Of a stretch of DNA of 64,000 nucleotides, positions 1 to 64,000 are shown piece by piece. The position numbers and the translations under genes are program-made. This DNA is from a virus. Lineage: Duplodnaviria > Heunggongvirae > Uroviricota > Caudoviricetes. A model generated the notes under the pieces. That model had not been told where the DNA came from, ran no database searches, and worked only from the letters and a program-made list of their open reading frames with translations. The stretch spans positions 317,336 to 381,335 of the IMG/VR virus record IMGVR_UViG_3300009709_000001; one strand, 5' to 3'. Numbering within the stretch: position 1 is the stretch's first letter; the number at the start of each line of letters is the position of its first letter.

Positions 1-52
1 CAGTTCGTCGAGATGATCTTCGATACATGTGACAAGGCAATAATAGAAGACT

Positions 53-238
53 TTATCCTTCGTCATCATCGGGCATCCATTCGATCGTTACCTTGATGGT
101 TCCTTTGGAAATTCCCCATTCGTCTGCCGGTACCTTGCTCATAACCGGATTATAGGATTCGCTCAAAGCTTCGCTGACATCCTGTTCGATATCAATGATA
201 CCTTCGCCGCAATAGGAACGTTCAAAGATTTTGATCAT
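53..238 (-). CDS. hypothetical protein (61 aa)
   Basis: Minus-strand ORF at window edge in a same-strand gene array; no recognisable motif. Confidence 0.35.
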   Translation of the reverse strand: MIKIFERSYCGEGIIDIEQDVSEALSESYNPVMSKVPADEWGISKGTIKVTIEWMPDDDEG

Positions 239-410
239 ACTCTAACTCCAAGCAAGTTGTGATCTGCAAGGCGAGGTCTCGTGTTACCTGAATTGAAAAC
301 TCCTCTGGGGCCAAGGATAAATCCTGTCGGAGTTTTACAATAGGAACACACCACCGGTCCCGATCTGGGGAGTGTCAGAGGCGCACCGCAAGGTTTGCAT
401 TCTTTTTGCA

Positions 411-704
411 TCATGATAGCAGATACCGGTGGAACTGATCTTGGTCTACTTCGTAGTCGTAGAGCAGCAGGAAATGTAGTTGATCTTCGGCGCGATCGAA
501 CACGAGCACTTTGTGATTATCGATGAGACGAACATTGTATTTTTTCAACACAGCCTCAACATTATCCCATCCATTTAGCCAATGAACGGTCATGAAGGTT
601 CTCCACCACCGTGGACATTCCCCTAATGAGTTGTCGCCAAGATAGAGAGTGTACCCGGGTGTCTTGGTCATTCTTGTTCCTTGTAGGAGCCGTGCACCGG
701 ACAC
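411..704 (-). CDS. hypothetical protein (97 aa)
   Basis: Minus-strand ORF tiling with neighbours; no recognisable domain. Confidence 0.45.
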   Translation of the reverse strand: MSGARLLQGTRMTKTPGYTLYLGDNSLGECPRWWRTFMTVHWLNGWDNVEAVLKKYNVRLIDNHKVLVFDRAEDQLHFLLLYDYEVDQDQFHRYLLS

Positions 705-946
705 ACATCGCCAAAATCTTCAAGGGAAAAATCTTCCCAGAATTTCGGATAATACCGGTCCTCTTCTGCAAGATAATACGTTCCGTATTTCTTAATCAGA
801 TCAAGATCGGTAATTTCTTTGTTGTGGAGCTTTACACAATCGGCAAGGTACTCGTTGTGCTTGGCAATGATCGGTGCTTGGGCCTTGGCCGCGGCCGCGC
901 GGGTCGCATCATCATAGCGGCGAGTTTTACCAAATCGTTTGGGCAT
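668..946 (-). CDS. hypothetical protein (92 aa)
   Basis: Minus-strand ORF, short overlap with neighbours typical of phage operons; no domain recognised. Confidence 0.45.
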   Translation of the reverse strand: MPKRFGKTRRYDDATRAAAAKAQAPIIAKHNEYLADCVKLHNKEITDLDLIKKYGTYYLAEEDRYYPKFWEDFSLEDFGDVCPVHGSYKEQE

Positions 947-1637
947 GGTGTTCCCTTAAAACCGAGTTTGACCATTGATAATAGTAACCGACCGAACCTT
1001 TAAGTCCCATTTTCTTTAGTGCTAAATTCGAACTACCTGTTTCGATATACAAACCCAAGAACTCATCTTTTCTCTTATCTAATTCAGCAAATTTTTTGTT
1101 ATCCTTTTTTCTACACTCTTTGCCACAGGTAAATTTTTTTACAGAATGTAGGAATTCGCAACCACAAACCCGACAAGTTTGAAAAGAATTATCAAAATCG
1201 TTAACTCTACCCTTAAGCCATCTCTGATCTAAATAAATCTGAATTTCAGAAATCTTTATCTTTTTATTCTCTCTTAGATTTCTATTATAGATCCAACAAG
1301 TTCCAAATTGGGAATTATTTTCACCACTCGATGATTCTTTAATCGATGTCTTGGCCCACTGATAAATTCTTCCCGTAAATCTTACTTGCTCCGATGACGA
1401 ACATTTTGCCATCATAATAGCTGCCCAGGCCAGTTTAGCATTTAATGGGTTTGCCTTACTCAATAGAAGATGTGCAACATAGTGTTCTTTTGCGGTTAGT
1501 TCTACAAGATTATTTAGATTGTCGGTTCCGCCCATGCACCGCGGAATAATATGATGCCTTTCGCGATACACTTCGTCGGATAAAACTCTGTCTTTTGCTT
1601 TTTCTATGAGATTATTGTATACTTTTTGATAATCCAA
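927..1637 (-). CDS. HNH homing endonuclease
   Basis: Motif 'HHIIPRCMGGTDNLNNLVELTAKEHYVAHLLL' (HNH_3-type) near N-terminus; free-standing, like T4 mob/seg-type endonucleases; C-terminal Cys-rich segment. Confidence 0.85.
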   Translation of the reverse strand: MDYQKVYNNLIEKAKDRVLSDEVYRERHHIIPRCMGGTDNLNNLVELTAKEHYVAHLLLSKANPLNAKLAWAAIMMAKCSSSEQVRFTGRIYQWAKTSIKESSSGENNSQFGTCWIYNRNLRENKKIKISEIQIYLDQRWLKGRVNDFDNSFQTCRVCGCEFLHSVKKFTCGKECRKKDNKKFAELDKRKDEFLGLYIETGSSNLALKKMGLKGSVGYYYQWSNSVLREHHAQTIW

Positions 1638-1668
1638 AATACTTCTACTCCTATGATGGAAGTAGAAG

Positions 1669-1676
1669 TATTTATC
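1669..1676 (-). promoter_or_regulatory. T4-late-promoter-like GATAAATA box upstream of HNH gene
   Basis: Minus-strand GATAAATA (plus 'tatttatc') about 31 nt upstream of the ATG at 1637; the same motif recurs upstream of other endonuclease genes. Confidence 0.35.
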
Positions 1677-1681
1677 ATTTT

Positions 1682-1760
1682 TGGTACCCCGGACAGGATT
1701 CGAACCTGCATTGACTCCATTACACTTCTACGCTTTAGAAGAGCGCTGTGGTACCGAGGT
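1682..1760 (-). tRNA. tRNA-like gene with atypical D-arm region (possible tRNA-Arg UCU), CCA encoded
   Basis: On the minus strand there is a 7-bp acceptor stem ACCUCGG/CCGGGGU with one G-U pair, followed by U8-A9. The T-arm is GCAGG-UUCGAAU-CCUGU, with discriminator A and an encoded CCA. An internal 5-bp stem GCGCU/AGCGU carries a canonical 7-nt loop CUUCUAA (U33, anticodon UCU, A37). No canonical D-stem could be drawn, and the region between the anticodon arm and T-arm is 20 nt. It lies between two minus-strand genes. Confidence 0.5.
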
Positions 1761-1768
1761 CTGAATTA

Positions 1769-2179
1769 TTATCTAAAAGCGAGAATAACTTTCTGTTTGA
1801 TTTCCATGAGGCGCATCGGACTCATCTTTGCCCGATAACACACCTCCAGCATTTCGTATTCTCTATCGCGAATTGGGGCGATCTTATGTTCTTTCCCCGA
1901 AAGCTTCAGGAATGTTTCGTACTCGCCATCAAGGCGAATAAGCATTCCGGTTCCCTCGTATACATAGAACATCGCACCACCACGAATTAGGGTCGAATTC
2001 CCTTTTATATCATATTCGGTGATTTCGATGTCTACGTAATCCTTCAACAATTCGTAGCAACCTGCAGGAAGCTCCCGAACTGCCGAAGCACGAGCGAAGT
2101 AAATCATTGCATGAGCAGCGGGGCGACAGCCATGCACAACAGTTCGGTATTGGCACCGTAAGCAGTACGATACCACCAA
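1769..2179 (-). CDS. hypothetical protein (136 aa)
   Basis: Minus-strand ORF; no domain recognised. Confidence 0.5.
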   Translation of the reverse strand: MVVSYCLRCQYRTVVHGCRPAAHAMIYFARASAVRELPAGCYELLKDYVDIEITEYDIKGNSTLIRGGAMFYVYEGTGMLIRLDGEYETFLKLSGKEHKIAPIRDREYEMLEVCYRAKMSPMRLMEIKQKVILAFR

Positions 2180-2264
2180 ACGGCCATGTAGTTGAGTGCA
2201 TCCAGGATTGTGTCCATGATCTTGCTCCTTGTTGCCTACATTTTATTGTAGGTTTAGAAAGTTG

Positions 2265-2609
2265 TCAAATGAGCGCGGCGAGCACATCGGCATCGTCTAC
2301 GAAGTTGCCGTACGAGATATCCTTGATAGCACCGGGATTAGCACCGATGCTGGTAAACCATTCATGCCAGTCCGTCATCACTGCATGGATGTCACCCTGT
2401 TCAACTTCGTAGGTATCCATCTCGATACCCGAAGTGACATCGCTGGTTACCAGCGCACCGCCACCATATTTCGCTTCCATACGGCCGACCTGTTCGATCA
2501 TATCATCCACCACAATGGCAGAAGGATTGTCGAGCTTGAAGCCAAAGATGTACTCAGTGCCATCATCAAGATCGGCATCGTAGAAAGAGAAAGAGAAAGG
2601 AATTGTCAT
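2265..2609 (-). CDS. hypothetical protein (114 aa)
   Basis: Minus-strand ORF; acidic; no domain recognised. Confidence 0.5.
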   Translation of the reverse strand: MTIPFSFSFYDADLDDGTEYIFGFKLDNPSAIVVDDMIEQVGRMEAKYGGGALVTSDVTSGIEMDTYEVEQGDIHAVMTDWHEWFTSIGANPGAIKDISYGNFVDDADVLAALI

Positions 2610-2872
2610 TATTTTACTCCAAAAATTCGTTCAAAGATAGGGCGTACACGGCGATGATATTTTTCTTCGCGCTGCCGGAGATTCAACCATTTCCTATTGT
2701 CCCACACCGGATCGTCGCCGTGTTTCTCTTCTTGGCGCCTGAACCAGAAGTGTGCCTGATATTTTGACCACCACATGATGGCGCCGTCGCAGGAATTCAC
2801 CGTTTTACTGATCCCGCCGGGGCCGGAAAGTGTAACAGCAACCTTCGGTTTAACTTTGATTTTGTCGCGCAT
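2609..2872 (-). CDS. hypothetical protein (87 aa)
   Basis: Minus-strand ORF abutting neighbours (stop/start overlap). Confidence 0.45.
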   Translation of the reverse strand: MRDKIKVKPKVAVTLSGPGGISKTVNSCDGAIMWWSKYQAHFWFRRQEEKHGDDPVWDNRKWLNLRQREEKYHRRVRPIFERIFGVK

Positions 2873-3123
2873 TACAACACCATCAGGACGAAGGCGAGAA
2901 TGAGTTGAAGAAGTAGGATTACAATCTTCATAAATCCATAGCCAGCCGCGATGGAAATGATCTGCAATTTGGTGCTGAGTTGCGAAGCACCAGTTTCACT
3001 CATGATGTAACGGCCGGCATAGAAGCCGCCAACAACCATAAGTACCAGAGAAAAGAGGGCAAATGCAAGTTCCATATTAATCTTTCGGGATGATGTAAAC
3101 GGCATGGCCGCTATAGTTGCCAA
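2872..3123 (-). CDS. small membrane protein (83 aa, ~2 TM helices)
   Basis: Two long hydrophobic stretches (LAFALFSLVLMVVGGFYAG ... IVILLLQLILAFVLMVL); holin-like size but unverified. Confidence 0.45.
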   Translation of the reverse strand: MATIAAMPFTSSRKINMELAFALFSLVLMVVGGFYAGRYIMSETGASQLSTKLQIISIAAGYGFMKIVILLLQLILAFVLMVL

Positions 3124-3227
3124 TCATCCAATCCTCCATCACCTCATTGTGGGAGAACTGGTATGCTGTGGCACCAAAGGTAGCCACAACATTCAATTTC
3201 TCTTCAGTCTGAATATAGACTTTGATA

Positions 3228-3629
3228 TCATCTAAGCGCATTCGCATCAATCAACTCTTTCAGTTTCTTATGTTGTTGTTGATTCCAGCCCATCGTTGCT
3301 TCACTCTGCACAAATTTCTCTTCAATCCAGACGTTAGGAATTTCCCATAATGACCGATAATTACCGTCGGTAAATCCGTAACGGTAATCTTGTGGCATGC
3401 GACGAACATTCAACCAGCCACAGTGACCAGTGATTGAGGTATACCAGACATGAGCTTTGTCGTATCTCGGTACAGACATGACCACATGTCCACGTTGCCA
3501 ACCAGTAGTGGTTGTATCACATTGCACCTTAAGCATGCAATCAACAGAAGCAACAATCGGACTGGCCGGCAAGTACCATGCCCCGGGGACAATGTCCCAT
3601 AGCAGAAGAGACTTGTGTTTCTTGCTCAC
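3228..3629 (-). CDS. hypothetical protein (133 aa)
   Basis: Minus-strand ORF; Cys/His/Trp-rich; no confident family. Confidence 0.5.
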   Translation of the reverse strand: MSKKHKSLLLWDIVPGAWYLPASPIVASVDCMLKVQCDTTTTGWQRGHVVMSVPRYDKAHVWYTSITGHCGWLNVRRMPQDYRYGFTDGNYRSLWEIPNVWIEEKFVQSEATMGWNQQQHKKLKELIDANALR

Positions 3630-4294
3630 AGCTTCTCCAAAAGCCGGCCCAGCAATGCATCCATTTCTTCTTCGGTGTAGCGAAGGTATGCATTGGGCGT
3701 CGGAATTGTGTCGCCGAAATCCGTCTTAGTGAAGATGCGCGAACGTTCCTTCACTGTGGGAAACTCGAACACCATGAACGATGTGAGTTGCGTGGGATCG
3801 TTTTCCACGCTGTGAATTTCGGTGTGGCCCTGGAAGTGCATGTCACCGGGACCCAACACTTGCGTATCGTGTACGCGCAAGCCCCTCTTCGTAACCAGTT
3901 CCAGTTTGATCTTCTTTTCCTTGTTGTCCGGATGCAGTGCCGACGTGAGTGCGTAGATGTTGTAGTCATCCCGCTCGTTATCGAGCTTGTAGACAGTGTT
4001 CGTGATGGTGCCGTGGAGCACCAGAATCTGGCTGTCATACAGGTGGTTGTGGATGTTGACTGCGCGCGTCTGCAGTTCGTCTTGCGGCTCCACGATATAA
4101 AGCCGAATAGTGTGCTCCGGAGTGAACTCGAAGCACACGTAATTCAGACCGGGAAAATGGAAATTCTTGATGGACAGATCACAGATCCGTTTCAGATTGT
4201 GTTTGCGCTGGAGTGCAATCCATTGCTTCCAAAAAATCGTGGACTGGTTCATCACAAACTCCTGAACTAATAGGTTGCATGCATTGTAACGCAT
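3626..4294 (-). CDS. hypothetical protein (222 aa)
   Basis: Minus-strand ORF. His-rich segments (LHGTITN ... GDMHFQGHTEIH) might indicate a cupin/oxygenase-like fold but this is unverified. The antisense plus ORF 3578..4270 is treated as spurious. Confidence 0.55.
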   Translation of the reverse strand: MRYNACNLLVQEFVMNQSTIFWKQWIALQRKHNLKRICDLSIKNFHFPGLNYVCFEFTPEHTIRLYIVEPQDELQTRAVNIHNHLYDSQILVLHGTITNTVYKLDNERDDYNIYALTSALHPDNKEKKIKLELVTKRGLRVHDTQVLGPGDMHFQGHTEIHSVENDPTQLTSFMVFEFPTVKERSRIFTKTDFGDTIPTPNAYLRYTEEEMDALLGRLLEKL

Positions 4295-4311
4295 GCAAGA
4301 CGGTGTGTCAA

Positions 4312-4731
4312 TTAGTGCAAGATAGGCGGTTTGCCTAGCCGAGTGGATTCTGGAAAAAGGTTATCAACCGCGTCTTTCAAATCCAAATCATCAAGTGTAA
4401 TATCGCTCATTTCATCAAGAAAGTCTTTCTCGATATTCTCCAGCATTTCAGTCTGCTGGCGTTCTTGGCGAAGAATCATTCGAAGAATATTCTTGGCATG
4501 ATCTTCGGTTAAATCCTGAACGAAGTAAGGAACTGCATCCGCGGTGATCCAAATCTCATCTCTATATTCCTTGCCATCGCCATGGGCGATATAGGTCTTA
4601 TGTTCTTGCCATTCGACCGTATATTCTTCGGTTTTGAGATTCTTTCGAATATCGATGAACCATTTATCTTCGGCGATCAATGGAGCAACGAATGCCTTCA
4701 TTTCTTCATAGACAAGGAATGTCTTTTTCAT
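4312..4731 (-). CDS. hypothetical protein (139 aa)
   Basis: Minus-strand ORF; acidic. Confidence 0.5.
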   Translation of the reverse strand: MKKTFLVYEEMKAFVAPLIAEDKWFIDIRKNLKTEEYTVEWQEHKTYIAHGDGKEYRDEIWITADAVPYFVQDLTEDHAKNILRMILRQERQQTEMLENIEKDFLDEMSDITLDDLDLKDAVDNLFPESTRLGKPPILH

Positions 4732-5093
4732 TATAGTTCCTTATAATTCTTTTCAATCCAGTTTGCAATCTTCTTGAAGCTTACACCGCTATCATTTGCA
4801 TCGACAAGAGATTCATACACATTGCCGGAAATAGTAAGATCATCGGCGACTGAACCTTCACCGTTGTCCATCATAGCCCAGTCCCTAACTTCAAGCGGAA
4901 GAATTGCACTCTCTCCGAGATAAAAACGAGGTTGGGATTGTTCCCTGGCAATTTTCGGATGTGCCTGTGCATGTAGATTACACAGAACACCTAGACAACA
5001 GAACCCTTCGTCATTTCGAAGAGCACCTTCGGTCTTTTTGTATTCACCACTACGAAGTGCTTTCACCCACTTTTCTGCAATCTTCTTTTTCAT
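4731..5093 (-). CDS. hypothetical protein (120 aa)
   Basis: Minus-strand ORF, ATGA overlap with upstream gene. Confidence 0.5.
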   Translation of the reverse strand: MKKKIAEKWVKALRSGEYKKTEGALRNDEGFCCLGVLCNLHAQAHPKIAREQSQPRFYLGESAILPLEVRDWAMMDNGEGSVADDLTISGNVYESLVDANDSGVSFKKIANWIEKNYKEL

Positions 5094-5394
5094 TATTGTT
5101 TTCCTCTGTGTAACCTAGTGCTTTCAACATATTATCGCACCATTGTTTCGATTCTTCTAGTGTTTCGCCCTCTAGGCCATAGCACCAATCGAGCCATTCA
5201 TCCCATTTATATTCGACGTATTTTCCACCGTCTTCAAAGTATCCGACATCCTCACGATGATATGCAGCACGGATTCGAACTCGAGGTGTCTTCTCGATAA
5301 GAGCGACACGAGTTTCTACACGGTCAGGATCGGCACCAGAAATAGTCCGAACTACGAAACCATCACATTGAATCCATGGGCTGATTTTTTGCAT
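5050..5394 (-). CDS. hypothetical protein (114 aa)
   Basis: Minus-strand ORF. Confidence 0.45.
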   Translation of the reverse strand: MQKISPWIQCDGFVVRTISGADPDRVETRVALIEKTPRVRIRAAYHREDVGYFEDGGKYVEYKWDEWLDWCYGLEGETLEESKQWCDNMLKALGYTEENNNEKEDCRKVGESTS

Positions 5395-5600
5395 ACTTAA
5401 TTATATGTGAGTTCTCTGGAAAAGTCAACTTGATTAAGAATAGTGTTTCGTCAATCAAGTTGTTGCCTAAAGGCAACACTTCTTCGAAAATGAAGAATTG
5501 GACGGCGTTTGACTCAAAAGTGTTGGTTCTGAGCAACAAAACGCTCTAATGTTTCAATGATTTTCGTTGTGATCTGATCAGATTTCGAATGAGTTTCGTG

Positions 5601-6176
5601 TCATTCTTCGTCATCAAATTTCGGCTTTGTAGTTCGGAAGAGGACCTCATATTCCATGTCTGATATCTGGCGCATCCTCTCATGTTTTTCGCATAAGACC
5701 TTGGTGCCGGGCATGTTTACCATTTTTCCGGGTGAACCACAATCTTCACAGATTCTTTTCGACATACTCTGCGCCATAAGCAGATAATAACCATGTTCGT
5801 CGGTGCCGTTTAACATACCGATTCTTAATGTACCGAACTTTTGACGAACGCTAGTAATGGTCGGAAGTTCAGCGCGGAATTCCTCTAATCTCTTTTCTTG
5901 TCCGATAATTAACTCTCGAAGGTTACCTGAATCCTTCACATCAGTCTTTTCGCATTCTTCTCGGTAATATTCAAGTCGATTTTCGACCTGCTGTACCTTA
6001 TGATAAATTGTTTCGAAAAAGGTTTCTAGAATACCTGCCCATCCCGGGCCAACTGCAAAATGATCTATATCTGATTTCTCGAATAGATAGGGCCATTGAA
6101 AGACAAAGGGTTCTATTTCTAGATCTGGAATATTATCAGAGCTCATATTGGGTAGATTTGGTAGACGATTAGGCAC
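5601..6176 (-). CDS. hypothetical protein (191 aa)
   Basis: Minus-strand ORF; C-terminal Cys cluster (CEDCGSPG...CEKHERMR). Confidence 0.5.
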   Translation of the reverse strand: MPNRLPNLPNMSSDNIPDLEIEPFVFQWPYLFEKSDIDHFAVGPGWAGILETFFETIYHKVQQVENRLEYYREECEKTDVKDSGNLRELIIGQEKRLEEFRAELPTITSVRQKFGTLRIGMLNGTDEHGYYLLMAQSMSKRICEDCGSPGKMVNMPGTKVLCEKHERMRQISDMEYEVLFRTTKPKFDDEE

Positions 6177-6272
6177 ATAGGCACGTTTTCTGTGCGGGAT
6201 TTTCCCGCAGGATTCCTGTGCAAGATTCCAAATCCTGCGTCCAAATCTGATCTGGAAATCTAGGTCAGAAAG

Positions 6273-6734
6273 TTACGCTAGAACTGGACATAGGATACTA
6301 TAGACCGGTGTCTTCTTTCCGTAGTTATAGAAGTTGTCTTTTGTATTCCCGAATTCTTTTGAATGAATTGGTGCATCTTTATTACTCGGGAACTTCGGGC
6401 CATTGAAATACATCTCATAAACTGCAGACATGATGCCAGTCTTACAGTTCATTACAACACCCTTCATCATGCTCGTGACCATAATTGTCTTACCATCGAC
6501 GTTAATGGTTGTAGGCTTGTCGAGTGTGATTAAAAAGTCGCCGCCCGAAATGACTGTATGGTCAACATAGGTTGCGATTAGTGTTGAAGAATCGAAATAG
6601 AGATGTTCACCATTCTTAGAAACAAGACCGTAAACTTCTTTCCATTCCGGTTCAGGAAAAATGAGACCGGCTGTAGCATAAATGCCGACAACAGCGAGAC
6701 CAAGGCAACATAAGATCTTATTCAGTTTTGACAT
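6273..6734 (-). CDS. secreted/membrane-anchored protein (153 aa)
   Basis: N-terminal hydrophobic signal-like segment (ILCCLGLAVVGIYATAGLIF). Confidence 0.5.
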   Translation of the reverse strand: MSKLNKILCCLGLAVVGIYATAGLIFPEPEWKEVYGLVSKNGEHLYFDSSTLIATYVDHTVISGGDFLITLDKPTTINVDGKTIMVTSMMKGVVMNCKTGIMSAVYEMYFNGPKFPSNKDAPIHSKEFGNTKDNFYNYGKKTPVYSILCPVLA

Positions 6735-7059
6735 ACTTCTTTCTCACTCCATCGGCAATTTGAGCAACCGTTATATTTACATCGATACGCTCAATGACAA
6801 TACGATTGCAGGCCAACTTCATCAGCAATGCTTCACCCGGATCCATCTTGGCATGATAGATGGTAACCAAGCCTTCGTTGCTTCTATTTGCTATGTTTTC
6901 GATGCCGACCTTATATGCATCTTGCACCGTTTGTATGCGATATGGAATGTTTCTTTGTGTAAGGTAAACACCTACATCAAAGCCGTCTGTCCATGGCTCC
7001 AGAATTTTGTAATTCAGAAGGGCCACAGGCTCCGGAAAAAGTTCTTCACGTTCAGCCAT
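6718..7059 (-). CDS. hypothetical protein (113 aa)
   Basis: Minus-strand ORF in run of small overlapping genes. Confidence 0.45.
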   Translation of the reverse strand: MAEREELFPEPVALLNYKILEPWTDGFDVGVYLTQRNIPYRIQTVQDAYKVGIENIANRSNEGLVTIYHAKMDPGEALLMKLACNRIVIERIDVNITVAQIADGVRKKYVKTE

Positions 7060-7355
7060 GGTCTATTTTTTAGAATTGTTACGCCATTGAACAGCATCTT
7101 GAGTGCTGTCATATCTTCATCATCACCAAGAATGACGAAGGTGTAAACCACATATTCGTATGTCCAATTTTCGGGAACTGTGGATCCGTAGGTTACAAAC
7201 CCTACCGCACGCTCAACCTTCTTTGGAATATAATCGAATGGGATCAGCTCTTGCGAGTAATCCGCACTTACACTATAGGCAATACCTTTGCCCTTAAGGT
7301 AAGTGACCATTTCTGTATCATCGCCACTATCAAGTGCAAAGGTAATCCATTTCAT
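7014..7355 (-). CDS. hypothetical protein (113 aa)
   Basis: Minus-strand ORF; contains 'GDDEDMTALKMLF' which echoes the acidic 'EDA' C-terminal motif family. Confidence 0.45.
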   Translation of the reverse strand: MKWITFALDSGDDTEMVTYLKGKGIAYSVSADYSQELIPFDYIPKKVERAVGFVTYGSTVPENWTYEYVVYTFVILGDDEDMTALKMLFNGVTILKNRPWLNVKNFFRSLWPF

Positions 7356-7570
7356 AGTTCTCTAATCTTTCCGGCTGTACAAGCCAATCTTAAGAAAAGC
7401 AATTCGTATTTGGTTAGTTCAACTTCATACTCGATAAACATAGTGAGTATCAAATCTTTTACGGTGCCACGCGAATTGGGTTTTTCTCGTTTCACACCGA
7501 GAAGAGCCAAAGTGGACTTTAGTTCTTCGTGGTGTGTATCTTCAATAATGATGTGGTATCTTTTCTTCAT
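7352..7570 (-). CDS. hypothetical protein (72 aa)
   Basis: Minus-strand small ORF. Confidence 0.4.
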   Translation of the reverse strand: MKKRYHIIIEDTHHEELKSTLALLGVKREKPNSRGTVKDLILTMFIEYEVELTKYELLFLRLACTAGKIREL

Positions 7571-7890
7571 CAGGGTGTGGGTGGGAGGCCATCGACCTTA
7601 ACAGTGATCTTGACCTTGTGTCGTTCGTCTTGTGCTGCTTCTTCGGCAAGCTCTTCTTCTGTACGGGCACGGCGAATCTTCAGATGCTTCATGCCCAGAC
7701 GGAAAGTCAGTGCTGCCTCGGGGTCCATCTCGATAACAGATTCGAGATCGGAATAGCGAGGATCATCGGGATTAACAACCTTGTGCTTTTCGACAACGTT
7801 GTATTCTTCTTCGTTCAGGCGTTGGAGCACTTCATCGAATTTACGCTTATCGCCCTGTTCGTAAGTGAAGGTGTAGTTAGTCCAAGTCAT
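7570..7890 (-). CDS. hypothetical protein (106 aa)
   Basis: Minus-strand ORF; charged/helical. Confidence 0.45.
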   Translation of the reverse strand: MTWTNYTFTYEQGDKRKFDEVLQRLNEEEYNVVEKHKVVNPDDPRYSDLESVIEMDPEAALTFRLGMKHLKIRRARTEEELAEEAAQDERHKVKITVKVDGLPPTP

Positions 7891-8126
7891 TGTGTTTCCT
7901 TTAGGTTTCCGATAGTCCTAGTAAAATTCATGCAACCATTCAATGGGAAGATTATTTTCATTGCTATTGCATCTTCGCTATCCATTTGCACTGAATACAG
8001 ATAATTTCCTGCACTCATATCAACCGACAGTCGACTATATTCGAGATTGTGGCTTGTTAAAAACTGTTCAAATTCATCACCACGTGGAATTTGAATTTTA
8101 ATGAAGTACCTCGATTTCAAGCTCAT
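7887..8126 (-). CDS. hypothetical protein (79 aa)
   Basis: Minus-strand small ORF; 'DSEDAIAMKIIF' motif echo. Confidence 0.4.
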   Translation of the reverse strand: MSLKSRYFIKIQIPRGDEFEQFLTSHNLEYSRLSVDMSAGNYLYSVQMDSEDAIAMKIIFPLNGCMNFTRTIGNLKETQ

Positions 8127-8359
8127 TTGATAAATTTATTGAAATATTCGGTTAATGTAAATTTGGTGCTGTCAGCCTTATCATTGATTGAATCAATGAT
8201 CTTCTGCTTTCTCATTGCAGCCTGTTCTTCCTCTAATTCCTTCAACATGGTCTCCTTGAAGATAGGCATTTCGTAATCATAGAAATATTTTGATATCTCA
8301 ATCGACTTCTTAAGACGGATTGTCTCGGAATCAAATACTCGCGGTAATAAGATAATCAC
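8123..8359 (-). CDS. hypothetical protein (78 aa)
   Basis: Minus-strand small ORF. Confidence 0.4.
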   Translation of the reverse strand: MIILLPRVFDSETIRLKKSIEISKYFYDYEMPIFKETMLKELEEEQAAMRKQKIIDSINDKADSTKFTLTEYFNKFIK

Positions 8360-8549
8360 CGTACTTCAACTTTAACCAGACCGCAGCATCTTCCGGGCAG
8401 GTAAAAGTCAATAATGTAAATCCTGTCTTCGTCTTATGAAAAAATGTAGCACTGGTTACAATGCCATCCGAATACAGATCATAACAATCGGCAATGAACG
8501 ATCCATGTACCCTAGAGTTTGTTGGTAATCCGAAATCTTGTGTTATCAT
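8331..8549 (-). CDS. hypothetical protein (72 aa)
   Basis: Minus-strand small ORF; 'CPEDAAVWLKLKYG' motif echo. Confidence 0.4.
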   Translation of the reverse strand: MITQDFGLPTNSRVHGSFIADCYDLYSDGIVTSATFFHKTKTGFTLLTFTCPEDAAVWLKLKYGDYLITASI

Positions 8550-9346
8550 TTTTCTTGTTCTCTAACCAATTGTTCCATGTCGAGAATACGAGTTCGTGTA
8601 TTGCGACTACCTAATAAGATTAGGATACGCTTACCGACAGAGGAATTCATTATCATTACTAGGCATCCACCTGCTGCATTGGTAAAACCAGTCTTTGATA
8701 GGATGATGCTAAATTTCGAAGTAAGTGGATTGGTGTTATGAACACTAATCAACCTGCCTTGCGCCCTAATTTGTGCTGCCGGTAAACTTGACAATTCAGT
8801 AATAACCGAATTATTAGCAGCAACCAACAGCATCTTCAACAGATCCCGAGCAGTGCTTACGTTACCGTAATCAAGGCCTGTGGGTTCATAAAATTTCGTA
8901 TCGTGCATCTCCAACGTTGATGCACGTTCGTTCATCTTCTCTACACAGTTCTCGAGATTCAGGCAAAGAATTTGTGCAGCGAAATTATCAGATCTAACAA
9001 GAGCAAGTGTGAGTAATTCCTTTCGGGTGAGCTGTGTCACCTTACGCGGAATTGTCGAACTTACTTCCCTTGTCTTCAGAATGTTAAGCTCTTCATTTAG
9101 ATCCTGCTCGCTTGCAAGAATACCAATCATTAACTTACTGATTGATGCAATGGATCTAACCTCATTGCCATCCTTCTCGGTAAGGATATTACCGGAGTCA
9201 TCAGCAACAAGGTAGCTCTTCGCACTAAATGTAGGAATAGGTATAGGCTTGGGTTTCTTAGCCGCGTAAGCATTGCCAGTGGCAAGGGCCAGTGTGCAGG
9301 CGATTGTTACCAAGGCTCTCATGTTTATAGCATAACACGAGCGCAT
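8546..9346 (-). CDS. secreted D-alanyl-D-alanine carboxypeptidase / PBP-like serine peptidase (S11/class-A beta-lactamase fold)
   Basis: N-terminal signal peptide (ALVTIACTLALATGNAYA). Three active-site motifs are present in the canonical order: SxxK 'SISK', SxN 'SDN' and KTG 'KTG'. Confidence 0.7.
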   Translation of the reverse strand: MRSCYAINMRALVTIACTLALATGNAYAAKKPKPIPIPTFSAKSYLVADDSGNILTEKDGNEVRSIASISKLMIGILASEQDLNEELNILKTREVSSTIPRKVTQLTRKELLTLALVRSDNFAAQILCLNLENCVEKMNERASTLEMHDTKFYEPTGLDYGNVSTARDLLKMLLVAANNSVITELSSLPAAQIRAQGRLISVHNTNPLTSKFSIILSKTGFTNAAGGCLVMIMNSSVGKRILILLGSRNTRTRILDMEQLVREQEK

Positions 9347-9357
9347 AGGTTTGTCAA

Positions 9358-9741
9358 TTAACCCGTAATAAGTCCACTATCTGGTGAGTTCCATAAAGGC
9401 CCAACAGAAACAGGCCCGTATGTCTTCACAGGTGCAGTCATCGTTGTTCCATCATCTAATCTAAAACTTAGGTGACCTGCACGGTTACAGATATCTAGAA
9501 AGTTATCAGTCACCTCAACCATAAATGTTCCTTCTTCCGGAGACAATAAAATGAGTTGACGCATCTTGAACTGTACCGAAGCTGGATTCTTTGGATACCA
9601 GTTAATGGATATAATCCTATCCAGGTCTGTTCCTAATAACCTGAAGTAACTTGGAATGCCGCTTGTGATAACAATGCCGACAAGGCCTGAGCCTTCATAC
9701 GGACTGGAGGGTAATGCCTGGATGCGAGAAATGACTGTCAT
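9358..9741 (-). CDS. hypothetical protein (127 aa)
   Basis: Minus-strand ORF. Confidence 0.45.
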   Translation of the reverse strand: MTVISRIQALPSSPYEGSGLVGIVITSGIPSYFRLLGTDLDRIISINWYPKNPASVQFKMRQLILLSPEEGTFMVEVTDNFLDICNRAGHLSFRLDDGTTMTAPVKTYGPVSVGPLWNSPDSGLITG

Positions 9742-10076
9742 CTATTATTTATCTGCAAATTATTGTTCCAGTCATAAGAGCCCGATCGAGAAATACCTTT
9801 TCGAAGCTCGAGTGTTCTTTCTTTACTAAGGAAAACTATTCTATCGGATTTTAACCTATTAAATTCCTCGTCAGTTATTAGAGGAACATTATGGCCCCAG
9901 CGAAGCTTTACATATAGGTCGAATCCCTCAGCAGATTCAATAATCCATCCATTGGACCAATCATCAAGTTTTAGATGGCCACGGCCTGTTAACTCTGCAC
10001 TAACACAGACGAGCATACCCGAATAGTCTTCTTCGAGAAGACTAATCTGAGAACTCTTTAGGTAATAGTAGCTCAT
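9738..10076 (-). CDS. hypothetical protein (112 aa)
   Basis: Minus-strand ORF, ATGA overlap. Confidence 0.45.
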   Translation of the reverse strand: MSYYYLKSSQISLLEEDYSGMLVCVSAELTGRGHLKLDDWSNGWIIESAEGFDLYVKLRWGHNVPLITDEEFNRLKSDRIVFLSKERTLELRKGISRSGSYDWNNNLQINNR

Positions 10077-10477
10077 TTCTTTGTTCTATACTTGTCTTTA
10101 AGCTCGTCGGGAATATAAGAGATTCGCATTCGTTCAGCAAGCCAACTGTTTTGCAACCTAATCATAGTTGCTGTTTCGGAATTAATCTTGCCCCATGTAT
10201 GCCAATAGGTCGTACCATAAGAATCGTCCTGATCTTGTTCTTCGGATATATCAGTACGTTCTAACTGAAATTCATCTTGTAACATTCTAACTTCATGTGC
10301 CATTTCTAGCGCTTCAGCAGCCGTACACATGAATTCGACAAGTACAAATTCTTTCATTCTATTTCTACATATTTGATCTGTATCAATCGTCGGTTGACTA
10401 TCGAACAAGTCGGTGAATAAACTCGACCACGTACTTCGAAATTTTCTATCCTTAGAATTTCGATTGCCCGTGTGCAA
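10073..10477 (-). CDS. hypothetical protein (134 aa; start may be internal)
   Basis: Minus-strand ORF; overlaps 10354..10689 in another frame, so the true start is probably a downstream Met. Confidence 0.4.
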   Translation of the reverse strand: MHTGNRNSKDRKFRSTWSSLFTDLFDSQPTIDTDQICRNRMKEFVLVEFMCTAAEALEMAHEVRMLQDEFQLERTDISEEQDQDDSYGTTYWHTWGKINSETATMIRLQNSWLAERMRISYIPDELKDKYRTKK

Positions 10478-10689
10478 GAAATTGACTTGTTCAAGGTTAC
10501 ATTAAGGATTATATCTCGATTATCGTACGATAAATCGAGGCTCTCGATACTCTCCCCAGAGTTCTTGAGCAAGGTTGGTTTCAACAGTGTCTTTTCGGGA
10601 TCGTCATTAATTAACCAGTTCAGGGTAACAACGGTTAACATTAATGACAGGACAACGGTTACCACCCCGTTGCCCAAGAACTTAGTCAT
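10354..10689 (-). CDS. hypothetical membrane protein (111 aa)
   Basis: N-terminal TM-like segment (VVTVVLSLMLTVVTLNWL); overlaps the neighbouring ORF. Confidence 0.35.
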   Translation of the reverse strand: MTKFLGNGVVTVVLSLMLTVVTLNWLINDDPEKTLLKPTLLKNSGESIESLDLSYDNRDIILNVTLNKSISCTRAIEILRIENFEVRGRVYSPTCSIVNRRLIQIKYVEIE

Positions 10690-10706
10690 ATTTCTCTCCG
10701 GAAATT

Positions 10707-11282
10707 TTATAGGTTGCAGCTCTTATAGAAATCTTGTAGGTTGGTGTTGAAATCCCGGAGATCGAAAACTGTACGGCGGCGAACGTTGTCAGTGCCTGTC
10801 CATTCAAAGCTAATGGTGCGACCAGTTTTCATGGCTTGCATCATCTGCTTTGTAGATAGGAGCGATTTCATCAGCAGGGGACCATTCTGCTCCCAGGGAC
10901 CATGATCAACGATACGACCGTCAACCTTAACCTCTGGCATTTGCGGAATGTTGCCGATAAGTGTGTTCCAATACAGCGCGATTATCGGCTCTGCTGAGTT
11001 GCCCGGTTTTGTAGAGCAAATCATCCTAAGCCCGGTAACGAACTTTTCATTCTTACCGATTTGTGTGCCGGCTGCACTGACGTGATAAATGAATCCCACA
11101 GTTGCCCTGTCCATATCCTTCACTTCGGTAAGAGTCCAGCCCGTTTGTGCTGACGCTGCAAGCGAAGTAATGGAAAGTAGGAGAGCTGCAAAGACTTTTC
11201 TCACGATAGAACCTCTGAAATTTGTAATATTGTAACTTATAATTACCTGTAAAGTCAACAGCATAAGAATAAATAACAACAT
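10707..11282 (-). CDS. secreted protein (up to 191 aa)
   Basis: Signal-peptide-like segment 'KVFAALLLSITSLAASAQT'; the true start is probably an internal codon. Confidence 0.5.
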   Translation of the reverse strand: MLLFILMLLTLQVIISYNITNFRGSIVRKVFAALLLSITSLAASAQTGWTLTEVKDMDRATVGFIYHVSAAGTQIGKNEKFVTGLRMICSTKPGNSAEPIIALYWNTLIGNIPQMPEVKVDGRIVDHGPWEQNGPLLMKSLLSTKQMMQAMKTGRTISFEWTGTDNVRRRTVFDLRDFNTNLQDFYKSCNL

Positions 11283-11296
11283 ACTTATCGAGAATC

Positions 11297-12355
11297 ATGT
11301 CACAACACGTCTATATCCTTCATAATGAATCTAATGACTATGTCGTTAAAGAAATCTGCAGACGGACAATTGTAAATTCTAGGTATTTTTGCGAAAATCT
11401 AGAACTTACTGAGGATGATTTAATCTATCTGGCCGAACATAGCCCTTCAGATTATTTCTATGTTATTTCGACTAACTATGATCTCGATATTACGTTAAAT
11501 GCATTCGATTACAAGCCACCTGCCTGGGACGGACATTACCTGCATATTTGGCCTGGCGACAATATTCGACTATACAGCAAATACTCGGTACTAGAAAGTC
11601 CCGATAGATATACCGATAAACGATTGTTCGAGGGTAAAGCCGAATTAAAGAGGATGGATAATGTTGTGGCAAAGCATCCAACATTCGATATCATCTTCCT
11701 TAGCTACGACGAGTCATTCGCCGATCAGCATTTTCATGAACTCTCTAGCCGCTATCGTCGTGCCAAGAGAGTTCATGGTGTGAAAGGAATATACGAAGCG
11801 CATAAAGAGGCGGCACGCATTGCCGAAACAGATATGTTCTATGTTGTCGATGCAGATGCCAGAATTTTAGATAGCTTCGATTTTGATTGTTATCATCTGC
11901 ATAGTTTAGATAGGCAATCTGTTCATGTCTGGACATCAAGCAATCCAGTAAATCATCTAAAATACGGATATGGTGGTGTAAAACTATTTCCGACTAAAGC
12001 ACTCAGAAACTACACCGGGTCGCCGATTGATTTTACCACAAGTGTTTCGAATGGATTTAAAGTCATGGATGAAGTCAGTAACCTTACATATTTCAATACC
12101 GACCCATTCTCAACTTGGCGAAGTGCATTTAGAGAATGTACCAAACTTGCCGCTGGATTAATTCGTAATCAAGATCATACCGAAACAGAACACAGACTTA
12201 ATATCTGGTGTACTGTTGGCGATGGGGAGTATGGAGAGTTTGCGCTAATGGGCGCAAATGAGGGAAGGGATTTTGGAACGAAAAACGCTAATCATCCCGA
12301 TATGCTCAGGATGATTAACGACTATACTTGGCTGGAAGATCGATTTAGTTCTTAA
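11297..12355 (+). CDS. hypothetical protein (352 aa), possible nucleotide-sugar transferase
   Basis: One of the few plus-strand genes. It has a DxD-like 'FYVVDADARIL' segment, but no family could be assigned from sequence alone. An A/T-rich 'GAATAAATAAC' lies about 20 nt upstream. Confidence 0.55.
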   Translation: MSQHVYILHNESNDYVVKEICRRTIVNSRYFCENLELTEDDLIYLAEHSPSDYFYVISTNYDLDITLNAFDYKPPAWDGHYLHIWPGDNIRLYSKYSVLESPDRYTDKRLFEGKAELKRMDNVVAKHPTFDIIFLSYDESFADQHFHELSSRYRRAKRVHGVKGIYEAHKEAARIAETDMFYVVDADARILDSFDFDCYHLHSLDRQSVHVWTSSNPVNHLKYGYGGVKLFPTKALRNYTGSPIDFTTSVSNGFKVMDEVSNLTYFNTDPFSTWRSAFRECTKLAAGLIRNQDHTETEHRLNIWCTVGDGEYGEFALMGANEGRDFGTKNANHPDMLRMINDYTWLEDRFSS

Positions 12356-12687
12356 CAGTGAAAGCCGAGATATTTCTCAACTAACTCATTAATGTCTCTT
12401 TCGAGTTTTTCGGTATTGATGAATACCTTAATATCTCGCATCTTCTTGAATGTTTCTTCCATCACTTCCCAGTTCGCATCTTTGTTAACTGGAATTGGAT
12501 GGGTCAATTCGCTACCGCTAAGTTCAACAACATTACCATCATAATACTGCACCAAAATGTGTTCGATGTATTTTGCTGGAATTTCTTTAGCATCTACTTC
12601 TTTCACAATCCGGTCAAAGACTGATGGTTTAGCTATTCTGCTAATAGCCTTGTCGAGATTAAAGCTCGTTGTCCTTTTCGATGGCAT
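12352..12687 (-). CDS. hypothetical protein (111 aa)
   Basis: Minus-strand ORF. Confidence 0.45.
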   Translation of the reverse strand: MPSKRTTSFNLDKAISRIAKPSVFDRIVKEVDAKEIPAKYIEHILVQYYDGNVVELSGSELTHPIPVNKDANWEVMEETFKKMRDIKVFINTEKLERDINELVEKYLGFHC

Positions 12688-13223
12688 TAAATAATCTCCT
12701 TATTTTTCTTGGCATTTTTATTGCCAATTTTTGCTAGAGATAATTTCTTTCTATGCTCATCGGACATATTCTTGGTCGCTAACGACAATTTGTCTTTTTG
12801 GGCTTGAGACATAGGGGGCCTGGATTTACCGATTAAACTATTAGAAATATTCTTTTTAGTCTCCTCGGATCTTATAGCACCGAGATGTCTTTGAGAAATT
12901 TTTTCCTTCGATTCTCTAGTATGCTTATATCCGGATGTTCCTTCGACGCCGTTGGTAAAATTCCAAAGTGTTCCTGTTTCTAGATCACGACGACCAAAAA
13001 TTGATATTAAACATTCTTCGAGAAAGAATGAATGTTCTTCGTCCAGTGCATTTATAATTTCGATATTGACGGAAAATCCCGAATCTATAATCTTTTGTTT
13101 TCTAGATTCGACATTTTTATTTTTATCGACTTTAAATCTTCTACCTGTCCCCTTACCGACATAGAATGGCTCATTATTTCTTGTCGGATCTCTAAGAATA
13201 TAGGTAAAGAATTTCTTTGCCAT
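12687..13223 (-). CDS. GIY-YIG homing endonuclease (Seg-like) with NUMOD3-type repeats
   Basis: N-terminus 'FFTYILRDPTRNNEPFYVGKGTGRR' has the GIY-YIG signature. It is followed by K/S-rich 'xxHxxESKxKIS' NUMOD-like DNA-binding repeats. Confidence 0.85.
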   Translation of the reverse strand: MAKKFFTYILRDPTRNNEPFYVGKGTGRRFKVDKNKNVESRKQKIIDSGFSVNIEIINALDEEHSFFLEECLISIFGRRDLETGTLWNFTNGVEGTSGYKHTRESKEKISQRHLGAIRSEETKKNISNSLIGKSRPPMSQAQKDKLSLATKNMSDEHRKKLSLAKIGNKNAKKNKEII

Positions 13224-13244
13224 GGTTATCTCCCGTTTACCATA

Positions 13245-13252
13245 TATTTATA
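13245..13252 (-). promoter_or_regulatory. T4 late-promoter consensus TATAAATA
   Basis: Exact TATAAATA on the minus strand 21 nt upstream of the GIY-YIG ATG (13223). Confidence 0.4.
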
Positions 13253-13287
13253 TGGAAAACATGGTTGAATAACAACCATGTTTTGGG

Positions 13288-14055
13288 TCAGGCTTTCGCT
13301 GCGCGTTCAGCATCTCTCTTGAGCTTGGCCGCAACCTTAGCATCAAGAGTAGCTTCGGCCTTTTGTACCTTAGCTTCGGCAGCTTTACGTTGATCGCGTT
13401 CACGACGCTTTTGCTTCTGCTCTTCAAGCTTCTGCGCCTTGATTTCTTCCGGCAATGCTGGACGACCACGACCCGGAATAAGTTCCGGATCCAAAGCATA
13501 CGCTTCTTCCCTTAGGGCATCGGCTTTGGCTTCAAGAGCCTGTGCTTCGGTAATGATCTTCTTTGCTCTTGCAACCGGATCAGTCATCAAGCGTGCTGCT
13601 TCTTCGGCGGCCGCAGCCTTTTCAGCCGGAGTACGAGTATCTTCCACTTTAGGTGGAAGAGTCTCGCCACGTTGCTGCGCCATGTACTGATCAACCTTCT
13701 TATCGATTGTTGCATTGATAAGGGCTAGAGGTACTGACTGTCCTGGAAGCGGAACCATTGTTACATTAGCTACCGGCTCCTTACGCAGGAATCCACGTTG
13801 GTGAAGCGAAGTAAGGCAGTTCGTGCCATCCGGGAATGTTCTACGATTTAGAACTTCATAGAAGTTATTCGTTTCTGCAGCTTCTTTCGAATTTAGTGTT
13901 TGAATGACAAAGTCATGGTAACTGTCAGGTAATCTTTCTGTCTCAACGATAAGGCAATGCGAATCGTCGGTTGGAAGAGTTCTGAACACTACAGCTACAC
14001 GTACTCCGGTGTTTACAAGCATCCCGGAGTGCTTTTTGAGGCCTTCAATTGCCAT
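13288..14055 (-). CDS. hypothetical protein (255 aa) with Ala/Lys/Glu-rich coiled-coil C-terminus
   Basis: GC-rich ORF; globular N-terminal half then a long charged alanine-rich helix (AKADALREEAYAL...KAAEAKVQKAEATLDAKVAAKLKRDAERAAKA). Confidence 0.55.
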   Translation of the reverse strand: MAIEGLKKHSGMLVNTGVRVAVVFRTLPTDDSHCLIVETERLPDSYHDFVIQTLNSKEAAETNNFYEVLNRRTFPDGTNCLTSLHQRGFLRKEPVANVTMVPLPGQSVPLALINATIDKKVDQYMAQQRGETLPPKVEDTRTPAEKAAAAEEAARLMTDPVARAKKIITEAQALEAKADALREEAYALDPELIPGRGRPALPEEIKAQKLEEQKQKRRERDQRKAAEAKVQKAEATLDAKVAAKLKRDAERAAKA

Positions 14056-14064
14056 ATTACTCCT

Positions 14065-14487
14065 TTATCCAATGACCGATGCCGGCACATTTGGAAATTT
14101 TCTTTTTAGTTCTTCTCTGAGCTTTGGCTTAACATTGTTTTCGAAATTCTCTTGCACCTTGGCAATACTTGGTGGCCTCGGTGAGAATGGCGCCATAACA
14201 ATCGGCTCGGCCCTTACCCTGATTAAATAATCGATGAGCATATTATTCAACCCATTGTGGGTCATGGCCATATTCATAAGTAAGACTTGAGTGTGCTCAT
14301 CTTCATAATCTAGACTTATAGCCATATAGTAATGTTCGACCCTAACATGCTCACTATGCTCATATTCGTCATCCGTAAGGGTTACTCGATATGAACCAAC
14401 ATTAACGGTTAGATTATTTGCTTCGAAAAAGCATTTAATCAATTCGATGTTTTGTGGTGTTGCGATAATAGTGGTATTCTTAATCAT
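14065..14487 (-). CDS. hypothetical protein (140 aa)
   Basis: Minus-strand ORF. Confidence 0.5.
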   Translation of the reverse strand: MIKNTTIIATPQNIELIKCFFEANNLTVNVGSYRVTLTDDEYEHSEHVRVEHYYMAISLDYEDEHTQVLLMNMAMTHNGLNNMLIDYLIRVRAEPIVMAPFSPRPPSIAKVQENFENNVKPKLREELKRKFPNVPASVIG

Positions 14488-14516
14488 GTTACTCCATGGG
14501 GCTGAAGCTCCATCGA

Positions 14517-14822
14517 TTACTCTGCTTCTGCGGTTGCGGTTGCGGTTGCTTCAGCTTCTTTTTCCTTGGCCTGTACGCTCTCGACGTATGCAAGGAAGCC
14601 GGCAAGCTTGTTATAAGCCTCGCCAACTTGTGAAAGCTCGGCAGCTTGGAATGCGCCACGACGCGATGCCAAATCGACAATACGTGCTAGGACCTGGAGG
14701 TCAGAAACAGAGAGTTGAACTGGTTCGAGCGAAGCAGTTGCTGGTGCGTTTTCAGCAGCGGTTACAGTTTCTTGTACTTCAGGGACAGCCTTCTTGGTAT
14801 TCTTAGCCATTGTTTTCTCCAT
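14517..14822 (-). CDS. hypothetical Ala-rich acidic protein (101 aa)
   Basis: GC-rich ORF, low complexity (ATATATAEAE tail). Confidence 0.45.
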   Translation of the reverse strand: MEKTMAKNTKKAVPEVQETVTAAENAPATASLEPVQLSVSDLQVLARIVDLASRRGAFQAAELSQVGEAYNKLAGFLAYVESVQAKEKEAEATATATAEAE

Positions 14823-14902
14823 ATGTGGTTTAATAATCTACCGTTTTTATTTAGCTGAATTTGCTAAAATCACCCATAATATTGATAATTATCTGGACGA
14901 TT

Positions 14903-15472
14903 TTACAAAGAATACAGCAATGCAGTGATTATAGCGGAATCTTTGGCTTTCTGCAAGTCTAACCAATATTTCTTCCAATATAAATCAACTTCTTCGGGAG
15001 TTTTGAATGGCCGTTGTTTATAGGTGGTATTTCTAAGAGCTTCAGCCCTTTTAGCAATATGCTCGGGTGTTTGTTTACGACCGCGATTAGCATTACCTAT
15101 CTTTTTCTTGTGTTGTTCGGATTTTGGCTTGTCTTTGTGAAGTTTTGAGATTTCTTCAGCCACACGATTTCTTAACCATCCGTACATTTTATTCCTTTTT
15201 ACTTTTCCATCTTTGGACATTCTAACCAATGCGAAAATAAGATATGGATGTTCCGGATATATACGAACTAATAACCTATGTGCAAGCCAATGTTCTTCGG
15301 CTGTTAGTTTAACGATATTTTCGGGATCATCTGTGCCACCTATGCATCGTGGAATTATATGATGCTTTTCGCAATATCCGATAATTTCACGTGATTTGGC
15401 ACATTCGATGAGTTTATTGTATGCTTCTTGATATTTCATAACTTGAGATAATACCAGTGGATCTACATCCAA
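14903..15472 (-). CDS. HNH homing endonuclease
   Basis: 'HHIIPRCIGGTDDPENIVKLTAEEHWLAHRLL' HNH motif; paralogous to the 927..1637 product. Confidence 0.85.
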   Translation of the reverse strand: MDVDPLVLSQVMKYQEAYNKLIECAKSREIIGYCEKHHIIPRCIGGTDDPENIVKLTAEEHWLAHRLLVRIYPEHPYLIFALVRMSKDGKVKRNKMYGWLRNRVAEEISKLHKDKPKSEQHKKKIGNANRGRKQTPEHIAKRAEALRNTTYKQRPFKTPEEVDLYWKKYWLDLQKAKDSAIITALLYSL

Positions 15473-15500
15473 GCCGGCAATTTGGTAAATAATCAGTGCT

Positions 15501-15536
15501 CAAAAATAAAAAAGGACTGCGCCAACAGTCCTTTGC
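15501..15536 (-). terminator. rho-independent terminator (minus strand)
   Basis: Minus-strand RNA: AAGGACUG-UUGGCG-CAGUCCUU followed by UUUUUUAUUUUU. Confidence 0.6.
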
Positions 15537-15675
15537 GAGTAACAGAAGTGAACTATCCTAAGGGATATGCAGTAAGGCCTTCGTTTAACATACCAGGCCC
15601 TACCACCTTTTGTACTCAAAGTTATTTATCATAAATGTTTCTAGTATTTATCAACATATAGAATCAACCAAGAGA

Positions 15676-15695
15676 AAGCGCCCCGCGGGGCGCTT
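15676..15695 (-). terminator. palindromic GC hairpin immediately after stop of upstream HNH gene
   Basis: Perfect 20-nt palindrome AAGCGCCCCGCGGGGCGCTT directly after the stop at 15697, followed on the minus strand by UCUCUUGGUU. Confidence 0.45.
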
Positions 15696-15696
15696 G

Positions 15697-16305
15697 TTAG
15701 TCGGAATCCTTATTACTGGGTTCCCGAAGGCGTTGCCTGGGTACATTCACCACATGGATGAGATGCTCGGGCCAATCCACATAGTATGCCCATTCCGGTT
15801 CACGAATTTGAAGTGGCATCGTTTTCTTCTTTGCCAGTATCTCGTAGTAAGTCGGAACATGCGGCATCTTCTTAGGAACAATCTTTGCATTGTCGCCCTT
15901 GGTGCTGTTACAGTCCTTGCAAGCGGTGCAAATATTTTTCCAGTTGGATTTACCACCCATAGACGCAGGGACTACGTGGTCCAGCGTGAGCTCATTCACT
16001 TTGGCTTTTCCGCGGTTTTCCTTGCAATGCTTAGTGATTTGCAGCTGGCACGTGTAGTCGTCACGCAGGTAAATGTTGCCACGTGAATACTTCACCTTCT
16101 TATCCCATGAAACGTGCTTGACCATCATGACAATAGAAGGTACCTTGATCTCAAGCTTTTGAGACTTGATAACCCAGTCGTCGTATTCCTTAACAACCCT
16201 AACCTTACCATTATAGAGCATGTGCAATGCTCGTGCGGCAGGAATCACTGAGAAAGGACTCAGTGACATCGGTTGGCCGTCGGCATTAAGCAGTAATGTA
16301 TCCAT
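15697..16305 (-). CDS. HNH-family endonuclease
   Basis: 'LDHVVPASMGGKSNWKNICTACKDCNSTKGD' is an HNH core (DH..P, N, zinc-binding C..C). Confidence 0.75.
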   Translation of the reverse strand: MDTLLLNADGQPMSLSPFSVIPAARALHMLYNGKVRVVKEYDDWVIKSQKLEIKVPSIVMMVKHVSWDKKVKYSRGNIYLRDDYTCQLQITKHCKENRGKAKVNELTLDHVVPASMGGKSNWKNICTACKDCNSTKGDNAKIVPKKMPHVPTYYEILAKKKTMPLQIREPEWAYYVDWPEHLIHVVNVPRQRLREPSNKDSD

Positions 16306-16380
16306 AAAGCACCATTATAGTTAGGGAGTTTTAATTCTTGTACCAGTATACGGGAACGTATACTGAAAGGTTAATTGGAG

Positions 16381-16614
16381 TTATCCAATTAATTCAAGGT
16401 AGTCTTGAAATTCGGGCGGGAGTCCGCGTAGACGAAGAGCAACAGCATCTTCTTGTTTTTCGAAATCGACAGTCATGGCATTACGTTCGACTTTATAGAC
16501 GACTTGTTGCTCACAAATCTGATCTACCCAATCCTTGAAGAATAATTCAACTAATAATTTCTTATCAGTCTCGATATTCTCTTTAGTCTTGAATAGTATG
16601 GATGTTCGCACCAA
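16381..16614 (-). CDS. hypothetical protein (77 aa)
   Basis: Minus-strand small ORF; 'DFEKQEDAVALRLRGL' acidic motif echo. Confidence 0.4.
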   Translation of the reverse strand: MVRTSILFKTKENIETDKKLLVELFFKDWVDQICEQQVVYKVERNAMTVDFEKQEDAVALRLRGLPPEFQDYLELIG

Positions 16615-16643
16615 TAGTCTCCTATTGATGCTATTTATCCTTA

Positions 16644-16931
16644 TCAGGATGGAGAAATGAGAAGCTTTAGATTTATGGCCGAAATAACAGCCTCGGCTTC
16701 GATGCGATATGCATCTCTTTGCTCTGCATCGTTATCTGTTGTACCATTCCACAAGGAATCGAATACACGATCCTTTGCATCATCTAGTGCATTGGTCGGA
16801 AGCCTTTTTAAGCTTTCACCAATCATTTGACCAAGTGCCTTGGTTACGTCCCTGTCCCATCGAGTGCGTGCAATCTTCTTTGCAACGAAATCGATAAATT
16901 CTTGATCTGTTGGGAGTAGGTATCCTGACAT
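16644..16931 (-). CDS. hypothetical protein (95 aa)
   Basis: Minus-strand ORF. Confidence 0.45.
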   Translation of the reverse strand: MSGYLLPTDQEFIDFVAKKIARTRWDRDVTKALGQMIGESLKRLPTNALDDAKDRVFDSLWNGTTDNDAEQRDAYRIEAEAVISAINLKLLISPS

Positions 16932-17122
16932 TAATTCTTTTCCTTAGGTGTATGTTCGACTAGCCATGTAGTCGTATCGCGATAAATTCCCCTGATCGCG
17001 AATTTGGTAAATCCGTCTTCATCTAATACATGATCCCACCAACATGGTAGAAGTATCGAAAGAAGAATAACTCCGAAAGCGAGTCTAATGACTAGCCCTT
17101 CGGTGTGTGTTCTGTTAGCCAC
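16931..17122 (-). CDS. hypothetical small membrane protein (63 aa)
   Basis: Hydrophobic segment VIRLAFGVILLSILLPCWW. Confidence 0.35.
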   Translation of the reverse strand: MANRTHTEGLVIRLAFGVILLSILLPCWWDHVLDEDGFTKFAIRGIYRDTTTWLVEHTPKEKN

Positions 17123-17346
17123 TTACAGATGTCCTTATTTATTTCAGAGATCCGCAAGGCCATGCTATCTACGAAATAGGAAAACTGCTTTTGATGCACA
17201 GCCGCACGTTGGGAAGATGCGGGGTCGTAATACCACACACCGAACAAAAACATGGACCACACACCGAACAAAAACATGGCAACTAGAAAGTATTTCATAT
17301 CAATAGTCGTAAGATCTGTCGGGATCGAAACCGTACTCAAGAACAA
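17092..17346 (-). CDS. hypothetical small membrane protein (84 aa)
   Basis: Hydrophobic segment FLVAMFLFGVWSMFLFGVWYY. Confidence 0.4.
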   Translation of the reverse strand: MFLSTVSIPTDLTTIDMKYFLVAMFLFGVWSMFLFGVWYYDPASSQRAAVHQKQFSYFVDSMALRISEINKDICKWLTEHTPKG

Positions 17347-17800
17347 TTGCAGTACGTTCCGGAGGAGTTAGGCCCCATTTGCCCTCTGCAAAACTGCGGG
17401 CGTTAAGCAACGAAATATTTGCTTTTAGCGCGTGTAAATCTGCAATTTTACGCGAGTTAAGCGCGCTGTAATAATGCCGCGCTATGTTGAGCTCACGCGC
17501 ATTTGCGTTGACCCAAATCGCGGTTGTTGTGTTGGGATTGGCTTTGACATATTCGTTGAGCAGCTCAACTGCATCGCCGTAATACGGTTCTTCGACTCGG
17601 CAAATCTGTGGAGTGTCACCATTGGGCAACTCAACCCAATAACGTGTACCTGAACCACCTGCGCCCAAAGGAATGTTATATTCCTCCGAACGAATGGTCA
17701 GAATCTTGTTCATTTCCAGCTCTGTGAACTTGGGAGTTATGCTTTCCAGCGCAACATCCTCTCTCACGAACAACGGAGCATTTTCAAGGCGTTGTAACAC
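17300..17800 (-). CDS. hypothetical protein (166 aa)
   Basis: Minus-strand ORF. Confidence 0.5.
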   Translation of the reverse strand: MLQRLENAPLFVREDVALESITPKFTELEMNKILTIRSEEYNIPLGAGGSGTRYWVELPNGDTPQICRVEEPYYGDAVELLNEYVKANPNTTTAIWVNANARELNIARHYYSALNSRKIADLHALKANISLLNARSFAEGKWGLTPPERTAIVLEYGFDPDRSYDY

Positions 17801-18251
17801 TTTTATCCTTGCATTGAAGACCAGTGATATCCGGATACACCTTTACAAACTTGTCATCAGCAATATCACCGATAAACCAAGTATTGTTCGAAGTTTTGTA
17901 GAAGTTGATACCTTCAACAAAGTACCACCCGATCAACTTATCCGGCTCACTGGTATCGTTGAACAACAGGAAGAAGGCACGTTCACGTGCACCGTCAACA
18001 CAGACCTTGGACATACGTGCATACGGTCGCACCATTGCATCGAGCATTTGTTGCGTGGTAGGCTTTTCCACAGGTTCGGCTGCTGGTTGTTCAACTGCCG
18101 ATGCAGCAGCTTCTACCTTGGCCACTTCCTTAGGCTTATCATCAGAGCAGCCGCTCATAGCGGCAGTCACCAATGCAACATTGAGTGCGGTAAGGATGAT
18201 TGTTTTTAACGGCTTCATATATCTCGTAAGAATGGGGCATTTCTGCCCCAT
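17784..18251 (-). CDS. putative lipoprotein (155 aa)
   Basis: Signal peptide with lipobox 'VTAAMSGC' then a Pro/Ala-rich linker; immediately downstream of the VWA gene on the same strand. Confidence 0.5.
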   Translation of the reverse strand: MGQKCPILTRYMKPLKTIILTALNVALVTAAMSGCSDDKPKEVAKVEAAASAVEQPAAEPVEKPTTQQMLDAMVRPYARMSKVCVDGARERAFFLLFNDTSEPDKLIGWYFVEGINFYKTSNNTWFIGDIADDKFVKVYPDITGLQCKDKSVTTP

Positions 18252-18256
18252 TGTGT

Positions 18257-19456
18257 TTACCTATTGTTTTGGGGCGAATGGTTGTCCGGCTCGTACCAAG
18301 CAGTCATACCAAACGGTGCGACCAGCCGTCGTTGCGTATCGCCGTGGATGAGGAACAGAGTGTCGCAGTAATTCTCGTCACCCCAGCTACCGCAAGGATA
18401 GCCGTCAGTCATCACGATGAAGCGTTCCGGCATCACATCATTTTCCTTCATGTAATCCCAGTTCACTGTGAAGTCGGTACCGCCACCACCCTTCAGATCG
18501 TAGGTATCGATGTCATCGATATTTTCCGGCGTAAAGATCTGCGGGTTGTAAACGCGAGTGTCGAATGTCCAAACGGTAAGCTTGAAGTCCATGAACTGTT
18601 CCATGATGCCCTTGACTTCGCCGAGCAAGTCACGCAGCATGTCTTCAGACATAGAACCCGATGCGTCAATTGCCACAGCGGCCTCGACACGTACATCTTC
18701 CTTCGTACCCGGCAGGTAGATGCCGCTCGACTGAGACTTACGCGAGCAGCGACTCCAGGTGAAGTCATTGCGAATCATCGACTGAATCTTCATGTTCAGG
18801 ATTTCACGCCAATCCATCTGCGGATTGGTCAAATCCTTCAGCATGCGCTTCACACCTGCAGGCACATTGCCAGCGCCAGCTGCCTTCGAAGCTTGCATCA
18901 CGGCAGCACGGATCTCGTCGCCCAGGATACGGCGTTCTTCCTCTGTCATCGGCTCACCCTTGCCATCGCCTGGCTCCAAGTGGATGTCGAATTCGGGGAA
19001 CTTCTGGCTCGGGTCCTTCATTAGGGCTTCGTACACTTCTTCAGCGAACATACCCTTGAACTTGGGATCGAAGCAGGCAGTCACACCAGATGTCTTGGGG
19101 TCGGGGATCTTACCGACACTGTTCTCGTGGAGTTCCCAGTTGATGACGTAGTCGGCAGCAGCGTTCCAAGCCTTCGGCTTACGCGAACCACGACGACCCA
19201 TGTGGTCATAGACGCAGTGTTCCACTTCGTGCGCAACCAAGAAAATCGTTTCTTGTTTGTTCAACTTCAGAATGAAGTTGCGATTGAAGTAGAAACTGCG
19301 ACCATCGGTGGCAGCAGTGGGGCACCAGCCATCGGGATCGTCGGTAGCGTCCTTCAGAATCAAGCGAGTGGCCAACGTGCCCCAGAACGGCTGTTGCAGA
19401 AGAAGAGAGATGCGTGCTCGCGTCAGCTGTTCAAATGCTTTTTCCTGATCGGTCAT
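18257..19456 (-). CDS. VWA-domain protein with N-terminal HExxH metallopeptidase-like domain (DUF2201-type MoxR partner)
   Basis: 'VAHEVEHCVYDH' HExxH motif in the N-terminal half; MIDAS motif 'AIDASGSMS' (DxSxS) in the C-terminal half; GC-rich. Confidence 0.8.
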   Translation of the reverse strand: MTDQEKAFEQLTRARISLLLQQPFWGTLATRLILKDATDDPDGWCPTAATDGRSFYFNRNFILKLNKQETIFLVAHEVEHCVYDHMGRRGSRKPKAWNAAADYVINWELHENSVGKIPDPKTSGVTACFDPKFKGMFAEEVYEALMKDPSQKFPEFDIHLEPGDGKGEPMTEEERRILGDEIRAAVMQASKAAGAGNVPAGVKRMLKDLTNPQMDWREILNMKIQSMIRNDFTWSRCSRKSQSSGIYLPGTKEDVRVEAAVAIDASGSMSEDMLRDLLGEVKGIMEQFMDFKLTVWTFDTRVYNPQIFTPENIDDIDTYDLKGGGGTDFTVNWDYMKENDVMPERFIVMTDGYPCGSWGDENYCDTLFLIHGDTQRRLVAPFGMTAWYEPDNHSPQNNR

Positions 19457-19509
19457 AAATTTCCTTATTTGTTGCTTAATTACACTGTAGCATCACCATT
19501 GACGGACTG

Positions 19510-19731
19510 TCAAAGGGTAGCAAACTTGAGTGCGAAGAGTGTGGCTGTCTCTTCATTCTCAAACTCAATATATGGTGTCCCAAAATGGTCAATCATTCCG
19601 TACTCTGCCTTCATTTTTCTCCAGAACTCCTTAACCTCTTCAGAATCAATATCACCATTGGTTCCATAGATGCTGACATAGTTATTCCAGGCTTTGCCAA
19701 ATTGACCTTCGTATACATTCACGAGATGCAT
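19510..19731 (-). CDS. small protein, member of tandem paralog family (C-terminal 'YIEFExEExAxLFxLKF')
   Basis: 73 aa, ends 'GTPYIEFENEETATLFALKFATL'; first of four tandem paralogs. Confidence 0.5.
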   Translation of the reverse strand: MHLVNVYEGQFGKAWNNYVSIYGTNGDIDSEEVKEFWRKMKAEYGMIDHFGTPYIEFENEETATLFALKFATL

Positions 19732-19741
19732 TTTATTCTTA

Positions 19742-19963
19742 TTATGTCCATTTTAGGAGGAAGATTGTTACATCCTCCTCGGTTTCAAATTCGAGTTTAT
19801 GTCGATCAACAACTCTGATACATTTGATGTCTCTGAATGCTCGTTCAAGGCCTCCTTTGCCATCGAATTGAACTTGATCGACAAAGTTAGACCATGCGTT
19901 ATTATTCTTTTCGGAGGCCTTGGGACCGGTAACAGTTAGGTATCGAGACATTATACTGACCAC
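19742..19963 (-). CDS. small protein, tandem paralog family member
   Basis: 73 aa, ends 'HKLEFETEEDVTIFLLKWT'. Confidence 0.5.
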   Translation of the reverse strand: MVSIMSRYLTVTGPKASEKNNNAWSNFVDQVQFDGKGGLERAFRDIKCIRVVDRHKLEFETEEDVTIFLLKWT

Positions 19964-20169
19964 CTCAGAAGAAATGCAGTTGCATCCTCATCTTCTTCAA
20001 ATTCAATATATGGTGTGTCCCACAAATTATGTCCACCGAATTTTGCCAACTCTTCGAAGATGTCGTAGTAGGGTGTCGGACTATTTTCCGAAATATAATC
20101 ACGAAATCTTAACCATTCGGTTCGGTGTAAACCACCATTGACTATATCTAATCTTGTTGTCATGCCCAT
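19951..20169 (-). CDS. small protein, tandem paralog family member
   Basis: 72 aa, ends 'DTPYIEFEEDEDATAFLLRWSV'. Confidence 0.5.
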   Translation of the reverse strand: MGMTTRLDIVNGGLHRTEWLRFRDYISENSPTPYYDIFEELAKFGGHNLWDTPYIEFEEDEDATAFLLRWSV

Positions 20170-20357
20170 CTGAGCTTGAAGATCAATTCCTGTTCTTCAG
20201 ACTGGAACGGAATTTTTAGCCAATTAATATTCGTACCTAGGTTGAATTGTCGACCTTGATCAACTAACCAGGCCTCGTATTCAAGGCCAGTACCGCCAAT
20301 ATACTTACGAAAATAATCATAAGCATTTTCGAAATAGGGTTGTATCGGGAGTGCCAT
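20160..20357 (-). CDS. small protein, tandem paralog family member
   Basis: 65 aa, ends 'KIPFQSEEQELIFKLRWA'. Confidence 0.5.
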   Translation of the reverse strand: MALPIQPYFENAYDYFRKYIGGTGLEYEAWLVDQGRQFNLGTNINWLKIPFQSEEQELIFKLRWA

Positions 20358-20418
20358 AATTTATATCATATATTTTAACAAAATTAGTTATAGTCTGCAA
20401 GATATAAACATAAATACT

Positions 20419-21405
20419 ATGGTAAATGTATTCTATAAGGAATTTCTAAAGATGAAGACACACAAATGCGAAAATATGACTTGCCAGAATAAATCCGAAA
20501 AGGATAAGTACGGCAATTATAAAAGATACTGCTCGGATGAATGCAAAAAGGTATCGAGATTATTAAAATTCAAAGAAACATATCAACATAAAGATATGGG
20601 TGCAATATTACAAAAACGAAAAGATACATTATTGTCTAAGTATGGTGTCGAGAACGCAGCATGTATATCTGAGGTCAAAGAAAAACTGCGTATAACCACT
20701 ACTAATACCGCGCAAATCCGCACAATAAAAACTAAAGAGACAAACTTAGCACGTTACGGCGTTGAGAGTACAAATTCCCTTGAGTCTGTTCAAGAGAAGA
20801 AAAAGCAAACCTTACTTGAAAGGTACGGCGTAGATCATCAACTTAAAATACCAGGAGTAGCTGCCGAAGTTTCGAAGAAGAATTCGGAAAATGCTAAGGA
20901 GCGACTAGTAAAGTCGAAGAAGACCAATCTTGAAAGATATGGATGTGAAAATCCATCTGCAAACGAAGATATCAAACTCAAAAGAACTGCAACTATGATT
21001 GAACGGTTCGGTGTAGAGAATGCATCGCAGAATGCTAAGGTTCAGTCGAAAAAAGTCAGGGCCGGCTTTAAGACTAAAAAATATACTTTCCCGTCCGGAA
21101 GAATAGACCATGTCCAAGGATATGAACCTTTGGCACTCAGTCAACTTTTACAGGAGGGATATCAAGAAAATGACATTATTACGCTTGATGAATTGATGCC
21201 GGAACTATGGTATCATGAATCGGATGGATCTAAGCGCAGATATTTCCCAGATATTTATATCCCGAAAGAAAATCTATTAATCGAAGTTAAATCCGAATAT
21301 ACTTATCGCGGATTTATTGGTTGGCTAATAACCAACCAATTAAAAGAGCAATGTGCCAGAGATGCTGGATTTAATTATCGACTAATGATAATGGTAAAGA
21401 AATAA
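20419..21405 (+). CDS. putative PD-(D/E)xK-type homing endonuclease with seven N-terminal ~22-aa 'RYGVE' repeats
   Basis: Plus-strand insert between minus-strand genes. It carries tandem repeats (LLSKYGVENAA..., NLARYGVESTN..., LLERYGVDHQL..., NLERYGCENPS..., MIERFGVENAS...). The C-terminus 'FPDIYIPKENLLIEVKSEY' fits a PD...(E)VK nuclease core. 'CATAAATA' lies 2 nt upstream of the ATG. Confidence 0.6.
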   Translation: MVNVFYKEFLKMKTHKCENMTCQNKSEKDKYGNYKRYCSDECKKVSRLLKFKETYQHKDMGAILQKRKDTLLSKYGVENAACISEVKEKLRITTTNTAQIRTIKTKETNLARYGVESTNSLESVQEKKKQTLLERYGVDHQLKIPGVAAEVSKKNSENAKERLVKSKKTNLERYGCENPSANEDIKLKRTATMIERFGVENASQNAKVQSKKVRAGFKTKKYTFPSGRIDHVQGYEPLALSQLLQEGYQENDIITLDELMPELWYHESDGSKRRYFPDIYIPKENLLIEVKSEYTYRGFIGWLITNQLKEQCARDAGFNYRLMIMVKK

Positions 21406-21434
21406 AAAAGCCCGGTTTAACCGGGCTTTTTGTT
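21404..21434. terminator. bidirectional rho-independent terminator between convergent genes
   Basis: AAAAAAGCCCGG-TTTAA-CCGGGCTTTTT has an A-run before and a T-run after, so it can terminate transcription from either strand. Confidence 0.7.
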
Positions 21435-21483
21435 GATAACTTACTTTGCAAAGGCGTTGTAAGTCATTGATTTTAAAGGATTT

Positions 21484-22710
21484 TCAGTCCTCGAGGATGA
21501 ACTTGCCGTACTTGTCGTGGAACGACTTGAACTGCTTCAGCTCACGGTGGTTGATCGGCAACGAATAGTCCCGCAGCGCGGTCTTGGCTCCCAGAACGAT
21601 CATCTCAGTCTGGAAGTTGTCCATCATGAACTTGAAGAAGTGGTCCACGCACTCGTGCCATTGCTTCATGTCGAAGCCGTCGCCATCGCCCTTGCCGTTG
21701 TTCTGCTTGGCCTTCAGCGACCATTCCTGCAGCGTGTAGCAGAGGCTGATGGTCAGCGAGTACATGGCAGACAGGTCCTTGACGTTCAGCGTCTTTTCCT
21801 TGCCCATCAGCACGTCTTCCGACTTCGGCATCTTCGCCGCAACGCGACGGTGTGCAGTGAACTCGGTAGCGTTGCCTTCACCGACGGTACCTGCCACGAG
21901 GGAGGTGTTCATCGATTCCGGCAGGCTGTCGCTGATCAGCTGGGACACGAAAGTCCAGGAACGCGGCGTAGCGAACGCCTTGTCCGGCGACTTCGGATCG
22001 AAGTCGAACAGCTTCTGCTTGTGGTGCGACAGGAAGCCCACAACGTCCGGGTGAACCTTGGCGCCGATCGCCCACTTCTGCCAGTCTTCGAAGTTCGAAG
22101 TCATCTCGATGTGAACCAGACGGTTTGCCAGCGGGCTGGGCATACGGTAGGTCACGCCCTTGTCGCTGTCGCGGTTACCAGCGCACAGCATGGACACGCC
22201 ATCGGGCAGGTGGTATTCGCCGACACGACGGTTCAGGATGAGCTGGTAAGCAGCAGCCTGCACGCTCGGAGGAGCAGCGTTGATTTCGTCCAGGAACAGG
22301 ATCGCGTTGCTCATGTCGTAAGCGGCGCGGATCGACAGGGCGTATTCGCGAGCAGTTTCAGCTTCTTCGCTGACGTCCTTCTCGTCGAACTTGGCCGCAG
22401 CGGCCTCTGCCTTCTCGACGTCCTTCTTCTTGATGGACTTCGGCAGGTCGGCAGGATGTGCCCACTTCATGGTCTTGGTCTCGACGTCGAAGTAGGGGAT
22501 GCCCTTGATGTCAGTCGGTTCGAGCAGCAGCAAGCGCATGTCGATCACCTTGCGACCGGCCTTTGCGCCGATTTCAGCGATCAGTTCCGATTTGCCAATG
22601 CCCGGGGGACCCCAGATCATTGCGGGGCGGCGCACTTCCATGCAGCGCTCCAGAAGAGTCTTGACGTCCTTCGGACGTTCTTGACGGGAAGTAGAATGAT
22701 TTGCAGCCAT
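21484..22710 (-). CDS. MoxR-family AAA+ ATPase (AAA_5; CbbQ/NorQ/CobS-like)
   Basis: Walker A 'GPPGIGKS', Walker B 'LFLDEINAAPP'; GC-rich; the long antisense plus ORF 21517..22734 is judged spurious. Confidence 0.85.
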   Translation of the reverse strand: MAANHSTSRQERPKDVKTLLERCMEVRRPAMIWGPPGIGKSELIAEIGAKAGRKVIDMRLLLLEPTDIKGIPYFDVETKTMKWAHPADLPKSIKKKDVEKAEAAAAKFDEKDVSEEAETAREYALSIRAAYDMSNAILFLDEINAAPPSVQAAAYQLILNRRVGEYHLPDGVSMLCAGNRDSDKGVTYRMPSPLANRLVHIEMTSNFEDWQKWAIGAKVHPDVVGFLSHHKQKLFDFDPKSPDKAFATPRSWTFVSQLISDSLPESMNTSLVAGTVGEGNATEFTAHRRVAAKMPKSEDVLMGKEKTLNVKDLSAMYSLTISLCYTLQEWSLKAKQNNGKGDGDGFDMKQWHECVDHFFKFMMDNFQTEMIVLGAKTALRDYSLPINHRELKQFKSFHDKYGKFILED

Positions 22711-22806
22711 GTGTTCTCCAGTTGGCGGGGTTAAAATTGCGTTGTGTCTGTATTATGTCTGCATGCAACGAATGAGTCAAACGGCAAATGCAGGTACTTG
22801 GGGAAA

Positions 22807-23478
22807 TTAAGAATAATGACCACCTTTTAGGATTTTCATAATTCGAATTTGGTCTGCTTCGTATTTGGCCTGTGCAGCCTCGAAGTCTTCATCGGCCCAT
22901 TGTTGGGCAAGGCTGGGCCAATCTTCCAAAAAGATAATTACATCCCAGCCCCATTCTTCGTTACCACCTCCCCCACTGGAAGTTTTAATTCCAACAAAGT
23001 TGAGGAGATTACTCATCGGGTAAGAACCAAAATTGGTAGTACGGCTTAGGGAACCTCGACAATAACCAGTCCACCCGGGATAACCGGTAGGTTTGTTCTT
23101 ATCTTGAGCACACCAATTCATGAGTCCCCAATCAGGACGTACATGAGAATTTGATGCATGCTTAAATGATGACATATCGAGCTTGATATTTGATATGTCA
23201 TCATTTGCGTGGAAAAAGTCTCCCCACTTGCCAGCCCTAATTGTATTACACCAATCCATAAGTTGTTTCTGGTGCTTTTGAATCCAGGGGCAGATTTCAT
23301 GAAGGTAACTTACTTCTTTCTTCAGTTCGCGAAGTTCCTTCAGAATGTTCGATACAGTCTTTTCGTACCTTGCTTGTGCTACCCGTTTCTTACGGAGTTC
23401 AAGAAGGTGTTCACCATATTCAGCTCTATCTGTGAATATAGAACCAGTGAAAGGACATTTATTAACGATGATTCTCAT
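22807..23478 (-). CDS. hypothetical protein (223 aa)
   Basis: Minus-strand ORF; Trp-rich; G-rich loop (SSGGGGNEEWGWD). Confidence 0.5.
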   Translation of the reverse strand: MRIIVNKCPFTGSIFTDRAEYGEHLLELRKKRVAQARYEKTVSNILKELRELKKEVSYLHEICPWIQKHQKQLMDWCNTIRAGKWGDFFHANDDISNIKLDMSSFKHASNSHVRPDWGLMNWCAQDKNKPTGYPGWTGYCRGSLSRTTNFGSYPMSNLLNFVGIKTSSGGGGNEEWGWDVIIFLEDWPSLAQQWADEDFEAAQAKYEADQIRIMKILKGGHYS

Positions 23479-23749
23479 ATTTCAATTTAAAAATCGTTGC
23501 ATGTTCTTCATGAAGAAAATAGAATGAGAATTCGTATCTCCAGACTACATCTTTTGACCAACACCAATCGTCACCAAACTGCTCGTCACAATAGTCGAAT
23601 ATTTCATTAAATTTTAGTCCCGGGACATTGTCAAAAGAGACTTTTGTCCAATCTTGCACCTTTTCTTGCCAATTGTCGGATGTAAGTTCGAATTTAGCAA
23701 CCTTCCGAGCAAGGCTCAGGGCCTTAATATCGGCCATCGTATAACTCAT
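23462..23749 (-). CDS. hypothetical protein (95 aa), 'EDA-motif' family-like C-terminus
   Basis: Ends 'WRYEFSFYFLHEEHATIFKLKYENHR'. Confidence 0.45.
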   Translation of the reverse strand: MSYTMADIKALSLARKVAKFELTSDNWQEKVQDWTKVSFDNVPGLKFNEIFDYCDEQFGDDWCWSKDVVWRYEFSFYFLHEEHATIFKLKYENHR

Positions 23750-24087
23750 TTAACCTTCCCGGCTAAGACTTCCCACATCAACTTAGCTTCGGCCTCTTCG
23801 ATAAACGAGGGCCAGATCTCTAAAAGCTTTTCAGGCGAAATTTTGACATAGCCCTTGCGTAGTTTGCTCTCACGCAGCTTGTTTAGGTCATGACCCGTAA
23901 TATCCGCCTTAAACTGCATGGCTTTGCCCCTGCGTCCCCAGAATATGCAGCAGTTATAGCCCCAGTCTTTAGTAGTCCATGCAGCCGCATCGGGTGTGGG
24001 GCGCAAGAAGTAACCCCAGATCTTGTCCGAATTTCCCTCTTGGCACCAACCAATAAACACAAATTCTGTAGTCATAGTGTTATTCAA
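23746..24087 (-). CDS. hypothetical protein (113 aa)
   Basis: Minus-strand ORF. Confidence 0.45.
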   Translation of the reverse strand: MNNTMTTEFVFIGWCQEGNSDKIWGYFLRPTPDAAAWTTKDWGYNCCIFWGRRGKAMQFKADITGHDLNKLRESKLRKGYVKISPEKLLEIWPSFIEEAEAKLMWEVLAGKVK

Positions 24088-24096
24088 TAGTCATAA

Positions 24097-24104
24097 GATA
24101 AATA
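24097..24104 (+). promoter_or_regulatory. late-promoter-like GATAAATA box upstream of GIY-YIG gene
   Basis: GATAAATA 24 nt upstream of the ATG at 24129, with AGGAG at 24113-24117 as RBS. Confidence 0.35.
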
Positions 24105-24128
24105 TAGTTTAGCAGGAGAATAGAAATT

Positions 24129-24881
24129 ATGCAAGAATTTAAACCAACATGGTTATACATAAAGAAACACAATATCACTGGTTTACAATATTTCGGTAAA
24201 ACAAATAGATATCATCCCGAGAAATATATAGGGTCTGGAAAATACTGGCTAGCGCATTTAAGGGTGCATGGAAAAGATATATCAACAACATGGTGTGAAC
24301 TATTCTTCGACCAGCAAACATTGGTAGAATATGCGCTTAAATTTTCAAAAGAAAATAATATAGCCGAATCAAGTGAATGGGCCAATCTTAAGTTTGAAAA
24401 CGGTCTTGATGGAGGTCACAGTGGCGTGGCAAGGAGCGATGAGACAAAGGAAAAATTATCTAAGAAAAATAGAGGAAAACGACATACAAAGGAAACCAAA
24501 AATAAAATTTCAGATTCCAATAAAGGTAAACATAACATGGTAAGACCTGCAGATGTCGGAGCCAAAATTTCGAAAGCACTGACCGGTAAAAAACGAGGTC
24601 CAATGCCAGATGAAACAAAAAGAAAAATTGGTGATGCAAATAAAGGAAAACCTTCATCAAAGAAGGGTATACCAATGCCAGATGAAACAAAAAGAAAAAT
24701 TGGTGATGCAAATAAAGGAAAACCTTCATCAAAGAAGGGTATACCTAGGTCAGCTATTGATAAAGATAAAATCAGAAAAGGCCAAGAAAATGTACCCGAA
24801 ATAACTTGCCCACACTGTCATATTTCAAATAAACCCGGATGTATGAAAAGATGGCACTTTGATAATTGTAAAAAGAAATAA
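24129..24881 (+). CDS. GIY-YIG homing endonuclease with NUMOD3 repeats and C-terminal Zn finger
   Basis: N-terminus 'LYIKKHNITGLQYFGKT...YIGSGKYW' is a GIY-YIG core. It has repeated 'ETKxKISxxNKGK' modules, including an exact duplicated one. The C-terminus is 'CPHCHISNKPGCMKRWHFDNCKKK'. Confidence 0.8.
   Translation: MQEFKPTWLYIKKHNITGLQYFGKTNRYHPEKYIGSGKYWLAHLRVHGKDISTTWCELFFDQQTLVEYALKFSKENNIAESSEWANLKFENGLDGGHSGVARSDETKEKLSKKNRGKRHTKETKNKISDSNKGKHNMVRPADVGAKISKALTGKKRGPMPDETKRKIGDANKGKPSSKKGIPMPDETKRKIGDANKGKPSSKKGIPRSAIDKDKIRKGQENVPEITCPHCHISNKPGCMKRWHFDNCKKK
24600..24743 (+). repeat. perfect 72-bp tandem duplication (2 copies) inside GIY-YIG gene
   Basis: 24600-24671 is identical to 24672-24743; in the protein this duplicates 'MPDETKRKIGDANKGKPSSKKGIP' exactly. 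Confidence 0.9.
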
Positions 24882-24905
24882 GGTGACTTAGTCACCTTAT
24901 TTAGA
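24881..24905. terminator. bidirectional hairpin terminator between convergent genes
   Basis: AGGTGAC-TTA-GTCACCT followed by TATTT on the plus strand and UAUUUCUUUUU on the minus strand. Confidence 0.6.
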
Positions 24906-24921
24906 TTGACGTCAACTGGCT

Positions 24922-25545
24922 TTAGAAGAACAAGCCGCCGAATGCAATGCAGATAATCGTCAGGACGAGCATGACCCAGAAGCCAAGCCATTCGCCGTCG
25001 GTTTTGAGGTCGCCAAAGCTCTTCGGGATGCGAATCAGCTTCGTGCCCTTGAAGAATCCACCCAGGTACGAATATTCCACCTTCTCGTAACGGGCAGTGA
25101 ACAGGCGCTTGTAGATCACACGCACCATCGTCAGGCCCACCGTCAAGAAGATCACACCGTAGAGTGCCTTCATCAGCGCTGCACCAGCGACCTTCCAGAT
25201 GATGATCAGTGCGGTCAGCTTACCCGCGTCAGACTTGAGGAAGTCATTTATCGTGACATTCAGTTCCTTGGCTGCGATGCCCATGGCCTTGGCAAAGCCT
25301 TCGGCTGCGGCAGCGGCCTGTTGGCCCCAGGTTGCAGCGAGTGTCATTGTGGCACCCACATCCTTGGCGGGCGCAGCAGCATCGGCGACACCCTTGGCCT
25401 GTTGTGCGACGATCTGGGCAGCGTGTGCCTTCAGGTCTGCGATCTGGGCATCGGACAGACCCGATGTATCGATATTCGTGCTAGCCGCGAAAGAGGTTGC
25501 GGCGCACAGTGCGAGTGCCATACCGGCGATCATTTTGCGAAACAT
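24922..25545 (-). CDS. Ala-rich membrane protein (207 aa): signal peptide plus two C-terminal TM helices
   Basis: Signal-like N-terminus (MIAGMALALCAATSFAAS), an Ala-rich periplasmic part, then TM segments (LTALIIIWKVAGAALMKALYGVIFLTVGL ... WLGFWVMLVLTIICIAFGGLFF); GC-rich. Confidence 0.55.
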   Translation of the reverse strand: MFRKMIAGMALALCAATSFAASTNIDTSGLSDAQIADLKAHAAQIVAQQAKGVADAAAPAKDVGATMTLAATWGQQAAAAAEGFAKAMGIAAKELNVTINDFLKSDAGKLTALIIIWKVAGAALMKALYGVIFLTVGLTMVRVIYKRLFTARYEKVEYSYLGGFFKGTKLIRIPKSFGDLKTDGEWLGFWVMLVLTIICIAFGGLFF

Positions 25546-25585
25546 GGTTTTCCTTTCAGAACAAAGTTTTAACTGACAAATGCAT

Positions 25586-25608
25586 TATAGGGCCACCAGG
25601 GCCCTATA
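25586..25608 (-). terminator. GGGCC-core hairpin between GC-rich genes
   Basis: TATAGGGCC-ACCAG-GGCCCTATA, a 9-bp stem; it shares a GGGCC/GGCCC core with the hairpins at 26844 and 31341. Confidence 0.4.
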
Positions 25609-25641
25609 GTCAACTGAGTTTTACGTCAATTGGAACTGGTT

Positions 25642-26820
25642 TTACCAGTCGCTGCTGCCGGAATCGCTGCTGGAGCTGCTGCCGGAGTCGGACGAACCCC
25701 AGCTGCTGCCGCTGTCGCTGCTCGAACTGGACCAGCTGCTGGAACGGCTGCTGCTGTCGTCATCGTCACGGCTGGACGAATAGCTCGGAGCAGGGGCCGG
25801 CGCGTAGTACGGTGCAGGGGCGGGAGCCGGTTCCGGGGCAGAGCTGGAGCTGAACTCGGAAGTACCACCCCACTCGGCGTCGTCCTTGGCCGAGCTGCTG
25901 AAGGTCGGTGCAGGTGCCGTGATCACGGGCGGGGTGTACGTCGAAGCACTCGAACTGTAGTCACTGGTGCCCGAGGATTCCTCGCGGCGTCGACGAGTCA
26001 CAGTGTCATCATCATGACGATGACGGAGCGCATCGCTGATCATGTTGCCAGCAACCACACCACCTGCCACTGCCACACCCGTTTCCAGAGCCGACGGACC
26101 GGTATGGACCACGGTCGGAGGAACATAGGTGGGTGCCGGAGGAGCCGTATAGGTGCGCGACGGACGGGACCATGCAGCCGGGCTCGGTGCCGGAGGCGTC
26201 GAATAGGTGCTGCGAGTGGTACCCATACCGCTACTGGCCGTGGTCACAGAGGAGGGAGCCGAGGTAGCGGTTGCAGTCACAGGACTGGAGAAGTCGACGC
26301 CACCGTCTTCAGACTTGGTCCGGCGATACCAGTAGTAGCCCAGGCCACCCAGCGTGAACAGGAACAGCAGAACCAGGAACTTGGAACCGAACGAGCTGCC
26401 TTCATCGGCCGGCTTCGTTACCGCCACGGGTTGTGCCTGCACTTGAGGTGCAGCTTGGACGACCACGGGAGGAGGGGGCGGCACATAGGCCTGGACCACC
26501 GGCTGACGGGCGCCGGCGATGTCGCGTTCCATCTTGGCGAACAGGCGCGAACCGAGCACGTCACCCTTGTGATCGTATGCGCGGACGGCGTCCAGTTCAC
26601 GCTGGGCGAGATTGGGGTCTCGTTCCAGACACATGATCGTTGCCGCATTCAGCAGGTGAGCGCGAGCGCTATCCGGGCGCGACACCAGGATCTCATTCAC
26701 GTAATTGCGCGCTTGGGCGCAGTTGCCGTTTTCCAGGGCGGATTCGACCTGCTTCGGACTGGGGAGGGCCATTGCGGTCGCAGACAGCAAGGCAAGGGAA
26801 AGGGACAGAATACGCTTCAT
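25642..26820 (-). CDS. secreted bitopic protein with TPR-like N-domain, poly-Pro linker, TM helix and Ser/Thr/Pro-rich tail (392 aa)
   Basis: Signal peptide (LSLSLALLSATAMALP), then a helical TPR-like segment and 'PPPPPVVVQAAPQVQAQP'. This is followed by the TM helix 'FLVLLFLFTLGGLGYYWY' and a long S/T/P/A-rich tail ending in SSSDSGSS repeats. About 65% GC; the antisense plus ORF 25630..26826 is judged spurious. Confidence 0.6.
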   Translation of the reverse strand: MKRILSLSLALLSATAMALPSPKQVESALENGNCAQARNYVNEILVSRPDSARAHLLNAATIMCLERDPNLAQRELDAVRAYDHKGDVLGSRLFAKMERDIAGARQPVVQAYVPPPPPVVVQAAPQVQAQPVAVTKPADEGSSFGSKFLVLLFLFTLGGLGYYWYRRTKSEDGGVDFSSPVTATATSAPSSVTTASSGMGTTRSTYSTPPAPSPAAWSRPSRTYTAPPAPTYVPPTVVHTGPSALETGVAVAGGVVAGNMISDALRHRHDDDTVTRRRREESSGTSDYSSSASTYTPPVITAPAPTFSSSAKDDAEWGGTSEFSSSSAPEPAPAPAPYYAPAPAPSYSSSRDDDDSSSRSSSWSSSSSDSGSSWGSSDSGSSSSSDSGSSDW

Positions 26821-26843
26821 GTGTAGCTCCTTGGGGGTGAAAA

Positions 26844-26865
26844 CTGGGGCCCCGAAGGGCCCCAG
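26844..26865 (-). terminator. GC-rich hairpin terminator/attenuator after AAA ATPase gene
   Basis: Minus-strand RNA: CUGGGGCCC-UUCG-GGGCCCCAG followed by UUUUCACCCCCAAGGAG(RBS)...AUG of the next gene. Confidence 0.5.
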
Positions 26866-26868
26866 GGG

Positions 26869-27966
26869 TCAGATTGCAGCCATCCAGTCGTAGTTGGCGC
26901 GGCCGTACACCTCACGGGTGAACACCACGACCGTCTGCGCCGGCGTACCTTCGTCGACCACGTAAGTGAACGTACCCGCTTCCGGTTCGATGCGCTTCAG
27001 GTGCTTCGGATTCAGCTCCAGGGTGAAGCTGTCGTCCTTGTCTTCCGGGCAGCCGGCCGACTCGCCAACGCTGATGTTCAGCTCTTCGCTGGCCACCGGG
27101 CTTCCGCGCCACGTGTCGGGGTAGATGCGGTTGGTGTCGATCGCCTTGCCTTCGCGGATGATGCTGACCTTGTGGCGCATGCTGCTGTCGGCGAACGGTT
27201 TCGCGTTGAGCAGTTCCAGCACTTGGTGCGGCGTCTCGTTGTAGCGGTTCATGTCTTCGACCAGCGCCTTCAGCATGTCGAAGTTGAAGCTTTCGTACAG
27301 CATGGCCAGACGGCAGATCGTCGGGATGTGCGTCTTGTCGTTGAGGCGATCGTTGCAGTATTCTTCGATGAACGCTGCGTCGATGCCCTTGTACTCCAGG
27401 CAGTAGAAGACACGACCCGGCCGATTGCGCATGTGGCTGTTGACGCGGTACTTGTCGTTGCAGGTCAGGATGAACAGCTTCTTGCTCGGGAACACGCCGT
27501 CGAGCAGGGTCAGGATAGCTTCCTGTTCCTTTTCGCCGAACACCTTCTCGAACTCGTCGAACACGACCACGCACGGCTGGTTGATGTTCTGAATGAAGGC
27601 GTTGAAGCCGTCACCGCAGAAGTCGCTGTTGATGACCAGGACGGGCATGTTGTGCGCTTCAACCGCGTTCTTGGCGATGAGCTTGGCCAACATCGTCTTG
27701 CCCGAACCCTTTTCGCCGGTCAGCAGCACACCAGTGCTGTTCGGGCGATCGAGGAAGGTGCTCATGATGCGATCAGCACGGCCGTGGATGTTGCCGTAGA
27801 TCTTGCCGTCGATGTTGAAGTTGTTGATGGGCTTCAAGAAGAAGCCTCGGCCCGGCATTGCACCGACCGTGTACGTGCCCGGGGGCAGCGTCTCGTGCAT
27901 GTCGAGCGCCGCTTTCGGGGTGGGGAAAAACAAGCCGCCTTCGCGGGAGAAAATGGTGCTACTCAT
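26869..27966 (-). CDS. classical-clade AAA ATPase (365 aa)
   Basis: Walker A 'GEKGSGKT', Walker B 'VVVFDEFE', SRH-like 'TCNDKYRVNSHMRNRPGRVFY'; a ~90-aa N-terminal domain; GC-rich. Confidence 0.8.
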   Translation of the reverse strand: MSSTIFSREGGLFFPTPKAALDMHETLPPGTYTVGAMPGRGFFLKPINNFNIDGKIYGNIHGRADRIMSTFLDRPNSTGVLLTGEKGSGKTMLAKLIAKNAVEAHNMPVLVINSDFCGDGFNAFIQNINQPCVVVFDEFEKVFGEKEQEAILTLLDGVFPSKKLFILTCNDKYRVNSHMRNRPGRVFYCLEYKGIDAAFIEEYCNDRLNDKTHIPTICRLAMLYESFNFDMLKALVEDMNRYNETPHQVLELLNAKPFADSSMRHKVSIIREGKAIDTNRIYPDTWRGSPVASEELNISVGESAGCPEDKDDSFTLELNPKHLKRIEPEAGTFTYVVDEGTPAQTVVVFTREVYGRANYDWMAAI

Positions 27967-28056
27967 CGCTTCTTTCTTGGTTGCGGGATAAATCCCTGGT
28001 TAAATTTGTTTAACAGTCTCTATTTTATGCAGACGCGTGCGGTGACGCAACTGATT

Positions 28057-28287
28057 TTATAGGTTGTAGTTTCTGATCCAGGAAGCCGTTTCTTCGTTGT
28101 CGGTATACAACATAATTTTCGAATGCGGATCGTAACCCTGCTTTTCGATAATATATGTTTTCGAATCAACGGAATCCTTCAGAGAGCGGAAGAAATCCGC
28201 CATTTCCAAAAGATTCTCCATATTGATCTGGCCAAAGTTGAAACCAAACTTGGCCTTCCGTGCTTTCACTTCAACAAAGACACTCAT
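28057..28287 (-). CDS. hypothetical protein (76 aa)
   Basis: Minus-strand small ORF; ends 'LYTDNEETASWIRNYNL' (acidic motif echo). Confidence 0.4.
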   Translation of the reverse strand: MSVFVEVKARKAKFGFNFGQINMENLLEMADFFRSLKDSVDSKTYIIEKQGYDPHSKIMLYTDNEETASWIRNYNL

Positions 28288-28364
28288 AGCGTACCCACCA
28301 CAGTTTCATCTTTTAATTTCCAAATGCCATCGCCAATTATTGGTCCAAAAAGATAAATAAACAT

Positions 28365-29192
28365 ATGAATACTCCATTTCTAAATAACAAATATACTGCC
28401 CGATATTATAAAATTATTAATACCGTTTTAGAATTAAATCGAAAGAAATTAAAAAGAAATAACCCTGATTACAGGTATTATGAATTGCATCATATTATTC
28501 CCAAATCATTAGGTGGTGACAATTCTTCTGCAAATCTTATACCTTTGACACCAAGGGAACATTATATATGCCACCTTTTACTCACCCGAATGACTGAAGG
28601 TAAAAATAGATATAAGATGCTCTGTGCATTCAACAGAATAACAAATAGAGGCCAGGCAGAAATTAAAAATTCTAGATTATATAATTCTATTCGAGAAGAC
28701 TTTTCGAAATCGCAGGCCGAAAATTATAAAGGTGATAAAAATCATTTTTATGGAAAGACTCACACAAAAGAAATCAGAGATTATTTAGCTGAGGTATGTC
28801 CACGATTCGGTAAAGATAATGGCAATTTTGGTAAATCATTATCTCAATCACAAAAAGATGCAATTTCGAAAAGTAATAAATCCAGAAAAATTATACCTCC
28901 ACCTCCGCAACTCGGTTCAAAAAATCATTTTTCTAAGATTTATAAAATAATCGACCCAACCGGTAATAAATTTACAATAAAATGCATGAGTGAATTTTGT
29001 GAAAGAAACAATCTTTGTAGTCGAACAATGATTTTATTTAAGGACAAAGGAAAAATTCCTGAATTGCAATTCGAACGAGAATATCGTGTAAAGAATCTCC
29101 AAGCAAAGAAGAACTGTGAAGGTTATTCTATTATTTCAATGACCTCGCCCCTTGGTCCTTTTCCATCAATCGACCATACAGTTACCGGATAA
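28365..29192 (+). CDS. HNH homing endonuclease with NUMOD-like repeats
   Basis: 'YYELHHIIPKSLGGDNSSANLIPLTPREHYICHLLL'; GATAAATA at 28352-28359 lies only 5 nt upstream of the ATG. Confidence 0.85.
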   Translation: MNTPFLNNKYTARYYKIINTVLELNRKKLKRNNPDYRYYELHHIIPKSLGGDNSSANLIPLTPREHYICHLLLTRMTEGKNRYKMLCAFNRITNRGQAEIKNSRLYNSIREDFSKSQAENYKGDKNHFYGKTHTKEIRDYLAEVCPRFGKDNGNFGKSLSQSQKDAISKSNKSRKIIPPPPQLGSKNHFSKIYKIIDPTGNKFTIKCMSEFCERNNLCSRTMILFKDKGKIPELQFEREYRVKNLQAKKNCEGYSIISMTSPLGPFPSIDHTVTG

Positions 29193-29626
29193 GTAACTGT
29201 TTCTTCAATAATGCTCTTAATTATATTCCACGAACCTCCGCCGAGGCCAGCACCAATAAACGGAATATGAATTTCCTTGGGTTGAAGATCTGCCATGCTT
29301 TCGAAGCCAGCATTTAGGTAATCCTCAACTTGTTGAAAACAAGTCTGAACTGCGTCATAACTTGTATGACGACCTGGACCACCAAACCCGTCTTGTGTCA
29401 CGGCATTCCAAATCTTGAGATTGATCGTTGCCAGAGATGGATATGCATTACCGAGTTTAAGCTTACCGGCTTCATATAGCTCACGGTAATCAAGATACAC
29501 ACTCGGATAAAGATTCTTGACTCCGAGCGCAACACCCGAACCCATCACACCTTGTGCGTTACAACCATGGACAATATGTCCGGCTGTGACATTGAACAAA
29601 TTACCGGTTTTGACTTGGATCTTCAT
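29123..29626 (-). CDS. macro-domain protein (ADP-ribose binding/processing)
   Basis: 'GHIVHGCNAQGVMGSGVALGV' matches the macro-domain N-AAN...GGGV signature, and 'IHIPFIGAGLGGGSW' matches the second glycine-rich loop. Confidence 0.7.
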   Translation of the reverse strand: MKIQVKTGNLFNVTAGHIVHGCNAQGVMGSGVALGVKNLYPSVYLDYRELYEAGKLKLGNAYPSLATINLKIWNAVTQDGFGGPGRHTSYDAVQTCFQQVEDYLNAGFESMADLQPKEIHIPFIGAGLGGGSWNIIKSIIEETVTYPVTVWSIDGKGPRGEVIEIIE

Positions 29627-29636
29627 TTCTTACCTT

Positions 29637-30155
29637 TCAGTATTCGGCAGGACCTTCTTCGATCTCGGGACGAACAATTTCGACACGAGCGCAATACTTC
29701 TCTTTCCACGACTTGTAAGCTTCCTTGACAAAGCCGTCCGGATCATTGCGATGTGCTTCCTTATATTCTTGGCGTTTCTCACTAAACCAAGACATTAGCG
29801 CTACGAAGCCTATTGCAAGGCCAAGGACAGCGATGACACCCATGGCGAGCTGGGCAACCTCGCTGAAGATGAACATGCCATACCAGAGGCTGAAACCGAT
29901 GCCAACAAGTATTTGCGACACGACAAAAGATGCAAGAGTTACACCGAGCAGAATAAGCCCGATTGTCAACAATGAAAACAGGAAGTATCTTGTGTAGGAA
30001 CAAATATCCACAAGGTCACGATCGCGTGCCGGTGTATATTTGTAAATCATCTTGTAATGCCAGCTATCGGGGCTAAACTTGAGAGTTTTCATTATTCGAT
30101 CCTTTGGTTGAGTGTTTTGGTTACATCTTCGATCAGAATGTCCTCGGGGATCCAT
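29637..30155 (-). CDS. membrane protein (172 aa, ~3 TM)
   Basis: Hydrophobic helices (YFLFSLLTIGLILLGVTLASFVV, IGFSLWYGMFIF, AMGVIAVLGLAIGFVALM). Confidence 0.5.
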   Translation of the reverse strand: MDPRGHSDRRCNQNTQPKDRIMKTLKFSPDSWHYKMIYKYTPARDRDLVDICSYTRYFLFSLLTIGLILLGVTLASFVVSQILVGIGFSLWYGMFIFSEVAQLAMGVIAVLGLAIGFVALMSWFSEKRQEYKEAHRNDPDGFVKEAYKSWKEKYCARVEIVRPEIEEGPAEY

Positions 30156-30544
30156 TCGACCTTGTGACTTTCGTACACACGGGTATAGAACTCGCTGCTG
30201 CCGAACAGATCGTGCACAAATTCATGAGCACAATCACCGAAGTCTTCGGTGTCGAGATATTCGGCAATGTTCTCATCGGGCATTGCTTCCGGAGGATGCC
30301 TCTTGAATAGTGTGCGCATTGCAGCAACGTAGGTCTTTTGCTCCCTGTCATTAGGCTCATACATATTACCGAAACCAGCCGGCCAGTTGTTCTTCGATTT
30401 GTGTAGAAGGGCAAGTTCGACCAACAACTTGACTTGAGGAAGAGTAAGACCTTCGGTAATGGTTGTGTTGTAACTATCACCGTCATTTTCCCATGACGTG
30501 ACAGTCAATCGGTAACCCTTAGGGATTCGTGTTTGGACGCTCAT
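30092..30544 (-). CDS. hypothetical protein (150 aa)
   Basis: Minus-strand ORF; partially overlaps its neighbour. Confidence 0.45.
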   Translation of the reverse strand: MSVQTRIPKGYRLTVTSWENDGDSYNTTITEGLTLPQVKLLVELALLHKSKNNWPAGFGNMYEPNDREQKTYVAAMRTLFKRHPPEAMPDENIAEYLDTEDFGDCAHEFVHDLFGSSEFYTRVYESHKVEWIPEDILIEDVTKTLNQRIE

Positions 30545-30759
30545 TTCTTACCTTTCAGTTTTTCTACTACCTTTTCCATATCGTATAATGCCTTGCATTC
30601 AGGTGGCATACCGATACTTCCTACGACTGCCATACAAGTGGTGCAGCGATAACTGATTCCACTTGAGATATCGAATTCTGCAATACTTCCACAGAGCAAC
30701 TCGATGTCAGGCTCATTACTCGGTTCTATATAAGACCAATCAGGATTTGATTTCCACAT
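30541..30759 (-). CDS. small Cys-rich zinc-ribbon-like protein (72 aa)
   Basis: 'LCGSIAEF...CTTCMAVVGSIGMPPECKAL' could form a four-Cys site. Confidence 0.4.
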   Translation of the reverse strand: MWKSNPDWSYIEPSNEPDIELLCGSIAEFDISSGISYRCTTCMAVVGSIGMPPECKALYDMEKVVEKLKGKK

Positions 30760-30762
30760 CTT

Positions 30763-31035
30763 TTATAAATTCTTTCCGGAGAGTTTCGCAATTATTTGTT
30801 CTTCTTCAATAAATTTCTTCGCTTCGGTTATGAACGTAAGTAGCTCATTCGGACTTACCTTAGTGCTTAGGCTGAAATTACCCTGAGACATAATCAGTTC
30901 GCCATTGCTCTTGATTGCTATTCTAACATCCTTACTGGCATAACCAGTACTTGCATCACACTGTTGGACTTCAATGCCGATTCGATCGGATTGACCTTCC
31001 ATCTCATTAACCGTTAAATACCGTACAGTTGTCAT
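30763..31035 (-). CDS. hypothetical protein (90 aa)
   Basis: Minus-strand ORF. Confidence 0.4.
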   Translation of the reverse strand: MTTVRYLTVNEMEGQSDRIGIEVQQCDASTGYASKDVRIAIKSNGELIMSQGNFSLSTKVSPNELLTFITEAKKFIEEEQIIAKLSGKNL

Positions 31036-31112
31036 TGTGTTTGTGTGCGTGTGGCGTTGCGTATTGTGCGTTGGAATTTAACGTTAAAACCGTGCAATTT
31101 AGCGTGGCTGCT

Positions 31113-31307
31113 TTAGATTCTGCCCTGTAGCTTTAAAAAGGTATAGCGCTCTTGCAAAGCTTCGTTAAACTCTTCGAGTGTCCAACCCCTCATTTCGCAA
31201 ATCTTGGTTAGTACTGCCGCATCTGTTATCGACGTGTTCATTCGATAAATTGCAAGTTCATTTCGCAATACATCAAAATCACACTTTACAATAGGTGAAT
31301 GGTCCAT
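31113..31307 (-). CDS. hypothetical protein (64 aa)
   Basis: Minus-strand small ORF. Confidence 0.35.
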   Translation of the reverse strand: MDHSPIVKCDFDVLRNELAIYRMNTSITDAAVLTKICEMRGWTLEEFNEALQERYTFLKLQGRI

Positions 31308-31340
31308 GCAACATTATTGCACGGACCATCGAAAACTACA

Positions 31341-31359
31341 ACAGGGCCAAGGGCCCTGT
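31341..31359 (-). terminator. GGGCC-core hairpin after SPFH gene
   Basis: ACAGGGCC-AAG-GGCCCTGT starting 6 nt past the stop at 31365, followed on the minus strand by UGUAGUUUUCG. Confidence 0.45.
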
Positions 31360-31364
31360 GTTTC

Positions 31365-32612
31365 TTAGCGCTTGTTGGTTGCTGCGCCGCCCTTGACCGA
31401 CAAGTCGATGCCCATTTCACGAGCAGTCTTTGCCGTCATCAGGTCCACCAGATCAGTTGCACGGCTGGCCGAACCACCCGAACCCGATGCGCCCATCACC
31501 ACTTGCGGGCTCCAAGCACCCGGTTGTGCCTTCTCGATCGCCGCTGCGTACAGGCCGTTGATCTTGACCAGCGCTTCCAGCTTCTTGTCCAGTTGACCGT
31601 CAGCTTCCATGACCAGGCGCTTGCGAGTTGCTTCACCTTCACCGCGCAGCACTTCAGACTTCTTGAACGCTTCTGCTTCCTTGACTTGCGCTTCCGCGAT
31701 CGTCACTCGAGCTTGGGCTTCAGCAATCGTCTTCGCAGCCAGGGTCTTTTGTTCCCATTCGGCCTTGGCAGCGTTTGCCTTACCTTGAGCTTCGGCAGTC
31801 AGCGTATCCTGGTCGGCCTTCTTCGCAGTTGCGATGGCCACCACAGCCGCGTTCGTTGCCGCCTGTTGTTCCTGAATCTGCTTCTCGACACGGTCCTCGT
31901 ACTTGAAGCCCGAGATCGTCATCGGCAGCATCTGCACGTTGTACTTCTGCACATAGCTGGCCTGAGCACGCAGCGGAGCACCCTTTTCATCCTTGATGAT
32001 CTCGGTGACCGTCATGTCCTTTTCCACACCAGCGATGTCCTTGGCACGAACCACCACGCTTCGCGTCTTGTAGACGCCGTTCAGCGTTTGATCGTTCATG
32101 ATCTGCAGGAGTTCGTTGCGACGACCAGCTGCCGATTCGAACGAAGTCATCGTCGGACCGGAGAAGGTTGCAGCCGATTCCATGGAGCGTCGGATGGCTT
32201 GCAGCTCGAAGGCTTCGGCCGAACGGAACTCCTTGTGGATCTCGATCACGTCTTTCGGCGTCAGGGGCATCAGCCACGAGATGGAGCCGCAGAGTGCCGC
32301 GTTACCGCCGTCATAGAAACGAATCGCCAGACCAGCGGATGCTTGCGCATGAGCTTTGTCAGTGTCGTTCTTGGCGCAGGCCGGGTCGATGAACTTCAGT
32401 TCGTTACGACGCGGGTACTTGGTGACAGTGCCGAAGCCTTGCCATTTCCAGCCCGGGTCGGTATATACCGCCAGTTCGCCCGACATCGGGCTTTGGATCA
32501 CCATGATCTCCGATGCATCCAGGTTCTCCACCAGCATGGGCGCCGAGATCATCAGGAACAGGGCCACGAAAGCGGCACTGCCGCCAATCAAAACACGTTT
32601 CAAGGACATCAT
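31365..32612 (-). CDS. SPFH/Band-7 (flotillin/HflK-like) membrane protein
   Basis: N-terminal TM helix, a band-7-like core, then a long Ala/Glu/Lys-rich coiled coil (AEAQGKANAAKAEWEQKTLAAKTIAEAQARVTIAEAQVKEAEAFKK); GC-rich; the antisense plus ORF 31299..32672 is judged spurious. Confidence 0.7.
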   Translation of the reverse strand: MMSLKRVLIGGSAAFVALFLMISAPMLVENLDASEIMVIQSPMSGELAVYTDPGWKWQGFGTVTKYPRRNELKFIDPACAKNDTDKAHAQASAGLAIRFYDGGNAALCGSISWLMPLTPKDVIEIHKEFRSAEAFELQAIRRSMESAATFSGPTMTSFESAAGRRNELLQIMNDQTLNGVYKTRSVVVRAKDIAGVEKDMTVTEIIKDEKGAPLRAQASYVQKYNVQMLPMTISGFKYEDRVEKQIQEQQAATNAAVVAIATAKKADQDTLTAEAQGKANAAKAEWEQKTLAAKTIAEAQARVTIAEAQVKEAEAFKKSEVLRGEGEATRKRLVMEADGQLDKKLEALVKINGLYAAAIEKAQPGAWSPQVVMGASGSGGSASRATDLVDLMTAKTAREMGIDLSVKGGAATNKR

Positions 32613-32857
32613 TCCTTCTTCTCCAGTTGTGCCTTACGGCGGTTGATTTCATCCAGTTCTTCGCGAAGGTGAACGTATTCACGCGCTTCTTCGAGCTCGT
32701 GCTCGGCAGCGTCGACCTTCACCTTCTGCTCCGTATCCTTGCGGAAATTCGGGAAAAGAGGAGTGCCGTACGCCAGCGGCAGACCGACTTGGGTTACGAA
32801 TAGAATCGCAACGCCAAACAGGGCGGCCAAAATCAGCAAATCAAGCAAAACAATCAT
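32609..32857 (-). CDS. small single-pass membrane protein co-transcribed upstream of SPFH gene (82 aa)
   Basis: TM helix 'MIVLLDLLILAALFGVAILFV', then a charged helix; its stop overlaps the SPFH gene start (ATGA), as in flotillin/NfeD-type pairs. Confidence 0.45.
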   Translation of the reverse strand: MIVLLDLLILAALFGVAILFVTQVGLPLAYGTPLFPNFRKDTEQKVKVDAAEHELEEAREYVHLREELDEINRRKAQLEKKE

Positions 32858-32926
32858 TTTTCCATCTCCTGCGGCGCAAGCAAAATTGTTGACCGCAAAT
32901 GCATTATAACAGTTACAGGAAGTGGG

Positions 32927-33292
32927 TCAACTGGCTTGCTTAGTGAGCCAGCCAAAAGATAGAATTTTAATTTCACGTTTTGCCTTTAGCATGCCGTGTT
33001 CTACCAAATCCGGACGAAATAGTGTAAATCTCCACCATCGTCGACATTTACCCAAAACATACATTCGATCACCCACAAAATTTCGACCTTCGAAAACGAA
33101 ATTAATTCGATGATGATTGTAGCCGGGCTTCACGGGATCCTTGTGCGTAGGCACAGACACCCCTTCTGGGATTTTGAGGAGGTAAAGATCGCATTTGAAA
33201 AATTCAGAAATCCAAAGCGGCATTTTAAAGTAACCGCTTCCTTGTCGACCTTCAATCCATTTAAAGCTCATCAGCCAGATCCTCAAGTTCAC
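32927..33292 (-). CDS. hypothetical protein (121 aa)
   Basis: Minus-strand ORF. Confidence 0.4.
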   Translation of the reverse strand: MNLRIWLMSFKWIEGRQGSGYFKMPLWISEFFKCDLYLLKIPEGVSVPTHKDPVKPGYNHHRINFVFEGRNFVGDRMYVLGKCRRWWRFTLFRPDLVEHGMLKAKREIKILSFGWLTKQAS

Positions 33293-34337
33293 GAATCAAC
33301 GTAACAAGGGTACCATCCTTGCACTTGTTGAATACATTGTCGATTGTCCAATCGGCACCCGAATAGAAGACATGACTTGTCTTTCCAGACTTAATCACAT
33401 CTTCAATGCAATCGTAAATAGCCTGGTCGTCGTCTCTGAATGTATCACTCTTTAGCGCATCCAACGCCAAATTGGCAAGGTTTCGAGATTCCGCGAAATC
33501 TCTATTTGCCTTGTAACTCAAGAACATATAGTATCCTGTTCTTAGATACCTATCCTTTTTAATGGTATTCTCGATTGCTGTAGCCAAGCAATAATCGATA
33601 ACTCCCGCTTTTTCTCCGGGAACCGCTTTCTGTACTTCATCCAGGATGTTTACCCCGGCTTGCATCAATGTTGCAACAAGGCGCGGATTTCCCAGGATTT
33701 TCTTGTTAACAGTTTCGGTATCTTTTTCGATGCGAGCCTTCTTATCAGCTTCTCTAGTTTCAGTAAGCCAACGAGCATAGTTTCTCTCGTATTCCTGCAA
33801 CTGGTATCTGATTGAGGGAAGATTAGTTTTCGGAACTGTTCGATTCAAGTCGCCGATATAACCTGCAGTATGTGTGATCTGCTTTTTTGTGCGGCTACGA
33901 GAGGTGGGATATTCATAGGTGCTGTAATTCGGAGTAACACCCAGACGTGTCATAATTTCAGTAACACGCTCGACAATCTTCTTATTGTGATCAGCAAGAG
34001 GAATATTTTCGAGTTCAATGACCTCGATGTGAGCTTTCTGTGCTGCGATGGCAGCCAATACTTGCTTATCAATCTCTTCAAGACTAGTTCGTGTCCTAGG
34101 TCCCCATTGACTTGATGATTTCGGCTCATACAATTCCCGATAATCGGGAAGACTATTAACCGCATCTTTTAGTGGTAAAAATCCAACATTTTCGTCGAAT
34201 CCTGCAATTTTCTCTGCCTTGGCGAACTCACGTGTGACACGATCGCGCAAATCGACAAGTTTATCAAAGATTTGGTTCAATTCGGGATCAGTGCCGTACT
34301 TGAAGGGATTATCTTTTTTGGTAATTGGAAGTGTCAT
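33261..34337 (-). CDS. hypothetical protein (358 aa)
   Basis: Long minus-strand ORF; helical; no domain recognised. Confidence 0.55.
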   Translation of the reverse strand: MTLPITKKDNPFKYGTDPELNQIFDKLVDLRDRVTREFAKAEKIAGFDENVGFLPLKDAVNSLPDYRELYEPKSSSQWGPRTRTSLEEIDKQVLAAIAAQKAHIEVIELENIPLADHNKKIVERVTEIMTRLGVTPNYSTYEYPTSRSRTKKQITHTAGYIGDLNRTVPKTNLPSIRYQLQEYERNYARWLTETREADKKARIEKDTETVNKKILGNPRLVATLMQAGVNILDEVQKAVPGEKAGVIDYCLATAIENTIKKDRYLRTGYYMFLSYKANRDFAESRNLANLALDALKSDTFRDDDQAIYDCIEDVIKSGKTSHVFYSGADWTIDNVFNKCKDGTLVTLIRELEDLADEL

Positions 34338-34340
34338 ATG

Positions 34341-34586
34341 TCACCAGGTAAGTCTAAGTTTTGTAATCAGTTCTGCTTGAGGGTGATTGATTAGCGGGAG
34401 TGGTAAACCAAACGGGCAATGGTCTCTTAGAAGAACGACATTCGTACAATAGTCGGAACCGTTATATACGGTAGTACCCCAGATATTCACAAACTCAAAA
34501 CCGATTGGAAATGTGGCTGCTTCAGCTGGGGTAATCAGTGCAAGTGTTTCATCCCATTTTATCATTTTGCTTTGAGGCTTCTTCAA
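34341..34586 (-). CDS. hypothetical protein (81 aa)
   Basis: Minus-strand small ORF. Confidence 0.4.
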   Translation of the reverse strand: MKKPQSKMIKWDETLALITPAEAATFPIGFEFVNIWGTTVYNGSDYCTNVVLLRDHCPFGLPLPLINHPQAELITKLRLTW

Positions 34587-34833
34587 ATAGCTCGTCTATC
34601 GTCCATCCATTATCGGAATAATAATTATGCCATTCTGATGACGGGCGCCCATGCGGCAATGGAGTTTTATCATTGTTAAGACGAGCCCACATCCTGATAA
34701 TCATTTGTATTCTGGATTCTCTTGAGCTACGGGCGAATATTGTCTGCGATACATGATCCACAACTTCAAGGAATGGAGTACGTGTCAGAAGACGAAATGT
34801 CTTCTCTTCCGGAGTTTCATTTTCGCGAACCAT
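34549..34833 (-). CDS. small protein, 'DTFxxLxRTPF' paralog family
   Basis: Begins 'EEKTFRLLTRTPFLEVV'; one of three tandem paralogs. Confidence 0.5.
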   Translation of the reverse strand: MVRENETPEEKTFRLLTRTPFLEVVDHVSQTIFARSSRESRIQMIIRMWARLNNDKTPLPHGRPSSEWHNYYSDNGWTIDELFEEASKQNDKMG

Positions 34834-35131
34834 TTTTGGTGAACAATTCTTTATCTTCGTGTAATGGCAAGGTCACTCTACGCCGGCATTCATTTACAGT
34901 ATCAAACCATGTCCAATTGTGCTTTGCTAGAAATTCAGGACAAGAAAGTCTTGTCAGATTTTCTGTGGGATTACCCGAATACGACCAACGATAAACAATA
35001 TCGTCGAGTGTATAGTTTCCATAGTGGCAAAATTCCTTGATATAATCAGCAATCATTATCTCAAATGGGGTTCGTGTCAACGCCTCAAATGTATCGTCGA
35101 CTGTCGGGACCTTTTTACGAAATGGCCACAT
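34817..35131 (-). CDS. small protein, 'DTFxxLxRTPF' paralog family
   Basis: Begins 'VDDTFEALTRTPFEIMI'. Confidence 0.5.
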   Translation of the reverse strand: MWPFRKKVPTVDDTFEALTRTPFEIMIADYIKEFCHYGNYTLDDIVYRWSYSGNPTENLTRLSCPEFLAKHNWTWFDTVNECRRRVTLPLHEDKELFTKNGSRK

Positions 35132-35313
35132 TACCGTGTATTGGAGTAATAGCCTTCAAGCCATGCAAAAAATTCATCAGTACCGTATTCGTATGGAATA
35201 GCACCAAGGCGAATTAGTTCCTGCATGTCCTTTTCAACAGGATTGTGGACAGCGTAAATAAAGCCTTCCTTCCAGGCTTGATATTCACGTGTCCCTTCGA
35301 CATAACTACTCAT
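35131..35313 (-). CDS. hypothetical protein (60 aa)
   Basis: Minus-strand small ORF. Confidence 0.35.
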   Translation of the reverse strand: MSSYVEGTREYQAWKEGFIYAVHNPVEKDMQELIRLGAIPYEYGTDEFFAWLEGYYSNTR

Positions 35314-35566
35314 TATTATCCTTTTTATATTTTACAGATTCATCTAACAATTCCCGAAATGTCCATCCATGTGATTTATAAAATTCAATCATTTTAACGG
35401 ACGGCCAACAATTGTCAGACGATAGTGTCCAATTTGTATAATGTCGACTCCAACCCCCGATAACCTCATCAATACTAGATCTCGGTGAATATCGAGAAAT
35501 TGCATATTCTATCACCTTAATAAAAGGTGTTCGTCTCAAGGTATTGAATGTATCATCTTCTGACAT
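35306..35566 (-). CDS. small protein, 'DTFxxLxRTPF' paralog family
   Basis: Begins 'SEDDTFNTLRRTPFIKVI'. Confidence 0.5.
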   Translation of the reverse strand: MSEDDTFNTLRRTPFIKVIEYAISRYSPRSSIDEVIGGWSRHYTNWTLSSDNCWPSVKMIEFYKSHGWTFRELLDESVKYKKDNNE

Positions 35567-35618
35567 ACATATTCTGAAAAATTAGCACTCGAGAAAATAC
35601 CCATCTATAAGAATTGGA

Positions 35619-36884
35619 TTAGCCCTTGACACATAACACCTGCTTCAAGGTGTGTACAACCTTGACCAAGTCAGTTTGGCTGAGCATCACATCGTCAATG
35701 GACTTATAGGCTGCCGGACTTTCGTCAATCATGCCTTCGTCCTTACGGCATTCCACACCTGCAGTGGCCGCCACGTGTTCTTCAACCGTAATTTCCTTCT
35801 TTGCTTTGGAACGGCTCATCTTGCGTCCTGCACCATGGCTGCATGAGCAGAAGCTTTCAACATTACCCAGGCCTTCAACGATGAAGCTCTTTGCACCCAT
35901 CGAGCCCGGGATGATGCCCAACTCACCAGCTTGTGCGCTTACCGCGCCCTTACGAGTAACGATCACGTTTTCACCAAAGTGAACTTCTTCGTTGATGTAG
36001 TTGTGGTGGCAATTGATAGCTTCCTTCGTGATCTTGAAGACAGGAAGATGACGAGTCAGCGCCGTAATAACCAGTTCCAACATTGCGTCACGGTTGCGAC
36101 GTGCGTATTCCTGCGCCCAGCTCATTGCCTCGACATAATCGTCGTAATGTTGGCTACCTTCCTGCAAGTAAGCCAGATCCTTGTTCGGAAGAACAATCTT
36201 CTGTTCTTCAGCGTCTTTCTGTGCCAGCTCGATAAAGTAACGACCGATTGCATTACCAATGCCGCGAGAACCACTGTGGAGCATAATCCACACATCGTTG
36301 TTTTCATCGATGCACAGTTCGATGAAGTGATTGCCTCCGCCCAACGAACCGAGCTGAGTACGCGCCTTCTTTTCAGCGTCCTTGACCATCTTGTCGATGC
36401 CAGGATGCTTTGCAACGATTGCTTCCAGGCCAGTCTTCAGATTCTTGAACTGGTTGTTCAGAACGGTGCGTGTATTTTGATGACCCTTGCCATTCAAACG
36501 GTCGGTACTGTGTTCGTCGAACCCAACAGGCACCATCAATTCGATTTCGGAACGAACCTTGTGCAGATTGTCCGGAAGCTGATCAGCAGTCAAGCTGGTA
36601 CGACATGCAATCATGCCGCAACCAATATCAACGCCAACAGCCGCAGGAATTACAGTGCCGTGCGTTGCAAGCACCGTACCAACAGTAGAACCAGTACCAA
36701 CGTGTACGTCCGGCATCGCAGCCACGTGCTTAAATACAAAAGGCAGTTTGGTAATGCTGCGAAGTTGATCGATCGCGCCGGATTCGACGGGGACGTGCTT
36801 AGTCCACATTTTCACATCAACAAGGTCTCCTCGAATTAAATTATATGGGAGATATTTCTCATCATTAATATCTTCTTGCATCAT
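35619..36884 (-). CDS. rtcB: RtcB-family 3'-phosphate RNA ligase
   Basis: Signature motifs 'LGSLGGGNHFIEL', 'MLHSGSRGIGNAIG' and 'AINCHHNYI' are present; 421 aa. Confidence 0.9.
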   Translation of the reverse strand: MMQEDINDEKYLPYNLIRGDLVDVKMWTKHVPVESGAIDQLRSITKLPFVFKHVAAMPDVHVGTGSTVGTVLATHGTVIPAAVGVDIGCGMIACRTSLTADQLPDNLHKVRSEIELMVPVGFDEHSTDRLNGKGHQNTRTVLNNQFKNLKTGLEAIVAKHPGIDKMVKDAEKKARTQLGSLGGGNHFIELCIDENNDVWIMLHSGSRGIGNAIGRYFIELAQKDAEEQKIVLPNKDLAYLQEGSQHYDDYVEAMSWAQEYARRNRDAMLELVITALTRHLPVFKITKEAINCHHNYINEEVHFGENVIVTRKGAVSAQAGELGIIPGSMGAKSFIVEGLGNVESFCSCSHGAGRKMSRSKAKKEITVEEHVAATAGVECRKDEGMIDESPAAYKSIDDVMLSQTDLVKVVHTLKQVLCVKG

Positions 36885-37558
36885 TTTTCCTTACAATTAT
36901 CGAAATGCCATCTTTTCATTTGGCTATTACCGCCAATTTTACCACAATATGGGCACTCAATTTTTATACGAGGAACTCTCATTTTTATTTTTTGTTCCTC
37001 GCTCATTGGTCTATTTTTACTAAATGGTTCTCTACCTTTGTTAGCCAAAGAAATTTTATTTTTCGTTTCTTGAGTTGTAATATGCCCCTTCAGGGAATTG
37101 GATCGTTTTATATTTTCTTCTATTGAAGGTTTTCTACCGGGTACACCTTTCTTAGATTTCGAAATTTTTTCTTTTGTAGAGGCTAAACACGGGCCGGTAC
37201 TCTTTCCAATTTTTGCTACAGACATTTTGGACTTGGCGGCTTCAGAATGTTTTCTTCCACCCGGACCTTCGCCGCCATCTGTTAGATTAAGCAACGGACC
37301 TTTACCGAGATCTTTTCTTCCAAATTTAGAAATAAGTTCTTCCTCAATTAAGTGCGCCAGTTCTTCATCGAGGCCAGAATAAATACCAATAATCGGAATA
37401 ATTTGGTTTCTTTCCATTAATTTTAATCGTTGTATTAATGGATGTTTTCCTTTTCTCTTTAAATGACTCCATGCACGACTATCTCTGCCTTTACCGACAT
37501 ATATCGGTTCATTATTTCGAGAAGGATCGTAGTAGATATAGGTGTAATAATTATTCAT
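36881..37558 (-). CDS. GIY-YIG homing endonuclease with C-terminal Zn finger
   Basis: 'YYTYIYYDPSRNNEPIYVGKGRDSRAWSHL' is a GIY-YIG core. The C-terminus 'CPYCGKIGGNSQMKRWHFDNCKEK' is shared with the 24129 and 46909 products. GATAAATA (minus) at 37564-37571 lies 5 nt upstream of the ATG. Confidence 0.85.
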   Translation of the reverse strand: MNNYYTYIYYDPSRNNEPIYVGKGRDSRAWSHLKRKGKHPLIQRLKLMERNQIIPIIGIYSGLDEELAHLIEEELISKFGRKDLGKGPLLNLTDGGEGPGGRKHSEAAKSKMSVAKIGKSTGPCLASTKEKISKSKKGVPGRKPSIEENIKRSNSLKGHITTQETKNKISLANKGREPFSKNRPMSEEQKIKMRVPRIKIECPYCGKIGGNSQMKRWHFDNCKEK

Positions 37559-37659
37559 TACACTATTTATCTATCAGATAAGGTCAACAAGGTCGCCCTT
37601 GATCACGTTATAGAGGTAATCACCAACTTCGTCTTCGTCAATCTTCACTTGCTCAGTCA

Positions 37660-38082
37660 TCATATACCTTTCAATCGTTCAATGATGCGCTTTTCGCGCT
37701 CGTCGTAAACTTTCTCAGCCAACGTCATCATTGGCGCTTCCATCTTTATAATTGTACTGCAAACCGTTGTGTCGCTATACATGGTATCAGTGGTTTTTTG
37801 AATATTAGTCTCGAGAGTCGTTACTTCGGCCTGTTCGAATATACAATCTTTTAGAAGATGTTGACCATCCCATGTGCTGACACGATAGAGAGTGCTATCG
37901 ATATATTCCTCTGCCTCAAAGATACCTTCGTCAGCATCTCTCCAATGGCCACGCGCCTTCTGTAGTTTACGACCACGAGAACCATACAACGTTACATTCC
38001 ACAATACCCGGTTAGTTTTCGTATTTCTAATTCGAAATCTACGTTCGACTTCCTTAACCCGAACTGTTTTCTTAACCGTCAT
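37660..38082 (-). CDS. hypothetical protein (140 aa)
   Basis: Minus-strand ORF. Confidence 0.45.
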   Translation of the reverse strand: MTVKKTVRVKEVERRFRIRNTKTNRVLWNVTLYGSRGRKLQKARGHWRDADEGIFEAEEYIDSTLYRVSTWDGQHLLKDCIFEQAEVTTLETNIQKTTDTMYSDTTVCSTIIKMEAPMMTLAEKVYDEREKRIIERLKGI

Positions 38083-38351
38083 CTTAATCTCTGGACGATT
38101 AAATCTTGCCGGATATCATCGACAATCTCCAGAATCCATCTCTCGCTCGGAACTTCTGTAAATTCGTATGCAAGAATTTGATGGTCGGAAAAATCTATCT
38201 CGACATTATTTTTGATCTGTTGTTCAATCCAATATTTTACTTCATGATAGTCCGAGGGCTCTACATGATAGGTGTAATGCGGACCGTTCCAATGATTTAG
38301 GATTGCAAATTCGTCAGTTGAGCGTTTTCTGATCTTGTAATATTTAAGCAT
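38079..38351 (-). CDS. hypothetical protein (90 aa)
   Basis: Minus-strand ORF, ATGA overlap. Confidence 0.45.
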   Translation of the reverse strand: MLKYYKIRKRSTDEFAILNHWNGPHYTYHVEPSDYHEVKYWIEQQIKNNVEIDFSDHQILAYEFTEVPSERWILEIVDDIRQDLIVQRLR

Positions 38352-38676
38352 TCTTTCTTTTAAGTTTTTCTGCCACGGCTTCTAGGGACGCTTCTTCGAT
38401 TAGACTTTTTGCTGTTTCCGAAGGTTCGCGCACCTCCCAAGTCCATGTCTCAACTTCGAAATCATCTGCGAAGTCGATTTTCGAACATAGAGTTAGAAGA
38501 CGTTTTAGGTGGTCTATTGTTATTGCTTTACACACCGGCCTTGCATCATTACCGAATTGGGCATGAAGGCCATAATCCCCAATAGTTTTCTGCCAACGAG
38601 CTTTGGATATCTTTCCAGCTTTAAAAGCTGGAAAGATATTTTCCCGTCGACTTACGCTTAATCGCGTAATATTCAA
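38344..38676 (-). CDS. hypothetical protein (110 aa)
   Basis: Minus-strand ORF. Confidence 0.45.
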   Translation of the reverse strand: MNITRLSVSRRENIFPAFKAGKISKARWQKTIGDYGLHAQFGNDARPVCKAITIDHLKRLLTLCSKIDFADDFEVETWTWEVREPSETAKSLIEEASLEAVAEKLKRKNA

Positions 38677-39281
38677 CCCTCGACTTCGTCAGCGCCATCG
38701 GCCATTTCCTTCTTCATGCGATCGATATTATCCTGAAGAATTTTGGCAACAAAGTCGTTAAAAGTCATATCTGCTTCATGAGCCAATTTCATTGCAGACA
38801 ACATCACATCGTCTTCCAGATTGATTTCAACCATGATGCGTGTATCGTAGGGTTCGCCTCGATACAATGCCGATGCCTTTTCCAACACGTCGGCAGCTAC
38901 TTCAAGATCAATGTATTTTCTTCCATCGATACTTTCTTCCGGATTTTGATTTCGTTCTTTGTGTTCGTTGAAGAGTGCTTCCTTGAAATCAGGACGGACC
39001 CAACGATACTCTCGATTATTGGCATAATCCCATATTTCCATCTCATACACAATATGCGAGCGCGTATCGTATACGACACTGATGCTACGACCATCAGCGT
39101 GTTTGCCGTCCCAATATTCCATGTGCATTGCATTCGGGCCATAACAATCGAACAAGAATGCATCACCCGTGGTGGCATCGTAATTGATGGTTTCCAGAAA
39201 GTCGGTAAGAGTAATCATGATTTTCAAAGTCCTAAAATTGGTGAAGTCAATATTGACACCCCTGCCAATTATTGACTTCAC
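38673..39281 (-). CDS. hypothetical protein (202 aa)
   Basis: Minus-strand ORF. Confidence 0.5.
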   Translation of the reverse strand: MKSIIGRGVNIDFTNFRTLKIMITLTDFLETINYDATTGDAFLFDCYGPNAMHMEYWDGKHADGRSISVVYDTRSHIVYEMEIWDYANNREYRWVRPDFKEALFNEHKERNQNPEESIDGRKYIDLEVAADVLEKASALYRGEPYDTRIMVEINLEDDVMLSAMKLAHEADMTFNDFVAKILQDNIDRMKKEMADGADEVEG

Positions 39282-39319
39282 ACTTATTACCTACAACTAT
39301 AATGCATCTTCAAGAAAAC

Positions 39320-40312
39320 TTAAAGAGTGCGCTTTTCAATATATTCATCAACCTCAAGTTTGGTAAACACTCGTGGCTCGATTTCTTTAAAGCTTGTTTC
39401 AGTCGCTTTGTAGAATTTCCAATTTTCGAGTTCAATGCAGGTTAATCCTGCCCAGCCCGGCGGAGGTGCAGAATAATCACCATACGGTGTACTTGTTGTA
39501 GGAACCGAAGCATATGCACAGGTATCGATATTAGTTTGACCATCCAATGTTAATGGATGCATCATAATAGTGTGGCCCGAAATAATATGCGACAATTCCG
39601 GATTAAAGTTATTAAGGCGCGGTCTGTATGCAACAAGTTTCTTTATCACATGACTTCTATCCGATGTATCATTTTTGTAGAACGGCATATAAAGGGCACG
39701 ATTCCACAAGAATGCATCACCATCGCCGGCGGTAATCTTAGCAAGAGCTTCGACATTGGATGCCTGTGATAATCTTTCATCGGTGATCTTACCTACGTTA
39801 AGTGGTAATTCCGCATGCAGAATATGATACTTTTTGCCTGCCCTTGTATTCACTGTGATGAGATATGGCATCTCATCAACAAGTTCTAACAAATCGATAA
39901 CTTCTTGATTTTCAGTAGTTGGATATCTGTGAGCAGGATCGTTATTCGGTAATTTGCTCGCCATATAATCGTTTACTGCTTCAGCTCCCCAGAAGCCACC
40001 GTTCTGAAACCAGTATCTACCCATGTATCCGCCGTCGAAGCACGATTGCATGAGTTGTTCATGATTGGCAAGAACAGGATGGAACCAGGGCTGACGAAGT
40101 AACTCTAGGCACTTCTTGCTTTCTGGTCCACGGTCGATTAAATCGCCTACAGAAAACATTCTATCCACTGTAGGATCGAAGTTTATGTTTTTCAGAAGAT
40201 TTTCAAATACGCGATATGCGCCGTGCAAATCGCCTATAACAAAGTCTCGTCCTTTCTCATTCGCCTGAAACGTCTTCAGGGGAAATTTCATTGTCGCTGC
40301 CATCCTTGTCAT
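39320..40312 (-). CDS. Ser/Thr protein phosphatase (calcineurin-like metallophosphoesterase, lambda-PPase type)
   Basis: 'GDLHG', 'GDLIDRGPES' and 'LANHEQ' (GDxHG / GDxxDRG / GNHE motifs). Confidence 0.85.
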   Translation of the reverse strand: MTRMAATMKFPLKTFQANEKGRDFVIGDLHGAYRVFENLLKNINFDPTVDRMFSVGDLIDRGPESKKCLELLRQPWFHPVLANHEQLMQSCFDGGYMGRYWFQNGGFWGAEAVNDYMASKLPNNDPAHRYPTTENQEVIDLLELVDEMPYLITVNTRAGKKYHILHAELPLNVGKITDERLSQASNVEALAKITAGDGDAFLWNRALYMPFYKNDTSDRSHVIKKLVAYRPRLNNFNPELSHIISGHTIMMHPLTLDGQTNIDTCAYASVPTTSTPYGDYSAPPPGWAGLTCIELENWKFYKATETSFKEIEPRVFTKLEVDEYIEKRTL

Positions 40313-41183
40313 TTTCTTCTTCTTTTTCTTCTTCTTGTTTCTTGAGCTTGTTAATCGCTCTTTGTAATTGCTTCGACTGTGTAGATTTACCAGTTAGCAT
40401 TTCAGCTGTCAAGTCAAGCATCATGACTTCTCTGAGTGTATCGTCCATTTCCCAATCGCTTAAAGCATTCTTTTCGGACATACCCGCAATGAAAAGTGCC
40501 CATTGCTTAACCGTGAGCTTGGATTTAGCAATGTTGTCTACCGTTAGCAACTTGATGATATCGGGATGCTTTCTGATAACTTCACGAATGTCAGTCTTAG
40601 TCGAGCATGTCGATGCATACTTAATGAAGACTTCTTTAAATTTCTCGTCATGCTTAATAAGCTTCAACCAGAAATTAGCATAAGTGGAAAAGCCGGTAAA
40701 ATCAGTAATGTGCTTATCGAATACCCATTTATTGGATTGAATAAGTGTACTAAGGTCACCTGATGTCAGTTTCGATGGTACAGGCTGGCCAGCATCAAGA
40801 ATTCTCTTTGGAATCTGTGCAAATAGGTTACCCTGTGCTCTAACACCCATTCCTTTGTAAAGATCTATATCAAAATATTTCTTTGGATCCTTAGCCATTA
40901 GTCTCGATTTTTGTGCGTCGGATAAGACTTCAAGTTCCTTGGTGGTTAATGTGATTAGCTTACTAGCCGAAACATTCACACCTTCGATTGCATAAACCTT
41001 TTCTCCAATACTAGAAAACTTAATCTTACTAGCCACTTCCGGCACATTGTTAAGGAGCGCAATCTTTTCACTTAGTGATAGATTTGTGAATGAAAATAAT
41101 TCAGGCTGAGACTTAGCCAATTCCACAATGTCCTTTAAGCATCCTGATAAGATACTCTTTGTCGATCCATAATAGTAACTCAT
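40257..41183 (-). CDS. hypothetical protein (308 aa) with acidic C-terminal tail
   Basis: Minus-strand ORF; ends in an E/K/D-rich low-complexity tail. Confidence 0.55.
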   Translation of the reverse strand: MSYYYGSTKSILSGCLKDIVELAKSQPELFSFTNLSLSEKIALLNNVPEVASKIKFSSIGEKVYAIEGVNVSASKLITLTTKELEVLSDAQKSRLMAKDPKKYFDIDLYKGMGVRAQGNLFAQIPKRILDAGQPVPSKLTSGDLSTLIQSNKWVFDKHITDFTGFSTYANFWLKLIKHDEKFKEVFIKYASTCSTKTDIREVIRKHPDIIKLLTVDNIAKSKLTVKQWALFIAGMSEKNALSDWEMDDTLREVMMLDLTAEMLTGKSTQSKQLQRAINKLKKQEEEKEEENDKDGSDNEISPEDVSGE

Positions 41184-41638
41184 AGCAATCCTTTTCTTGT
41201 TCTTCTAGCTATTTCTTTTTTGTATTGTTTCGGAGGAAGCTTCTGCCCATCAATCCAGTATTGTTTTGGTCCACCCGGATCTTCAATGGCAGGTCCATCA
41301 AGTCGATGGAGCTTTCCGTCCTTCATCCAAATCTTTGTGTCTTTGTGTATAATCGCCGGACCACCTTCACGGTGTCTTATGCCGTGAATATACCATTCTT
41401 CAATTTCATATTTGAAACCGATGTAGGCAGGGCCATATACGCGATGATAACGTCCTTCATCATCACGATACGCAATATCTTTAGGGTGTTCGTCTGTGTT
41501 ATGATTCCACCAGTACCACCGGTTAAAATCACTTCTCCAGGCGTCCCCTCCATAGCCGCCGTATAGGCCGCCTCGGGGATCTTCGTATCGTTTTTCTAGT
41601 GTTAGACGTTCAAAAAGTGCATCAAGATTCTCGTCCAT
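41180..41638 (-). CDS. MORN-variant repeat protein (152 aa)
   Basis: Repeated 'W..G..HR.DGPA' units (YHRVYGPAYIGF..., WYIHGIRHREGGPAII..., KLHRLDGPAIEDPGGPKQYWIDGQKL). Confidence 0.55.
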   Translation of the reverse strand: MDENLDALFERLTLEKRYEDPRGGLYGGYGGDAWRSDFNRWYWWNHNTDEHPKDIAYRDDEGRYHRVYGPAYIGFKYEIEEWYIHGIRHREGGPAIIHKDTKIWMKDGKLHRLDGPAIEDPGGPKQYWIDGQKLPPKQYKKEIARRTRKGLL

Positions 41639-41659
41639 GCTTTAATTATAGCATACTTT

Positions 41660-42040
41660 TCAATATCTGTCAATTAGGAAACAGTTCTCCAAGAACTGTT
41701 CAATTCCACCGCAGAGTTTTACGGTCATTGCATCCATTTCAGAAAAGAGTATAAGACGACGAGATGTAAAGAAGTAAGGATATTCCATATTAGCCATACC
41801 TGCATGGTGCCTGGCTTTAATTGTTTCTGGAATCTCGAAACTATAGACTGTGAAAATTCGCTTCAGGATAAGAAATCCCGAGTATGTCAACCTTAAGCCA
41901 TCTCTGTGATGAAAAATACGTTGATGGAGTTGTTCATCATTAAGTTCGGCCGCTTCTGCATTCTGTTTGCGGACCTCTTCAAAAATGGCCAACTTGAGTG
42001 GTGTCATAATCGTATTTATATTCTCGTTCTGTTCGGACAT
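41660..42040 (-). CDS. hypothetical protein (126 aa)
   Basis: Minus-strand ORF. Confidence 0.45.
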   Translation of the reverse strand: MSEQNENINTIMTPLKLAIFEEVRKQNAEAAELNDEQLHQRIFHHRDGLRLTYSGFLILKRIFTVYSFEIPETIKARHHAGMANMEYPYFFTSRRLILFSEMDAMTVKLCGGIEQFLENCFLIDRY

Positions 42041-42059
42041 TTTTTAGATAAATAGTGAT

Positions 42060-42428
42060 ATGAAACTTCGCGAAATTCTACTAGAACACATGGTAACGCA
42101 CTTGCTCGAATTATGCAAACGTGAACTAGAAATTGATCAATTTCCTCAAATACAGCTTATCAACGAGCCAACAACTCGTAGCGGCACATCATTCGGCGAA
42201 TTTGACGGAAATATTGTGGTAGTTATTAAGGGAAGACACCCGATGGATGTTATGAGAACTCTTGCACACGAGTTGGTGCACTGGAAACAAAGAGTTGAAA
42301 ATTTGGAACTAGATGGTTCCGATGGAAGTGATACCGAAAATCAGGCAAATGCGATTGCCGGTATCATAATGCGAAAATTCGGGCAAATGTATCCCGAATA
42401 TTTCTTTGAAACTCTTCCAAAATCTTAA
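42060..42428 (+). CDS. small HExxH zinc-metallopeptidase-like protein (122 aa)
   Basis: 'RTLAHELVHW' HExxH motif; plus-strand gene diverging from minus-strand neighbours. Confidence 0.5.
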   Translation: MKLREILLEHMVTHLLELCKRELEIDQFPQIQLINEPTTRSGTSFGEFDGNIVVVIKGRHPMDVMRTLAHELVHWKQRVENLELDGSDGSDTENQANAIAGIIMRKFGQMYPEYFFETLPKS

Positions 42429-42721
42429 TCGTCACTTTCGGTACACAATGTACCTTCGATTAACTTGTAGACTGCAAAGTCTTCGGTCTTGAACATCTTA
42501 TTCAATCTTTCTGCAAGGTTGAAAGCATGTCCCGAATTTGAAAAACTAACCTTCTTGTATTTTGGTCCCGGATAAGATATCAGGTGGCTGAGTGTTCTTA
42601 GATTGATTGGTTTACCTTGATAGAAAACCGCATAGATAGCTTCGGCCTCTAAAACTTGCTCAGCCTTGTAAGTTTTGGAATTAACATTCTCTAGAATGAT
42701 ATTTGGTTTAGGTCTTGCCAC
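42425..42721 (-). CDS. hypothetical protein (98 aa)
   Basis: Minus-strand ORF. Confidence 0.4.
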   Translation of the reverse strand: MARPKPNIILENVNSKTYKAEQVLEAEAIYAVFYQGKPINLRTLSHLISYPGPKYKKVSFSNSGHAFNLAERLNKMFKTEDFAVYKLIEGTLCTESDD

Positions 42722-43041
42722 TTCAATGTCTCCTTTATAGTAGTATTTATCTGATCGGAATGAAAAACACTCCGGTTGAAATAAATACTAAACTGGGAGA
42801 AACTATGAAGTTATACGAATTGGCTGAAGGTTATTGGAAAAATATCGACATTGCTCGACAGGAAAGACCTGCTCCGCCATCTGTGTTAAACAAGCCTAAA
42901 AGATTTCATGTTCTTATCAATGGTAAGGTTTGGAAGAAAAATGGAGAACCTGTAGAATTTACTTCACAGGGATCAGCTCAACGTGCAGCCGATACTATTC
43001 GTACACGTCGTAACATTACCACTCAGGTTGTTCCGGCTTAA
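42715..43041 (+). CDS. hypothetical protein (108 aa)
   Basis: Plus-strand ORF with GGAGAAACTATG RBS context. Confidence 0.4.
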   Translation: MPLQCLLYSSIYLIGMKNTPVEINTKLGETMKLYELAEGYWKNIDIARQERPAPPSVLNKPKRFHVLINGKVWKKNGEPVEFTSQGSAQRAADTIRTRRNITTQVVPA

Positions 43042-43429
43042 GTGGTCCACCTAGCACCAGCTCCCCACGCATTTTCATAATCGAAATTTGCATCAAGAAC
43101 TCTTCTGCAATAGAAGATCCACATTTACCAAGAAACTTATCGTTTTCTATAACTCTGAAATTTTTCGACTTATCGGCTAACTCTTGAGTTAGTTCTTCGA
43201 AGTCGTCTACCTTTTCGATTGTAATAGATTTACCAATCTTACCGTAGAACTTGTAATAGATCTTGTCTGGCTTACGGAACTTACGATTTACTTCGTCCCA
43301 GTAATCATAAACCATCTTGTCCTGATCTTTAGGCACGAAGTATCCCCAAAAGGAACCCTTGTTCGCATCCTTGCGAATGCCAACCCATTTAAGATCAATA
43401 TAACCGTTAATCGATAAAGGATCCGCCAT
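43016..43429 (-). CDS. hypothetical protein (137 aa)
   Basis: Minus-strand ORF. Confidence 0.45.
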   Translation of the reverse strand: MADPLSINGYIDLKWVGIRKDANKGSFWGYFVPKDQDKMVYDYWDEVNRKFRKPDKIYYKFYGKIGKSITIEKVDDFEELTQELADKSKNFRVIENDKFLGKCGSSIAEEFLMQISIMKMRGELVLGGPLKPEQPEW

Positions 43430-43607
43430 CTAATATCTTCGGTGTTGTCGATACTTCTTTGACTACAACTTGGGCTGGCTTTTTAGCCTGTTCAACAAGT
43501 GCATCAATTTCGGTTAACAAATTCCTAGCCTCCGTAACTGTCATTCTGTATTCGGGAACACCTTTAGATATATTCTTTAGGCGAGTTCTTAGTTTTTCAA
43601 TTTCCAT
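43407..43607 (-). CDS. hypothetical protein (66 aa)
   Basis: Minus-strand small ORF. Confidence 0.35.
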   Translation of the reverse strand: MEIEKLRTRLKNISKGVPEYRMTVTEARNLLTEIDALVEQAKKPAQVVVKEVSTTPKILDGGSFID

Positions 43608-43947
43608 ATTGTCGTCCCTGTAATACCGAGAATGTCATATCGATGACTGTATCCTCGAGTAGATTCCAGACTTCGCCTAACGGATGTGAAATTCCTTCGT
43701 GCGAAATATCTTCATAGATCTGTTTCAGATTGAAGATTTCGGCTCTAATATTTTTCAGACCAAAATTCTGCAGAGATCCGAGTGATTTGCAATACGATAC
43801 CGTACCGTTAACAAGTCCAACCATGTAAGATTGAAATAGCTGATCTTTTATGATATTACCGCATGATCCGGTTGGTCTAAAGATGAGGACGTGCAACTCC
43901 TCATCTCCATCCATTCTACGACCAATGAAATCAATTTTATAATGCAT
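43597..43947 (-). CDS. hypothetical protein (116 aa)
   Basis: Minus-strand ORF. Confidence 0.45.
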   Translation of the reverse strand: MHYKIDFIGRRMDGDEELHVLIFRPTGSCGNIIKDQLFQSYMVGLVNGTVSYCKSLGSLQNFGLKNIRAEIFNLKQIYEDISHEGISHPLGEVWNLLEDTVIDMTFSVLQGRQYGN

Positions 43948-44233
43948 CTTTCAACACTTTCATCGAAAGTTGTATTTCGATATCGCGTATTACCTCTGGA
44001 AAGCTCGACTTAATTCTTTCCATCGAAATATCTTTCCAGCCCTGCGTTAATTTTGTAGATCTTGTCGATCTCGGTATTTCAAAGGACCAATGAATTCTAT
44101 TCATATGCATGTGGGCCGATTTGCATTCACCGTAGACACGATAAGCATCTTGTCCGACTGTAATCGTTCCATAGAGATGATGCTTCCCGCGTTGATCGCG
44201 TTTATGCACCATCCATACTAACGACCAGCTCAT
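43937..44233 (-). CDS. hypothetical protein (98 aa)
   Basis: Minus-strand ORF. Confidence 0.45.
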   Translation of the reverse strand: MSWSLVWMVHKRDQRGKHHLYGTITVGQDAYRVYGECKSAHMHMNRIHWSFEIPRSTRSTKLTQGWKDISMERIKSSFPEVIRDIEIQLSMKVLKDAL

Positions 44234-44727
44234 TTCTTGCTGTTATTTTCTTTACGAAGTTTGTTCAACGCCAAACGCATTTCTGCTTCGGTCTTAAACG
44301 GACCGGCATATTCGTATGTTTGTAGAGTTGAGTATTTCGGGCAATGTGCAGGCATCCAATTCTTAGGGAAATGGAGACAGTAATAACCGGCACTGTAATA
44401 AACATCACTTGTCGGCTTCTTGCTGAACAATGGCAATTTATTTCCTTTGATGATTACTTCATGTGGGCTATCGAAATCTACAGGATAACCATTGATGAAA
44501 TAATCCTTCTTTACTTCTTCTTCGGGTTCGACAGCAACAACATTGTCGAATACATTTTCCTTGAAGTAACCATTTACGTCTTTCTGGGAGAGGAACAATT
44601 TCTTTTCACCCTTTACCATCAGGACATACTGATCTCTAATTTCCGACAGAAGACCAATTCGCATCTCTTCTGTGTCGCCCAATACTAACCAGCTCTTTTC
44701 TGTTATTGGTTTTAGTTTTACCGTCAT
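44230..44727 (-). CDS. hypothetical protein (165 aa)
   Basis: Minus-strand ORF. Confidence 0.5.
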   Translation of the reverse strand: MTVKLKPITEKSWLVLGDTEEMRIGLLSEIRDQYVLMVKGEKKLFLSQKDVNGYFKENVFDNVVAVEPEEEVKKDYFINGYPVDFDSPHEVIIKGNKLPLFSKKPTSDVYYSAGYYCLHFPKNWMPAHCPKYSTLQTYEYAGPFKTEAEMRLALNKLRKENNSKK

Positions 44728-44924
44728 TTGATCTCGATTATAGATTCTTTCTTAATACATACCATATCTTGACTATGTGTCAAGATGGCGTAACCCTGCA
44801 GGTCGGTACACTGTCTTCTAAATTTTGAATAAGGACTATCCCTTAGGTCACCGCGTTCAGCACGAGCAAAGCTCAAGCCAGCCAGAATAAGAACTAACAA
44901 TAGAACACCGACTGCAGATTTCAT
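44724..44924 (-). CDS. small secreted protein (66 aa)
   Basis: Signal-like N-terminus AVGVLLLVLILAGLSFA. Confidence 0.35.
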   Translation of the reverse strand: MKSAVGVLLLVLILAGLSFARAERGDLRDSPYSKFRRQCTDLQGYAILTHSQDMVCIKKESIIEIK

Positions 44925-45976
44925 TATACATACCTAGATTTTAGCATTGGCATGAACTTCTCAGAGTGATTGCCAATTCTTTGCAGATCCCATTTACCAC
45001 AGAAGCGCATAAATCCCATACCAATCTCGATTGCCGGCACTGGTGGACGATTTACTGTTTCATTGATGATAGCTAAGCTCGATGCTTTAATATCTGCAGG
45101 GATTTCAGAAAGATCAATGAGCTTCTTATTCAGCTCGTATCTTTCTTTAACACGCTGCTCGACATCATTATGATCGACCCATTTCTGCAACATGAAATTG
45201 TTCCATGCGTATCCCTTACCATTCATGTCACCGTAGGCTTCGCGAATACCGACAGTAGTCTTGGTACCCTTTTCACGAACACCGGGATATGCACTGAAAA
45301 TGTTATCGGTATTATCACCACGAATGCACTTTAGGAACAATGCATATTCATACCATTTGTCTTCGCATACAAATGTCGGATCTTTCTTACCTACTTTAAT
45401 CTTCGCCTGGCTGGTAACAGTAAACGATAACTTATTGCCGTCATCGTCATATACACCATCTTGTTTGATCAGGATATCCTTAACCGGATCGTATAATGTT
45501 ACATTCGGGAAACGCAACAACTGGAAGAAGTCTGAATCTGAACTAACCAGAATGTGCTTATCATCTGGATGCGCTTCAATAAAGATTGCAATCATATCAT
45601 CAGCTTCGGCAACTGGATTGCGCAGAACTGTGATATTGGTCTTTGTTGATAAGAATTCAACGAAATCGTCAAATGCTTCCACCGCGATCATGTGATCTTC
45701 TTGTTCTTTCGGTGTCTGCTTGGCAAAGGTGACTGCTCTATTCAGTTTATATTCTGGATAGATATTCCTGCGCCAAGAACGACCTTCCATGTAAAACACG
45801 GTATGCGTACCACCCCACTTGTTATACTCCTTTTTCATGGAGTTAAAGATCATGTGGAGTGCCATACCGATAGCACTATCCAAACCCAACGAAGGGTTGG
45901 TCATATTAATCTGTCTATGAAACAGATTACTGCCGTCGGTATGAATAAAAACGTGTGGCTTTTTCTCTTCAGTCAT
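44924..45976 (-). CDS. rnh: RNase H / 5'-3' flap endonuclease (T4 rnh-like, FEN family)
   Basis: FEN/T4 RNase H motifs are present: 'VFIHTDGSNL', 'YPEYKLNRA', 'VAEADDMIAI' and 'ILVSSDSDFFQL'. A C-terminal helical DNA-binding region follows. Confidence 0.85.
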   Translation of the reverse strand: MTEEKKPHVFIHTDGSNLFHRQINMTNPSLGLDSAIGMALHMIFNSMKKEYNKWGGTHTVFYMEGRSWRRNIYPEYKLNRAVTFAKQTPKEQEDHMIAVEAFDDFVEFLSTKTNITVLRNPVAEADDMIAIFIEAHPDDKHILVSSDSDFFQLLRFPNVTLYDPVKDILIKQDGVYDDDGNKLSFTVTSQAKIKVGKKDPTFVCEDKWYEYALFLKCIRGDNTDNIFSAYPGVREKGTKTTVGIREAYGDMNGKGYAWNNFMLQKWVDHNDVEQRVKERYELNKKLIDLSEIPADIKASSLAIINETVNRPPVPAIEIGMGFMRFCGKWDLQRIGNHSEKFMPMLKSRYV

Positions 45977-46247
45977 TAGCGAAATGTTCCCTCATTGCCT
46001 TGTACTGTTCCGGATGTGAACGCCAGTACATGGTATAGGCCTTATGTCCGGCATTGTAGTATCTATCGAAAATACGGCCACGAACTCTTTCGCTGCGAAC
46101 TTTGTGACCAATATTACCAGGACACTGATGTGTTCTATGCTCGAGAAGCTTGTCCCGAACTGTTCGATTGCATCCAATTCTGTTCTTAAAAGGAACGTGA
46201 CTTGTAGTGCCGATTTTGGCTGCTGTATGTGCGTTTACCGAAATCAT
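45969..46247 (-). CDS. small basic protein (92 aa)
   Basis: Immediately upstream of rnh on the same strand, the position dsbA occupies in T4; no sequence verification possible here. Confidence 0.45.
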   Translation of the reverse strand: MISVNAHTAAKIGTTSHVPFKNRIGCNRTVRDKLLEHRTHQCPGNIGHKVRSERVRGRIFDRYYNAGHKAYTMYWRSHPEQYKAMREHFAND

Positions 46248-46882
46248 TTGTAACCCTTTCTTCCGTCCTTAAAGACTTCTGTTTCAAAACTCCAGCGTTT
46301 CATGGCTTCAAGGTTTGCTTCCGAATCAGCAGTGAAATCACCAGTACCATCAAATTCTTCGAGTGCTACGTTTCTGCATACTTCCATAAACCATTGGTTT
46401 ACCAGATGATCAGCAGATGGGCCTACATATCCTTCAGACTTTAGCTTTTCAACAAAAGCATCGTTCCAGTCTAATTCAAAACTACCTTCGAGTGATGTAG
46501 ACTTACCGAAGTCCATATGTACCACCGTAACCCACGGCTCTCCCTTAAGTGTAGCACATTTTTTAGAATATTCTGTATCCCCAATTGAGCCTTCACGAAA
46601 GTCAAGTTCCGCCTTTGCTAAGGCACGAAGTTTATCGTCCTTAATCAAATCTAACAATCCATGTTCGTATTCTGACCTTGTGATCTTGGCATACTTCAGC
46701 CTGAGGTCTAACATTCTCTGATTGAAGTCTTCCGATGACATTTCATCTTGGCGAATTTGGAGTAATTTTTCTTCTCTCTCAAATCCAGTAAGCTCGTATT
46801 CAGCTTTAGCAGTCTCTCTTGTCTTTCCGGCTAGGCCCCAACTATAGGGCCACCAGGAAAAAGGAATTAATCGTTTAGACAT
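46244..46882 (-). CDS. hypothetical protein (212 aa)
   Basis: Minus-strand ORF. Confidence 0.5.
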   Translation of the reverse strand: MSKRLIPFSWWPYSWGLAGKTRETAKAEYELTGFEREEKLLQIRQDEMSSEDFNQRMLDLRLKYAKITRSEYEHGLLDLIKDDKLRALAKAELDFREGSIGDTEYSKKCATLKGEPWVTVVHMDFGKSTSLEGSFELDWNDAFVEKLKSEGYVGPSADHLVNQWFMEVCRNVALEEFDGTGDFTADSEANLEAMKRWSFETEVFKDGRKGYK

Positions 46883-46908
46883 TATTTCAGCTCCCAGAAA
46901 CTTATGCG

Positions 46909-47592
46909 TTGATAAATATATTTATGATCAATATTCATTTTTATAAAACATTTTTAGGTAACAAATACTCGAAATGGTATTTGTCTATTATTGTTGCTGC
47001 ACAATCGAAAAATCGTAAAAAATCCGAAGATTGCTATTACGAGCGTCATCATATTATACCCAAATCTATAAATCCTGAGATTTCGAACTTAAAATTAAAT
47101 CCCTGGAATGGAGTATTACTAACCGCGAAAGAGCATTTCATTTGTCATCTTCTTCTTACAAAAATGGCTATAGGAAAAGATAAGAATAAGATGATTTATG
47201 CATTATGGAATCTACGTAATCAGAAAACTAAATCTCAGGACCAGAGATTTACCTCAAATCTATACAACGTATACAAGAAACAGATGCAAGAAGCATTATC
47301 TGTAGATCGAAAAGGTAAATCTCTGGAAGAACGATACGGGATTACTCGTGCATCGGAGATTAAAGCATCCTACCGCACAAGAATCCCTCGTGGGAAAGTT
47401 TCCAATGAAGAAAAGGGTAAACTTTCTGAAAATATGAAAACTCTTCATCAAACCCGGCCTTGGAAAAGATTTATGCAAACCAACGGTGTTCTTCCAAAAA
47501 ATACCTGCCCGCATTGTAATAAAACAATGGATGTCGGTAATTATGGAAGATATCACGGGGACAAATGTAAATTACGCGAGATTAGCAAATAG
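46909..47592 (+). CDS. HNH homing endonuclease with C-terminal Zn finger (probable true start ATG 46924)
   Basis: 'CYYERHHIIPKSINPEISNLKLNPWNGVLLTAKEHFICHLLL'. The C-terminus is 'CPHCNKTMDVGNYGRYHGDKCK'. The ORF track starts at TTG 46909, but GATAAATA at 46911-46918 sits 5 nt before the ATG at 46924. Confidence 0.85.
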   Translation: MINIFMINIHFYKTFLGNKYSKWYLSIIVAAQSKNRKKSEDCYYERHHIIPKSINPEISNLKLNPWNGVLLTAKEHFICHLLLTKMAIGKDKNKMIYALWNLRNQKTKSQDQRFTSNLYNVYKKQMQEALSVDRKGKSLEERYGITRASEIKASYRTRIPRGKVSNEEKGKLSENMKTLHQTRPWKRFMQTNGVLPKNTCPHCNKTMDVGNYGRYHGDKCKLREISK

Positions 47593-48453
47593 ATGCATTT
47601 GCATTTGCATTCTGTAACCGTGCTCCATACAATATCTACCCACGTATTCGTGATTTTCTTGTATCTTCTGCATATTTAATAATCCCGGTTCGAAGAAATT
47701 AATAACTTCATCAACAGTTGAGCGCTCATCCATTGTGATATTGCCTTTTTCGTTGTGTAGAATTTTAATCTTCTGTGGAAGGCTGTTATACACATTCATC
47801 GGGCTAAGATATACTTCCTTAGTAGGATTATTTCTTTTCCACTCATGTGCCCATTCCGGAATTTGATTGTATGGGCTATCTGTTTCGGCACTAACGACAA
47901 ACTTCAAGCAATCTGCTCTTTCCAAAATTTGTTTGGTAGGAGAAAGATACTTAGTAGCCACACCATTCTTTTCAGCACATTTCGGGCTGCAAACGAGTGT
48001 AACACCTTCAGGAATAGGAAGATTTACAGTACCATTGCTTTCGATTTGTACTGCTCTGAAGTTAGGAACTTGTCTTTCTAGGAATGCTGTAAGGTTTGAT
48101 TGTAGTGTGGGTTCACCACCTGTAATAACCATAACAATGTTCGGGAAACTATATGCCTTCTTATCTGGATGTGCCCAAATAGGTGCTACACCACCTTTGT
48201 CTTCCCAATATTTATAGATCGTGTCACCTACCTTCTTTTCCAGTTCTTCATAAGTCATCCAATCTCCATCATCGAAGAATGTATCACAGAAAGAACAAGC
48301 TAGGTTACATTTTGTCAATCTAATGAATAGTGCAGGAGAACCGGCGTATGGACCCTCGCCTTGAAGTGTAAAGAACATACTTGTAACAAATAAACTATTC
48401 TCTGGTGCATCTTTGAAAAATTTCTGGCCAATAATTTGGTTAGTTCCGAACAT
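47572..48453 (-). CDS. queE: 7-carboxy-7-deazaguanine synthase QueE (radical SAM)
   Basis: 'FFTLQGEGPYAGSPALFIRLTKCNLACSFCDT' has the QueE C-x3-C-x2-C-DT cluster. 'VITGGEP' and 'QIESNG' are also present. The C-terminus 'MQMHLFANLA' resembles the E. coli QueE C-terminus. Confidence 0.9.
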   Translation of the reverse strand: MFGTNQIIGQKFFKDAPENSLFVTSMFFTLQGEGPYAGSPALFIRLTKCNLACSFCDTFFDDGDWMTYEELEKKVGDTIYKYWEDKGGVAPIWAHPDKKAYSFPNIVMVITGGEPTLQSNLTAFLERQVPNFRAVQIESNGTVNLPIPEGVTLVCSPKCAEKNGVATKYLSPTKQILERADCLKFVVSAETDSPYNQIPEWAHEWKRNNPTKEVYLSPMNVYNSLPQKIKILHNEKGNITMDERSTVDEVINFFEPGLLNMQKIQENHEYVGRYCMEHGYRMQMQMHLFANLA

Positions 48454-48985
48454 CTATTAATTCCTTCATTTCGTTTAGTGATAGAAATAACTTTTCACAG
48501 CTAAAACCATCTTTCTTATATTTGCTATTTTCTAAACACCAGCTTCTTATTGTTGTGTGATAAACACCGTAGAATTTGGCAGCGTGTTCTAGGGATGGAA
48601 ATTTTCCGTCTAGTGTGGTTACCAACATTTTCCATCCTTTTGCATCATCTCTGTCAATTTTGCCGAGAGAACACTCAACTTCTGGAACAACATATTCTCT
48701 AGAAAGGTAATTTATTGCACTTTGTAGAAGAGAAATATCATCCTTGAATAACCCGAGTGCGGTGTTGCAGTCAGTGCATAGTAGACCTCTGATTTTTCCA
48801 GATACATGATTATGATCAACTGCTAGATCTCTTCCGCAATAGTCGACTTGCTGGCAGATGCAACAGACACCATTTTGATCGGATTTTATTGCTTCATATT
48901 GATCGTAGTTTATTCCAAACTTCAAAAGAAGCCCATTTTTCTTTCTTCTTTTTTTAGATCTTTCCGGTGTATTAATTATTCCCAT
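48440..48985 (-). CDS. endonuclease VII-like Holliday-junction resolvase (T4 gp49 family)
   Basis: 'VCCICQQ...LAVDHNHVSGKIRGLLCTDCNTALG' matches the T4 EndoVII zinc/H-N-H core; an extra C-terminal domain follows. Confidence 0.88.
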   Translation of the reverse strand: MGIINTPERSKKRRKKNGLLLKFGINYDQYEAIKSDQNGVCCICQQVDYCGRDLAVDHNHVSGKIRGLLCTDCNTALGLFKDDISLLQSAINYLSREYVVPEVECSLGKIDRDDAKGWKMLVTTLDGKFPSLEHAAKFYGVYHTTIRSWCLENSKYKKDGFSCEKLFLSLNEMKELIDVRN

Positions 48986-49047
48986 AAAAATCTCCTTGTT
49001 TCTTATTTATACAAGGAGCTGGTAAACACTATAGAAATCTATAGTGT

Positions 49048-49629
49048 TTATTCATCGGTCCCTTTTAACTTTTCAATAATTTTAGAGGATTCCAGCATGA
49101 AAGTCAAGTCATCTGCTGTCAGGGCGCCTTTCTCCTTCGCAAACCGAATTACATCTTCAAAGACTTGATCTCGAATCTTACATTTCAGAGCGTGACTAAT
49201 ACCGAGTTTATTTTCGACACTAAAATTCAGCATCTTTTCAAATTGTCGGGATGCTTCATTGACATCTACTTCGGGCGCCCATTCGACTGATCCATCCTTA
49301 TTCAGACGAACAAGTTCTTTACCTGCGGCAGAATAGATTGTCAACAATGTCTTATCAGTTGCTGAGCTGCTGAATACATATGAAGAAGCTGGCGGAGACG
49401 CCGGCATTGTAAACCAACTCGACGAAACTCCTACGCCACCAGTAAGAATACCACTTGTGAACATTCCGCTGCTACTACCGGTAGTAGTGATCGAGCCCAT
49501 ATTAATTCCCGATGATCCTACTGCACCGACATTAGTCATTGGTGTTCCACTTGCATTACCTGTTGGTGCTGGTGGTACTACATTATTCAACGGAGTCTCT
49601 TGTCTTTTCTTAAAATATTTTTCAAACAT
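49048..49629 (-). CDS. hypothetical protein (193 aa) with Gly/Ser/Thr-rich N-terminal half
   Basis: Low-complexity G/S/T region, then a globular C-terminal domain. Confidence 0.5.
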   Translation of the reverse strand: MFEKYFKKRQETPLNNVVPPAPTGNASGTPMTNVGAVGSSGINMGSITTTGSSSGMFTSGILTGGVGVSSSWFTMPASPPASSYVFSSSATDKTLLTIYSAAGKELVRLNKDGSVEWAPEVDVNEASRQFEKMLNFSVENKLGISHALKCKIRDQVFEDVIRFAKEKGALTADDLTFMLESSKIIEKLKGTDE

Positions 49630-49913
49630 TATTCCTCCTTGCCAGCTGCCGGTCCATTAACCAGTGCTAGAATAGTTTGATATGCATCATATGCTTCCTT
49701 GAGTGCTGGATATTTCTCATGTAACTCAAGGTGCGGATGTAGAATTAGAAGCCGTGTCTCAATATTGCTGAGGCGTGCTTCTATTTGTGCAAGATTTTCT
49801 TGCGTCTTATCGGTTGTCGTTGTCCAATAAGCGGTTGTGCCTGTGCTGCCGCTCATCAGAACATTGCCAAGTGCACCGTAATTTGTCGGAAGTATTGAAT
49901 TTGTTGTACTCAT
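49629..49913 (-). CDS. hypothetical protein (94 aa)
   Basis: Minus-strand ORF. Confidence 0.4.
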   Translation of the reverse strand: MSTTNSILPTNYGALGNVLMSGSTGTTAYWTTTTDKTQENLAQIEARLSNIETRLLILHPHLELHEKYPALKEAYDAYQTILALVNGPAAGKEE

Positions 49914-50188
49914 TTTGAAAACCTTATTTTGAAAACTAATGCATCTTCAGGATTTTCAAAGCCCACGAAGACTATTACATTTCCGTGATTGCTGAGCACT
50001 TTCACATCTGCTGACCCCGACGTATTATCGTGGAGCCAGTAGAGCAATTCTAAATACATTTCCTGCTGATACGGAAACTTGATTATAGTTCTGAATTTTT
50101 CGTCGAAGTTAACCACTAATGGTTCCGGCTCCAGACTTACTGTCGGTTGCTTCCGGAACATATTCCAAAGTTGCGCCATTTTCCCCAT
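49910..50188 (-). CDS. hypothetical protein (92 aa), 'EDA-motif' family-like C-terminus
   Basis: Ends 'VIVFVGFENPEDALVFKIRFSK'; the start overlaps the QueD 3' end, so the true start may be internal. Confidence 0.45.
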   Translation of the reverse strand: MGKMAQLWNMFRKQPTVSLEPEPLVVNFDEKFRTIIKFPYQQEMYLELLYWLHDNTSGSADVKVLSNHGNVIVFVGFENPEDALVFKIRFSK

Positions 50189-50495
50189 CTTCGCTAACCT
50201 CTACGGAAATTTTACGATTTGGATAGGTCTTGCTGATGTAGTCAATTAAGTCTTCAGCAAGCATTTCGCAACTCTTGAAATCTACCTGCAATGTTGCTTC
50301 GGAATACAGAGCTTCGAGTTCTCTCTTAAATAGGATGAACTCGATATCCCTGTCATTGTGAAATACTTCCACTGTAACCCTGAAGTGGAAAATATGTCTG
50401 TGTGGATGTTTTAGAAATTCTACACCTTCTGGTGCATCGGGATACCTATGAATCCCTTCTTTCTGAAATGTTACGAAAATTGTCCGTGAAATCAT
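50109..50495 (-). CDS. queD: QueD-like 6-carboxy-5,6,7,8-tetrahydropterin synthase (PTPS family)
   Basis: 'FQKEGIHRYPDAPEGVEFLKHPHRHIFHFRV' parallels the E. coli QueD segment '[26 protein letters not shown]'; 128 aa. Confidence 0.75.
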   Translation of the reverse strand: MISRTIFVTFQKEGIHRYPDAPEGVEFLKHPHRHIFHFRVTVEVFHNDRDIEFILFKRELEALYSEATLQVDFKSCEMLAEDLIDYISKTYPNRKISVEVSEDGENGATLEYVPEATDSKSGAGTISG

Positions 50496-50701
50496 TTTAT
50501 TCTTTTTGTCTTAACCTTATACCTAGATTTGAATTCCATCTTCTTTAATTTCCGATAGTATTCTTCGAAAGTATATGGTCGAAAAATCATTGCCGCACCA
50601 ACTGGTGCAAAGCTTGTCTTGTCTTCATGCCACAGAGAAACTAAGCGTCCACTTAGTTTCTCTATGATATATAACTTCTCTGCTTCGGCACGAGTTGTCA
50701 T
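50492..50701 (-). CDS. hypothetical protein (69 aa)
   Basis: Minus-strand small ORF. Confidence 0.35.
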   Translation of the reverse strand: MTTRAEAEKLYIIEKLSGRLVSLWHEDKTSFAPVGAAMIFRPYTFEEYYRKLKKMEFKSRYKVKTKRIK

Positions 50702-51583
50702 TTACTTCTTCTTAGATGCCGCCTTTTTCGCACCCGATTCTTGGGTTTCGGTCGTGCCATCTGCATGAGCATAGAGATCAGCGACTTCCTGCTTCGTCGA
50801 GCTTCCTTGCGAAAGAACAACTTCACTCTTGACTTCTTCATCCGCTTCAGCCTTTAGTTGAGAAGGTGAGGTTGGGTCAAGGCCGAGAGATGCATCGTTC
50901 TGCACGGGTGTCTCGGCCTTCTCAACAGCCTTAACCTGCTTTGCGATCAAATCACTCGGATCGATGTAAGTAATCTCTCGTTCTGGCTCCTTGCGAACAA
51001 CATATGGAGGCATCGGTGTAGGTAATACATCATGAGACGGTGATGCAGAGATATTAACCTGACCGGTAACATCTTCATCAGTCACATAATCTTGCCAATC
51101 AGTGAAACGATTGCTGTCGGTTAATTCAGTGAAATGCCTGCACCATACACCTGGATTAGTTGCCTTGAAATCAATATCATCGATCTTAACCGTTAGATTA
51201 GGACTAGACATTTCGATCTTAGGAATACGAACACTGAGCAAGGGCACGAATAAACGAGATTGCCATACACCAGCACTGAAGATGTTTAAGACATCCTTAT
51301 GTTGATGTGCCTGATAATCGATTGTTACCCAAAAACCACGATCGAGCAAGTGTGTTGCAAGATCATTCCAATTCTTGTTTTCGACATCAGAATTTGCCTC
51401 AACATCAAATGAATGATTTGCGCCAAGGAATACATGCTGTACCTTATATTGGCGAGCATATTTTTCCACTTCTTGTGGACTCTGATATCCGACTACAAAG
51501 AGTGTCTTTTTCGAGTATGCCGGAGTATGTTCAACTTCCGGTCCAATGAAATATTTTGTTTTTTCGTGTCCTGCTCTATTCAT
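50702..51583 (-). CDS. hypothetical protein (293 aa): Rossmann-like N-domain plus acidic/Lys-rich disordered tail
   Basis: 'KTLFVVGYQSPQEVEKYARQYKVQHVFLGANHSFD' is an alpha/beta-like segment. The last ~100 aa are low-complexity E/K/S/T-rich. It sits between QueD and the glycosyltransferase-like gene. Confidence 0.55.
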   Translation of the reverse strand: MNRAGHEKTKYFIGPEVEHTPAYSKKTLFVVGYQSPQEVEKYARQYKVQHVFLGANHSFDVEANSDVENKNWNDLATHLLDRGFWVTIDYQAHQHKDVLNIFSAGVWQSRLFVPLLSVRIPKIEMSSPNLTVKIDDIDFKATNPGVWCRHFTELTDSNRFTDWQDYVTDEDVTGQVNISASPSHDVLPTPMPPYVVRKEPEREITYIDPSDLIAKQVKAVEKAETPVQNDASLGLDPTSPSQLKAEADEEVKSEVVLSQGSSTKQEVADLYAHADGTTETQESGAKKAASKKK

Positions 51584-51592
51584 AATTTCCTT

Positions 51593-52807
51593 TTAGTATT
51601 TTTCGCGGCCGACGTGCTTTCTATAATCTAGTCCGTTTCGTGCCCACTGTGCGCCGTTACCCTTTTCGCCACCCTCAAGGATATCGATGGTACGGTCAAT
51701 TGTTCCATTCTGCCAATCGCTGACTGCACCAGTTGTAAACTTTGCAGGATTGTTCAGCATTGCGGTTAGCTTTGCTGCGGCATCATCTAAGCTCCACGGA
51801 ATATACAAGTTATTCGCATTATTTGCGAACACTTCCGGGAAACTACGATAAGCTGGGAACAAGGTCAGTGTTCCAAATGTGTCGGCTTCGCTAACAGTGT
51901 TACTTACCCAATCTTGAAGGGCACAGTTGAATAAAACGACACTGTCTGCGACAATTTCGTAATAATCGTTCTTCTTCAGACCGGTATAGACCTTGAAATT
52001 AGCAGTTCCGCTAGATTCCAGGTATTTCGCAAACTCGATGTTTTGCGGATTGTTGCTCTTCAATTCAGGATGTCCAGTCACTACCGCAAATTCCACATCA
52101 GGGTGTGTCTTGAACATTTTCTGTGCGAGCTGCATATAGAAGTCGGGTTGCTTCTCATCATCCCAACGAGCTGCAAACACGACACGTTGTTCACGCGAGG
52201 TAATTGGCTTGATGTACTCAACACGTTCAAGCACTTCTTCTTTGCCAAACGGAAGACCAGTAACATAGATAGGTGCCTTGAATCCTGCGATACGCAGATT
52301 AGCAACCATTTCTTCACTTGCCACAAGGATGCCCGATACAAATTCGTCGATCATCAACTCATAGTTACGCATCCAATGACCCATTCCTTCGCGGTTAACG
52401 AAATCATCGGGATCAATGGATTGTGCAAGACAACGAACATAAACCTTCGGACGATACTTCTTAGGCACCTGGTCCATGATGTACGGTAAACATTCAATGC
52501 CTGGAGTAAACATATCTTCGTAGAAGATAACGTCATTACTTGTGACTTTACCTTCCTTCATCAGCTTGATCAGATTTGCAGTCTGCATCATGCTGTAATA
52601 TGTTCGACCGTGTGCATCAAGTACACTACCGGTAACAATGTTCTTGTCGGCAGTTAATTCTGCACCTTTGACAATCTCGTAGTCGATGCCACGAGCTTGA
52701 AATACACGTTCATTCCAGTCTTGGAGTTGCAGTGTGTATCGAGCTTCGTATGCTTCCAAGCCCATATAGAACAGTTTTTTCATAGGTCTTCCTTGTTGAT
52801 TCCCCAT
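51593..52807 (-). CDS. putative GT-B fold glycosyltransferase (possibly a DNA glycosyltransferase)
   Basis: The 404-aa protein starts 'MKKLFYMGLEAYEARYTLQLQDWNERVFQARGIDYEIV', resembling the N-terminal strand of T-even phage DNA glucosyltransferases (recalled from memory, not verified). Its C-terminal half has a GT-B-like pattern. Confidence 0.5.
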   Translation of the reverse strand: MGNQQGRPMKKLFYMGLEAYEARYTLQLQDWNERVFQARGIDYEIVKGAELTADKNIVTGSVLDAHGRTYYSMMQTANLIKLMKEGKVTSNDVIFYEDMFTPGIECLPYIMDQVPKKYRPKVYVRCLAQSIDPDDFVNREGMGHWMRNYELMIDEFVSGILVASEEMVANLRIAGFKAPIYVTGLPFGKEEVLERVEYIKPITSREQRVVFAARWDDEKQPDFYMQLAQKMFKTHPDVEFAVVTGHPELKSNNPQNIEFAKYLESSGTANFKVYTGLKKNDYYEIVADSVVLFNCALQDWVSNTVSEADTFGTLTLFPAYRSFPEVFANNANNLYIPWSLDDAAAKLTAMLNNPAKFTTGAVSDWQNGTIDRTIDILEGGEKGNGAQWARNGLDYRKHVGREKY

Positions 52808-53151
52808 TTTACTTTAAGTGTATGTATATCGTCAAAGGGGCCAGTCATTGGCTGCACTCCGAGAAGTTCATCGGCAATAATGTTAGGCATAATTCGATTA
52901 ATCATTGGAATTCTTATACCCTTAGGCTTTGGAGGGGCCTTAAGTTTTTCGATAATCTTTTCAGCCTCAATTTCCTCTGTTGTCATACCCGCAAGACGCA
53001 ATTCTTCTGCAGCCTCTGCATCAATCTTTTCGGCAAAAATCCTGGCTTGTTCTTCCAGCATATACTTGACGATATCATTATTACTACTGGTAATCGAATC
53101 TATTAATTCTTTCTTGGATTCGTTCCAGTTTTCGAATAATTTCTTTGTCAT
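52780..53151 (-). CDS. hypothetical protein (123 aa)
   Basis: Minus-strand ORF. Confidence 0.45.
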   Translation of the reverse strand: MTKKLFENWNESKKELIDSITSSNNDIVKYMLEEQARIFAEKIDAEAAEELRLAGMTTEEIEAEKIIEKLKAPPKPKGIRIPMINRIMPNIIADELLGVQPMTGPFDDIHTLKVKWGINKEDL

Positions 53152-53432
53152 TTCGACATTCTCAATACATAGGCCACGGCATCGGGTCCGTCGAGTTTAA
53201 TTGACGCGTCGCTATAAATCTGATATCCTGCCTCGGGCATCCAACCATAGCCAGACTTGGCAAGTGGCTTTACCTTGATTGTTTTCGGACTAATTGTAGT
53301 GACCTTGCTGACGATTAATTGGTTTTGTCTAGCAAATGCTACTGTATCGCCTAATTTTAGTTCAGTACCTAGAAGATCTTTTTGGACTAACGGTTCTTTC
53401 TTTTTTCTTGTTGTTTTTATTTCTTCAGTCAC
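53148..53432 (-). CDS. hypothetical protein (94 aa)
   Basis: Minus-strand ORF. Confidence 0.45.
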   Translation of the reverse strand: MTEEIKTTRKKKEPLVQKDLLGTELKLGDTVAFARQNQLIVSKVTTISPKTIKVKPLAKSGYGWMPEAGYQIYSDASIKLDGPDAVAYVLRMSK

Positions 53433-53445
53433 TTACCTACTTTCC

Positions 53446-53913
53446 TTAAATCCAGGTACCCTCTCTCGATACCTTGTTATCAATACCTGCCAATTTATTC
53501 ATCGTTTTTTGCTGATTTGCAAATTCAGTTTCTTGATCGATGCGCTTCTTTAGATATGTTCTAATCACGTCACGATGATACCAAATGAATTCTTCATATT
53601 TGGATAGACCATTACATGGACAACACAATACGAAATTAATGCCATTGATAATACGACCTGATACTGCATCGCTGTCGTAATGCAAGATCACTTTATCAGG
53701 ACTTTCTTTATATCGAAACTCGCAATGTTCTGCCCAGTTCTTTTCATCTTCTTCGTCACACTCAGACCAACCCCAATCGACATTGACGCACAAATGTTCA
53801 CGTCCGCACCAATTGCAATCCATCTGATAAGAACCGTGGCCAGGTTCTGCTTCACGGCAGGCATCTAAAAAAAGCTCCGTTGGAGCTTTTGGGCAATCTT
53901 TAGGATTTTTCAT
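53446..53913 (-). CDS. Cys-rich putative zinc-binding protein (155 aa)
   Basis: Multiple Cys pairs (DCNWCGREHLC, CPCNG, HCEF). Confidence 0.45.
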   Translation of the reverse strand: MKNPKDCPKAPTELFLDACREAEPGHGSYQMDCNWCGREHLCVNVDWGWSECDEEDEKNWAEHCEFRYKESPDKVILHYDSDAVSGRIINGINFVLCCPCNGLSKYEEFIWYHRDVIRTYLKKRIDQETEFANQQKTMNKLAGIDNKVSREGTWI

Positions 53914-54145
53914 GTCCGTCCTTTATAATATCGAATATAGTGCTCTTATACTCGTATTCAGTCGCAAAGAATATCTTGTTCATGATCATATCAAATCTTG
54001 TCCAATAGGGTTGATGAACTTGTTTTCTTAGTACAAATTCTAACCAAACTGTTTCTTTGTCATTGATCTTAACTGGATGCCAAGCAAACCAGCGGTGCCA
54101 TACTAAGCGTGGATTTTCTGACGGATTATAAACTTTCCATCTCAT
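53900..54145 (-). CDS. hypothetical protein (81 aa)
   Basis: Minus-strand ORF; Trp-rich. Confidence 0.4.
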   Translation of the reverse strand: MRWKVYNPSENPRLVWHRWFAWHPVKINDKETVWLEFVLRKQVHQPYWTRFDMIMNKIFFATEYEYKSTIFDIIKDGHEKS

Positions 54146-54978
54146 GGTTCAAAGTCCTTTGCCTGCTCGTGTGTTCTTTTAAAGCCGGATGCAGTCTTGT
54201 GGCCACCGCCTCCAAAGATTTCGGCAATCTCAGCAACATTCATACCTTCTGCAGTCGAACGTAGACCAAATTCTCTATGTGTGGCAGTGTCGTAATAATA
54301 CGCTGCGAAAGGCTCGTTTTTCGCCAAAATTGAGCAAATATCAGAACCAAACTGATAGGGAACGTTAGCAGCTGGAACATTAAACCCTGCAATATTCAGA
54401 CGTCTAACGACAACGCCAAGTAATTCCTTGACATTTTTCATGTTGGCACGCTCGATAGCTGTACCATCTCTGATTTGCTCTTCAATGCTTTGTTCCGCAA
54501 TCATGTCCCAGTTTTCGAAGTTGTATTCGTAGCTGAAAATGCTCGCGTTGACTTCACGGCAGCCCGGAATTAAAAACTTCCAACGATCCCTATCATCGAC
54601 ATAGCGGATAAACGGTGGAACTTCTAGATCCTTGAAGAAATACTTCCAAGCCAGCATTGCACCGCTTTCAGTATTCTTTGGACTGTAGAAAGATTCGAAT
54701 TTAGGATCCGAAAAACCTTCCATGTCACGAATTGCTGTTTCGTGATGGTCAATGTGAATAACCTGTTTTGCGTCACGAACAATTTGTTCCATGATCGGAC
54801 GCTTATAGCTGAAGTCGACGATGTAGACAATCTTGTCTTTTACATCAGGCGGCTCTTCTTTGTAGACGCCAGGATGATATACAATACTTTCATCCTTGCC
54901 GTGTGCTGCTCTGACTACCCATGCAGCAGTAAATCCATCAATGCATTTGCCGTGATAGATACATACAATTCCACTCAT
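54142..54978 (-). CDS. DHH/DHHA1-family phosphoesterase (NrnA-like)
   Basis: 'CIYHGKCIDGFTAAW' (DHH motif I/II region), 'IHIDHHE' (DHH motif) and 'GGGGHKTASGF' (DHHA1 GGGH motif). Confidence 0.72.
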   Translation of the reverse strand: MSGIVCIYHGKCIDGFTAAWVVRAAHGKDESIVYHPGVYKEEPPDVKDKIVYIVDFSYKRPIMEQIVRDAKQVIHIDHHETAIRDMEGFSDPKFESFYSPKNTESGAMLAWKYFFKDLEVPPFIRYVDDRDRWKFLIPGCREVNASIFSYEYNFENWDMIAEQSIEEQIRDGTAIERANMKNVKELLGVVVRRLNIAGFNVPAANVPYQFGSDICSILAKNEPFAAYYYDTATHREFGLRSTAEGMNVAEIAEIFGGGGHKTASGFKRTHEQAKDFEP

Positions 54979-55175
54979 TTGTTCCCGGCTCCGTGGCTCT
55001 GTGCGATAAACGCCTTCAACTCAGCTTCATGTGCCCTCATGAATTGCTCAGCGATAAGAAGGGAAATTCCGGTGGTTCCACCGATTACCTTCGTTGCTAT
55101 ATGTGCTTCTTGCGCTTCTTGCAGGGCGGTAAACACCTCCCCTACAGTTAGCGGATATTGAGCTAGATTTCTCAT
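54975..55175 (-). CDS. hypothetical protein (66 aa)
   Basis: Minus-strand small ORF. Confidence 0.35.
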   Translation of the reverse strand: MRNLAQYPLTVGEVFTALQEAQEAHIATKVIGGTTGISLLIAEQFMRAHEAELKAFIAQSHGAGNK

Positions 55176-55477
55176 TTCTTTCCTTTGTGTCGAACCCGTG
55201 ATTCGCGCCTAATCTTTTTCGGCATAACATAAAAGTCGGGTTTCATACCAGAAATTAGAGAATGAGAATAAATCATCCCGTTCATCATACCATGCATGTA
55301 CTGGGAGGGTTCACTTGCGGAGGACTGTAAACAATCCTCCTGTATGCCCATCATTTCCTCTAATTTTTTCAGGCGCTTTTGCAGCTCGTCATTCATCGAT
55401 CTTAGAATGATCATCTTGACCTTGATCTGCCATTTCTTCACCAGATGGTGTTTCAGCACGATGGCCATCGATATCAC
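55172..55477 (-). CDS. hypothetical protein (101 aa)
   Basis: Minus-strand ORF; overlaps the DpdA 3' end, so the start may be internal. Confidence 0.4.
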   Translation of the reverse strand: MISMAIVLKHHLVKKWQIKVKMIILRSMNDELQKRLKKLEEMMGIQEDCLQSSASEPSQYMHGMMNGMIYSHSLISGMKPDFYVMPKKIRRESRVRHKGKK

Positions 55478-56954
55478 CCCACATTACTGTGTTGGTCATT
55501 GTAGTAGTGGTTTTCTTATCGCCAAAACTTACAAAGTCGAGGAATTTCTGATTCTCTGCCAACATATTGTAAGGGTCTTTGTTGGAAGGGTCAAGTAATT
55601 CCTCAACAAAGGAGTTGAAATACAAAATTGAGTTTGGAACAAAGTTACTAATCGGTGTACTGCTCTTTTTATCACCGGGGCGATAATCTTTCCAACTAAT
55701 TTTAGGCTTCAAAATATATTCGATGTCTGCAAGACGATTAATTTCTTGCACAGCCTGAATATGATTGTATACATTATGTGCCATGACAAGAGCATAAGTG
55801 GTTGTATCCCAACTTGTCTTGCCTTCTTTGCCATGCTTGTTCAAATCGCCGGGCCCCATCACACACATATCAGATGCGTATAATCTTTCCATAATCGGTC
55901 CTTGGAACGGCATTGCAATTTTCTTATCTTTCAAATCCTTGCTATCAATGCCCCTGCCCATCGCATAGGTAAGTTGATCGGGTTTGAAATAATTGTAATT
56001 GTAGGAGAGTGCATAACCACCAGCCGCAACAAAAGGTGATGCAGCGTCGAAGCTGATATTGATATTAGGATTATCGTATTTCTTCAACAGACGCTCGATA
56101 CTAGACAAATAACATGCCCAATCTAAACGACCAATACCCAGAAAGTGAATCCAATCTTTACCCTCTAACAGTCCATCTCTGCGCAAGTCAAGAATACGTT
56201 CAAGAACAGTTTTCATGTTCTTCATGTTGATACCTGCAAATGCCCAACCTTCTAATGTTCTATCCTTGGAATAGCCCATAGCTTCAACACTCGATGGAAT
56301 ACTGAAGTGTTTTACTGTTTCATACCAATCACGAGAATTGCTATTATCACTACCCGAAAGAACATTAAGAAACTTAGTTGCTCCCGGAACCCGATTCTTC
56401 ATGAAATAATGCAAATTGTATTCGGTAACATCCAGACAGTCCTGAAACTTAGTAAGTCCAGTTTTTGCACTCAATGGTGGAAGAGCAGCAAATGCCGGCA
56501 CGTCCAATGTCATTGACCAATCAGCAGTATGTTCTAGGTAACGTAGAATTTCTTCACGTAGCTTATCACCTGCGTCTGTCATGACTGTTGACCAATCAAG
56601 CTTAATAACGCCGGTTGCAATCTGGAAGCCGCCAGAGTCGCCAATCAGTACGGTGTCATCTCCACGCTTGTGAATCATCGGTTCACGATCGTCACAACGT
56701 GATAAATTTCTATCAGCATGTCCTGCTGAATACAAACCCCACTTGTAGTGAAAATAACTATCTTCTGATTTTAGGAAATCGAGTCCTTGAATACCATATT
56801 CAAATTTTTCAGGCACACGTTCTTTCGGTACAAAGTTCTCGTCTGCAAGATCTTTACCGAGATGAGTGGTATAAAAACCACTAATGGCGGGAAGGTATTT
56901 TGCCCAACCGCCTTCGATATGTCTTTCGGTAAAATCTACTCTATTTTTTGTCAT
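55389..56954 (-). CDS. dpdA: DpdA-like 7-deazaguanine DNA transglycosylase (tRNA-guanine transglycosylase superfamily)
   Basis: 'VLIGDSGGFQIATGVI' is the TGT catalytic DSGGFQ motif. 'WSMTLDVP', 'EGWAFAGI', 'HFLGIGRLDWACYL' and 'ISFDAASPF' line up with TGT core segments. It has no C-terminal Zn-binding CxCxxC...H, as in phage DpdA. Confidence 0.85.
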   Translation of the reverse strand: MTKNRVDFTERHIEGGWAKYLPAISGFYTTHLGKDLADENFVPKERVPEKFEYGIQGLDFLKSEDSYFHYKWGLYSAGHADRNLSRCDDREPMIHKRGDDTVLIGDSGGFQIATGVIKLDWSTVMTDAGDKLREEILRYLEHTADWSMTLDVPAFAALPPLSAKTGLTKFQDCLDVTEYNLHYFMKNRVPGATKFLNVLSGSDNSNSRDWYETVKHFSIPSSVEAMGYSKDRTLEGWAFAGINMKNMKTVLERILDLRRDGLLEGKDWIHFLGIGRLDWACYLSSIERLLKKYDNPNINISFDAASPFVAAGGYALSYNYNYFKPDQLTYAMGRGIDSKDLKDKKIAMPFQGPIMERLYASDMCVMGPGDLNKHGKEGKTSWDTTTYALVMAHNVYNHIQAVQEINRLADIEYILKPKISWKDYRPGDKKSSTPISNFVPNSILYFNSFVEELLDPSNKDPYNMLAENQKFLDFVSFGDKKTTTTMTNTVMWGDIDGHRAETPSGEEMADQGQDDHSKIDE

Positions 56955-57153
56955 ATATTTCTTGTACTTTGGCTATCAGTAATTCAACTGTCCAACCGTG
57001 TTTTGCGATAGTGTCTAATGCACCAGATGGAAACCATACAGATTCATCCTGCCGAACTTCGTATAAGCGACCATATTTGGCTATCATCTCTGTGTGCAGA
57101 GTATGAAAGCTTGATCTCTTTAATCGTTCGAATGTAAGGTCAATGTCTTCCAT
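56941..57153 (-). CDS. hypothetical protein (70 aa)
   Basis: Minus-strand small ORF. Confidence 0.4.
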   Translation of the reverse strand: MEDIDLTFERLKRSSFHTLHTEMIAKYGRLYEVRQDESVWFPSGALDTIAKHGWTVELLIAKVQEIYDKK

Positions 57154-57431
57154 TATTCTTGAATTGGCACTATTTGAAAGATCCTATATTTAGATTTGTT
57201 CGGGAACATTGGATCTTTTTTCTGGTTTGCATTTAGGAAATCTCTTGATGATTTTGCACGGTGAAGTGTTCCGTGAAATATTTCACCACCACTTGTGTAA
57301 AAACCAACCTCAGAATTGGGGTTGGTTTCGTCCCAGAGAAATCCTAATGCGAAATATGCATTATCGTTCATCTTAGCTCTTGCTTGCTGGAAGAATGTAG
57401 GAATACTTACCAATGCCACTATCGATCTCAA
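57153..57431 (-). CDS. hypothetical protein (92 aa)
   Basis: Minus-strand ORF. Confidence 0.4.
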   Translation of the reverse strand: MRSIVALVSIPTFFQQARAKMNDNAYFALGFLWDETNPNSEVGFYTSGGEIFHGTLHRAKSSRDFLNANQKKDPMFPNKSKYRIFQIVPIQE

Positions 57432-58125
57432 TCTTCATTGCACCCATGTCTGAGAAGTACATGGTTGTATCCTTGGCAGTTTCGCTCAACTTCAAAATGC
57501 TGAGAACTTGTGCAAGAGGCCAAGACCACTGATGCTTTAAGCTACCGGTAACATTTTCGGCAAACGGAACAACAGTTCTATCAGTTGGACCTGTACCTAC
57601 AGAGAAGTTCAATGTGTTATTTGCATCGACACTTGCAATGAAGCGCTTTTCAAATCCACCCAATACACCCGAGAAGTAAGAAAGTTCTGCAATCTTCTTC
57701 TTTTCTGGAGTTACAGTCAGATTCCAAGTTGCACCCTTGAATGGCGGAACTTTAATCTGCTCACTAACCATAGCTTCACTCATAAAGCGATAGTTAGATA
57801 CGTGGCCTGTGCCGCTTGCGAATTTGATTTCAGTTGGCATTACATCGCCATTGCGTGTTTCTGTAACGACTTCGACCTTTGCTTTATCTCCAGCAAATGG
57901 TGGGAAGTCGATATAACCCTTGAGAATGCCCATTCTGGACAATCCAATAGTTTTATCAAGTCCATCGATTGGTTGATACATGCTGCCGAAAATAACGACA
58001 GTCTTATCAGCATCGATTGCTTCAATCTTTGCATCGTTAGCTTCGCCAACGATTTTAACCATATCAATAAAGCCCAGCGAACTGGTGTGCTTCACGATAT
58101 CTTTCATGTTATCTAAAATGCTCAT
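57373..58125 (-). CDS. putative sliding clamp (T4 gp45-like), 250 aa
   Basis: It lies immediately downstream of the DNA polymerase gene. The size and beta-rich pattern fit a two-domain PCNA-like clamp. Loose resemblance to T4 gp45 segments was recalled from memory and is unverified. Confidence 0.45.
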   Translation of the reverse strand: MSILDNMKDIVKHTSSLGFIDMVKIVGEANDAKIEAIDADKTVVIFGSMYQPIDGLDKTIGLSRMGILKGYIDFPPFAGDKAKVEVVTETRNGDVMPTEIKFASGTGHVSNYRFMSEAMVSEQIKVPPFKGATWNLTVTPEKKKIAELSYFSGVLGGFEKRFIASVDANNTLNFSVGTGPTDRTVVPFAENVTGSLKHQWSWPLAQVLSILKLSETAKDTTMYFSDMGAMKIEIDSGIGKYSYILPASKS

Positions 58126-58199
58126 AGTTGTTCCTTATGTTTCTAGTATTTCTACAGCTTTTCACAGTTTAAAGACTTTCAGCGCGAAAGTCAAATTTT

Positions 58200-61151
58200 T
58201 CAAAACGCGCTGAAGTCGAATAATGTTTCAAGGTGTGCGTGTTCTTTATTAGTTCTCGAAAGATCCCAATTCAAAACACCTAGAAGATTCTTAACCTTCT
58301 GATCGACAATCGAACCCATCATTTCATCACTGTCAAATGGGAGGTTCAAGAACCAATCTGGTAAATGGGCTTCATCAACCGGATATGCAATGCTACTCAA
58401 ATTGTTTTCGGCATTGATCTTGAGTTTACAAACAATAATCTTCTGTCCGTCAATAATCCTCATTGCATGCTGGTCACGATGAATTTCTTTCAATCGATTC
58501 CACGCAAGGCTTGCTGTAACGTGTCCTGGTACATGCAAGTTACCGACTGTAATACCTTTTGCTTTCTGAATACCTGCAAGTTCAATCTTATCACGATAGT
58601 GAGTTAGCTTGTTAACTGCTCGCGGAGTTCCTTGTTTCCAAGGCTTCAAATCTTCAAACTGTTCTTTAAACAGGCGAATTTTCTCAATAACGGCATTTTC
58701 GCCCTTGTCTAGTAGAGTATCAAGTAAGATCTCAGACAAGAATTTTTGCACGAATTTAGGTGTATCTGCACGCTTCAAATCGAGACCCATAGCCTTGACT
58801 TTACCCGGCTTTCCGTCGACATCATATCTAATGCCGTCCTTATCGTACATCAAGCAAGCATATCTCTTCTTAACAATCCAAATACCTGTTTCGGACACAG
58901 TTTCACGAGACGATGCAATAACACCAGTCGAACGCTTTTGTGGCACATTCAATTTCTTGTTCAAGAACTCGGGGAATGTAGCAGAAACTGCTTTTGCCAA
59001 ATCATTGTAAAGATCGACAATGCTTTCCTTTGTCCACATAATATCACCACGTGCAATTTCTTCACGTAGAATTGGATATGCAGAGAAATAGCACGAGTCC
59101 GTATCACCATAAACAATTGCCTTGCCGTAATGATTATATTCACCAGCAATCATTTCATTTGTCTGAGCTGCCATGTGCTTCGTGATTGTACGACCAGTAA
59201 GCGTTGTGGATTGTCCTAGACGTTGATCGAAGAATCGACTACCTGCATTCAACAAAGCGCCGTATGCCGAGTTCAAGTTAATCTTCTTAACGAGCTGACG
59301 TTTGTCCCAGAAGCCAACAATACGCTTCAAATCCTTTTGATCGCGATGAATTGCTTTACCGTCCTTGACCATAAGGTTGTGTTGATTCATGTACTGAACA
59401 ACTCTCTTCTTATGACCTTCGGCGATAATTTCCTTCAGTTTCTTCGGCTTGTACGATTCCGATTCTGAATAGGGATTAGCCTTCAATTCTACATCACTGA
59501 TATCATCATTTGTGAACAATTCTGCCGGAACTAGAGTACCTTCAATTTTGGAGTTATCCTGAATGTCTTCATAGTTGGTCATAATACCTTGAAGCGTCTT
59601 ACGCTCGGTATACCAACGTGTCAGAATTCCCGGAATAATACCGTCAATATCTGTTCTAAAGATTGTACCGTTTGCACTGATACACCATGGCTGTCCACTC
59701 TTGAAAATCAAGTCATGCAATTCCTTGCCAGTGACTTCAAATTCAGAGCCGTCTTCCATATCAAGAGTTAGCTTATTGGCAATATCTTGATTATAAAAGT
59801 CTTCCATTTCTAGAACGTTGAATCTATCGTTCCACCAGTTAGCGAATGTGTATTTCGCACCTTTCTTTTCCCAAATGCCGATTGCATCGTTTGTACGATC
59901 TAGACGAATCTGTCCAACAATTGTTTCTGGACTCATATTCAGTGCTCTAAGAACCGACGGATACAGAGACTTCATGTCAGTTGAACCAATCCAGCGATGG
60001 AATCCCTTTCTTGGAGTTGCAACCCAGCCACCTGCAGCACGATTTGCTTCTTCGTCGCTACCACGCTTCTTATCTGGACAGATAAGTCCGCGATTGTGTG
60101 CTTCGACAAGTACAGCCTGGTCAGTAACTGCAACCGCACCCATTGTGGTCTGAATTAGAACACAGTTGGCATGTGCAATCGAATTTGCAAGATCCATGAA
60201 CTGGAGCTTCTTATCTAATCGATCAAGAAGTCGCGTATCCTGGATGTTATACTGTAAGAACTGCTCAAAGTCGTCATTGTAGAGTTCGTCAAGCGTACCT
60301 TCGTATTGTACCTTAGTTTCGTTAAGTTCAATTTCCGAGATAGCATTCAACGCATAACTATGTCTTTCTTCATAGTTGTATTTCTTGTAAAGCTGAAGAT
60401 AATCAACGTGAACACGACCAATAAGGTCGTAAGTTGGTTGAGTCTTGCCGCCGCGTTCAAATTCACGAACTTTAGGTTGCTGGTCCCACAGACAAAGTCT
60501 GCGAGCTTCATGCTTACCAAGAACACGCTTGATACGATTTACAACATAAGGAATATCGTATGCTTCACTATTCCATCCACTAAGAATGTCTGCATCTTCG
60601 ACAACGTCAATGAATGCATTAAGCATGTCTGCTTCGTTCTTGAATAGAACTACATTACCTACCTTATTTGCAATTTCATTAGCTTCATCCCAGGTCAATG
60701 TCTCTGGTGGCAATGCCAAGCAGATAATTTCATCTAGCCATTGCAGATGAACAGAAATTGAAGTGATGTAATTTAGTGCTTCGCTTGCTTCTGACCAGCC
60801 CGACTCTTTATCAAAGCTGGTTTCAATGTCGAAGAATGCAATGTTAAGGGAAGGAGCATCTTGCCCCTGATAATTGTGTTCAATACAGCGGAAGATTGGA
60901 TCTACATCCGATTCCCATGTTTTCGTATTGCTTGCCACAGTTTTCATTAGCTTCTGCTTTTCAGCATAGGTGCGTGGCGCTACCTTTTTTACGGAATTAC
61001 CGTAGATGGTCTTATTAAGACCCTTCGGGTCATTAATGAAGAAGTGATAGTCAGGTTGGAATTCCCGGTAAACTCTCTTACCGTTAACACGTTCAACAAT
61101 TTTGATTACTTCGCTATCACCGCCTCTTTTGAACAAGGCGTCAATATACAT
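58200..61151 (-). CDS. family B DNA polymerase (T4 gp43-like) with 3'-5' exonuclease domain
   Basis: Exo I motif 'IAFFDIETSF', polymerase motif C 'VYGDTDSCYF', motif A-like 'MKSLYPSV'; 983 aa. Confidence 0.95.
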   Translation of the reverse strand: MYIDALFKRGGDSEVIKIVERVNGKRVYREFQPDYHFFINDPKGLNKTIYGNSVKKVAPRTYAEKQKLMKTVASNTKTWESDVDPIFRCIEHNYQGQDAPSLNIAFFDIETSFDKESGWSEASEALNYITSISVHLQWLDEIICLALPPETLTWDEANEIANKVGNVVLFKNEADMLNAFIDVVEDADILSGWNSEAYDIPYVVNRIKRVLGKHEARRLCLWDQQPKVREFERGGKTQPTYDLIGRVHVDYLQLYKKYNYEERHSYALNAISEIELNETKVQYEGTLDELYNDDFEQFLQYNIQDTRLLDRLDKKLQFMDLANSIAHANCVLIQTTMGAVAVTDQAVLVEAHNRGLICPDKKRGSDEEANRAAGGWVATPRKGFHRWIGSTDMKSLYPSVLRALNMSPETIVGQIRLDRTNDAIGIWEKKGAKYTFANWWNDRFNVLEMEDFYNQDIANKLTLDMEDGSEFEVTGKELHDLIFKSGQPWCISANGTIFRTDIDGIIPGILTRWYTERKTLQGIMTNYEDIQDNSKIEGTLVPAELFTNDDISDVELKANPYSESESYKPKKLKEIIAEGHKKRVVQYMNQHNLMVKDGKAIHRDQKDLKRIVGFWDKRQLVKKINLNSAYGALLNAGSRFFDQRLGQSTTLTGRTITKHMAAQTNEMIAGEYNHYGKAIVYGDTDSCYFSAYPILREEIARGDIMWTKESIVDLYNDLAKAVSATFPEFLNKKLNVPQKRSTGVIASSRETVSETGIWIVKKRYACLMYDKDGIRYDVDGKPGKVKAMGLDLKRADTPKFVQKFLSEILLDTLLDKGENAVIEKIRLFKEQFEDLKPWKQGTPRAVNKLTHYRDKIELAGIQKAKGITVGNLHVPGHVTASLAWNRLKEIHRDQHAMRIIDGQKIIVCKLKINAENNLSSIAYPVDEAHLPDWFLNLPFDSDEMMGSIVDQKVKNLLGVLNWDLSRTNKEHAHLETLFDFSAF

Positions 61152-61402
61152 TAGCCGAGACCTCCAGCCTTGTATAGTTCTTCAAGTTCGTCCCAATCTT
61201 CACGGGCGTCATTCATTCGACCCTTTTGAACGATCTTGATTAGCTTATTCAACTGTGCTGGTTTGACTTCTAGTTCCTCGGCGATTGCCTTCACTGTTTC
61301 ATTGAGACCTTGCTTCAGGTCTTCGCATTCCTGAAGAACTGATACACCATCTTGAACGAGTTGTTTCAGACGTGTGATATTTTCTTGGCTAAGTTTCGCC
61401 AT
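61151..61402 (-). CDS. hypothetical protein (83 aa)
   Basis: Minus-strand ORF immediately upstream of the pol gene; helical, charged. Confidence 0.45.
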
Positions 61403-62000
61403 TTTTATTTTTCTCCTGCTCTAATTTTCTTTTAGCCCATCGCTCTTTCATCGATGCACTCTGTTTCATTTTTGCTTCAGGCGTCTGTGGTTGTCCCTTA
61501 TTATAAGGCACTCTACCAGACATATTCTTACTCATTGATTCTTTTGCGGATTCTGTGTGTTTGCGACCCAACATCGGGTGCTGCAATTTAGATCTTGCTT
61601 CGGTTGCTTTTTCATAAACCCAGTCGGGTTGTCTTTTGCCGAAAAATGAGCTATTTTCACCAGAGTGTTGCTGTCTTAATTTTTCTCTAATTTCCGGTGT
61701 TTTAGCATCAGACATTTTCTGTTTGGTTTCAGCAGTATGTTTTCTTCCCGAGGCGCCTTCACCACCGTCGGTTAAATTTCTAAGAATACCTGTTCCGATA
61801 TCTTTTCTGCCATACCAACGAATATATCTTCGTTCTAGTGCAAATGCACCTATTTCTGTAAGATTAGACTCGAGTATAATAATCCGAAATTTATCCGGTG
61901 GGACATTTACAGTATGTCGACCGAGAAATCTTTTACCTGATCCTTTACCGATATAATAAGGAGTATTATCTACTCTAAGATAAGCGTAAACATAGAACAT
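61389..62000 (-). CDS. GIY-YIG homing endonuclease with NUMOD3 repeats
   Basis: '[25 protein letters not shown]' is a GIY-YIG core, followed by '[15 protein letters not shown]' NUMOD3-like repeats. Confidence 0.85.
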
Positions 62001-62079
62001 AAATTACTTACCATTTCAGTAAGTATACTCTAGACAACATTGAAAGTCAAGAGTTTCAATGCAAGTCAAAAAAGGGAGA

Positions 62080-62670
62080 TCAGAATCTTCCGTAGGCATC
62101 CCCGGTAATAGGATCGTTGGTTCCCTTATACATATGGGGATCATAGCCGTGAATTGGAGACAATAAACCCTTGGCTTGATTGTCATCACGTACATCACCG
62201 GTAAATCTGTACATTTGGTCAGGCATTACTCGCTTGAACCATTCGACAATTAGCGGTCTAACATCTTGACCGGGCTCTGATTCTTCGATTGACTTGAACT
62301 GATCTGTTAATTCATCGTCATCAATTAGGCCTTCAATAAAAATCGGTGCTATCACAGCAGGGATTGGTTTCTCAAGCATTTTCTTTGCAAGCTCAAAATC
62401 ATCATTTGAGAGTGGCAAACGATGTACTGCTTCAGATAAGGTATTTGACATGCACATTTCCGGAACTAGGCCTTTAAGTTCACGATAATCTGCACGAAGC
62501 TTATCTTTTAGGAATTCTCTGCCGTTAGGAGATGTTCCTGGGTGCATAATCTTATCAACATATCGATCCATGCGTCCTTGGAGCATGTCAATACGCATGG
62601 CTGTTTGCGGCGAGAGGCTACGATCACTCATAGCCCCTTTCGGTAATAATAGTTCTAGAATTCGCATCAT
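62080..62670 (-). CDS. hypothetical protein (196 aa)
   Basis: Minus-strand ORF. Confidence 0.5.
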   Translation of the reverse strand: MMRILELLLPKGAMSDRSLSPQTAMRIDMLQGRMDRYVDKIMHPGTSPNGREFLKDKLRADYRELKGLVPEMCMSNTLSEAVHRLPLSNDDFELAKKMLEKPIPAVIAPIFIEGLIDDDELTDQFKSIEESEPGQDVRPLIVEWFKRVMPDQMYRFTGDVRDDNQAKGLLSPIHGYDPHMYKGTNDPITGDAYGRF

Positions 62671-62696
62671 GTATTTATCACATGATGCGTCGGTTA

Positions 62697-63101
62697 TTAA
62701 CCGATAGCGAATTCTTCCGCTACGCTTGTAGGAATAAGATCGACATCAAATTCCTTAGCAAATTCAACCAACATTGGAAGAACAAAAACAGTTCCCGGGA
62801 TCGCAAGCAAGAATGCAAAGCGAGTAGAAACCATCAATTCATGTGCTATCTTGTTGGCCTTGGCAATTTCATTTACCGATGCATCACCGGTAGTTGCCTT
62901 CTGATAAATCTGCCACATTTCCTTGCTGTTCTTGGATTCAGCTTGGAAAACGGCCTTAACCTTTTCAAGCAATGCCTTCACATCAGTTTCGTTCTTTGGA
63001 AACTGAGTAAGGTAGCTCGAAGTTACTTTGAAAAATTCTTGTGGGGTCTTTGGAATGGGTCTGAACATATAGTGTCTCCTGTTTATTATTGTGCATTGCA
63101 C
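62697..63101 (-). CDS. hypothetical protein (134 aa)
   Basis: Minus-strand ORF. Confidence 0.45.
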   Translation of the reverse strand: MQCTIINRRHYMFRPIPKTPQEFFKVTSSYLTQFPKNETDVKALLEKVKAVFQAESKNSKEMWQIYQKATTGDASVNEIAKANKIAHELMVSTRFAFLLAIPGTVFVLPMLVEFAKEFDVDLIPTSVAEEFAIG

Positions 63102-63169
63102 GATATTTGTAATGTAGCATATTTACCTCTTGCAGTGCAACATTTCCTTATTACGCGGTAAATATTTGT

Positions 63170-63709
63170 ATGAATACTATCAAATATTGTGCATTACCCG
63201 AATGTGGTAAACCTTTCACTAATTGGAGAAGTTCTTGTTGTTGCAAAAGCCATCAGGGAATCTTTTCGGCTAAAAGTCGACATGGAACACTTGGTAAGCC
63301 TAACATATCAAAAGAGGAATTGAAGATAAAGGCAAAAGATAGAAAAATTCTAAATCAAGAATTTATAGGCCCAAAGAAACCAAAAGAAAAAAGAGTCTAT
63401 ACCAAGAAAGTAAAAACATCTTCCGAATATATAACAATCGAAGAAAGAAAGGCTAAATGGGCAGCTTATATTGCAAATAGGAAGAAGAAAAGGGATCAGT
63501 CAATGCCAGCATGGGCTGACAAAGATAAGATTTTAGAATTCTATATAGAAGCAAGAAAACTTACAAAAGAAACTGGAATACTTCATGAGGTTGATCATAT
63601 TATCCCTTCTAATCATAAGTTAGTCTGTGGTTTACACAATGAGTTTAATCTTCAGATATTAACCAAAGATGAAAATCGTAAGAAAAGTAATAAATTCAAA
63701 ATAGAATAA
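63170..63709 (+). CDS. HNH endonuclease with N-terminal Cys cluster
   Basis: 'ILHEVDHIIPSNHKLVCGLHNEFNLQILTKDENRKK' (HNH: DH..P, N, N); N-terminus CALPECGKPF...CCCKSH; 'GTAAATAT' 4 nt upstream of the ATG. Confidence 0.8.
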   Translation: MNTIKYCALPECGKPFTNWRSSCCCKSHQGIFSAKSRHGTLGKPNISKEELKIKAKDRKILNQEFIGPKKPKEKRVYTKKVKTSSEYITIEERKAKWAAYIANRKKKRDQSMPAWADKDKILEFYIEARKLTKETGILHEVDHIIPSNHKLVCGLHNEFNLQILTKDENRKKSNKFKIE

Positions 63710-64000
63710 TTATTCCGAAATCCTGAGCGAGCGGAAGACTCTACGAAATAGTTCCTTCTTATCTTTGTCGGATAATAGTGTTGGACACCATTTGAAAAAT
63801 TCTTCAAGCTTACCTTGCTGTGCATACTTTCGCATCTTGGATGCACTAACACCATTTACCTTGCCTGAATTATTTCTGAGGCCGGCCGATTTAACATCTA
63901 ATTCAATGCCCCATTCCTTAGCGTAGGGCATCATTCGTTCTGTAAATTCGGAAACTTGATCACTACCCACAATAAGAATGGCTTTATCGTAATTTTTCGA
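63710..64000 (-). CDS. nucleotidyltransferase-superfamily protein (NMNAT/PPAT-like), C-terminal part only; gene runs off window end
   Basis: The reading frame stays open to position 64000 (upstream residues ...AILIVGSDQVSEF...). 'GKVNGVSASKMRKY' resembles the ISSTxIR motif of HIGH-family adenylyl/cytidylyltransferases. Confidence 0.45.
   Translation of the reverse strand, partial: SKNYDKAILIVGSDQVSEFTERMMPYAKEWGIELDVKSAGLRNNSGKVNGVSASKMRKYAQQGKLEEFFKWCPTLLSDKDKKELFRRVFRSLRISE

Follow-up and report, generated by a model that had tools for sequence, protein, structure and literature searches.

Known DpdL systems and the locus under study

The dDG system of Cellulophaga phage phiST consists of FolE, QueD, QueE, DpdL and the transglycosylase DpdA3 (Cui et al. 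2023, PMC10516641). DpdL is a proposed 7-carboxy-7-deazaguanine (CDG) decarboxylase, found in phages that carry FolE, QueD and QueE and lack QueC (PMC10516641). Two dpdL genes are named in the literature, phiST CGPG_00067 and gp125 of Acidovorax phage ACP17; no dDG was obtained in E. coli with dpdL and dpdA of ACP17, for which the authors suggested a possible need for further enzymes (PMC10516641). The DNA of Pseudomonas jumbo phage PA5oct (Wroclawvirus) is resistant to several restriction enzymes, from which its authors infer modified G.

Here, we describe a locus in a 64-kb stretch of DNA (hereafter the window) from the 385-kb genome of an uncultured jumbo phage, kin of PA5oct. We give an even chance to the reading of it as a 7-deazaguanine DNA-modification module of the DpdL type, equipped with a glycosyltransferase (GT) dedicated to it. 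The seven open reading frames of the preliminary description, all on the minus strand, are present at the coordinates given for them (Table 1), and since they recur in related metagenomic phage contigs at 47–88% protein identity and in the same order, they are real genes rather than chance reading frames.

Table 1. Features of the locus, with positions in the window
Feature	Positions	Strand	Basis
DpdA-like DNA-guanine transglycosylase, 521 aa, long divergent TGT-superfamily family	55389..56954	-	
DHH/DHHA1 phosphoesterase, 278 aa	54142..54978	-	phrog_4771, weak Pfam
Cys-rich protein, 155 aa, 10 Cys	53446..53913	-	
GT4-like (GT-B) glycosyltransferase, 396 aa from probable start M9	51593..52783 (ORF to 52807)	-	
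293-aa protein (o50702)	50702..51583	-	
DpdL, QueD paralogue, 128 aa	50109..50495	-	LxxxHRHxF, homology to named dpdL
Endonuclease VII-type gene	48440..48985	-	Pfam Endonuclease_7 at 7e-22
QueE, radical SAM, 7-carboxy-7-deazaguanine synthase, 293 aa	47572..48453	-	
HNH homing endonuclease	46909..47592	+	phrog_655 homing endonuclease at 1.6e-37

The window resembles phiST in that its DpdL has the LxxxHRHxF motif and is 38% identical, it has QueE and no QueC, and a TGT-superfamily transglycosylase adjoins a polymerase gene; a further likeness is the MazG-like gene found in the module of the window phage's close relatives. In contrast, phiST has neither a GT4-like nor an o50702-type gene, its DpdA3 (259 aa) aligns weakly with the 521-aa family of the window (hhalign probability 38%), and its adjacent FolE and QueD are missing from the window. 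Of other cultured phages, ACP17 carries QueD, FolE, gp122 (o50702-like), gp123 (DpdA), gp124 (GT), gp125 (DpdL) and gp126 (QueE), and Synechococcus phage BUCT-ZZ01 carries QueE, a phosphoribosyltransferase, QueD, FolE, a second GT-like gene, DpdA and DpdL, its GT being 57% identical to that of the window. Their DpdA proteins have ~420 aa versus 521 aa in the window (ACP17 gp123 against the window family: hhalign probability 81%); BUCT-ZZ01 has no o50702 homologue, and FolE, QueD and the phosphoribosyltransferase are missing from the window. In PA5oct, EST35_0316-0322 is syntenic with the window locus, in the order polymerase, structural protein, DpdA-like protein (52% identity), GT (23–28%), DpdL (52%), QueE and RNase H. 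It differs in its QueE, which is of another subtype, in two more genes, one phosphoribosyltransferase-like (0321) and one short and epimerase-like (0320), and in its o50702 homologue, which lies ~27 kb from the locus rather than within the module.

DpdL, QueE and the transglycosylase

The 128-aa protein had been taken for QueD in the preliminary description, an identity that we reject because it lacks the CxxxHGH motif and the catalytic Cys of QueD and instead carries L28KHPH32RH34IF36, the DpdL signature LxxxHRHxF. It matches ACP17 gp125 (50% identity, E 3e-33), phiST CGPG_00067 (38%, E 9e-13) and phrog_17812 (1.3e-33), with a weak match to E. coli QueD (E 0.015). Judged by its sequence, the gene is thus a QueD paralogue of the DpdL family, and the expected base becomes 7-deazaguanine made from CDG rather than preQ0.

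QueE and the DpdA-like protein had both been recognized correctly, and with their catalytic motifs intact the claim of a 7-deazaguanine DNA-modification module stands. QueE has C49x3C53x2C56, TLQGEG and GGEP motifs and matches E. coli QueE (PDB 6nhl, E 5.4e-15), phrog_2076 (4.7e-54) and, under the equivalog cutoff, TIGR04322 (4e-22); it is 39% identical to the QueE of ACP17. The transglycosylase has D106-SGGFQ, collinear catalytic motifs and a TGT/DpdA-like fold, and its family retains the catalytic aspartates, while the zinc-binding Cys/His motif of TGTs was not found in it. It is only 17% identical to bacterial DpdA (the DNA preQ0 insertase, PDB 7ui4) and tRNA-guanine transglycosylases, which it did not match in sequence-profile searches or family models, and it has ~130 more C-terminal residues. 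A homologue placed among 7-deazaguanine pathway genes in Vibrio phage 2.275.O also counts in favour of the proposed module. Its substrate is likely 7-deazaguanine, as opposed to preQ0 for bacterial DpdA. The 293-aa protein o50702 combines a conserved ~170-aa N-terminal domain of an unnamed family with a disordered tail bearing the motifs NDxSLGLDP and AEAYAEG..DPL..KK; it co-occurs with the long DpdA and is most likely its partner.

The glycosyltransferase and its linkage to dpdL

The assignment as a GT-B glycosyltransferase-like protein is upheld by a PF00534 (Glycos_transf_1) match at 1.9e-4, under the gathering score, and by homologues at the Pfam threshold: that of BUCT-ZZ01 reaches 26.5 where the cutoff is 26.4 (Glyco_trans_1_4, 28.3 against 27), and several metagenomic homologues carry PF00534. 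R206, E210-K-Q-P213 and E299 are invariant, PA5oct included, and R206, K211 and E299 are nucleotide-sugar-binding residues. Profile searches of the PDB returned weak matches to polysaccharide GT4 enzymes only, and no PHROG match or detectable similarity to known DNA glycosyltransferases was found. The protein is acidic (pI 5.3). Its translation probably starts at M9 (52783), since 396 aa is the length both of P0121, a database protein with 100% identity to it, and of the gene as called in the related contig L008.

Linkage was assessed in 80 viral DpdL loci, 25 with full flanks; because this set is made up of the query's nearest relatives, percentages drawn from it are biased. In 57 of the 80 (21 of the 25 with full flanks) the GT is found no more than 10 kb from dpdL, at a median gap of 265 bp and on the same strand in 57/57. 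Of 50,697 GenBank phage records, 29 have DpdL, 23 have the GT and 18 have the two together (Fisher p 1.5e-57). The pair is found in six cultured lineages (the PA5oct group, Phosso, ACP17, BUCT-ZZ01, Xanthomonas X1/BUDD and Burkholderia BCSR5) and regardless of DpdA subtype (41 long, 12 of the ACP17/BUCT/phiST type). Conserved DpdL positions are identical between the sets with and without GT, which suggests that the GT adds to DpdL and leaves its reaction unchanged. A UDP-glucose 4-epimerase (GalE) lies inside the module of the relatives L002, L004 and L017 (291 bits for TIGR01179, cutoff 262) and in 20 of the 80 loci, of which 16 also have the GT. Adjoining dpdL in most loci and often with GalE beside it, the GT is a true member of the module, as had been supposed.

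FolE was found in 56 of the same 80 loci, QueE in 41, QueD in 33, QueF in one and QueC in none. Across the 64-kb window there is no FolE, QueC, canonical QueD, QueF, GalE or phosphoribosyltransferase. The reported lack of QueC and FolE in the window is therefore correct, but the suggestion that QueC is encoded elsewhere or by the host is not supported: QueC is missing because the DpdL-type module never carries it (0/80 loci).

Proposed pathway and alternative readings

In the pathway that we propose, FolE and QueD, encoded outside the window or supplied by the host, would convert GTP to CPH4, from which QueE, identified by homology, would make CDG. DpdL would then decarboxylate CDG to 7-deazaguanine, as in the published proposal, and the long DpdA-like transglycosylase would insert it after replication, in exchange for guanine of the phage DNA. 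Finally, the GT4-like enzyme may attach a hexose, probably derived from a UDP-sugar, to 7-deazaguanine or a derivative, whether already in DNA or still a free base awaiting insertion. The outcome would be DNA resistant to restriction enzymes and, if the sugar step is real, a sugar-decorated 7-deazaguanine base not yet described. It is tight gene linkage that suggests this step, the acceptor being putative. The earlier idea of a glycosylated 7-deazaguanine thus gains support, while the default product of the module, dDG, already belongs to the described set.

Precedents for hexose transfer by GT-B enzymes onto a modified nucleic-acid base are the T4-type DNA glucosyltransferases, which act on 5-hydroxymethylcytosine in DNA, and the animal queuosine glycosyltransferases, whose acceptor base is a 7-deazaguanine derivative; neither showed similarity to the window GT in PHROG or PDB profile searches. 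Their acceptors have hydroxyl groups whereas 7-deazaguanine has none, so O-glycosylation would need a further step, or the sugar would be bonded to C7/C8, N2 or O6. The window itself lacks GalE, FolE and QueD, which, like the absent zinc motif of the transglycosylase, we counted against the proposed pathway.

The lack of an obvious acceptor hydroxyl is one point in favour of a possible, though doubtful, alternative: plain dDG is the end product, as it is in phiST, and the final base is sugar-free. The GT would then be linked for another reason; its target might be a host structure, a protein or some small-molecule intermediate, or its role with DpdL or DpdA might be structural or that of a scaffold. 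GT4 enzymes are usually polysaccharide builders, and the window GT, besides being acidic, resembles such enzymes weakly. dDG is the sole product measured for a DpdL phage and has been measured only in phages lacking this GT; the GT is thus dispensable for dDG itself, and DpdL occurs without it in 12 well-flanked loci and ~7 cultured lineages. Plain dDG would leave unexplained why GT and dpdL stay so close on one strand with either DpdA subtype and in phage families far apart, why the GT sits in the replication and nucleotide-metabolism block, between polymerase and RNase H, why its nucleotide-sugar-binding residues are invariant and why a UDP-hexose epimerase was recruited into the same module.

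The other two readings concern the base and its entry into DNA. A PF00156 phosphoribosyltransferase in the module of L017, BUCT-ZZ01 and PA5oct (28/80 loci) could make a (possibly sugar-bearing) 7-deazaguanine nucleotide for incorporation by the polymerase, leaving the DpdA-like protein a different or minor role. We consider this very unlikely: the window has no such gene, 64/80 loci, and 23/25 of those with full flanks, carry a DpdA that keeps its catalytic aspartates, and the transferase would more simply salvage the guanine set free by base exchange to GMP and to GTP, from which the pathway starts. Extremely unlikely is the original scheme, in which FolE, QueD, QueE and QueC, with QueC and FolE from the host or elsewhere, make preQ0 that DpdA inserts and the extra genes derivatize. 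In its favour, the window holds QueE and a QueD-fold protein, the search covered 64 of 385 kb, and a distant DpdA-like homologue in Vibrio phage 2.275.O adjoins QueF, YhhQ, QueC, FolE and QueE. The logic of that scheme is not supported: DpdL stands in place of QueD, QueC is absent from 80/80 DpdL loci and QueF present in a single one, and the published rule is that DpdL phages lack QueC (PMC10516641).

Genes at the margins of the module

The DHH gene (phrog_4771 at 1.8e-87, weak Pfam DHH/DHHA1) and the Cys-rich gene, which has no family match, had been put forward as possible extensions of the pathway. The former recurs in L002 and in 3/80 DpdL loci and is missing from L004, L017, PA5oct and ACP17; the latter is ~50% identical in L002 and L004, occurs in 4/80 loci and is likewise missing from PA5oct. 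Both are specific to close relatives of the window phage and probably lie outside the pathway. The HNH homing endonuclease gene adjoins the 3′ end of queE, and the Endonuclease VII-type gene, probably mobile, is an insertion between module genes; in L002 and L004, the dpdL–queE interval holds GalE and MazG-like genes.

A variant of the phiST dDG system

The region between 47.5 and 57 kb lies inside a block of minus-strand genes for replication and nucleotide metabolism that belongs to an uncultured jumbo phage. Its module is a variant of the 2'-deoxy-7-deazaguanine (dDG) system of the Cellulophaga phage phiST, from which it differs by a different transglycosylase family and by two extra conserved partners, one of which is a predicted GT4-like (GT-B) glycosyltransferase (GT). 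The block runs from the family-B DNA polymerase gene, over a gene for a 250-aa structural protein and the module genes, to the RNase H/5'-3' exonuclease gene. The block order is identical in the Pseudomonas jumbo phage PA5oct (42-52% protein identity) and is found again in many long metagenomic phage contigs, where order and 47-88% identity are kept. Thus, every ORF named in the preliminary description is a real conserved gene. By megablast, the 9.4-kb region has no match among GenBank phages. Database proteins that are 100% identical to the GT and to the second extra partner, a 293-aa protein that we designate o50702, stem from a contig of 385,394 bp, which marks the window as part of a jumbo phage genome.

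Coordinates of the module genes, related loci and other features
Feature	Location	Coordinates	Strand
Family-B DNA polymerase	window	58200-61151	minus
521-aa DpdA-like	window	55389-56954	minus
DHH phosphoesterase	window	54142-54978	minus
Cys-rich 155-aa protein	window	53446-53913	minus
gp23-like 123-aa ORF	window	52780-53151	minus
GT	window	51593-52783	minus
o50702 (293 aa)	window	50702-51583	minus
o50702, C-terminal half	window	50702-51058	minus
DpdL	window	50109-50495	minus
QueE	window	47572-48453	minus
RNase H/5'-3' exonuclease	window	44924-45976	minus
RtcB RNA ligase	window	35619-36884	minus
D-alanyl-D-alanine carboxypeptidase	window	8546-9346	minus
tRNA-like gene	window	1685-1760	minus
Endonuclease-type gene	window	927-1637
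Endonuclease-type gene	window	12687-13223
Endonuclease-type gene	window	14903-15472
Endonuclease-type gene	window	15697-16305
Endonuclease-type gene	window	24129-24881
Endonuclease-type gene	window	28365-29192
Endonuclease-type gene	window	36881-37558
Endonuclease-type gene	window	46909-47592
Endonuclease-type gene	window	48440-48985
Endonuclease-type gene	window	61389-62000
G+C island	window	18200-19400
G+C island	window	21800-23000
G+C island	window	24800-27800
G+C island	window	31400-32600
GalE-type UDP-glucose 4-epimerase	contig L002	16882-17850
GalE-type UDP-glucose 4-epimerase	contig L004	18431-19402
GalE-type UDP-glucose 4-epimerase	contig L017	10355-11317
Phosphoribosyltransferase	contig L017	11314-11778
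Phosphoribosyltransferase	BUCT-ZZ01 (L016)	4093-4554
Phosphoribosyltransferase	PA5oct (L001)	18922-19356
Second GT-like gene, UTS52035	BUCT-ZZ01 (L016)	6010-7353
EST35_0320	PA5oct (L001)	18392-18910
Long-DpdA homologue and 7-deazaguanine genes	Vibrio phage 2.275.O (L011, MG592671)	11824-21209

The queE product (293 aa) can be accepted as a predicted QueE (7-carboxy-7-deazaguanine synthase), as first described. It contains the radical-SAM cluster motif C49x3C53x2C56, together with TLQGEG and GGEP, and matches solved QueE structures in the PDB at E-values of 5e-15 to 2e-7 (best 6nhl, 5.4e-15) and the phage QueE family phrog_2076 at 4.7e-54. Its top NCBIfam matches are five QueE models, all under their equivalog cutoffs.

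The 128-aa product that had been called QueD is DpdL, as judged from its motif and its homologs. DpdL is a proposed 7-carboxy-7-deazaguanine (CDG) decarboxylase, defined by the change of the QueD motif CxxxHGH to LxxxHRHxF (Cui et al. 2023, PMC10516641). In the window protein, residues 28-36 read LKHPHRHIF, fitting the DpdL motif and keeping the zinc histidines; CxxxHGH is absent, and a residue other than Cys stands where QueD has its catalytic Cys. All nine compared family members carry LxxxH[RF]HxF in place of the QueD motif. The match to E. coli QueD is weak (E 0.015, residues 1-62), and Pfam PTPS does not match. The protein is 38% identical to phiST CGPG_00067 (E 9e-13), the locus tag of which we confirmed as that of a named dpdL gene, and 50% identical to gp125 of the Acidovorax phage ACP17 (E 3e-33), the other phage with a named dpdL (PMC10516641).

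CDG made by QueE would be decarboxylated by DpdL, yielding 7-deazaguanine, a route in which QueC is not expected. The published pattern is that DpdL occurs with DpdA, FolE, QueD and QueE, without QueC (PMC10516641). Scanning IMG/VR with a DpdL alignment returned at least 598 loci on viral contigs, of which the best 80 were analyzed. QueC was found neither within the 64-kb window nor in any of these 80 loci, consistent with a DpdL-type pathway; FolE occurs in 56 of them, QueE in 41, and canonical QueD in 33. FolE and canonical QueD are absent from the 64-kb window and would therefore have to be encoded elsewhere in the 385-kb genome or supplied by the host. The preliminary description was largely right in what it observed, while its QueD assignment, and with it the preQ0 route relying on a QueC located elsewhere or in the host, is contradicted by the DpdL identity and by the 80 loci.

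The DpdA-like transglycosylase family

The 521-aa protein of the module represents a previously unrecognised family of DpdA-like transglycosylases. It has no match in Pfam, NCBIfam or PADLOC, for the latter two also at relaxed E-values, and the unmatched models include Pfam PF01702 (TGT) and PF20314 (DUF6610/DpdA4) as well as PADLOC DpdA. The family counts more than 3,800 members, of which the 120 listed all lack a Pfam domain, and published DpdA3 members likewise went unmatched by Pfam in our analysis. PDB sequence and profile searches (using a 19-sequence profile) gave no TGT match, and hhalign against single E. coli Tgt or 9g DpdA1 sequences was uninformative. Searching for phage DpdA sequences by tblastn with E. 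coli Tgt returned bacterial-type tgt genes only. Structure comparison alone worked: with an AlphaFold model (pLDDT 80, pTM 0.84), Foldseek ranked TGT first (E 4.8e-5), settling the predicted fold as a TGT-type TIM barrel.

Five family-invariant motifs follow one another as they do in E. coli Tgt: DSGGFQ (first residue 106; DSGGFQ at 89 in Tgt), LDVP (150; FDEC, 142), GWAFAG (236; GYAVGG, 209), FLGIG (271; LMGVG, 243) and FDAAS (302; FDCV, 263). D106 (in DSGGFQ), D151 and D303 (in SFDAAS) do not vary among 19 family members and are collinear with Tgt D89, D143 and D264, a correspondence in motif order rather than a residue-level structural superposition. The zinc site CxCxxC...H is absent, and the protein has only four Cys residues (87, 173, 281 and 364). 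The DSGGFQ motif, the order of the catalytic aspartates and the TGT fold bear out the earlier assignment as a DpdA homologue, for which base exchange on DNA is the predicted activity.

The neighbors of these genes point in the same direction: QueE and DpdL in the window, and FolE and QueE in the related metagenomic phage contig L017. In Vibrio phage 2.275.O, a distant long-DpdA homologue lies directly upstream of genes for QueF, a YhhQ-type transporter, QueC, an amidotransferase-like protein, FolE and QueE. This context speaks independently for 7-deazaguanines as the bases on which the family acts, and shows that long DpdA proteins also go with a full preQ1-type pathway, without DpdL or GT. 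By hhalign, the family matches ACP17 gp123 at a probability of 81% (E 1.3e-5) and the 259-aa phiST DpdA3 weakly, at 38%, with a length of 521 aa versus 259-424 aa. It may be a long DpdA3 branch or a separate subfamily. As the family is large and undetected by current models, surveys based on DpdA signatures miss it.

The glycosyltransferase and its possible target

The window GT is 396 aa long, with its start most likely at 52783. It scores 21.4-21.5 bits against Glycos_transf_1, below the cutoff of 26.4, while its homologue in the cyanophage BUCT-ZZ01 (57% identity) is over the Pfam cutoffs at 26.5 and 28.3 bits, and several homologues with 74-78% identity were pre-annotated with PF00534. R206, E210, K211 and E299 of the nucleotide-sugar site are invariant in 19 sequences, including PA5oct; of the usual EX7E pair, the family does not conserve the second Glu.

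DpdL-type modules are found in cultured phages as well, among them PA5oct, a therapy candidate, whose GT homologue has the DpdA-like gene and dpdL as its immediate neighbors on either side. In ACP17, the gene order is gp122 (o50702 homologue), gp123 (DpdA), gp124 (GT), gp125 (DpdL) and gp126 (QueE), and in Phosso only 3 bp separate dpdL and GT. The BUCT-ZZ01 GT directly follows dpdL, in a cluster further holding QueE, a phosphoribosyltransferase, QueD, FolE, a second GT-like gene and DpdA. Xanthomonas X1/BUDD and Burkholderia BCSR5 have 1.5-2.8 kb between dpdL and GT. The compact module of L017 consists of long DpdA, a 170-aa o50702-type protein, DpdL, GT (64% identity), a GalE-like epimerase, a phosphoribosyltransferase, FolE and QueE.

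Among 50,697 GenBank phage records, 29 have DpdL, 23 have GT and 18 have both, where 0.013 would be expected (Fisher p 1.5e-57, for records that are not independent); GT is present in roughly six of the 13 DpdL lineages in these phages. Among the best 80 of the at least 598 IMG/VR loci, which are the closest relatives of the query, GT lies within 10 kb of dpdL in 57, among them 21 of the 25 loci whose flanks are complete, always on the same strand and with a median gap of 265 bp across the 57. In these 80 loci, the pairing occurs with both DpdA types (41 long, 12 ACP17/BUCT/phiST-type). Across 246 kb of DNA from other phages, the GT model matched nothing else. Together with six cultured lineages, this linkage shows that the putative GT regularly forms part of the DpdL-type module, in agreement with its earlier placement there. 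Metagenomic proteins of the GT and DpdA-like families number in the thousands.

The second GT-like gene of BUCT-ZZ01 (UTS52035) is different from the first, matches Glyco_trans_1_4 at 3.4e-5 and has relatives in three of the best 80 loci; its presence would be compatible with a disaccharide or with alternative sugars. Xanthomonas and Erwinia jumbo phages of ~227-229 kb (PhiXhv-12/-15/-16, Ep026 and Ep032) encode a partial GT homologue (21-24% identity) and, far from it, a canonical QueD; tblastn found no DpdL in them. Vibrio phage gene _469, BUCT-ZZ01 UTS52031 and phiST CGPG_00066 were rejected by hhalign as homologues of GT or o50702.

A UDP-hexose epimerase often accompanies the GT. GalE (TIGR01179, 291 bits versus a cutoff of 262) lies within the module of contigs L002, L004 and L017, and occurs in 20 of the best 80 loci, 16 of them with GT, which argues for a UDP-hexose as the probable donor. 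The window has no GalE, and an endonuclease VII-type gene takes the corresponding site; an HNH homing endonuclease gene abuts queE. PA5oct EST35_0320 (172 aa) resembles a short GalE remnant from the N-terminus, or a paralogue (E 1.3e-9). A type I phosphoribosyltransferase (PF00156) is encoded in 28 of the best 80 loci, is absent from the window and is annotated as xanthine-guanine PRTase in BUCT-ZZ01. Recycling of the guanine freed by base exchange would be its simplest explanation.

What the GT modifies is less straightforward. dDG has been measured in phiST and two close relatives only, and by tblastn the GT family is found in no Cellulophaga phage record, nor in the phiST locus. At all conserved positions, DpdL is the same in loci that have GT and in loci that lack it; residue differences marking a changed DpdL reaction in GT loci were thus discarded, and DpdL presumably catalyzes the same reaction in both, with the GT acting additionally. 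To our knowledge, eight 7-deazaguanine derivatives occur in phage DNA, none of which bears a sugar. 7-Deazaguanine has no hydroxyl group to accept one, which makes its glycosylation chemically difficult. The GT could act on a ring atom (C7/C8 distinguishes the base from guanine), on an acceptor installed by an unseen step, or on a different target altogether.

Comparative genomics strengthens the initial idea of a glycosylated 7-deazaguanine, with the placement of the sugar on the base being our inference. We regard a glycosylated deazaguanine as the most likely product of the GT phages, with only moderate confidence. That these phages carry an undescribed base with a hexose on the 7-deazaguanine ring, or on a 7-substituent from an unrecognised enzyme such as o50702, seems improbable to us in this specific form. 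With the carboxyl removed by DpdL, the electron-rich C7 (or C8) would be the sole site that guanine lacks, making a C-C sugar bond possible. Such a base would be the first C-glycosylated nucleobase in natural DNA. As environmental jumbo phages often carry the module, this kind of DNA would be both new and widespread. The literature, as far as it was covered, holds nothing on glycosylated 7-deazaguanine in phage DNA or on a link between DpdL and glycosyltransferases. The question bears on how GT phages evade restriction enzymes and on how modification-sensing nucleases recognize them. It also touches biochemistry: rebuilding dDG synthesis with dpdL and dpdA failed (PMC10516641), which may be due to missing partners, for which GT and o50702 are candidates.

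Other genes and surroundings

Four extra genes had been proposed to extend the pathway, of which GT and o50702 emerge as conserved partners. The DHH and Cys-rich genes are present in only three and four of the best 80 loci, respectively, and are missing from L017, PA5oct and ACP17; on this distribution, they are unlikely core components. For o50702, a profile search of 1.8 billion representatives returned further unannotated family members only, and Pfam and PDB profile searches with a diverse alignment gave nothing credible; an assignment as SDR was dropped, as its single match (E 0.009) was judged to be chance. Its C-terminal half is a disordered, variable tail in which two short motifs are strongly conserved, NDxSLGLDP..LKPE and, with a Lys-rich end after it, AEAYAEG..DPL. 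These motifs could be docking peptides for another protein. Just upstream of GT, a 123-aa ORF is similar to gp23, the major head protein of T4-type phages, in the N-terminal part of gp23 only (phrog_138 at 1e-10; the L003 and L008 gene calls carry Pfam Gp23).

At least 10 HNH, NUMOD3 or endonuclease VII-type genes are found in the 64-kb window, two of which flank queE. The polymerase gene is intact in the window, split by a homing endonuclease in PA5oct and interrupted by an intein-like insert in L017. Four islands have a G+C content of 52-63%, with ~41% in the rest of the window. They hold conserved phage genes (DUF2201 metallopeptidase/VWA, MoxR-like AAA ATPase, phrog_19575, an unknown 392-aa ORF, ATPase phrog_2376 and phrog_11908), and the stretches between them carry endonuclease-type genes of low G+C content (31-39%) together with a DUF7487 gene. 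Elsewhere, the window contains a tRNA-like gene (Rfam 35 bits, not called by ARAGORN) and genes for an RtcB RNA ligase (Pfam 6e-129) and a phage-encoded D-alanyl-D-alanine carboxypeptidase (Peptidase_S11 at 7.5e-33).

Follow-up and report, generated by a model that had tools for sequence, protein, structure and literature searches.

The window, as we term the whole 64,000-nucleotide stretch of DNA that was analysed, carries a cluster of deazaguanine genes on the minus strand, within which lies a gene for a glycosyltransferase (GT) (Table 1). No DNA near-identical to positions 50000-57000 was found among GenBank phages. The 404-codon ORF at 51593..52807 on the minus strand was confirmed as a genuine gene. 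Since its homologues were 386-396 aa long (98% query coverage), and since a second ATG (Met9), located at 52783, shares an ATGA with the stop codon of the ORF upstream and is preceded by an AAGGAAG ribosome-binding site, Met9 is most likely the true start, giving a protein of 396 aa. The GT family comprised more than 7,900 homologous 90% clusters, many of which came from contigs 100-390 kb long; clustering at 50% gave 854 clusters with E≤1e-3. These cluster numbers indicate that the ORF is a member of a true gene family and exclude a chance ORF. Cellular genomes were almost devoid of the family, which turned up on 7 MAG contigs among 185,579 species and is apparently phage-specific. In its long members, the extra length consisted of C-terminal tails or an intein. 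When the single GT protein was searched, PHROGs gave no match and NCBIfam nothing except a trivial TviE fragment.

Table 1. Features of the deazaguanine gene cluster in the window
Feature	Coordinates	Strand	Evidence
QueE-like radical SAM enzyme (7-carboxy-7-deazaguanine synthase)	47572..48453	-	PHROG 2076, Pfam
HNH-type homing-endonuclease-like ORF, between QueE and the remaining cluster	48440..48985	-	CxxC...HNH features
DpdL, QueD-like T-fold, predicted 7-carboxy-7-deazaguanine decarboxylase	50109..50495	-	motif, tblastn
293-aa protein, function unassigned; N-terminal ~170 aa form the conserved domain p293N	50702..51583	-	
GT, GT4-like GT-B glycosyltransferase, 396 aa	51593..52783	-	ORF, start context, AlphaFold2, Foldseek, motifs
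Long DpdA-like protein, 521 aa, putative DNA guanine transglycosylase, TGT superfamily, very divergent	55389..56954	-	

The QueE-like protein matched PHROG 2076 ('QueE-like', E 4.7e-54) and Pfam Radical_SAM, and its best NCBIfam matches were all QueE models, under their cut-offs. DpdL carries LKHPHRHIF, the LxxxHRHxF signature that stands in place of the CxxxHGH of QueD. By tblastn it was 38% identical to phiST DpdL (E 9e-13) and 50% identical to ACP17 DpdL; it matched PHROG 17812 and did not match Pfam PTPS. DpdL is predicted to decarboxylate 7-carboxy-7-deazaguanine to 7-deazaguanine, an activity that is itself a prediction (PMC10516641). The p293N protein often accompanies the GT/DpdL/DpdA-like module, and its C-terminal tail is of low complexity and confined to the clade of the window. 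The tie of the long DpdA-like protein to the TGT superfamily is drawn from profile-sequence hhalign and motifs. The DSGGFQ and FDxASPF motifs were invariant in its family alignment, and hhalign gave probabilities of 97% to a BUDD protein that is annotated as 'queuine tRNA-ribosyltransferase', 96.6% to the homologue from BUCT-ZZ01, 48% to phiST DpdA3, and 16% to E. coli Tgt. Neither its single sequence nor a profile of 28 sequences matched any entry of Pfam, PHROGs, NCBIfam, or the PDB, and none of the 28 family members matched Pfam TGT. The HNH-type ORF, which had a homologue in none of 82 related loci, reads as an insertion outside the pathway. FolE, QueD, and QueC were not found within the 64-kb window.

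The initial annotation had placed GT in a deazaguanine cluster, next to QueD and one gene away from DpdA. The cluster was confirmed; the neighbour, however, is DpdL rather than QueD, with two ORFs in between, and the DpdA-like gene lies not one gene but seven small ORFs upstream of GT.

Fold and donor site of the glycosyltransferase

The AlphaFold2 model of GT (pLDDT 96, pTM 0.93) displayed beta/alpha alternation in two halves. Foldseek against the PDB returned 464 matches at E≤1e-3, of which the top ones were all GT-B enzymes of family GT4; MshA, SenB, GlgM, and BshA scored best (E about 1e-12), and the lipid GT4 enzyme PimA was also among the best matches. The single GT protein scored 21.4 bits against Pfam Glycos_transf_1, under the cut-off of 26.4, and 65 of 95 family members matched this model at E≤0.05 (best E-value 4.5e-10). 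Among 95 diverse homologues, R206 and K211 (Met9 numbering) were invariant, D291 and E299 were kept in at least 90%, and the conserved Q290-D291 stood in for the first Glu of the EX7E motif. These donor residues aligned with the RxxxxK, EX7E, and LEA motifs of GT4 enzymes (WlaC, GlgM, and WbaZ). Model and motifs together indicated that GT is a retaining-type GT4-like GT-B glycosyltransferase. The two-domain GT-B pattern first read into a 404-aa product was therefore borne out as to fold, and the length needs correcting to a likely 396 aa.

The N-terminus of GT had also been said to recall the T-even phage DNA glucosyltransferases. We were unable to recover this likeness, as the GT sequence matched no PDB chain at E≤10 and neither T4 AGT nor T4 BGT was among the 50 best PDB matches of Foldseek. 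In BFVD, entries named 'DNA alpha-GT' ranked 11-12 (TM 0.47-0.52), on par with generic viral GT4 proteins. Two outcomes had been named beforehand as speaking against a DNA role, namely a fold other than that of a glycosyltransferase, or top matches to glycosyltransferases that do not act on DNA. The first did not occur; the second formally did, in the form of small-molecule GT4 enzymes. These top matches leave a role in DNA modification standing, because the sugar may join the free base before insertion. GT has an acidic pI of 5.2, against a median of 5.7 for the family. Charge was considered as an indicator of DNA binding and discarded, as the DpdA-like protein is equally acidic though it must bind DNA.

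Strict genomic linkage of the glycosyltransferase to DpdL

DpdL was located within 0-4 genes of GT in every family member with sufficient flanking sequence. It was present in 79 of 82 related GT loci of metagenomic phages, the three exceptions ending at contig edges, and the order of GT, DpdL, and p293N was permuted between clades of these loci. The linkage was found in seven cultured lineages, namely PA5oct, ACP17, BUCT-ZZ01, BUDD/X1, BCSR5, Phosso, and the clade of the window itself. Cultured phages belonging to different families had GT within the deazaguanine operon: the gene order was QueD-FolE-p293N-DpdA-GT-DpdL-QueE in ACP17, DpdA-GT-DpdL...QueE in PA5oct, and FolE...GT-TGT-like-DpdL-QueE in BUDD, with GT likewise inside the deazaguanine operon in BCSR5 and BUCT-ZZ01. 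In Phosso, adjacent DpdL and GT genes lay beside FolE and QueE, and the DpdA-like gene was 170 kb off. Distant GT members (32-35% identity) had DpdL within 0-4 genes on 7 of 7 contigs, one of them belonging to a phage whose DNA polymerase is of family A. All six complete GT loci from the 185,579 species genomes, each on a MAG contig, had DpdL as well. By tblastn, GT was found in 22 phage records, and DpdL was missing from the PhiXhv-12 group only, where the GT match was partial and low-scoring. On one contig a DpdL-GT-DpdA trio was flanked by two sugar-1-P nucleotidylyltransferases, an SDR epimerase and reductase, a GT2, and a TarF-like transferase.

Related T4-like phages are the source of many of the related loci, so that the synteny among these loci is partly inherited. 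Inherited synteny nevertheless fails to explain the linkage, because the gene order is shuffled between lineages. Our results thus showed a strict genomic linkage of GT to DpdL. Fusions of GT with DpdL, DpdA, or p293N were found in none of 150 representatives. The N-terminus of Bakedbeans gp176, which is joined to DpdL, did not resemble DpdA3.

Proposed role in deazaguanine modification and comparison with known systems

The initial annotation had offered two explanations of the gene, a second DNA modification such as a glucosylated hydroxymethyl-pyrimidine, or glycosylation of the deazaguanine base itself. The observation behind it was confirmed and its interpretation partly supported, with the second explanation favoured, since GT was tied to DpdL wherever this could be assessed. 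We propose, with moderate confidence, that GT is a dedicated part of a DpdL-type 7-deazaguanine DNA-modification module in which it glycosylates the deazaguanine, and that the phage DNA carries glycosylated 7-deazaguanine. In this pathway, QueE would convert CPH4 to 7-carboxy-7-deazaguanine (CDG), with FolE and QueD coming either from the host or from a part of the genome outside the window, and DpdL would convert CDG to 7-deazaguanine. GT, catalytically competent as judged from its donor site, would transfer a sugar from an NDP-sugar to the deazaguanine moiety, and the long DpdA-like transglycosylase would exchange guanine in DNA for the base. The end product would be DNA with glycosylated 7-deazaguanine in place of plain dDG. 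Our analysis shows the fold, the conserved donor residues, the identities of DpdL and QueE, and the linkage of GT to DpdL, from which we infer the deazaguanine acceptor, the stage at which the sugar is added (free base or DNA), the kind of sugar, and the atom that carries it (C7, N2, or O6). It appears slightly more likely that the sugar joins the free base before insertion by DpdA than that it is added to DNA. A specific form of the reaction, which we regard as quite improbable, is a GT4-type C-glycosylation at the electron-rich C7 unmasked by DpdL; it would yield 7-glycosyl-7-deazaguanine, with the sugar in the major groove, which the DpdA-like protein would install where most or all guanines would otherwise stand. 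Position C7 of 7-deazaguanine offers no obvious O or N for attachment, and a sugar would have to be added by C-glycosylation or by attack at N2 or O6; neither reaction is known to us for GT4 enzymes that act on DNA, which counts against glycosylation of the base. Also counted against it were the acidic GT protein, a similarity to the tRNA-queuosine mannosyltransferase QTMAN that is restricted to the C-terminal domain, the purely predicted activity of DpdL, and the presence of dDG in phiST, a phage with no GT.

The last point bears directly on a different role for GT, which we consider unlikely, in that GT would be needed for making or inserting 7-deazaguanine and the sugar would be absent from the final DNA. 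Examples would be a transient glycosylated intermediate, or GT as a partner or scaffold of DpdL and the DpdA-like protein, and the DNA would contain plain dDG. GT and DpdL are directly adjacent in many lineages, and GT co-varies with the long DpdA-like type, as the DpdL phages phiST and D479, which have a short DpdA3 and a kinase, are without GT. Heterologous expression of ACP17 dpdL and dpdA failed to yield dDG, and its authors suspected that further enzymes were lacking (PMC10516641). The ACP17 genes for GT and p293N lie between these two and outside the construct of dpdL and dpdA as described, and the text of PMC10516641 does not mention GT (0 occurrences). However, the DNA of phiST contains 100% dDG (Cui, Hutinet et al., NAR 2023, PMC10516641), and no GT homologue was found in phiST. 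GT is thus unnecessary for dDG, and phiST dpdL and dpdA likewise failed in E. coli (PMC10516641). The NDP-sugar site, moreover, is fully conserved, and NDP-sugar genes are linked to the trio on the contig described above, which would be costly if the sugar were transient. A mechanism of this kind is not known for deazapurines.

GT could instead act outside nucleic acids, on a pterin intermediate, a host envelope component, or a protein, with its place in the cluster reflecting co-regulation or metabolic side-chemistry. Cyanobacterial pteridine glycosyltransferases glycosylate pterins, and pterins are handled by FolE, QueD, and T-fold proteins. The acidity of GT and its best structural matches, which are small-molecule and lipid GT4 enzymes (MshA, BshA, SenB, and PimA), fit such a role as well. 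We nevertheless judge it improbable. GT is linked to DpdL specifically, with QueE and the DpdA-like gene nearby, despite the shuffled gene order; among the 22 tblastn phage records, those without DpdL were confined to the PhiXhv-12 group with its partial, low-scoring GT; and a distribution of 7 MAG contigs in 185,579 species would be unusual for envelope or pterin enzymes.

An independent modification of the T-even type, in which GT would glucosylate hydroxymethyl-cytosine or hydroxymethyl-uracil, is highly improbable: the GT-B fold is common to the T4 alpha- and beta-glucosyltransferases and the window phage is T4-like (a gp23-like fragment, and a family-B DNA polymerase, clamp, and RNase H in T4-like order), yet PDB, Foldseek, and BFVD searches gave no specific similarity to the T-even enzymes, the about 50 ORFs scanned in the 64-kb window, which is part of a probable jumbo genome, included nothing like a dCMP/dUMP hydroxymethylase gene, and GT tracks DpdL in lineages that have no relationship to T-even phages, such as the phage whose polymerase is of family A. 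The first of the two explanations offered initially, a glucosylated hydroxymethyl-pyrimidine, therefore found no backing in the window.

Glycosylation of deazaguanine by GT would join two strategies of DNA modification. We know of about ten 7-deazaguanine DNA modifications, none of them with a sugar, and of DNA glycosylation on hydroxymethyl-pyrimidines only. The initial annotation had stated that known deazaguanine DNA systems do not include a sugar transferase, and none that does was found in our literature search. The search likewise found no report of glycosylated deazaguanine in phage DNA and no published description of a link between GT and the deazaguanine DNA pathway. If correct, a sugar-bearing deazaguanine would unite both strategies and add a new guanine hypermodification. 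It would bear on restriction and CRISPR evasion, on nanopore and sequencing artefacts, on enzymatic tools, and on defence systems that sense modified guanine, such as the END nucleases targeting PA5oct. If the C-glycoside were correct, no C-glycosylated DNA base and no C-glycosyltransferase of the retaining GT4 type would have preceded it, and it would be widespread in aquatic T4-like and jumbo phages. Given the large size of the GT family, the modification could be common in nature. The restriction resistance of PA5oct DNA implies a modified guanine of undetermined structure, and GT may account for this guanine as well as for the failed reconstitution of dDG from ACP17 dpdL and dpdA. The module is present in at least six cultured phage groups (PA5oct-like, ACP17, BUDD/X1, BCSR5, BUCT-ZZ01, and Phosso), which makes the sugar prediction testable.

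Among known systems, the T4 alpha- and beta-glucosyltransferases (GT72 and GT63) glucosylate 5-hydroxymethylcytosine in DNA. Like GT, they are phage-encoded GT-B enzymes; they use an NDP-sugar and presumably protect the DNA from host nucleases, and the same is proposed for GT. A sequence relationship to GT is undetectable, however, and structurally they are no nearer to GT than any GT4 enzyme. The acceptor pathway also differs, being hydroxymethyl-pyrimidine in T4 and, as predicted here, deazaguanine for GT. The phiST system (PMC10516641) shares with the window QueE and a DpdL that bears LxxxHRHxF, along with a protein of the TGT superfamily, a putative one in the window; QueC was found neither there nor in the 64-kb window, and in both the cluster adjoins the DNA polymerase. 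In contrast, phiST has a short 259-aa DpdA3, MazG, and a kinase without a glycosyltransferase, whereas the window has the long 521-aa DpdA-like protein together with GT and the p293N protein.

MshA and BshA, of mycothiol and bacillithiol synthesis, are retaining GT4 enzymes that transfer GlcNAc onto a small acceptor, after which a PIG-L/LmbE deacetylase acts. They are 10-14% identical to GT, and the N-terminal domain of GT is without their glycine-rich loop. No deacetylase-like gene was found near GT in the window. A weakly PIG-L-like protein is encoded two genes from GT in BCSR5 and BUDD, and in PhiXhv-12 the more distant GT lies beside a BshB-like deacetylase and GlmS. HuiG, a GT4 enzyme of the huimycin cluster of Kutzneria albida, uses UDP-GlcNAc to glycosylate the 2-amino group of a free base of the 7-deazaguanine type (bioRxiv 10.64898/2026.04.15.718813). 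HuiG resembles GT, by its published description, as a GT4 in a FolE/QueD/QueE-type cluster. It differs in that its product is a secondary metabolite, its acceptor is O6-methyl-preQ0, and its cluster is without DpdA.

QTMAN (GTDC1) is a GT4 tRNA-queuosine alpha-mannosyltransferase and thus places a sugar onto a 7-deazaguanine derivative in nucleic acid. Together with HuiG, it is a precedent, in favour of the proposed role, for GT4 action on 7-deazaguanines. The C-terminal donor domain of a GTDC1 sequence was markedly similar to the GT family, whose profile scored 66.6 bits against it (E 1.4e-17), while the top GT4 of the PDB reached 22 bits; hhalign gave 97.9%. The GTDC1 sequence was validated by a full-length match to Pfam QTMAN_N (227.6 bits). 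The motifs RWxxxKxPxxFF and LEAxxxGCxPxxP...PE are common to the QTMAN C-terminal domain and GT. The N-terminal acceptor domain of QTMAN, in contrast, is unrelated to that of GT (hhalign probability 0.1%), and none of 95 GT-family members matched Pfam QTMAN_N (PF12038) at E≤0.05. QTMAN acts on tRNA, where the cyclopentenediol of queuosine provides the acceptor hydroxyl, and the GT phages are without genes for that group. Since the similarity is restricted to the donor-binding C-terminal domain, the resemblance between GT and QTMAN may reflect a shared donor and not a shared acceptor.

Fold and catalytic residues of the glycosyltransferase

The glycosyltransferase-like gene (GT) was initially annotated as encoding a 404-aa product. 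The open reading frame itself stood, and the protein is most likely 396 aa long, because its homologues were 386-396 aa in length (covering 98% of the window ORF) and a second ATG, at 52783, overlapped the upstream ORF's stop codon as ATGA and followed an AAGGAAG ribosome-binding site. Residues were therefore numbered from this Met. The family was large and genuine, with more than 7,900 matching 90%-identity clusters, many of them from 100-390 kb contigs; in an exhaustive HMMER search, 854 clusters at 50% identity passed E<=1e-3. Pfam Glycos_transf_1 scored 21.4 bits against the protein, below the cut-off of 26.4, and sequence searches of PHROGs and PDB chains gave no match.

The proposed GT-B fold was borne out by an AlphaFold2 model (pLDDT 96, pTM 0.93), for which the PDB matches listed by Foldseek were GT-B enzymes only. 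The best of them (MshA, SenB, GlgM, BshA, PimA, and LmbT; E about 1e-12) were retaining GT4 transferases with small acceptors. Across an alignment of 95 diverse representatives (29-60% identity), R206 and K211 were invariant, at least 90% of the members kept D291 and E299, and in GT4 structures all four correspond to the RxxxxK and EX7E motifs. Since these donor-site residues were conserved and aligned to GT4 motifs, the enzyme should be catalytically active. GT is almost certainly a glycosyltransferase.

One family representative (P0239, 726 aa) carried an intein-like insertion of about 300 aa (CLGG...HN|C) exactly within FNC|ALQDW, the most conserved motif of the family, which forms the first half of the EX7E-equivalent donor site. 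The usual location of inteins is in essential active sites of replication proteins. The C-terminal part of the ORF overlapping the GT start matched the N-terminal end of gp23, the T4 major capsid protein (positions 7-47 of Pfam Gp23, E 3e-9; PHROG 138). This ORF is far too short for a capsid protein and could represent a remnant, or a fragment with a propeptide-like or capsid-targeting role; its homologue was found at one related locus only (L006).

Features of the window and of related phage loci (L-numbered loci in their own coordinates)
Feature	Coordinates	Strand	Remarks
GT ORF	51593-52807	-	404 codons
gp23-like ORF	52780-53151	-	123 aa, directly upstream of GT
p293N gene	50702-51583	-	293 aa, directly downstream of GT; conserved N-terminal domain (p293N) of about 170 aa
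DpdL	50109-50495	-	128 aa; LKHPHRHIF motif; tblastn to phiST and ACP17 DpdL
QueE	47572-48453	-	7-carboxy-7-deazaguanine synthase
DpdA-like	55389-56954	-	521 aa; DSGGFQ and FDxASPF motifs
212-aa protein	46244-46882	-	25 related loci keep it beside the RNase H/flap endonuclease gene
GC-rich island	25600-28000		GC 0.61 vs about 0.42 elsewhere
Homing-endonuclease-like ORFs	927-1637, 12687-13223, 14903-15472, 15697-16305, 24129-24881, 28365-29192, 36881-37558, 48440-48985		HNH and/or NUMOD3; at least eight in 64 kb
RtcB RNA ligase	35619-36884		E 6e-129
DUF2201 metallopeptidase/VWA protein with MoxR-like AAA ATPase	18257-19456 with 21484-22710		
D-Ala-D-Ala carboxypeptidase	8546-9346		Peptidase_S11
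BUCT-ZZ01 phosphoribosyltransferase	L001 5093-5554		in deazaguanine cluster
PA5oct phosphoribosyltransferase	L002 8339-8773		in deazaguanine cluster
BUCT-ZZ01 second GT	L001 7010-8353		447 aa, weakly GT1-like
PhiXhv-12 block	L099 3618-6852		distant GT, GlmS, BshB-like (PIG-L) deacetylase
Bakedbeans DpdL fusion	L087 9215-10366		383 aa, DpdL as C-terminal domain

Linkage of the transferase to DpdL

The neighbouring gene had been read as QueD. Pfam PTPS did not match its product, which instead agreed with LxxxHRHxF, the defining signature of DpdL according to Cui, Hutinet and colleagues, a QueD-like T-fold protein predicted to decarboxylate 7-carboxy-7-deazaguanine (CDG) to 7-deazaguanine (PMC10516641). 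It was also homologous, by tblastn, to DpdL of phiST (38%, E 9e-13) and ACP17 (50%), and is DpdL rather than QueD. The DpdA-like gene, placed one gene away by the initial annotation, was seven small ORFs from GT. Its TGT-type motifs were kept and were invariant in its family, but the protein was far more divergent than assumed: neither alone nor as a 28-sequence profile did it match anything in Pfam, PHROGs, NCBIfam or PDB. By hhalign it matched two phage proteins strongly, one from Xanthomonas phage BUDD that carries the annotation queuine tRNA-ribosyltransferase (97%) and one from BUCT-ZZ01 (96.6%), but it reached only 48% with the short DpdA3 of phiST and 16% with E. coli Tgt.

We searched 82 loci (80 from IMG/VR with GT relatives of 56-80% identity, plus BUCT-ZZ01 and PA5oct from GenBank) with the proteins of the window. 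DpdL was found in 79, the remaining three being cut by a contig end; the DpdA-like gene was present in 68 and p293N in 58, and the order of GT, DpdL and p293N varied from clade to clade. Since many of these loci come from related phages, independent lineages weigh more. In six cultured phages of different families, GT lay within the deazaguanine operon: ACP17 (QueD-FolE-p293N-DpdA-GT-DpdL-QueE), PA5oct (DpdA-GT-DpdL...QueE), BUDD (FolE...GT-TGT-like-DpdL-QueE), BCSR5, the cyanophage BUCT-ZZ01 (QueE-PRTase-QueD-FolE-second GT-DpdA-like-DpdL-GT), and Phosso, where adjacent DpdL and GT lay beside FolE and QueE with the DpdA-like gene 170 kb off. Distant members (32-35% identity) occurred on seven contigs, one of them belonging to a phage whose DNA polymerase is of family A, and each contig had a signature-bearing DpdL within 0-4 genes. 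Among 185,579 prokaryotic species (one genome each), only seven loci were found, all on MAG contigs, and DpdL adjoined GT in all six complete ones; the family therefore appears phage-specific.

GT presence co-varied with the long DpdA-like protein. GT is an extra component of one kind of DpdL system, because phiST and D479 carry DpdL with the short DpdA3 plus a kinase and without GT, and phiST DNA still contains 100% 7-deazaguanine deoxynucleoside (dDG). The GT-bearing system is widespread, and GT very probably works within the DpdL pathway. Comparative genomics considerably strengthened the central idea of a sugar transferase tied functionally to deazaguanine DNA modification; the original observation held with corrections and its interpretation in part, the adjacency details having been loose.

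Several other features were observed. In Vibrio phage Bakedbeans the N-terminal 260 aa of the DpdL fusion had no detectable relative and were neither DpdA3-like nor GT-like. The 212-aa protein had no family match and was also conserved in PA5oct (38% identity). One homing-endonuclease-like ORF, an insertion that separates QueE from the other cluster genes, had no counterpart in any related locus. Such NUMOD3/HNH ORFs also flanked the GC-rich island, which held a 392-aa ORF open on both strands and a 365-aa AAA/STAND-like ATPase and may be a horizontal acquisition. ARAGORN found no tRNA genes in the 64-kb window.

Proposed sugar transfer in the deazaguanine pathway

On one contig, the DpdL-GT-DpdA trio lay within a same-strand gene block with two sugar-1-phosphate nucleotidylyltransferases, an SDR epimerase/dehydratase, an RmlD-like reductase, a GT2, a TarF-like transferase, and a radical SAM/SPASM enzyme. 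BUDD and BCSR5 shared PP-loop (PAPS-reductase-like) and weakly PIG-L-like proteins next to GT, the PIG-L-like one lying two genes from the DpdL-linked GT, and PA5oct had a short epimerase-like ORF nearby. This hints at real sugar chemistry attached to the deazaguanine pathway, differing by lineage. The small, homologous phosphoribosyltransferases of BUCT-ZZ01 and PA5oct (E 4e-10) hint at a nucleotide-level branch in some lineages. In Xanthomonas phage PhiXhv-12, the distant GT scored 91 bits with the family profile, its N-terminal part remaining unmatched, and had no DpdL near it; its block seems to form a separate phage module of GlcNAc-to-GlcN transfer.

The literature searched contained no report of glycosylated deazaguanine in DNA and no description of this deazaguanine-linked transferase; the 2023 paper defining DpdL and DpdA3 nowhere mentions a glycosyltransferase (PMC10516641). 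Two published loose ends fit a role for GT. PA5oct DNA has a restriction resistance pattern implying modified G, and ACP17 dpdL and dpdA expressed in E. coli gave no dDG, the authors suspecting missing enzymes (PMC10516641); GT and p293N are located between these two genes in ACP17.

In the pathway we propose, QueE would supply CDG, DpdL would convert it to 7-deazaguanine, GT would place a sugar on this base, and the long DpdA-like enzyme would insert the sugar-bearing base into DNA. The chance that the sugar ends up on deazaguanine in DNA is about even. That GT acts only as a helper or transiently, with plain dDG in the finished DNA as in GT-less phiST, is rather unlikely beside the sugar genes of the trio-bearing block. 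Transfer to a pterin or another acceptor that is not nucleic acid is improbable: although the GT4 matches take small acceptors, GT accompanies DpdL across lineages. T-even-type glucosylation of hydroxymethyl-pyrimidine is highly improbable: the initially noted likeness to T-even DNA glucosyltransferases was not specific, with no T-even enzyme in the top 50 PDB matches and "DNA alpha-GT" proteins ranking only 11-12 among predicted viral structures, where their TM of about 0.5 equalled that of generic viral GT4 enzymes and the best matches were an unnamed homologue (TM 0.80) and the ACP17 protein (TM 0.69); nor was a hydroxymethylase gene found among the ORFs scanned in the window. Genes for FolE, QueD, QueC and NDP-sugar synthesis were likewise not detected among these ORFs.

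Comparison with known deazaguanine-glycosylating enzymes

The human GTDC1/QTMAN query sequence was validated by Pfam (QTMAN_N 227.6 bits, full length). The GT family profile matched the C-terminal domain of this sequence at 66.6 bits (E 1.4e-17, PDB-size search space; 97.9% in hhalign), whereas across the PDB the top score of any GT4 enzyme was 22 bits, and on this comparison of profiles the donor-binding domain is specifically QTMAN-like. The acceptor-binding N-domain of QTMAN is unlike that of the GT family, and the likeness may reflect a common donor, such as GDP-mannose, rather than a common acceptor.

Action on the free base, before insertion, is mildly favoured, because the GT4 enzymes nearest to GT in structure act on small molecules, HuiG is a precedent for a free-base acceptor, the Phosso GT sits with base-synthesis genes far from DpdA, and the GT protein is acidic; glycosylation after insertion is slightly less likely. 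With attachment at C7 the sugar would stay in the major groove, though C-glycosylation would be required; attachment at N2 would follow HuiG but occupy a minor-groove position. HuiG is described in the literature as a GT4 enzyme of a FolE/QueD/QueE cluster whose reaction is the N-glycosylation of a free 7-deazapurine base at its 2-amino group (bioRxiv 10.64898/2026.04.15.718813).
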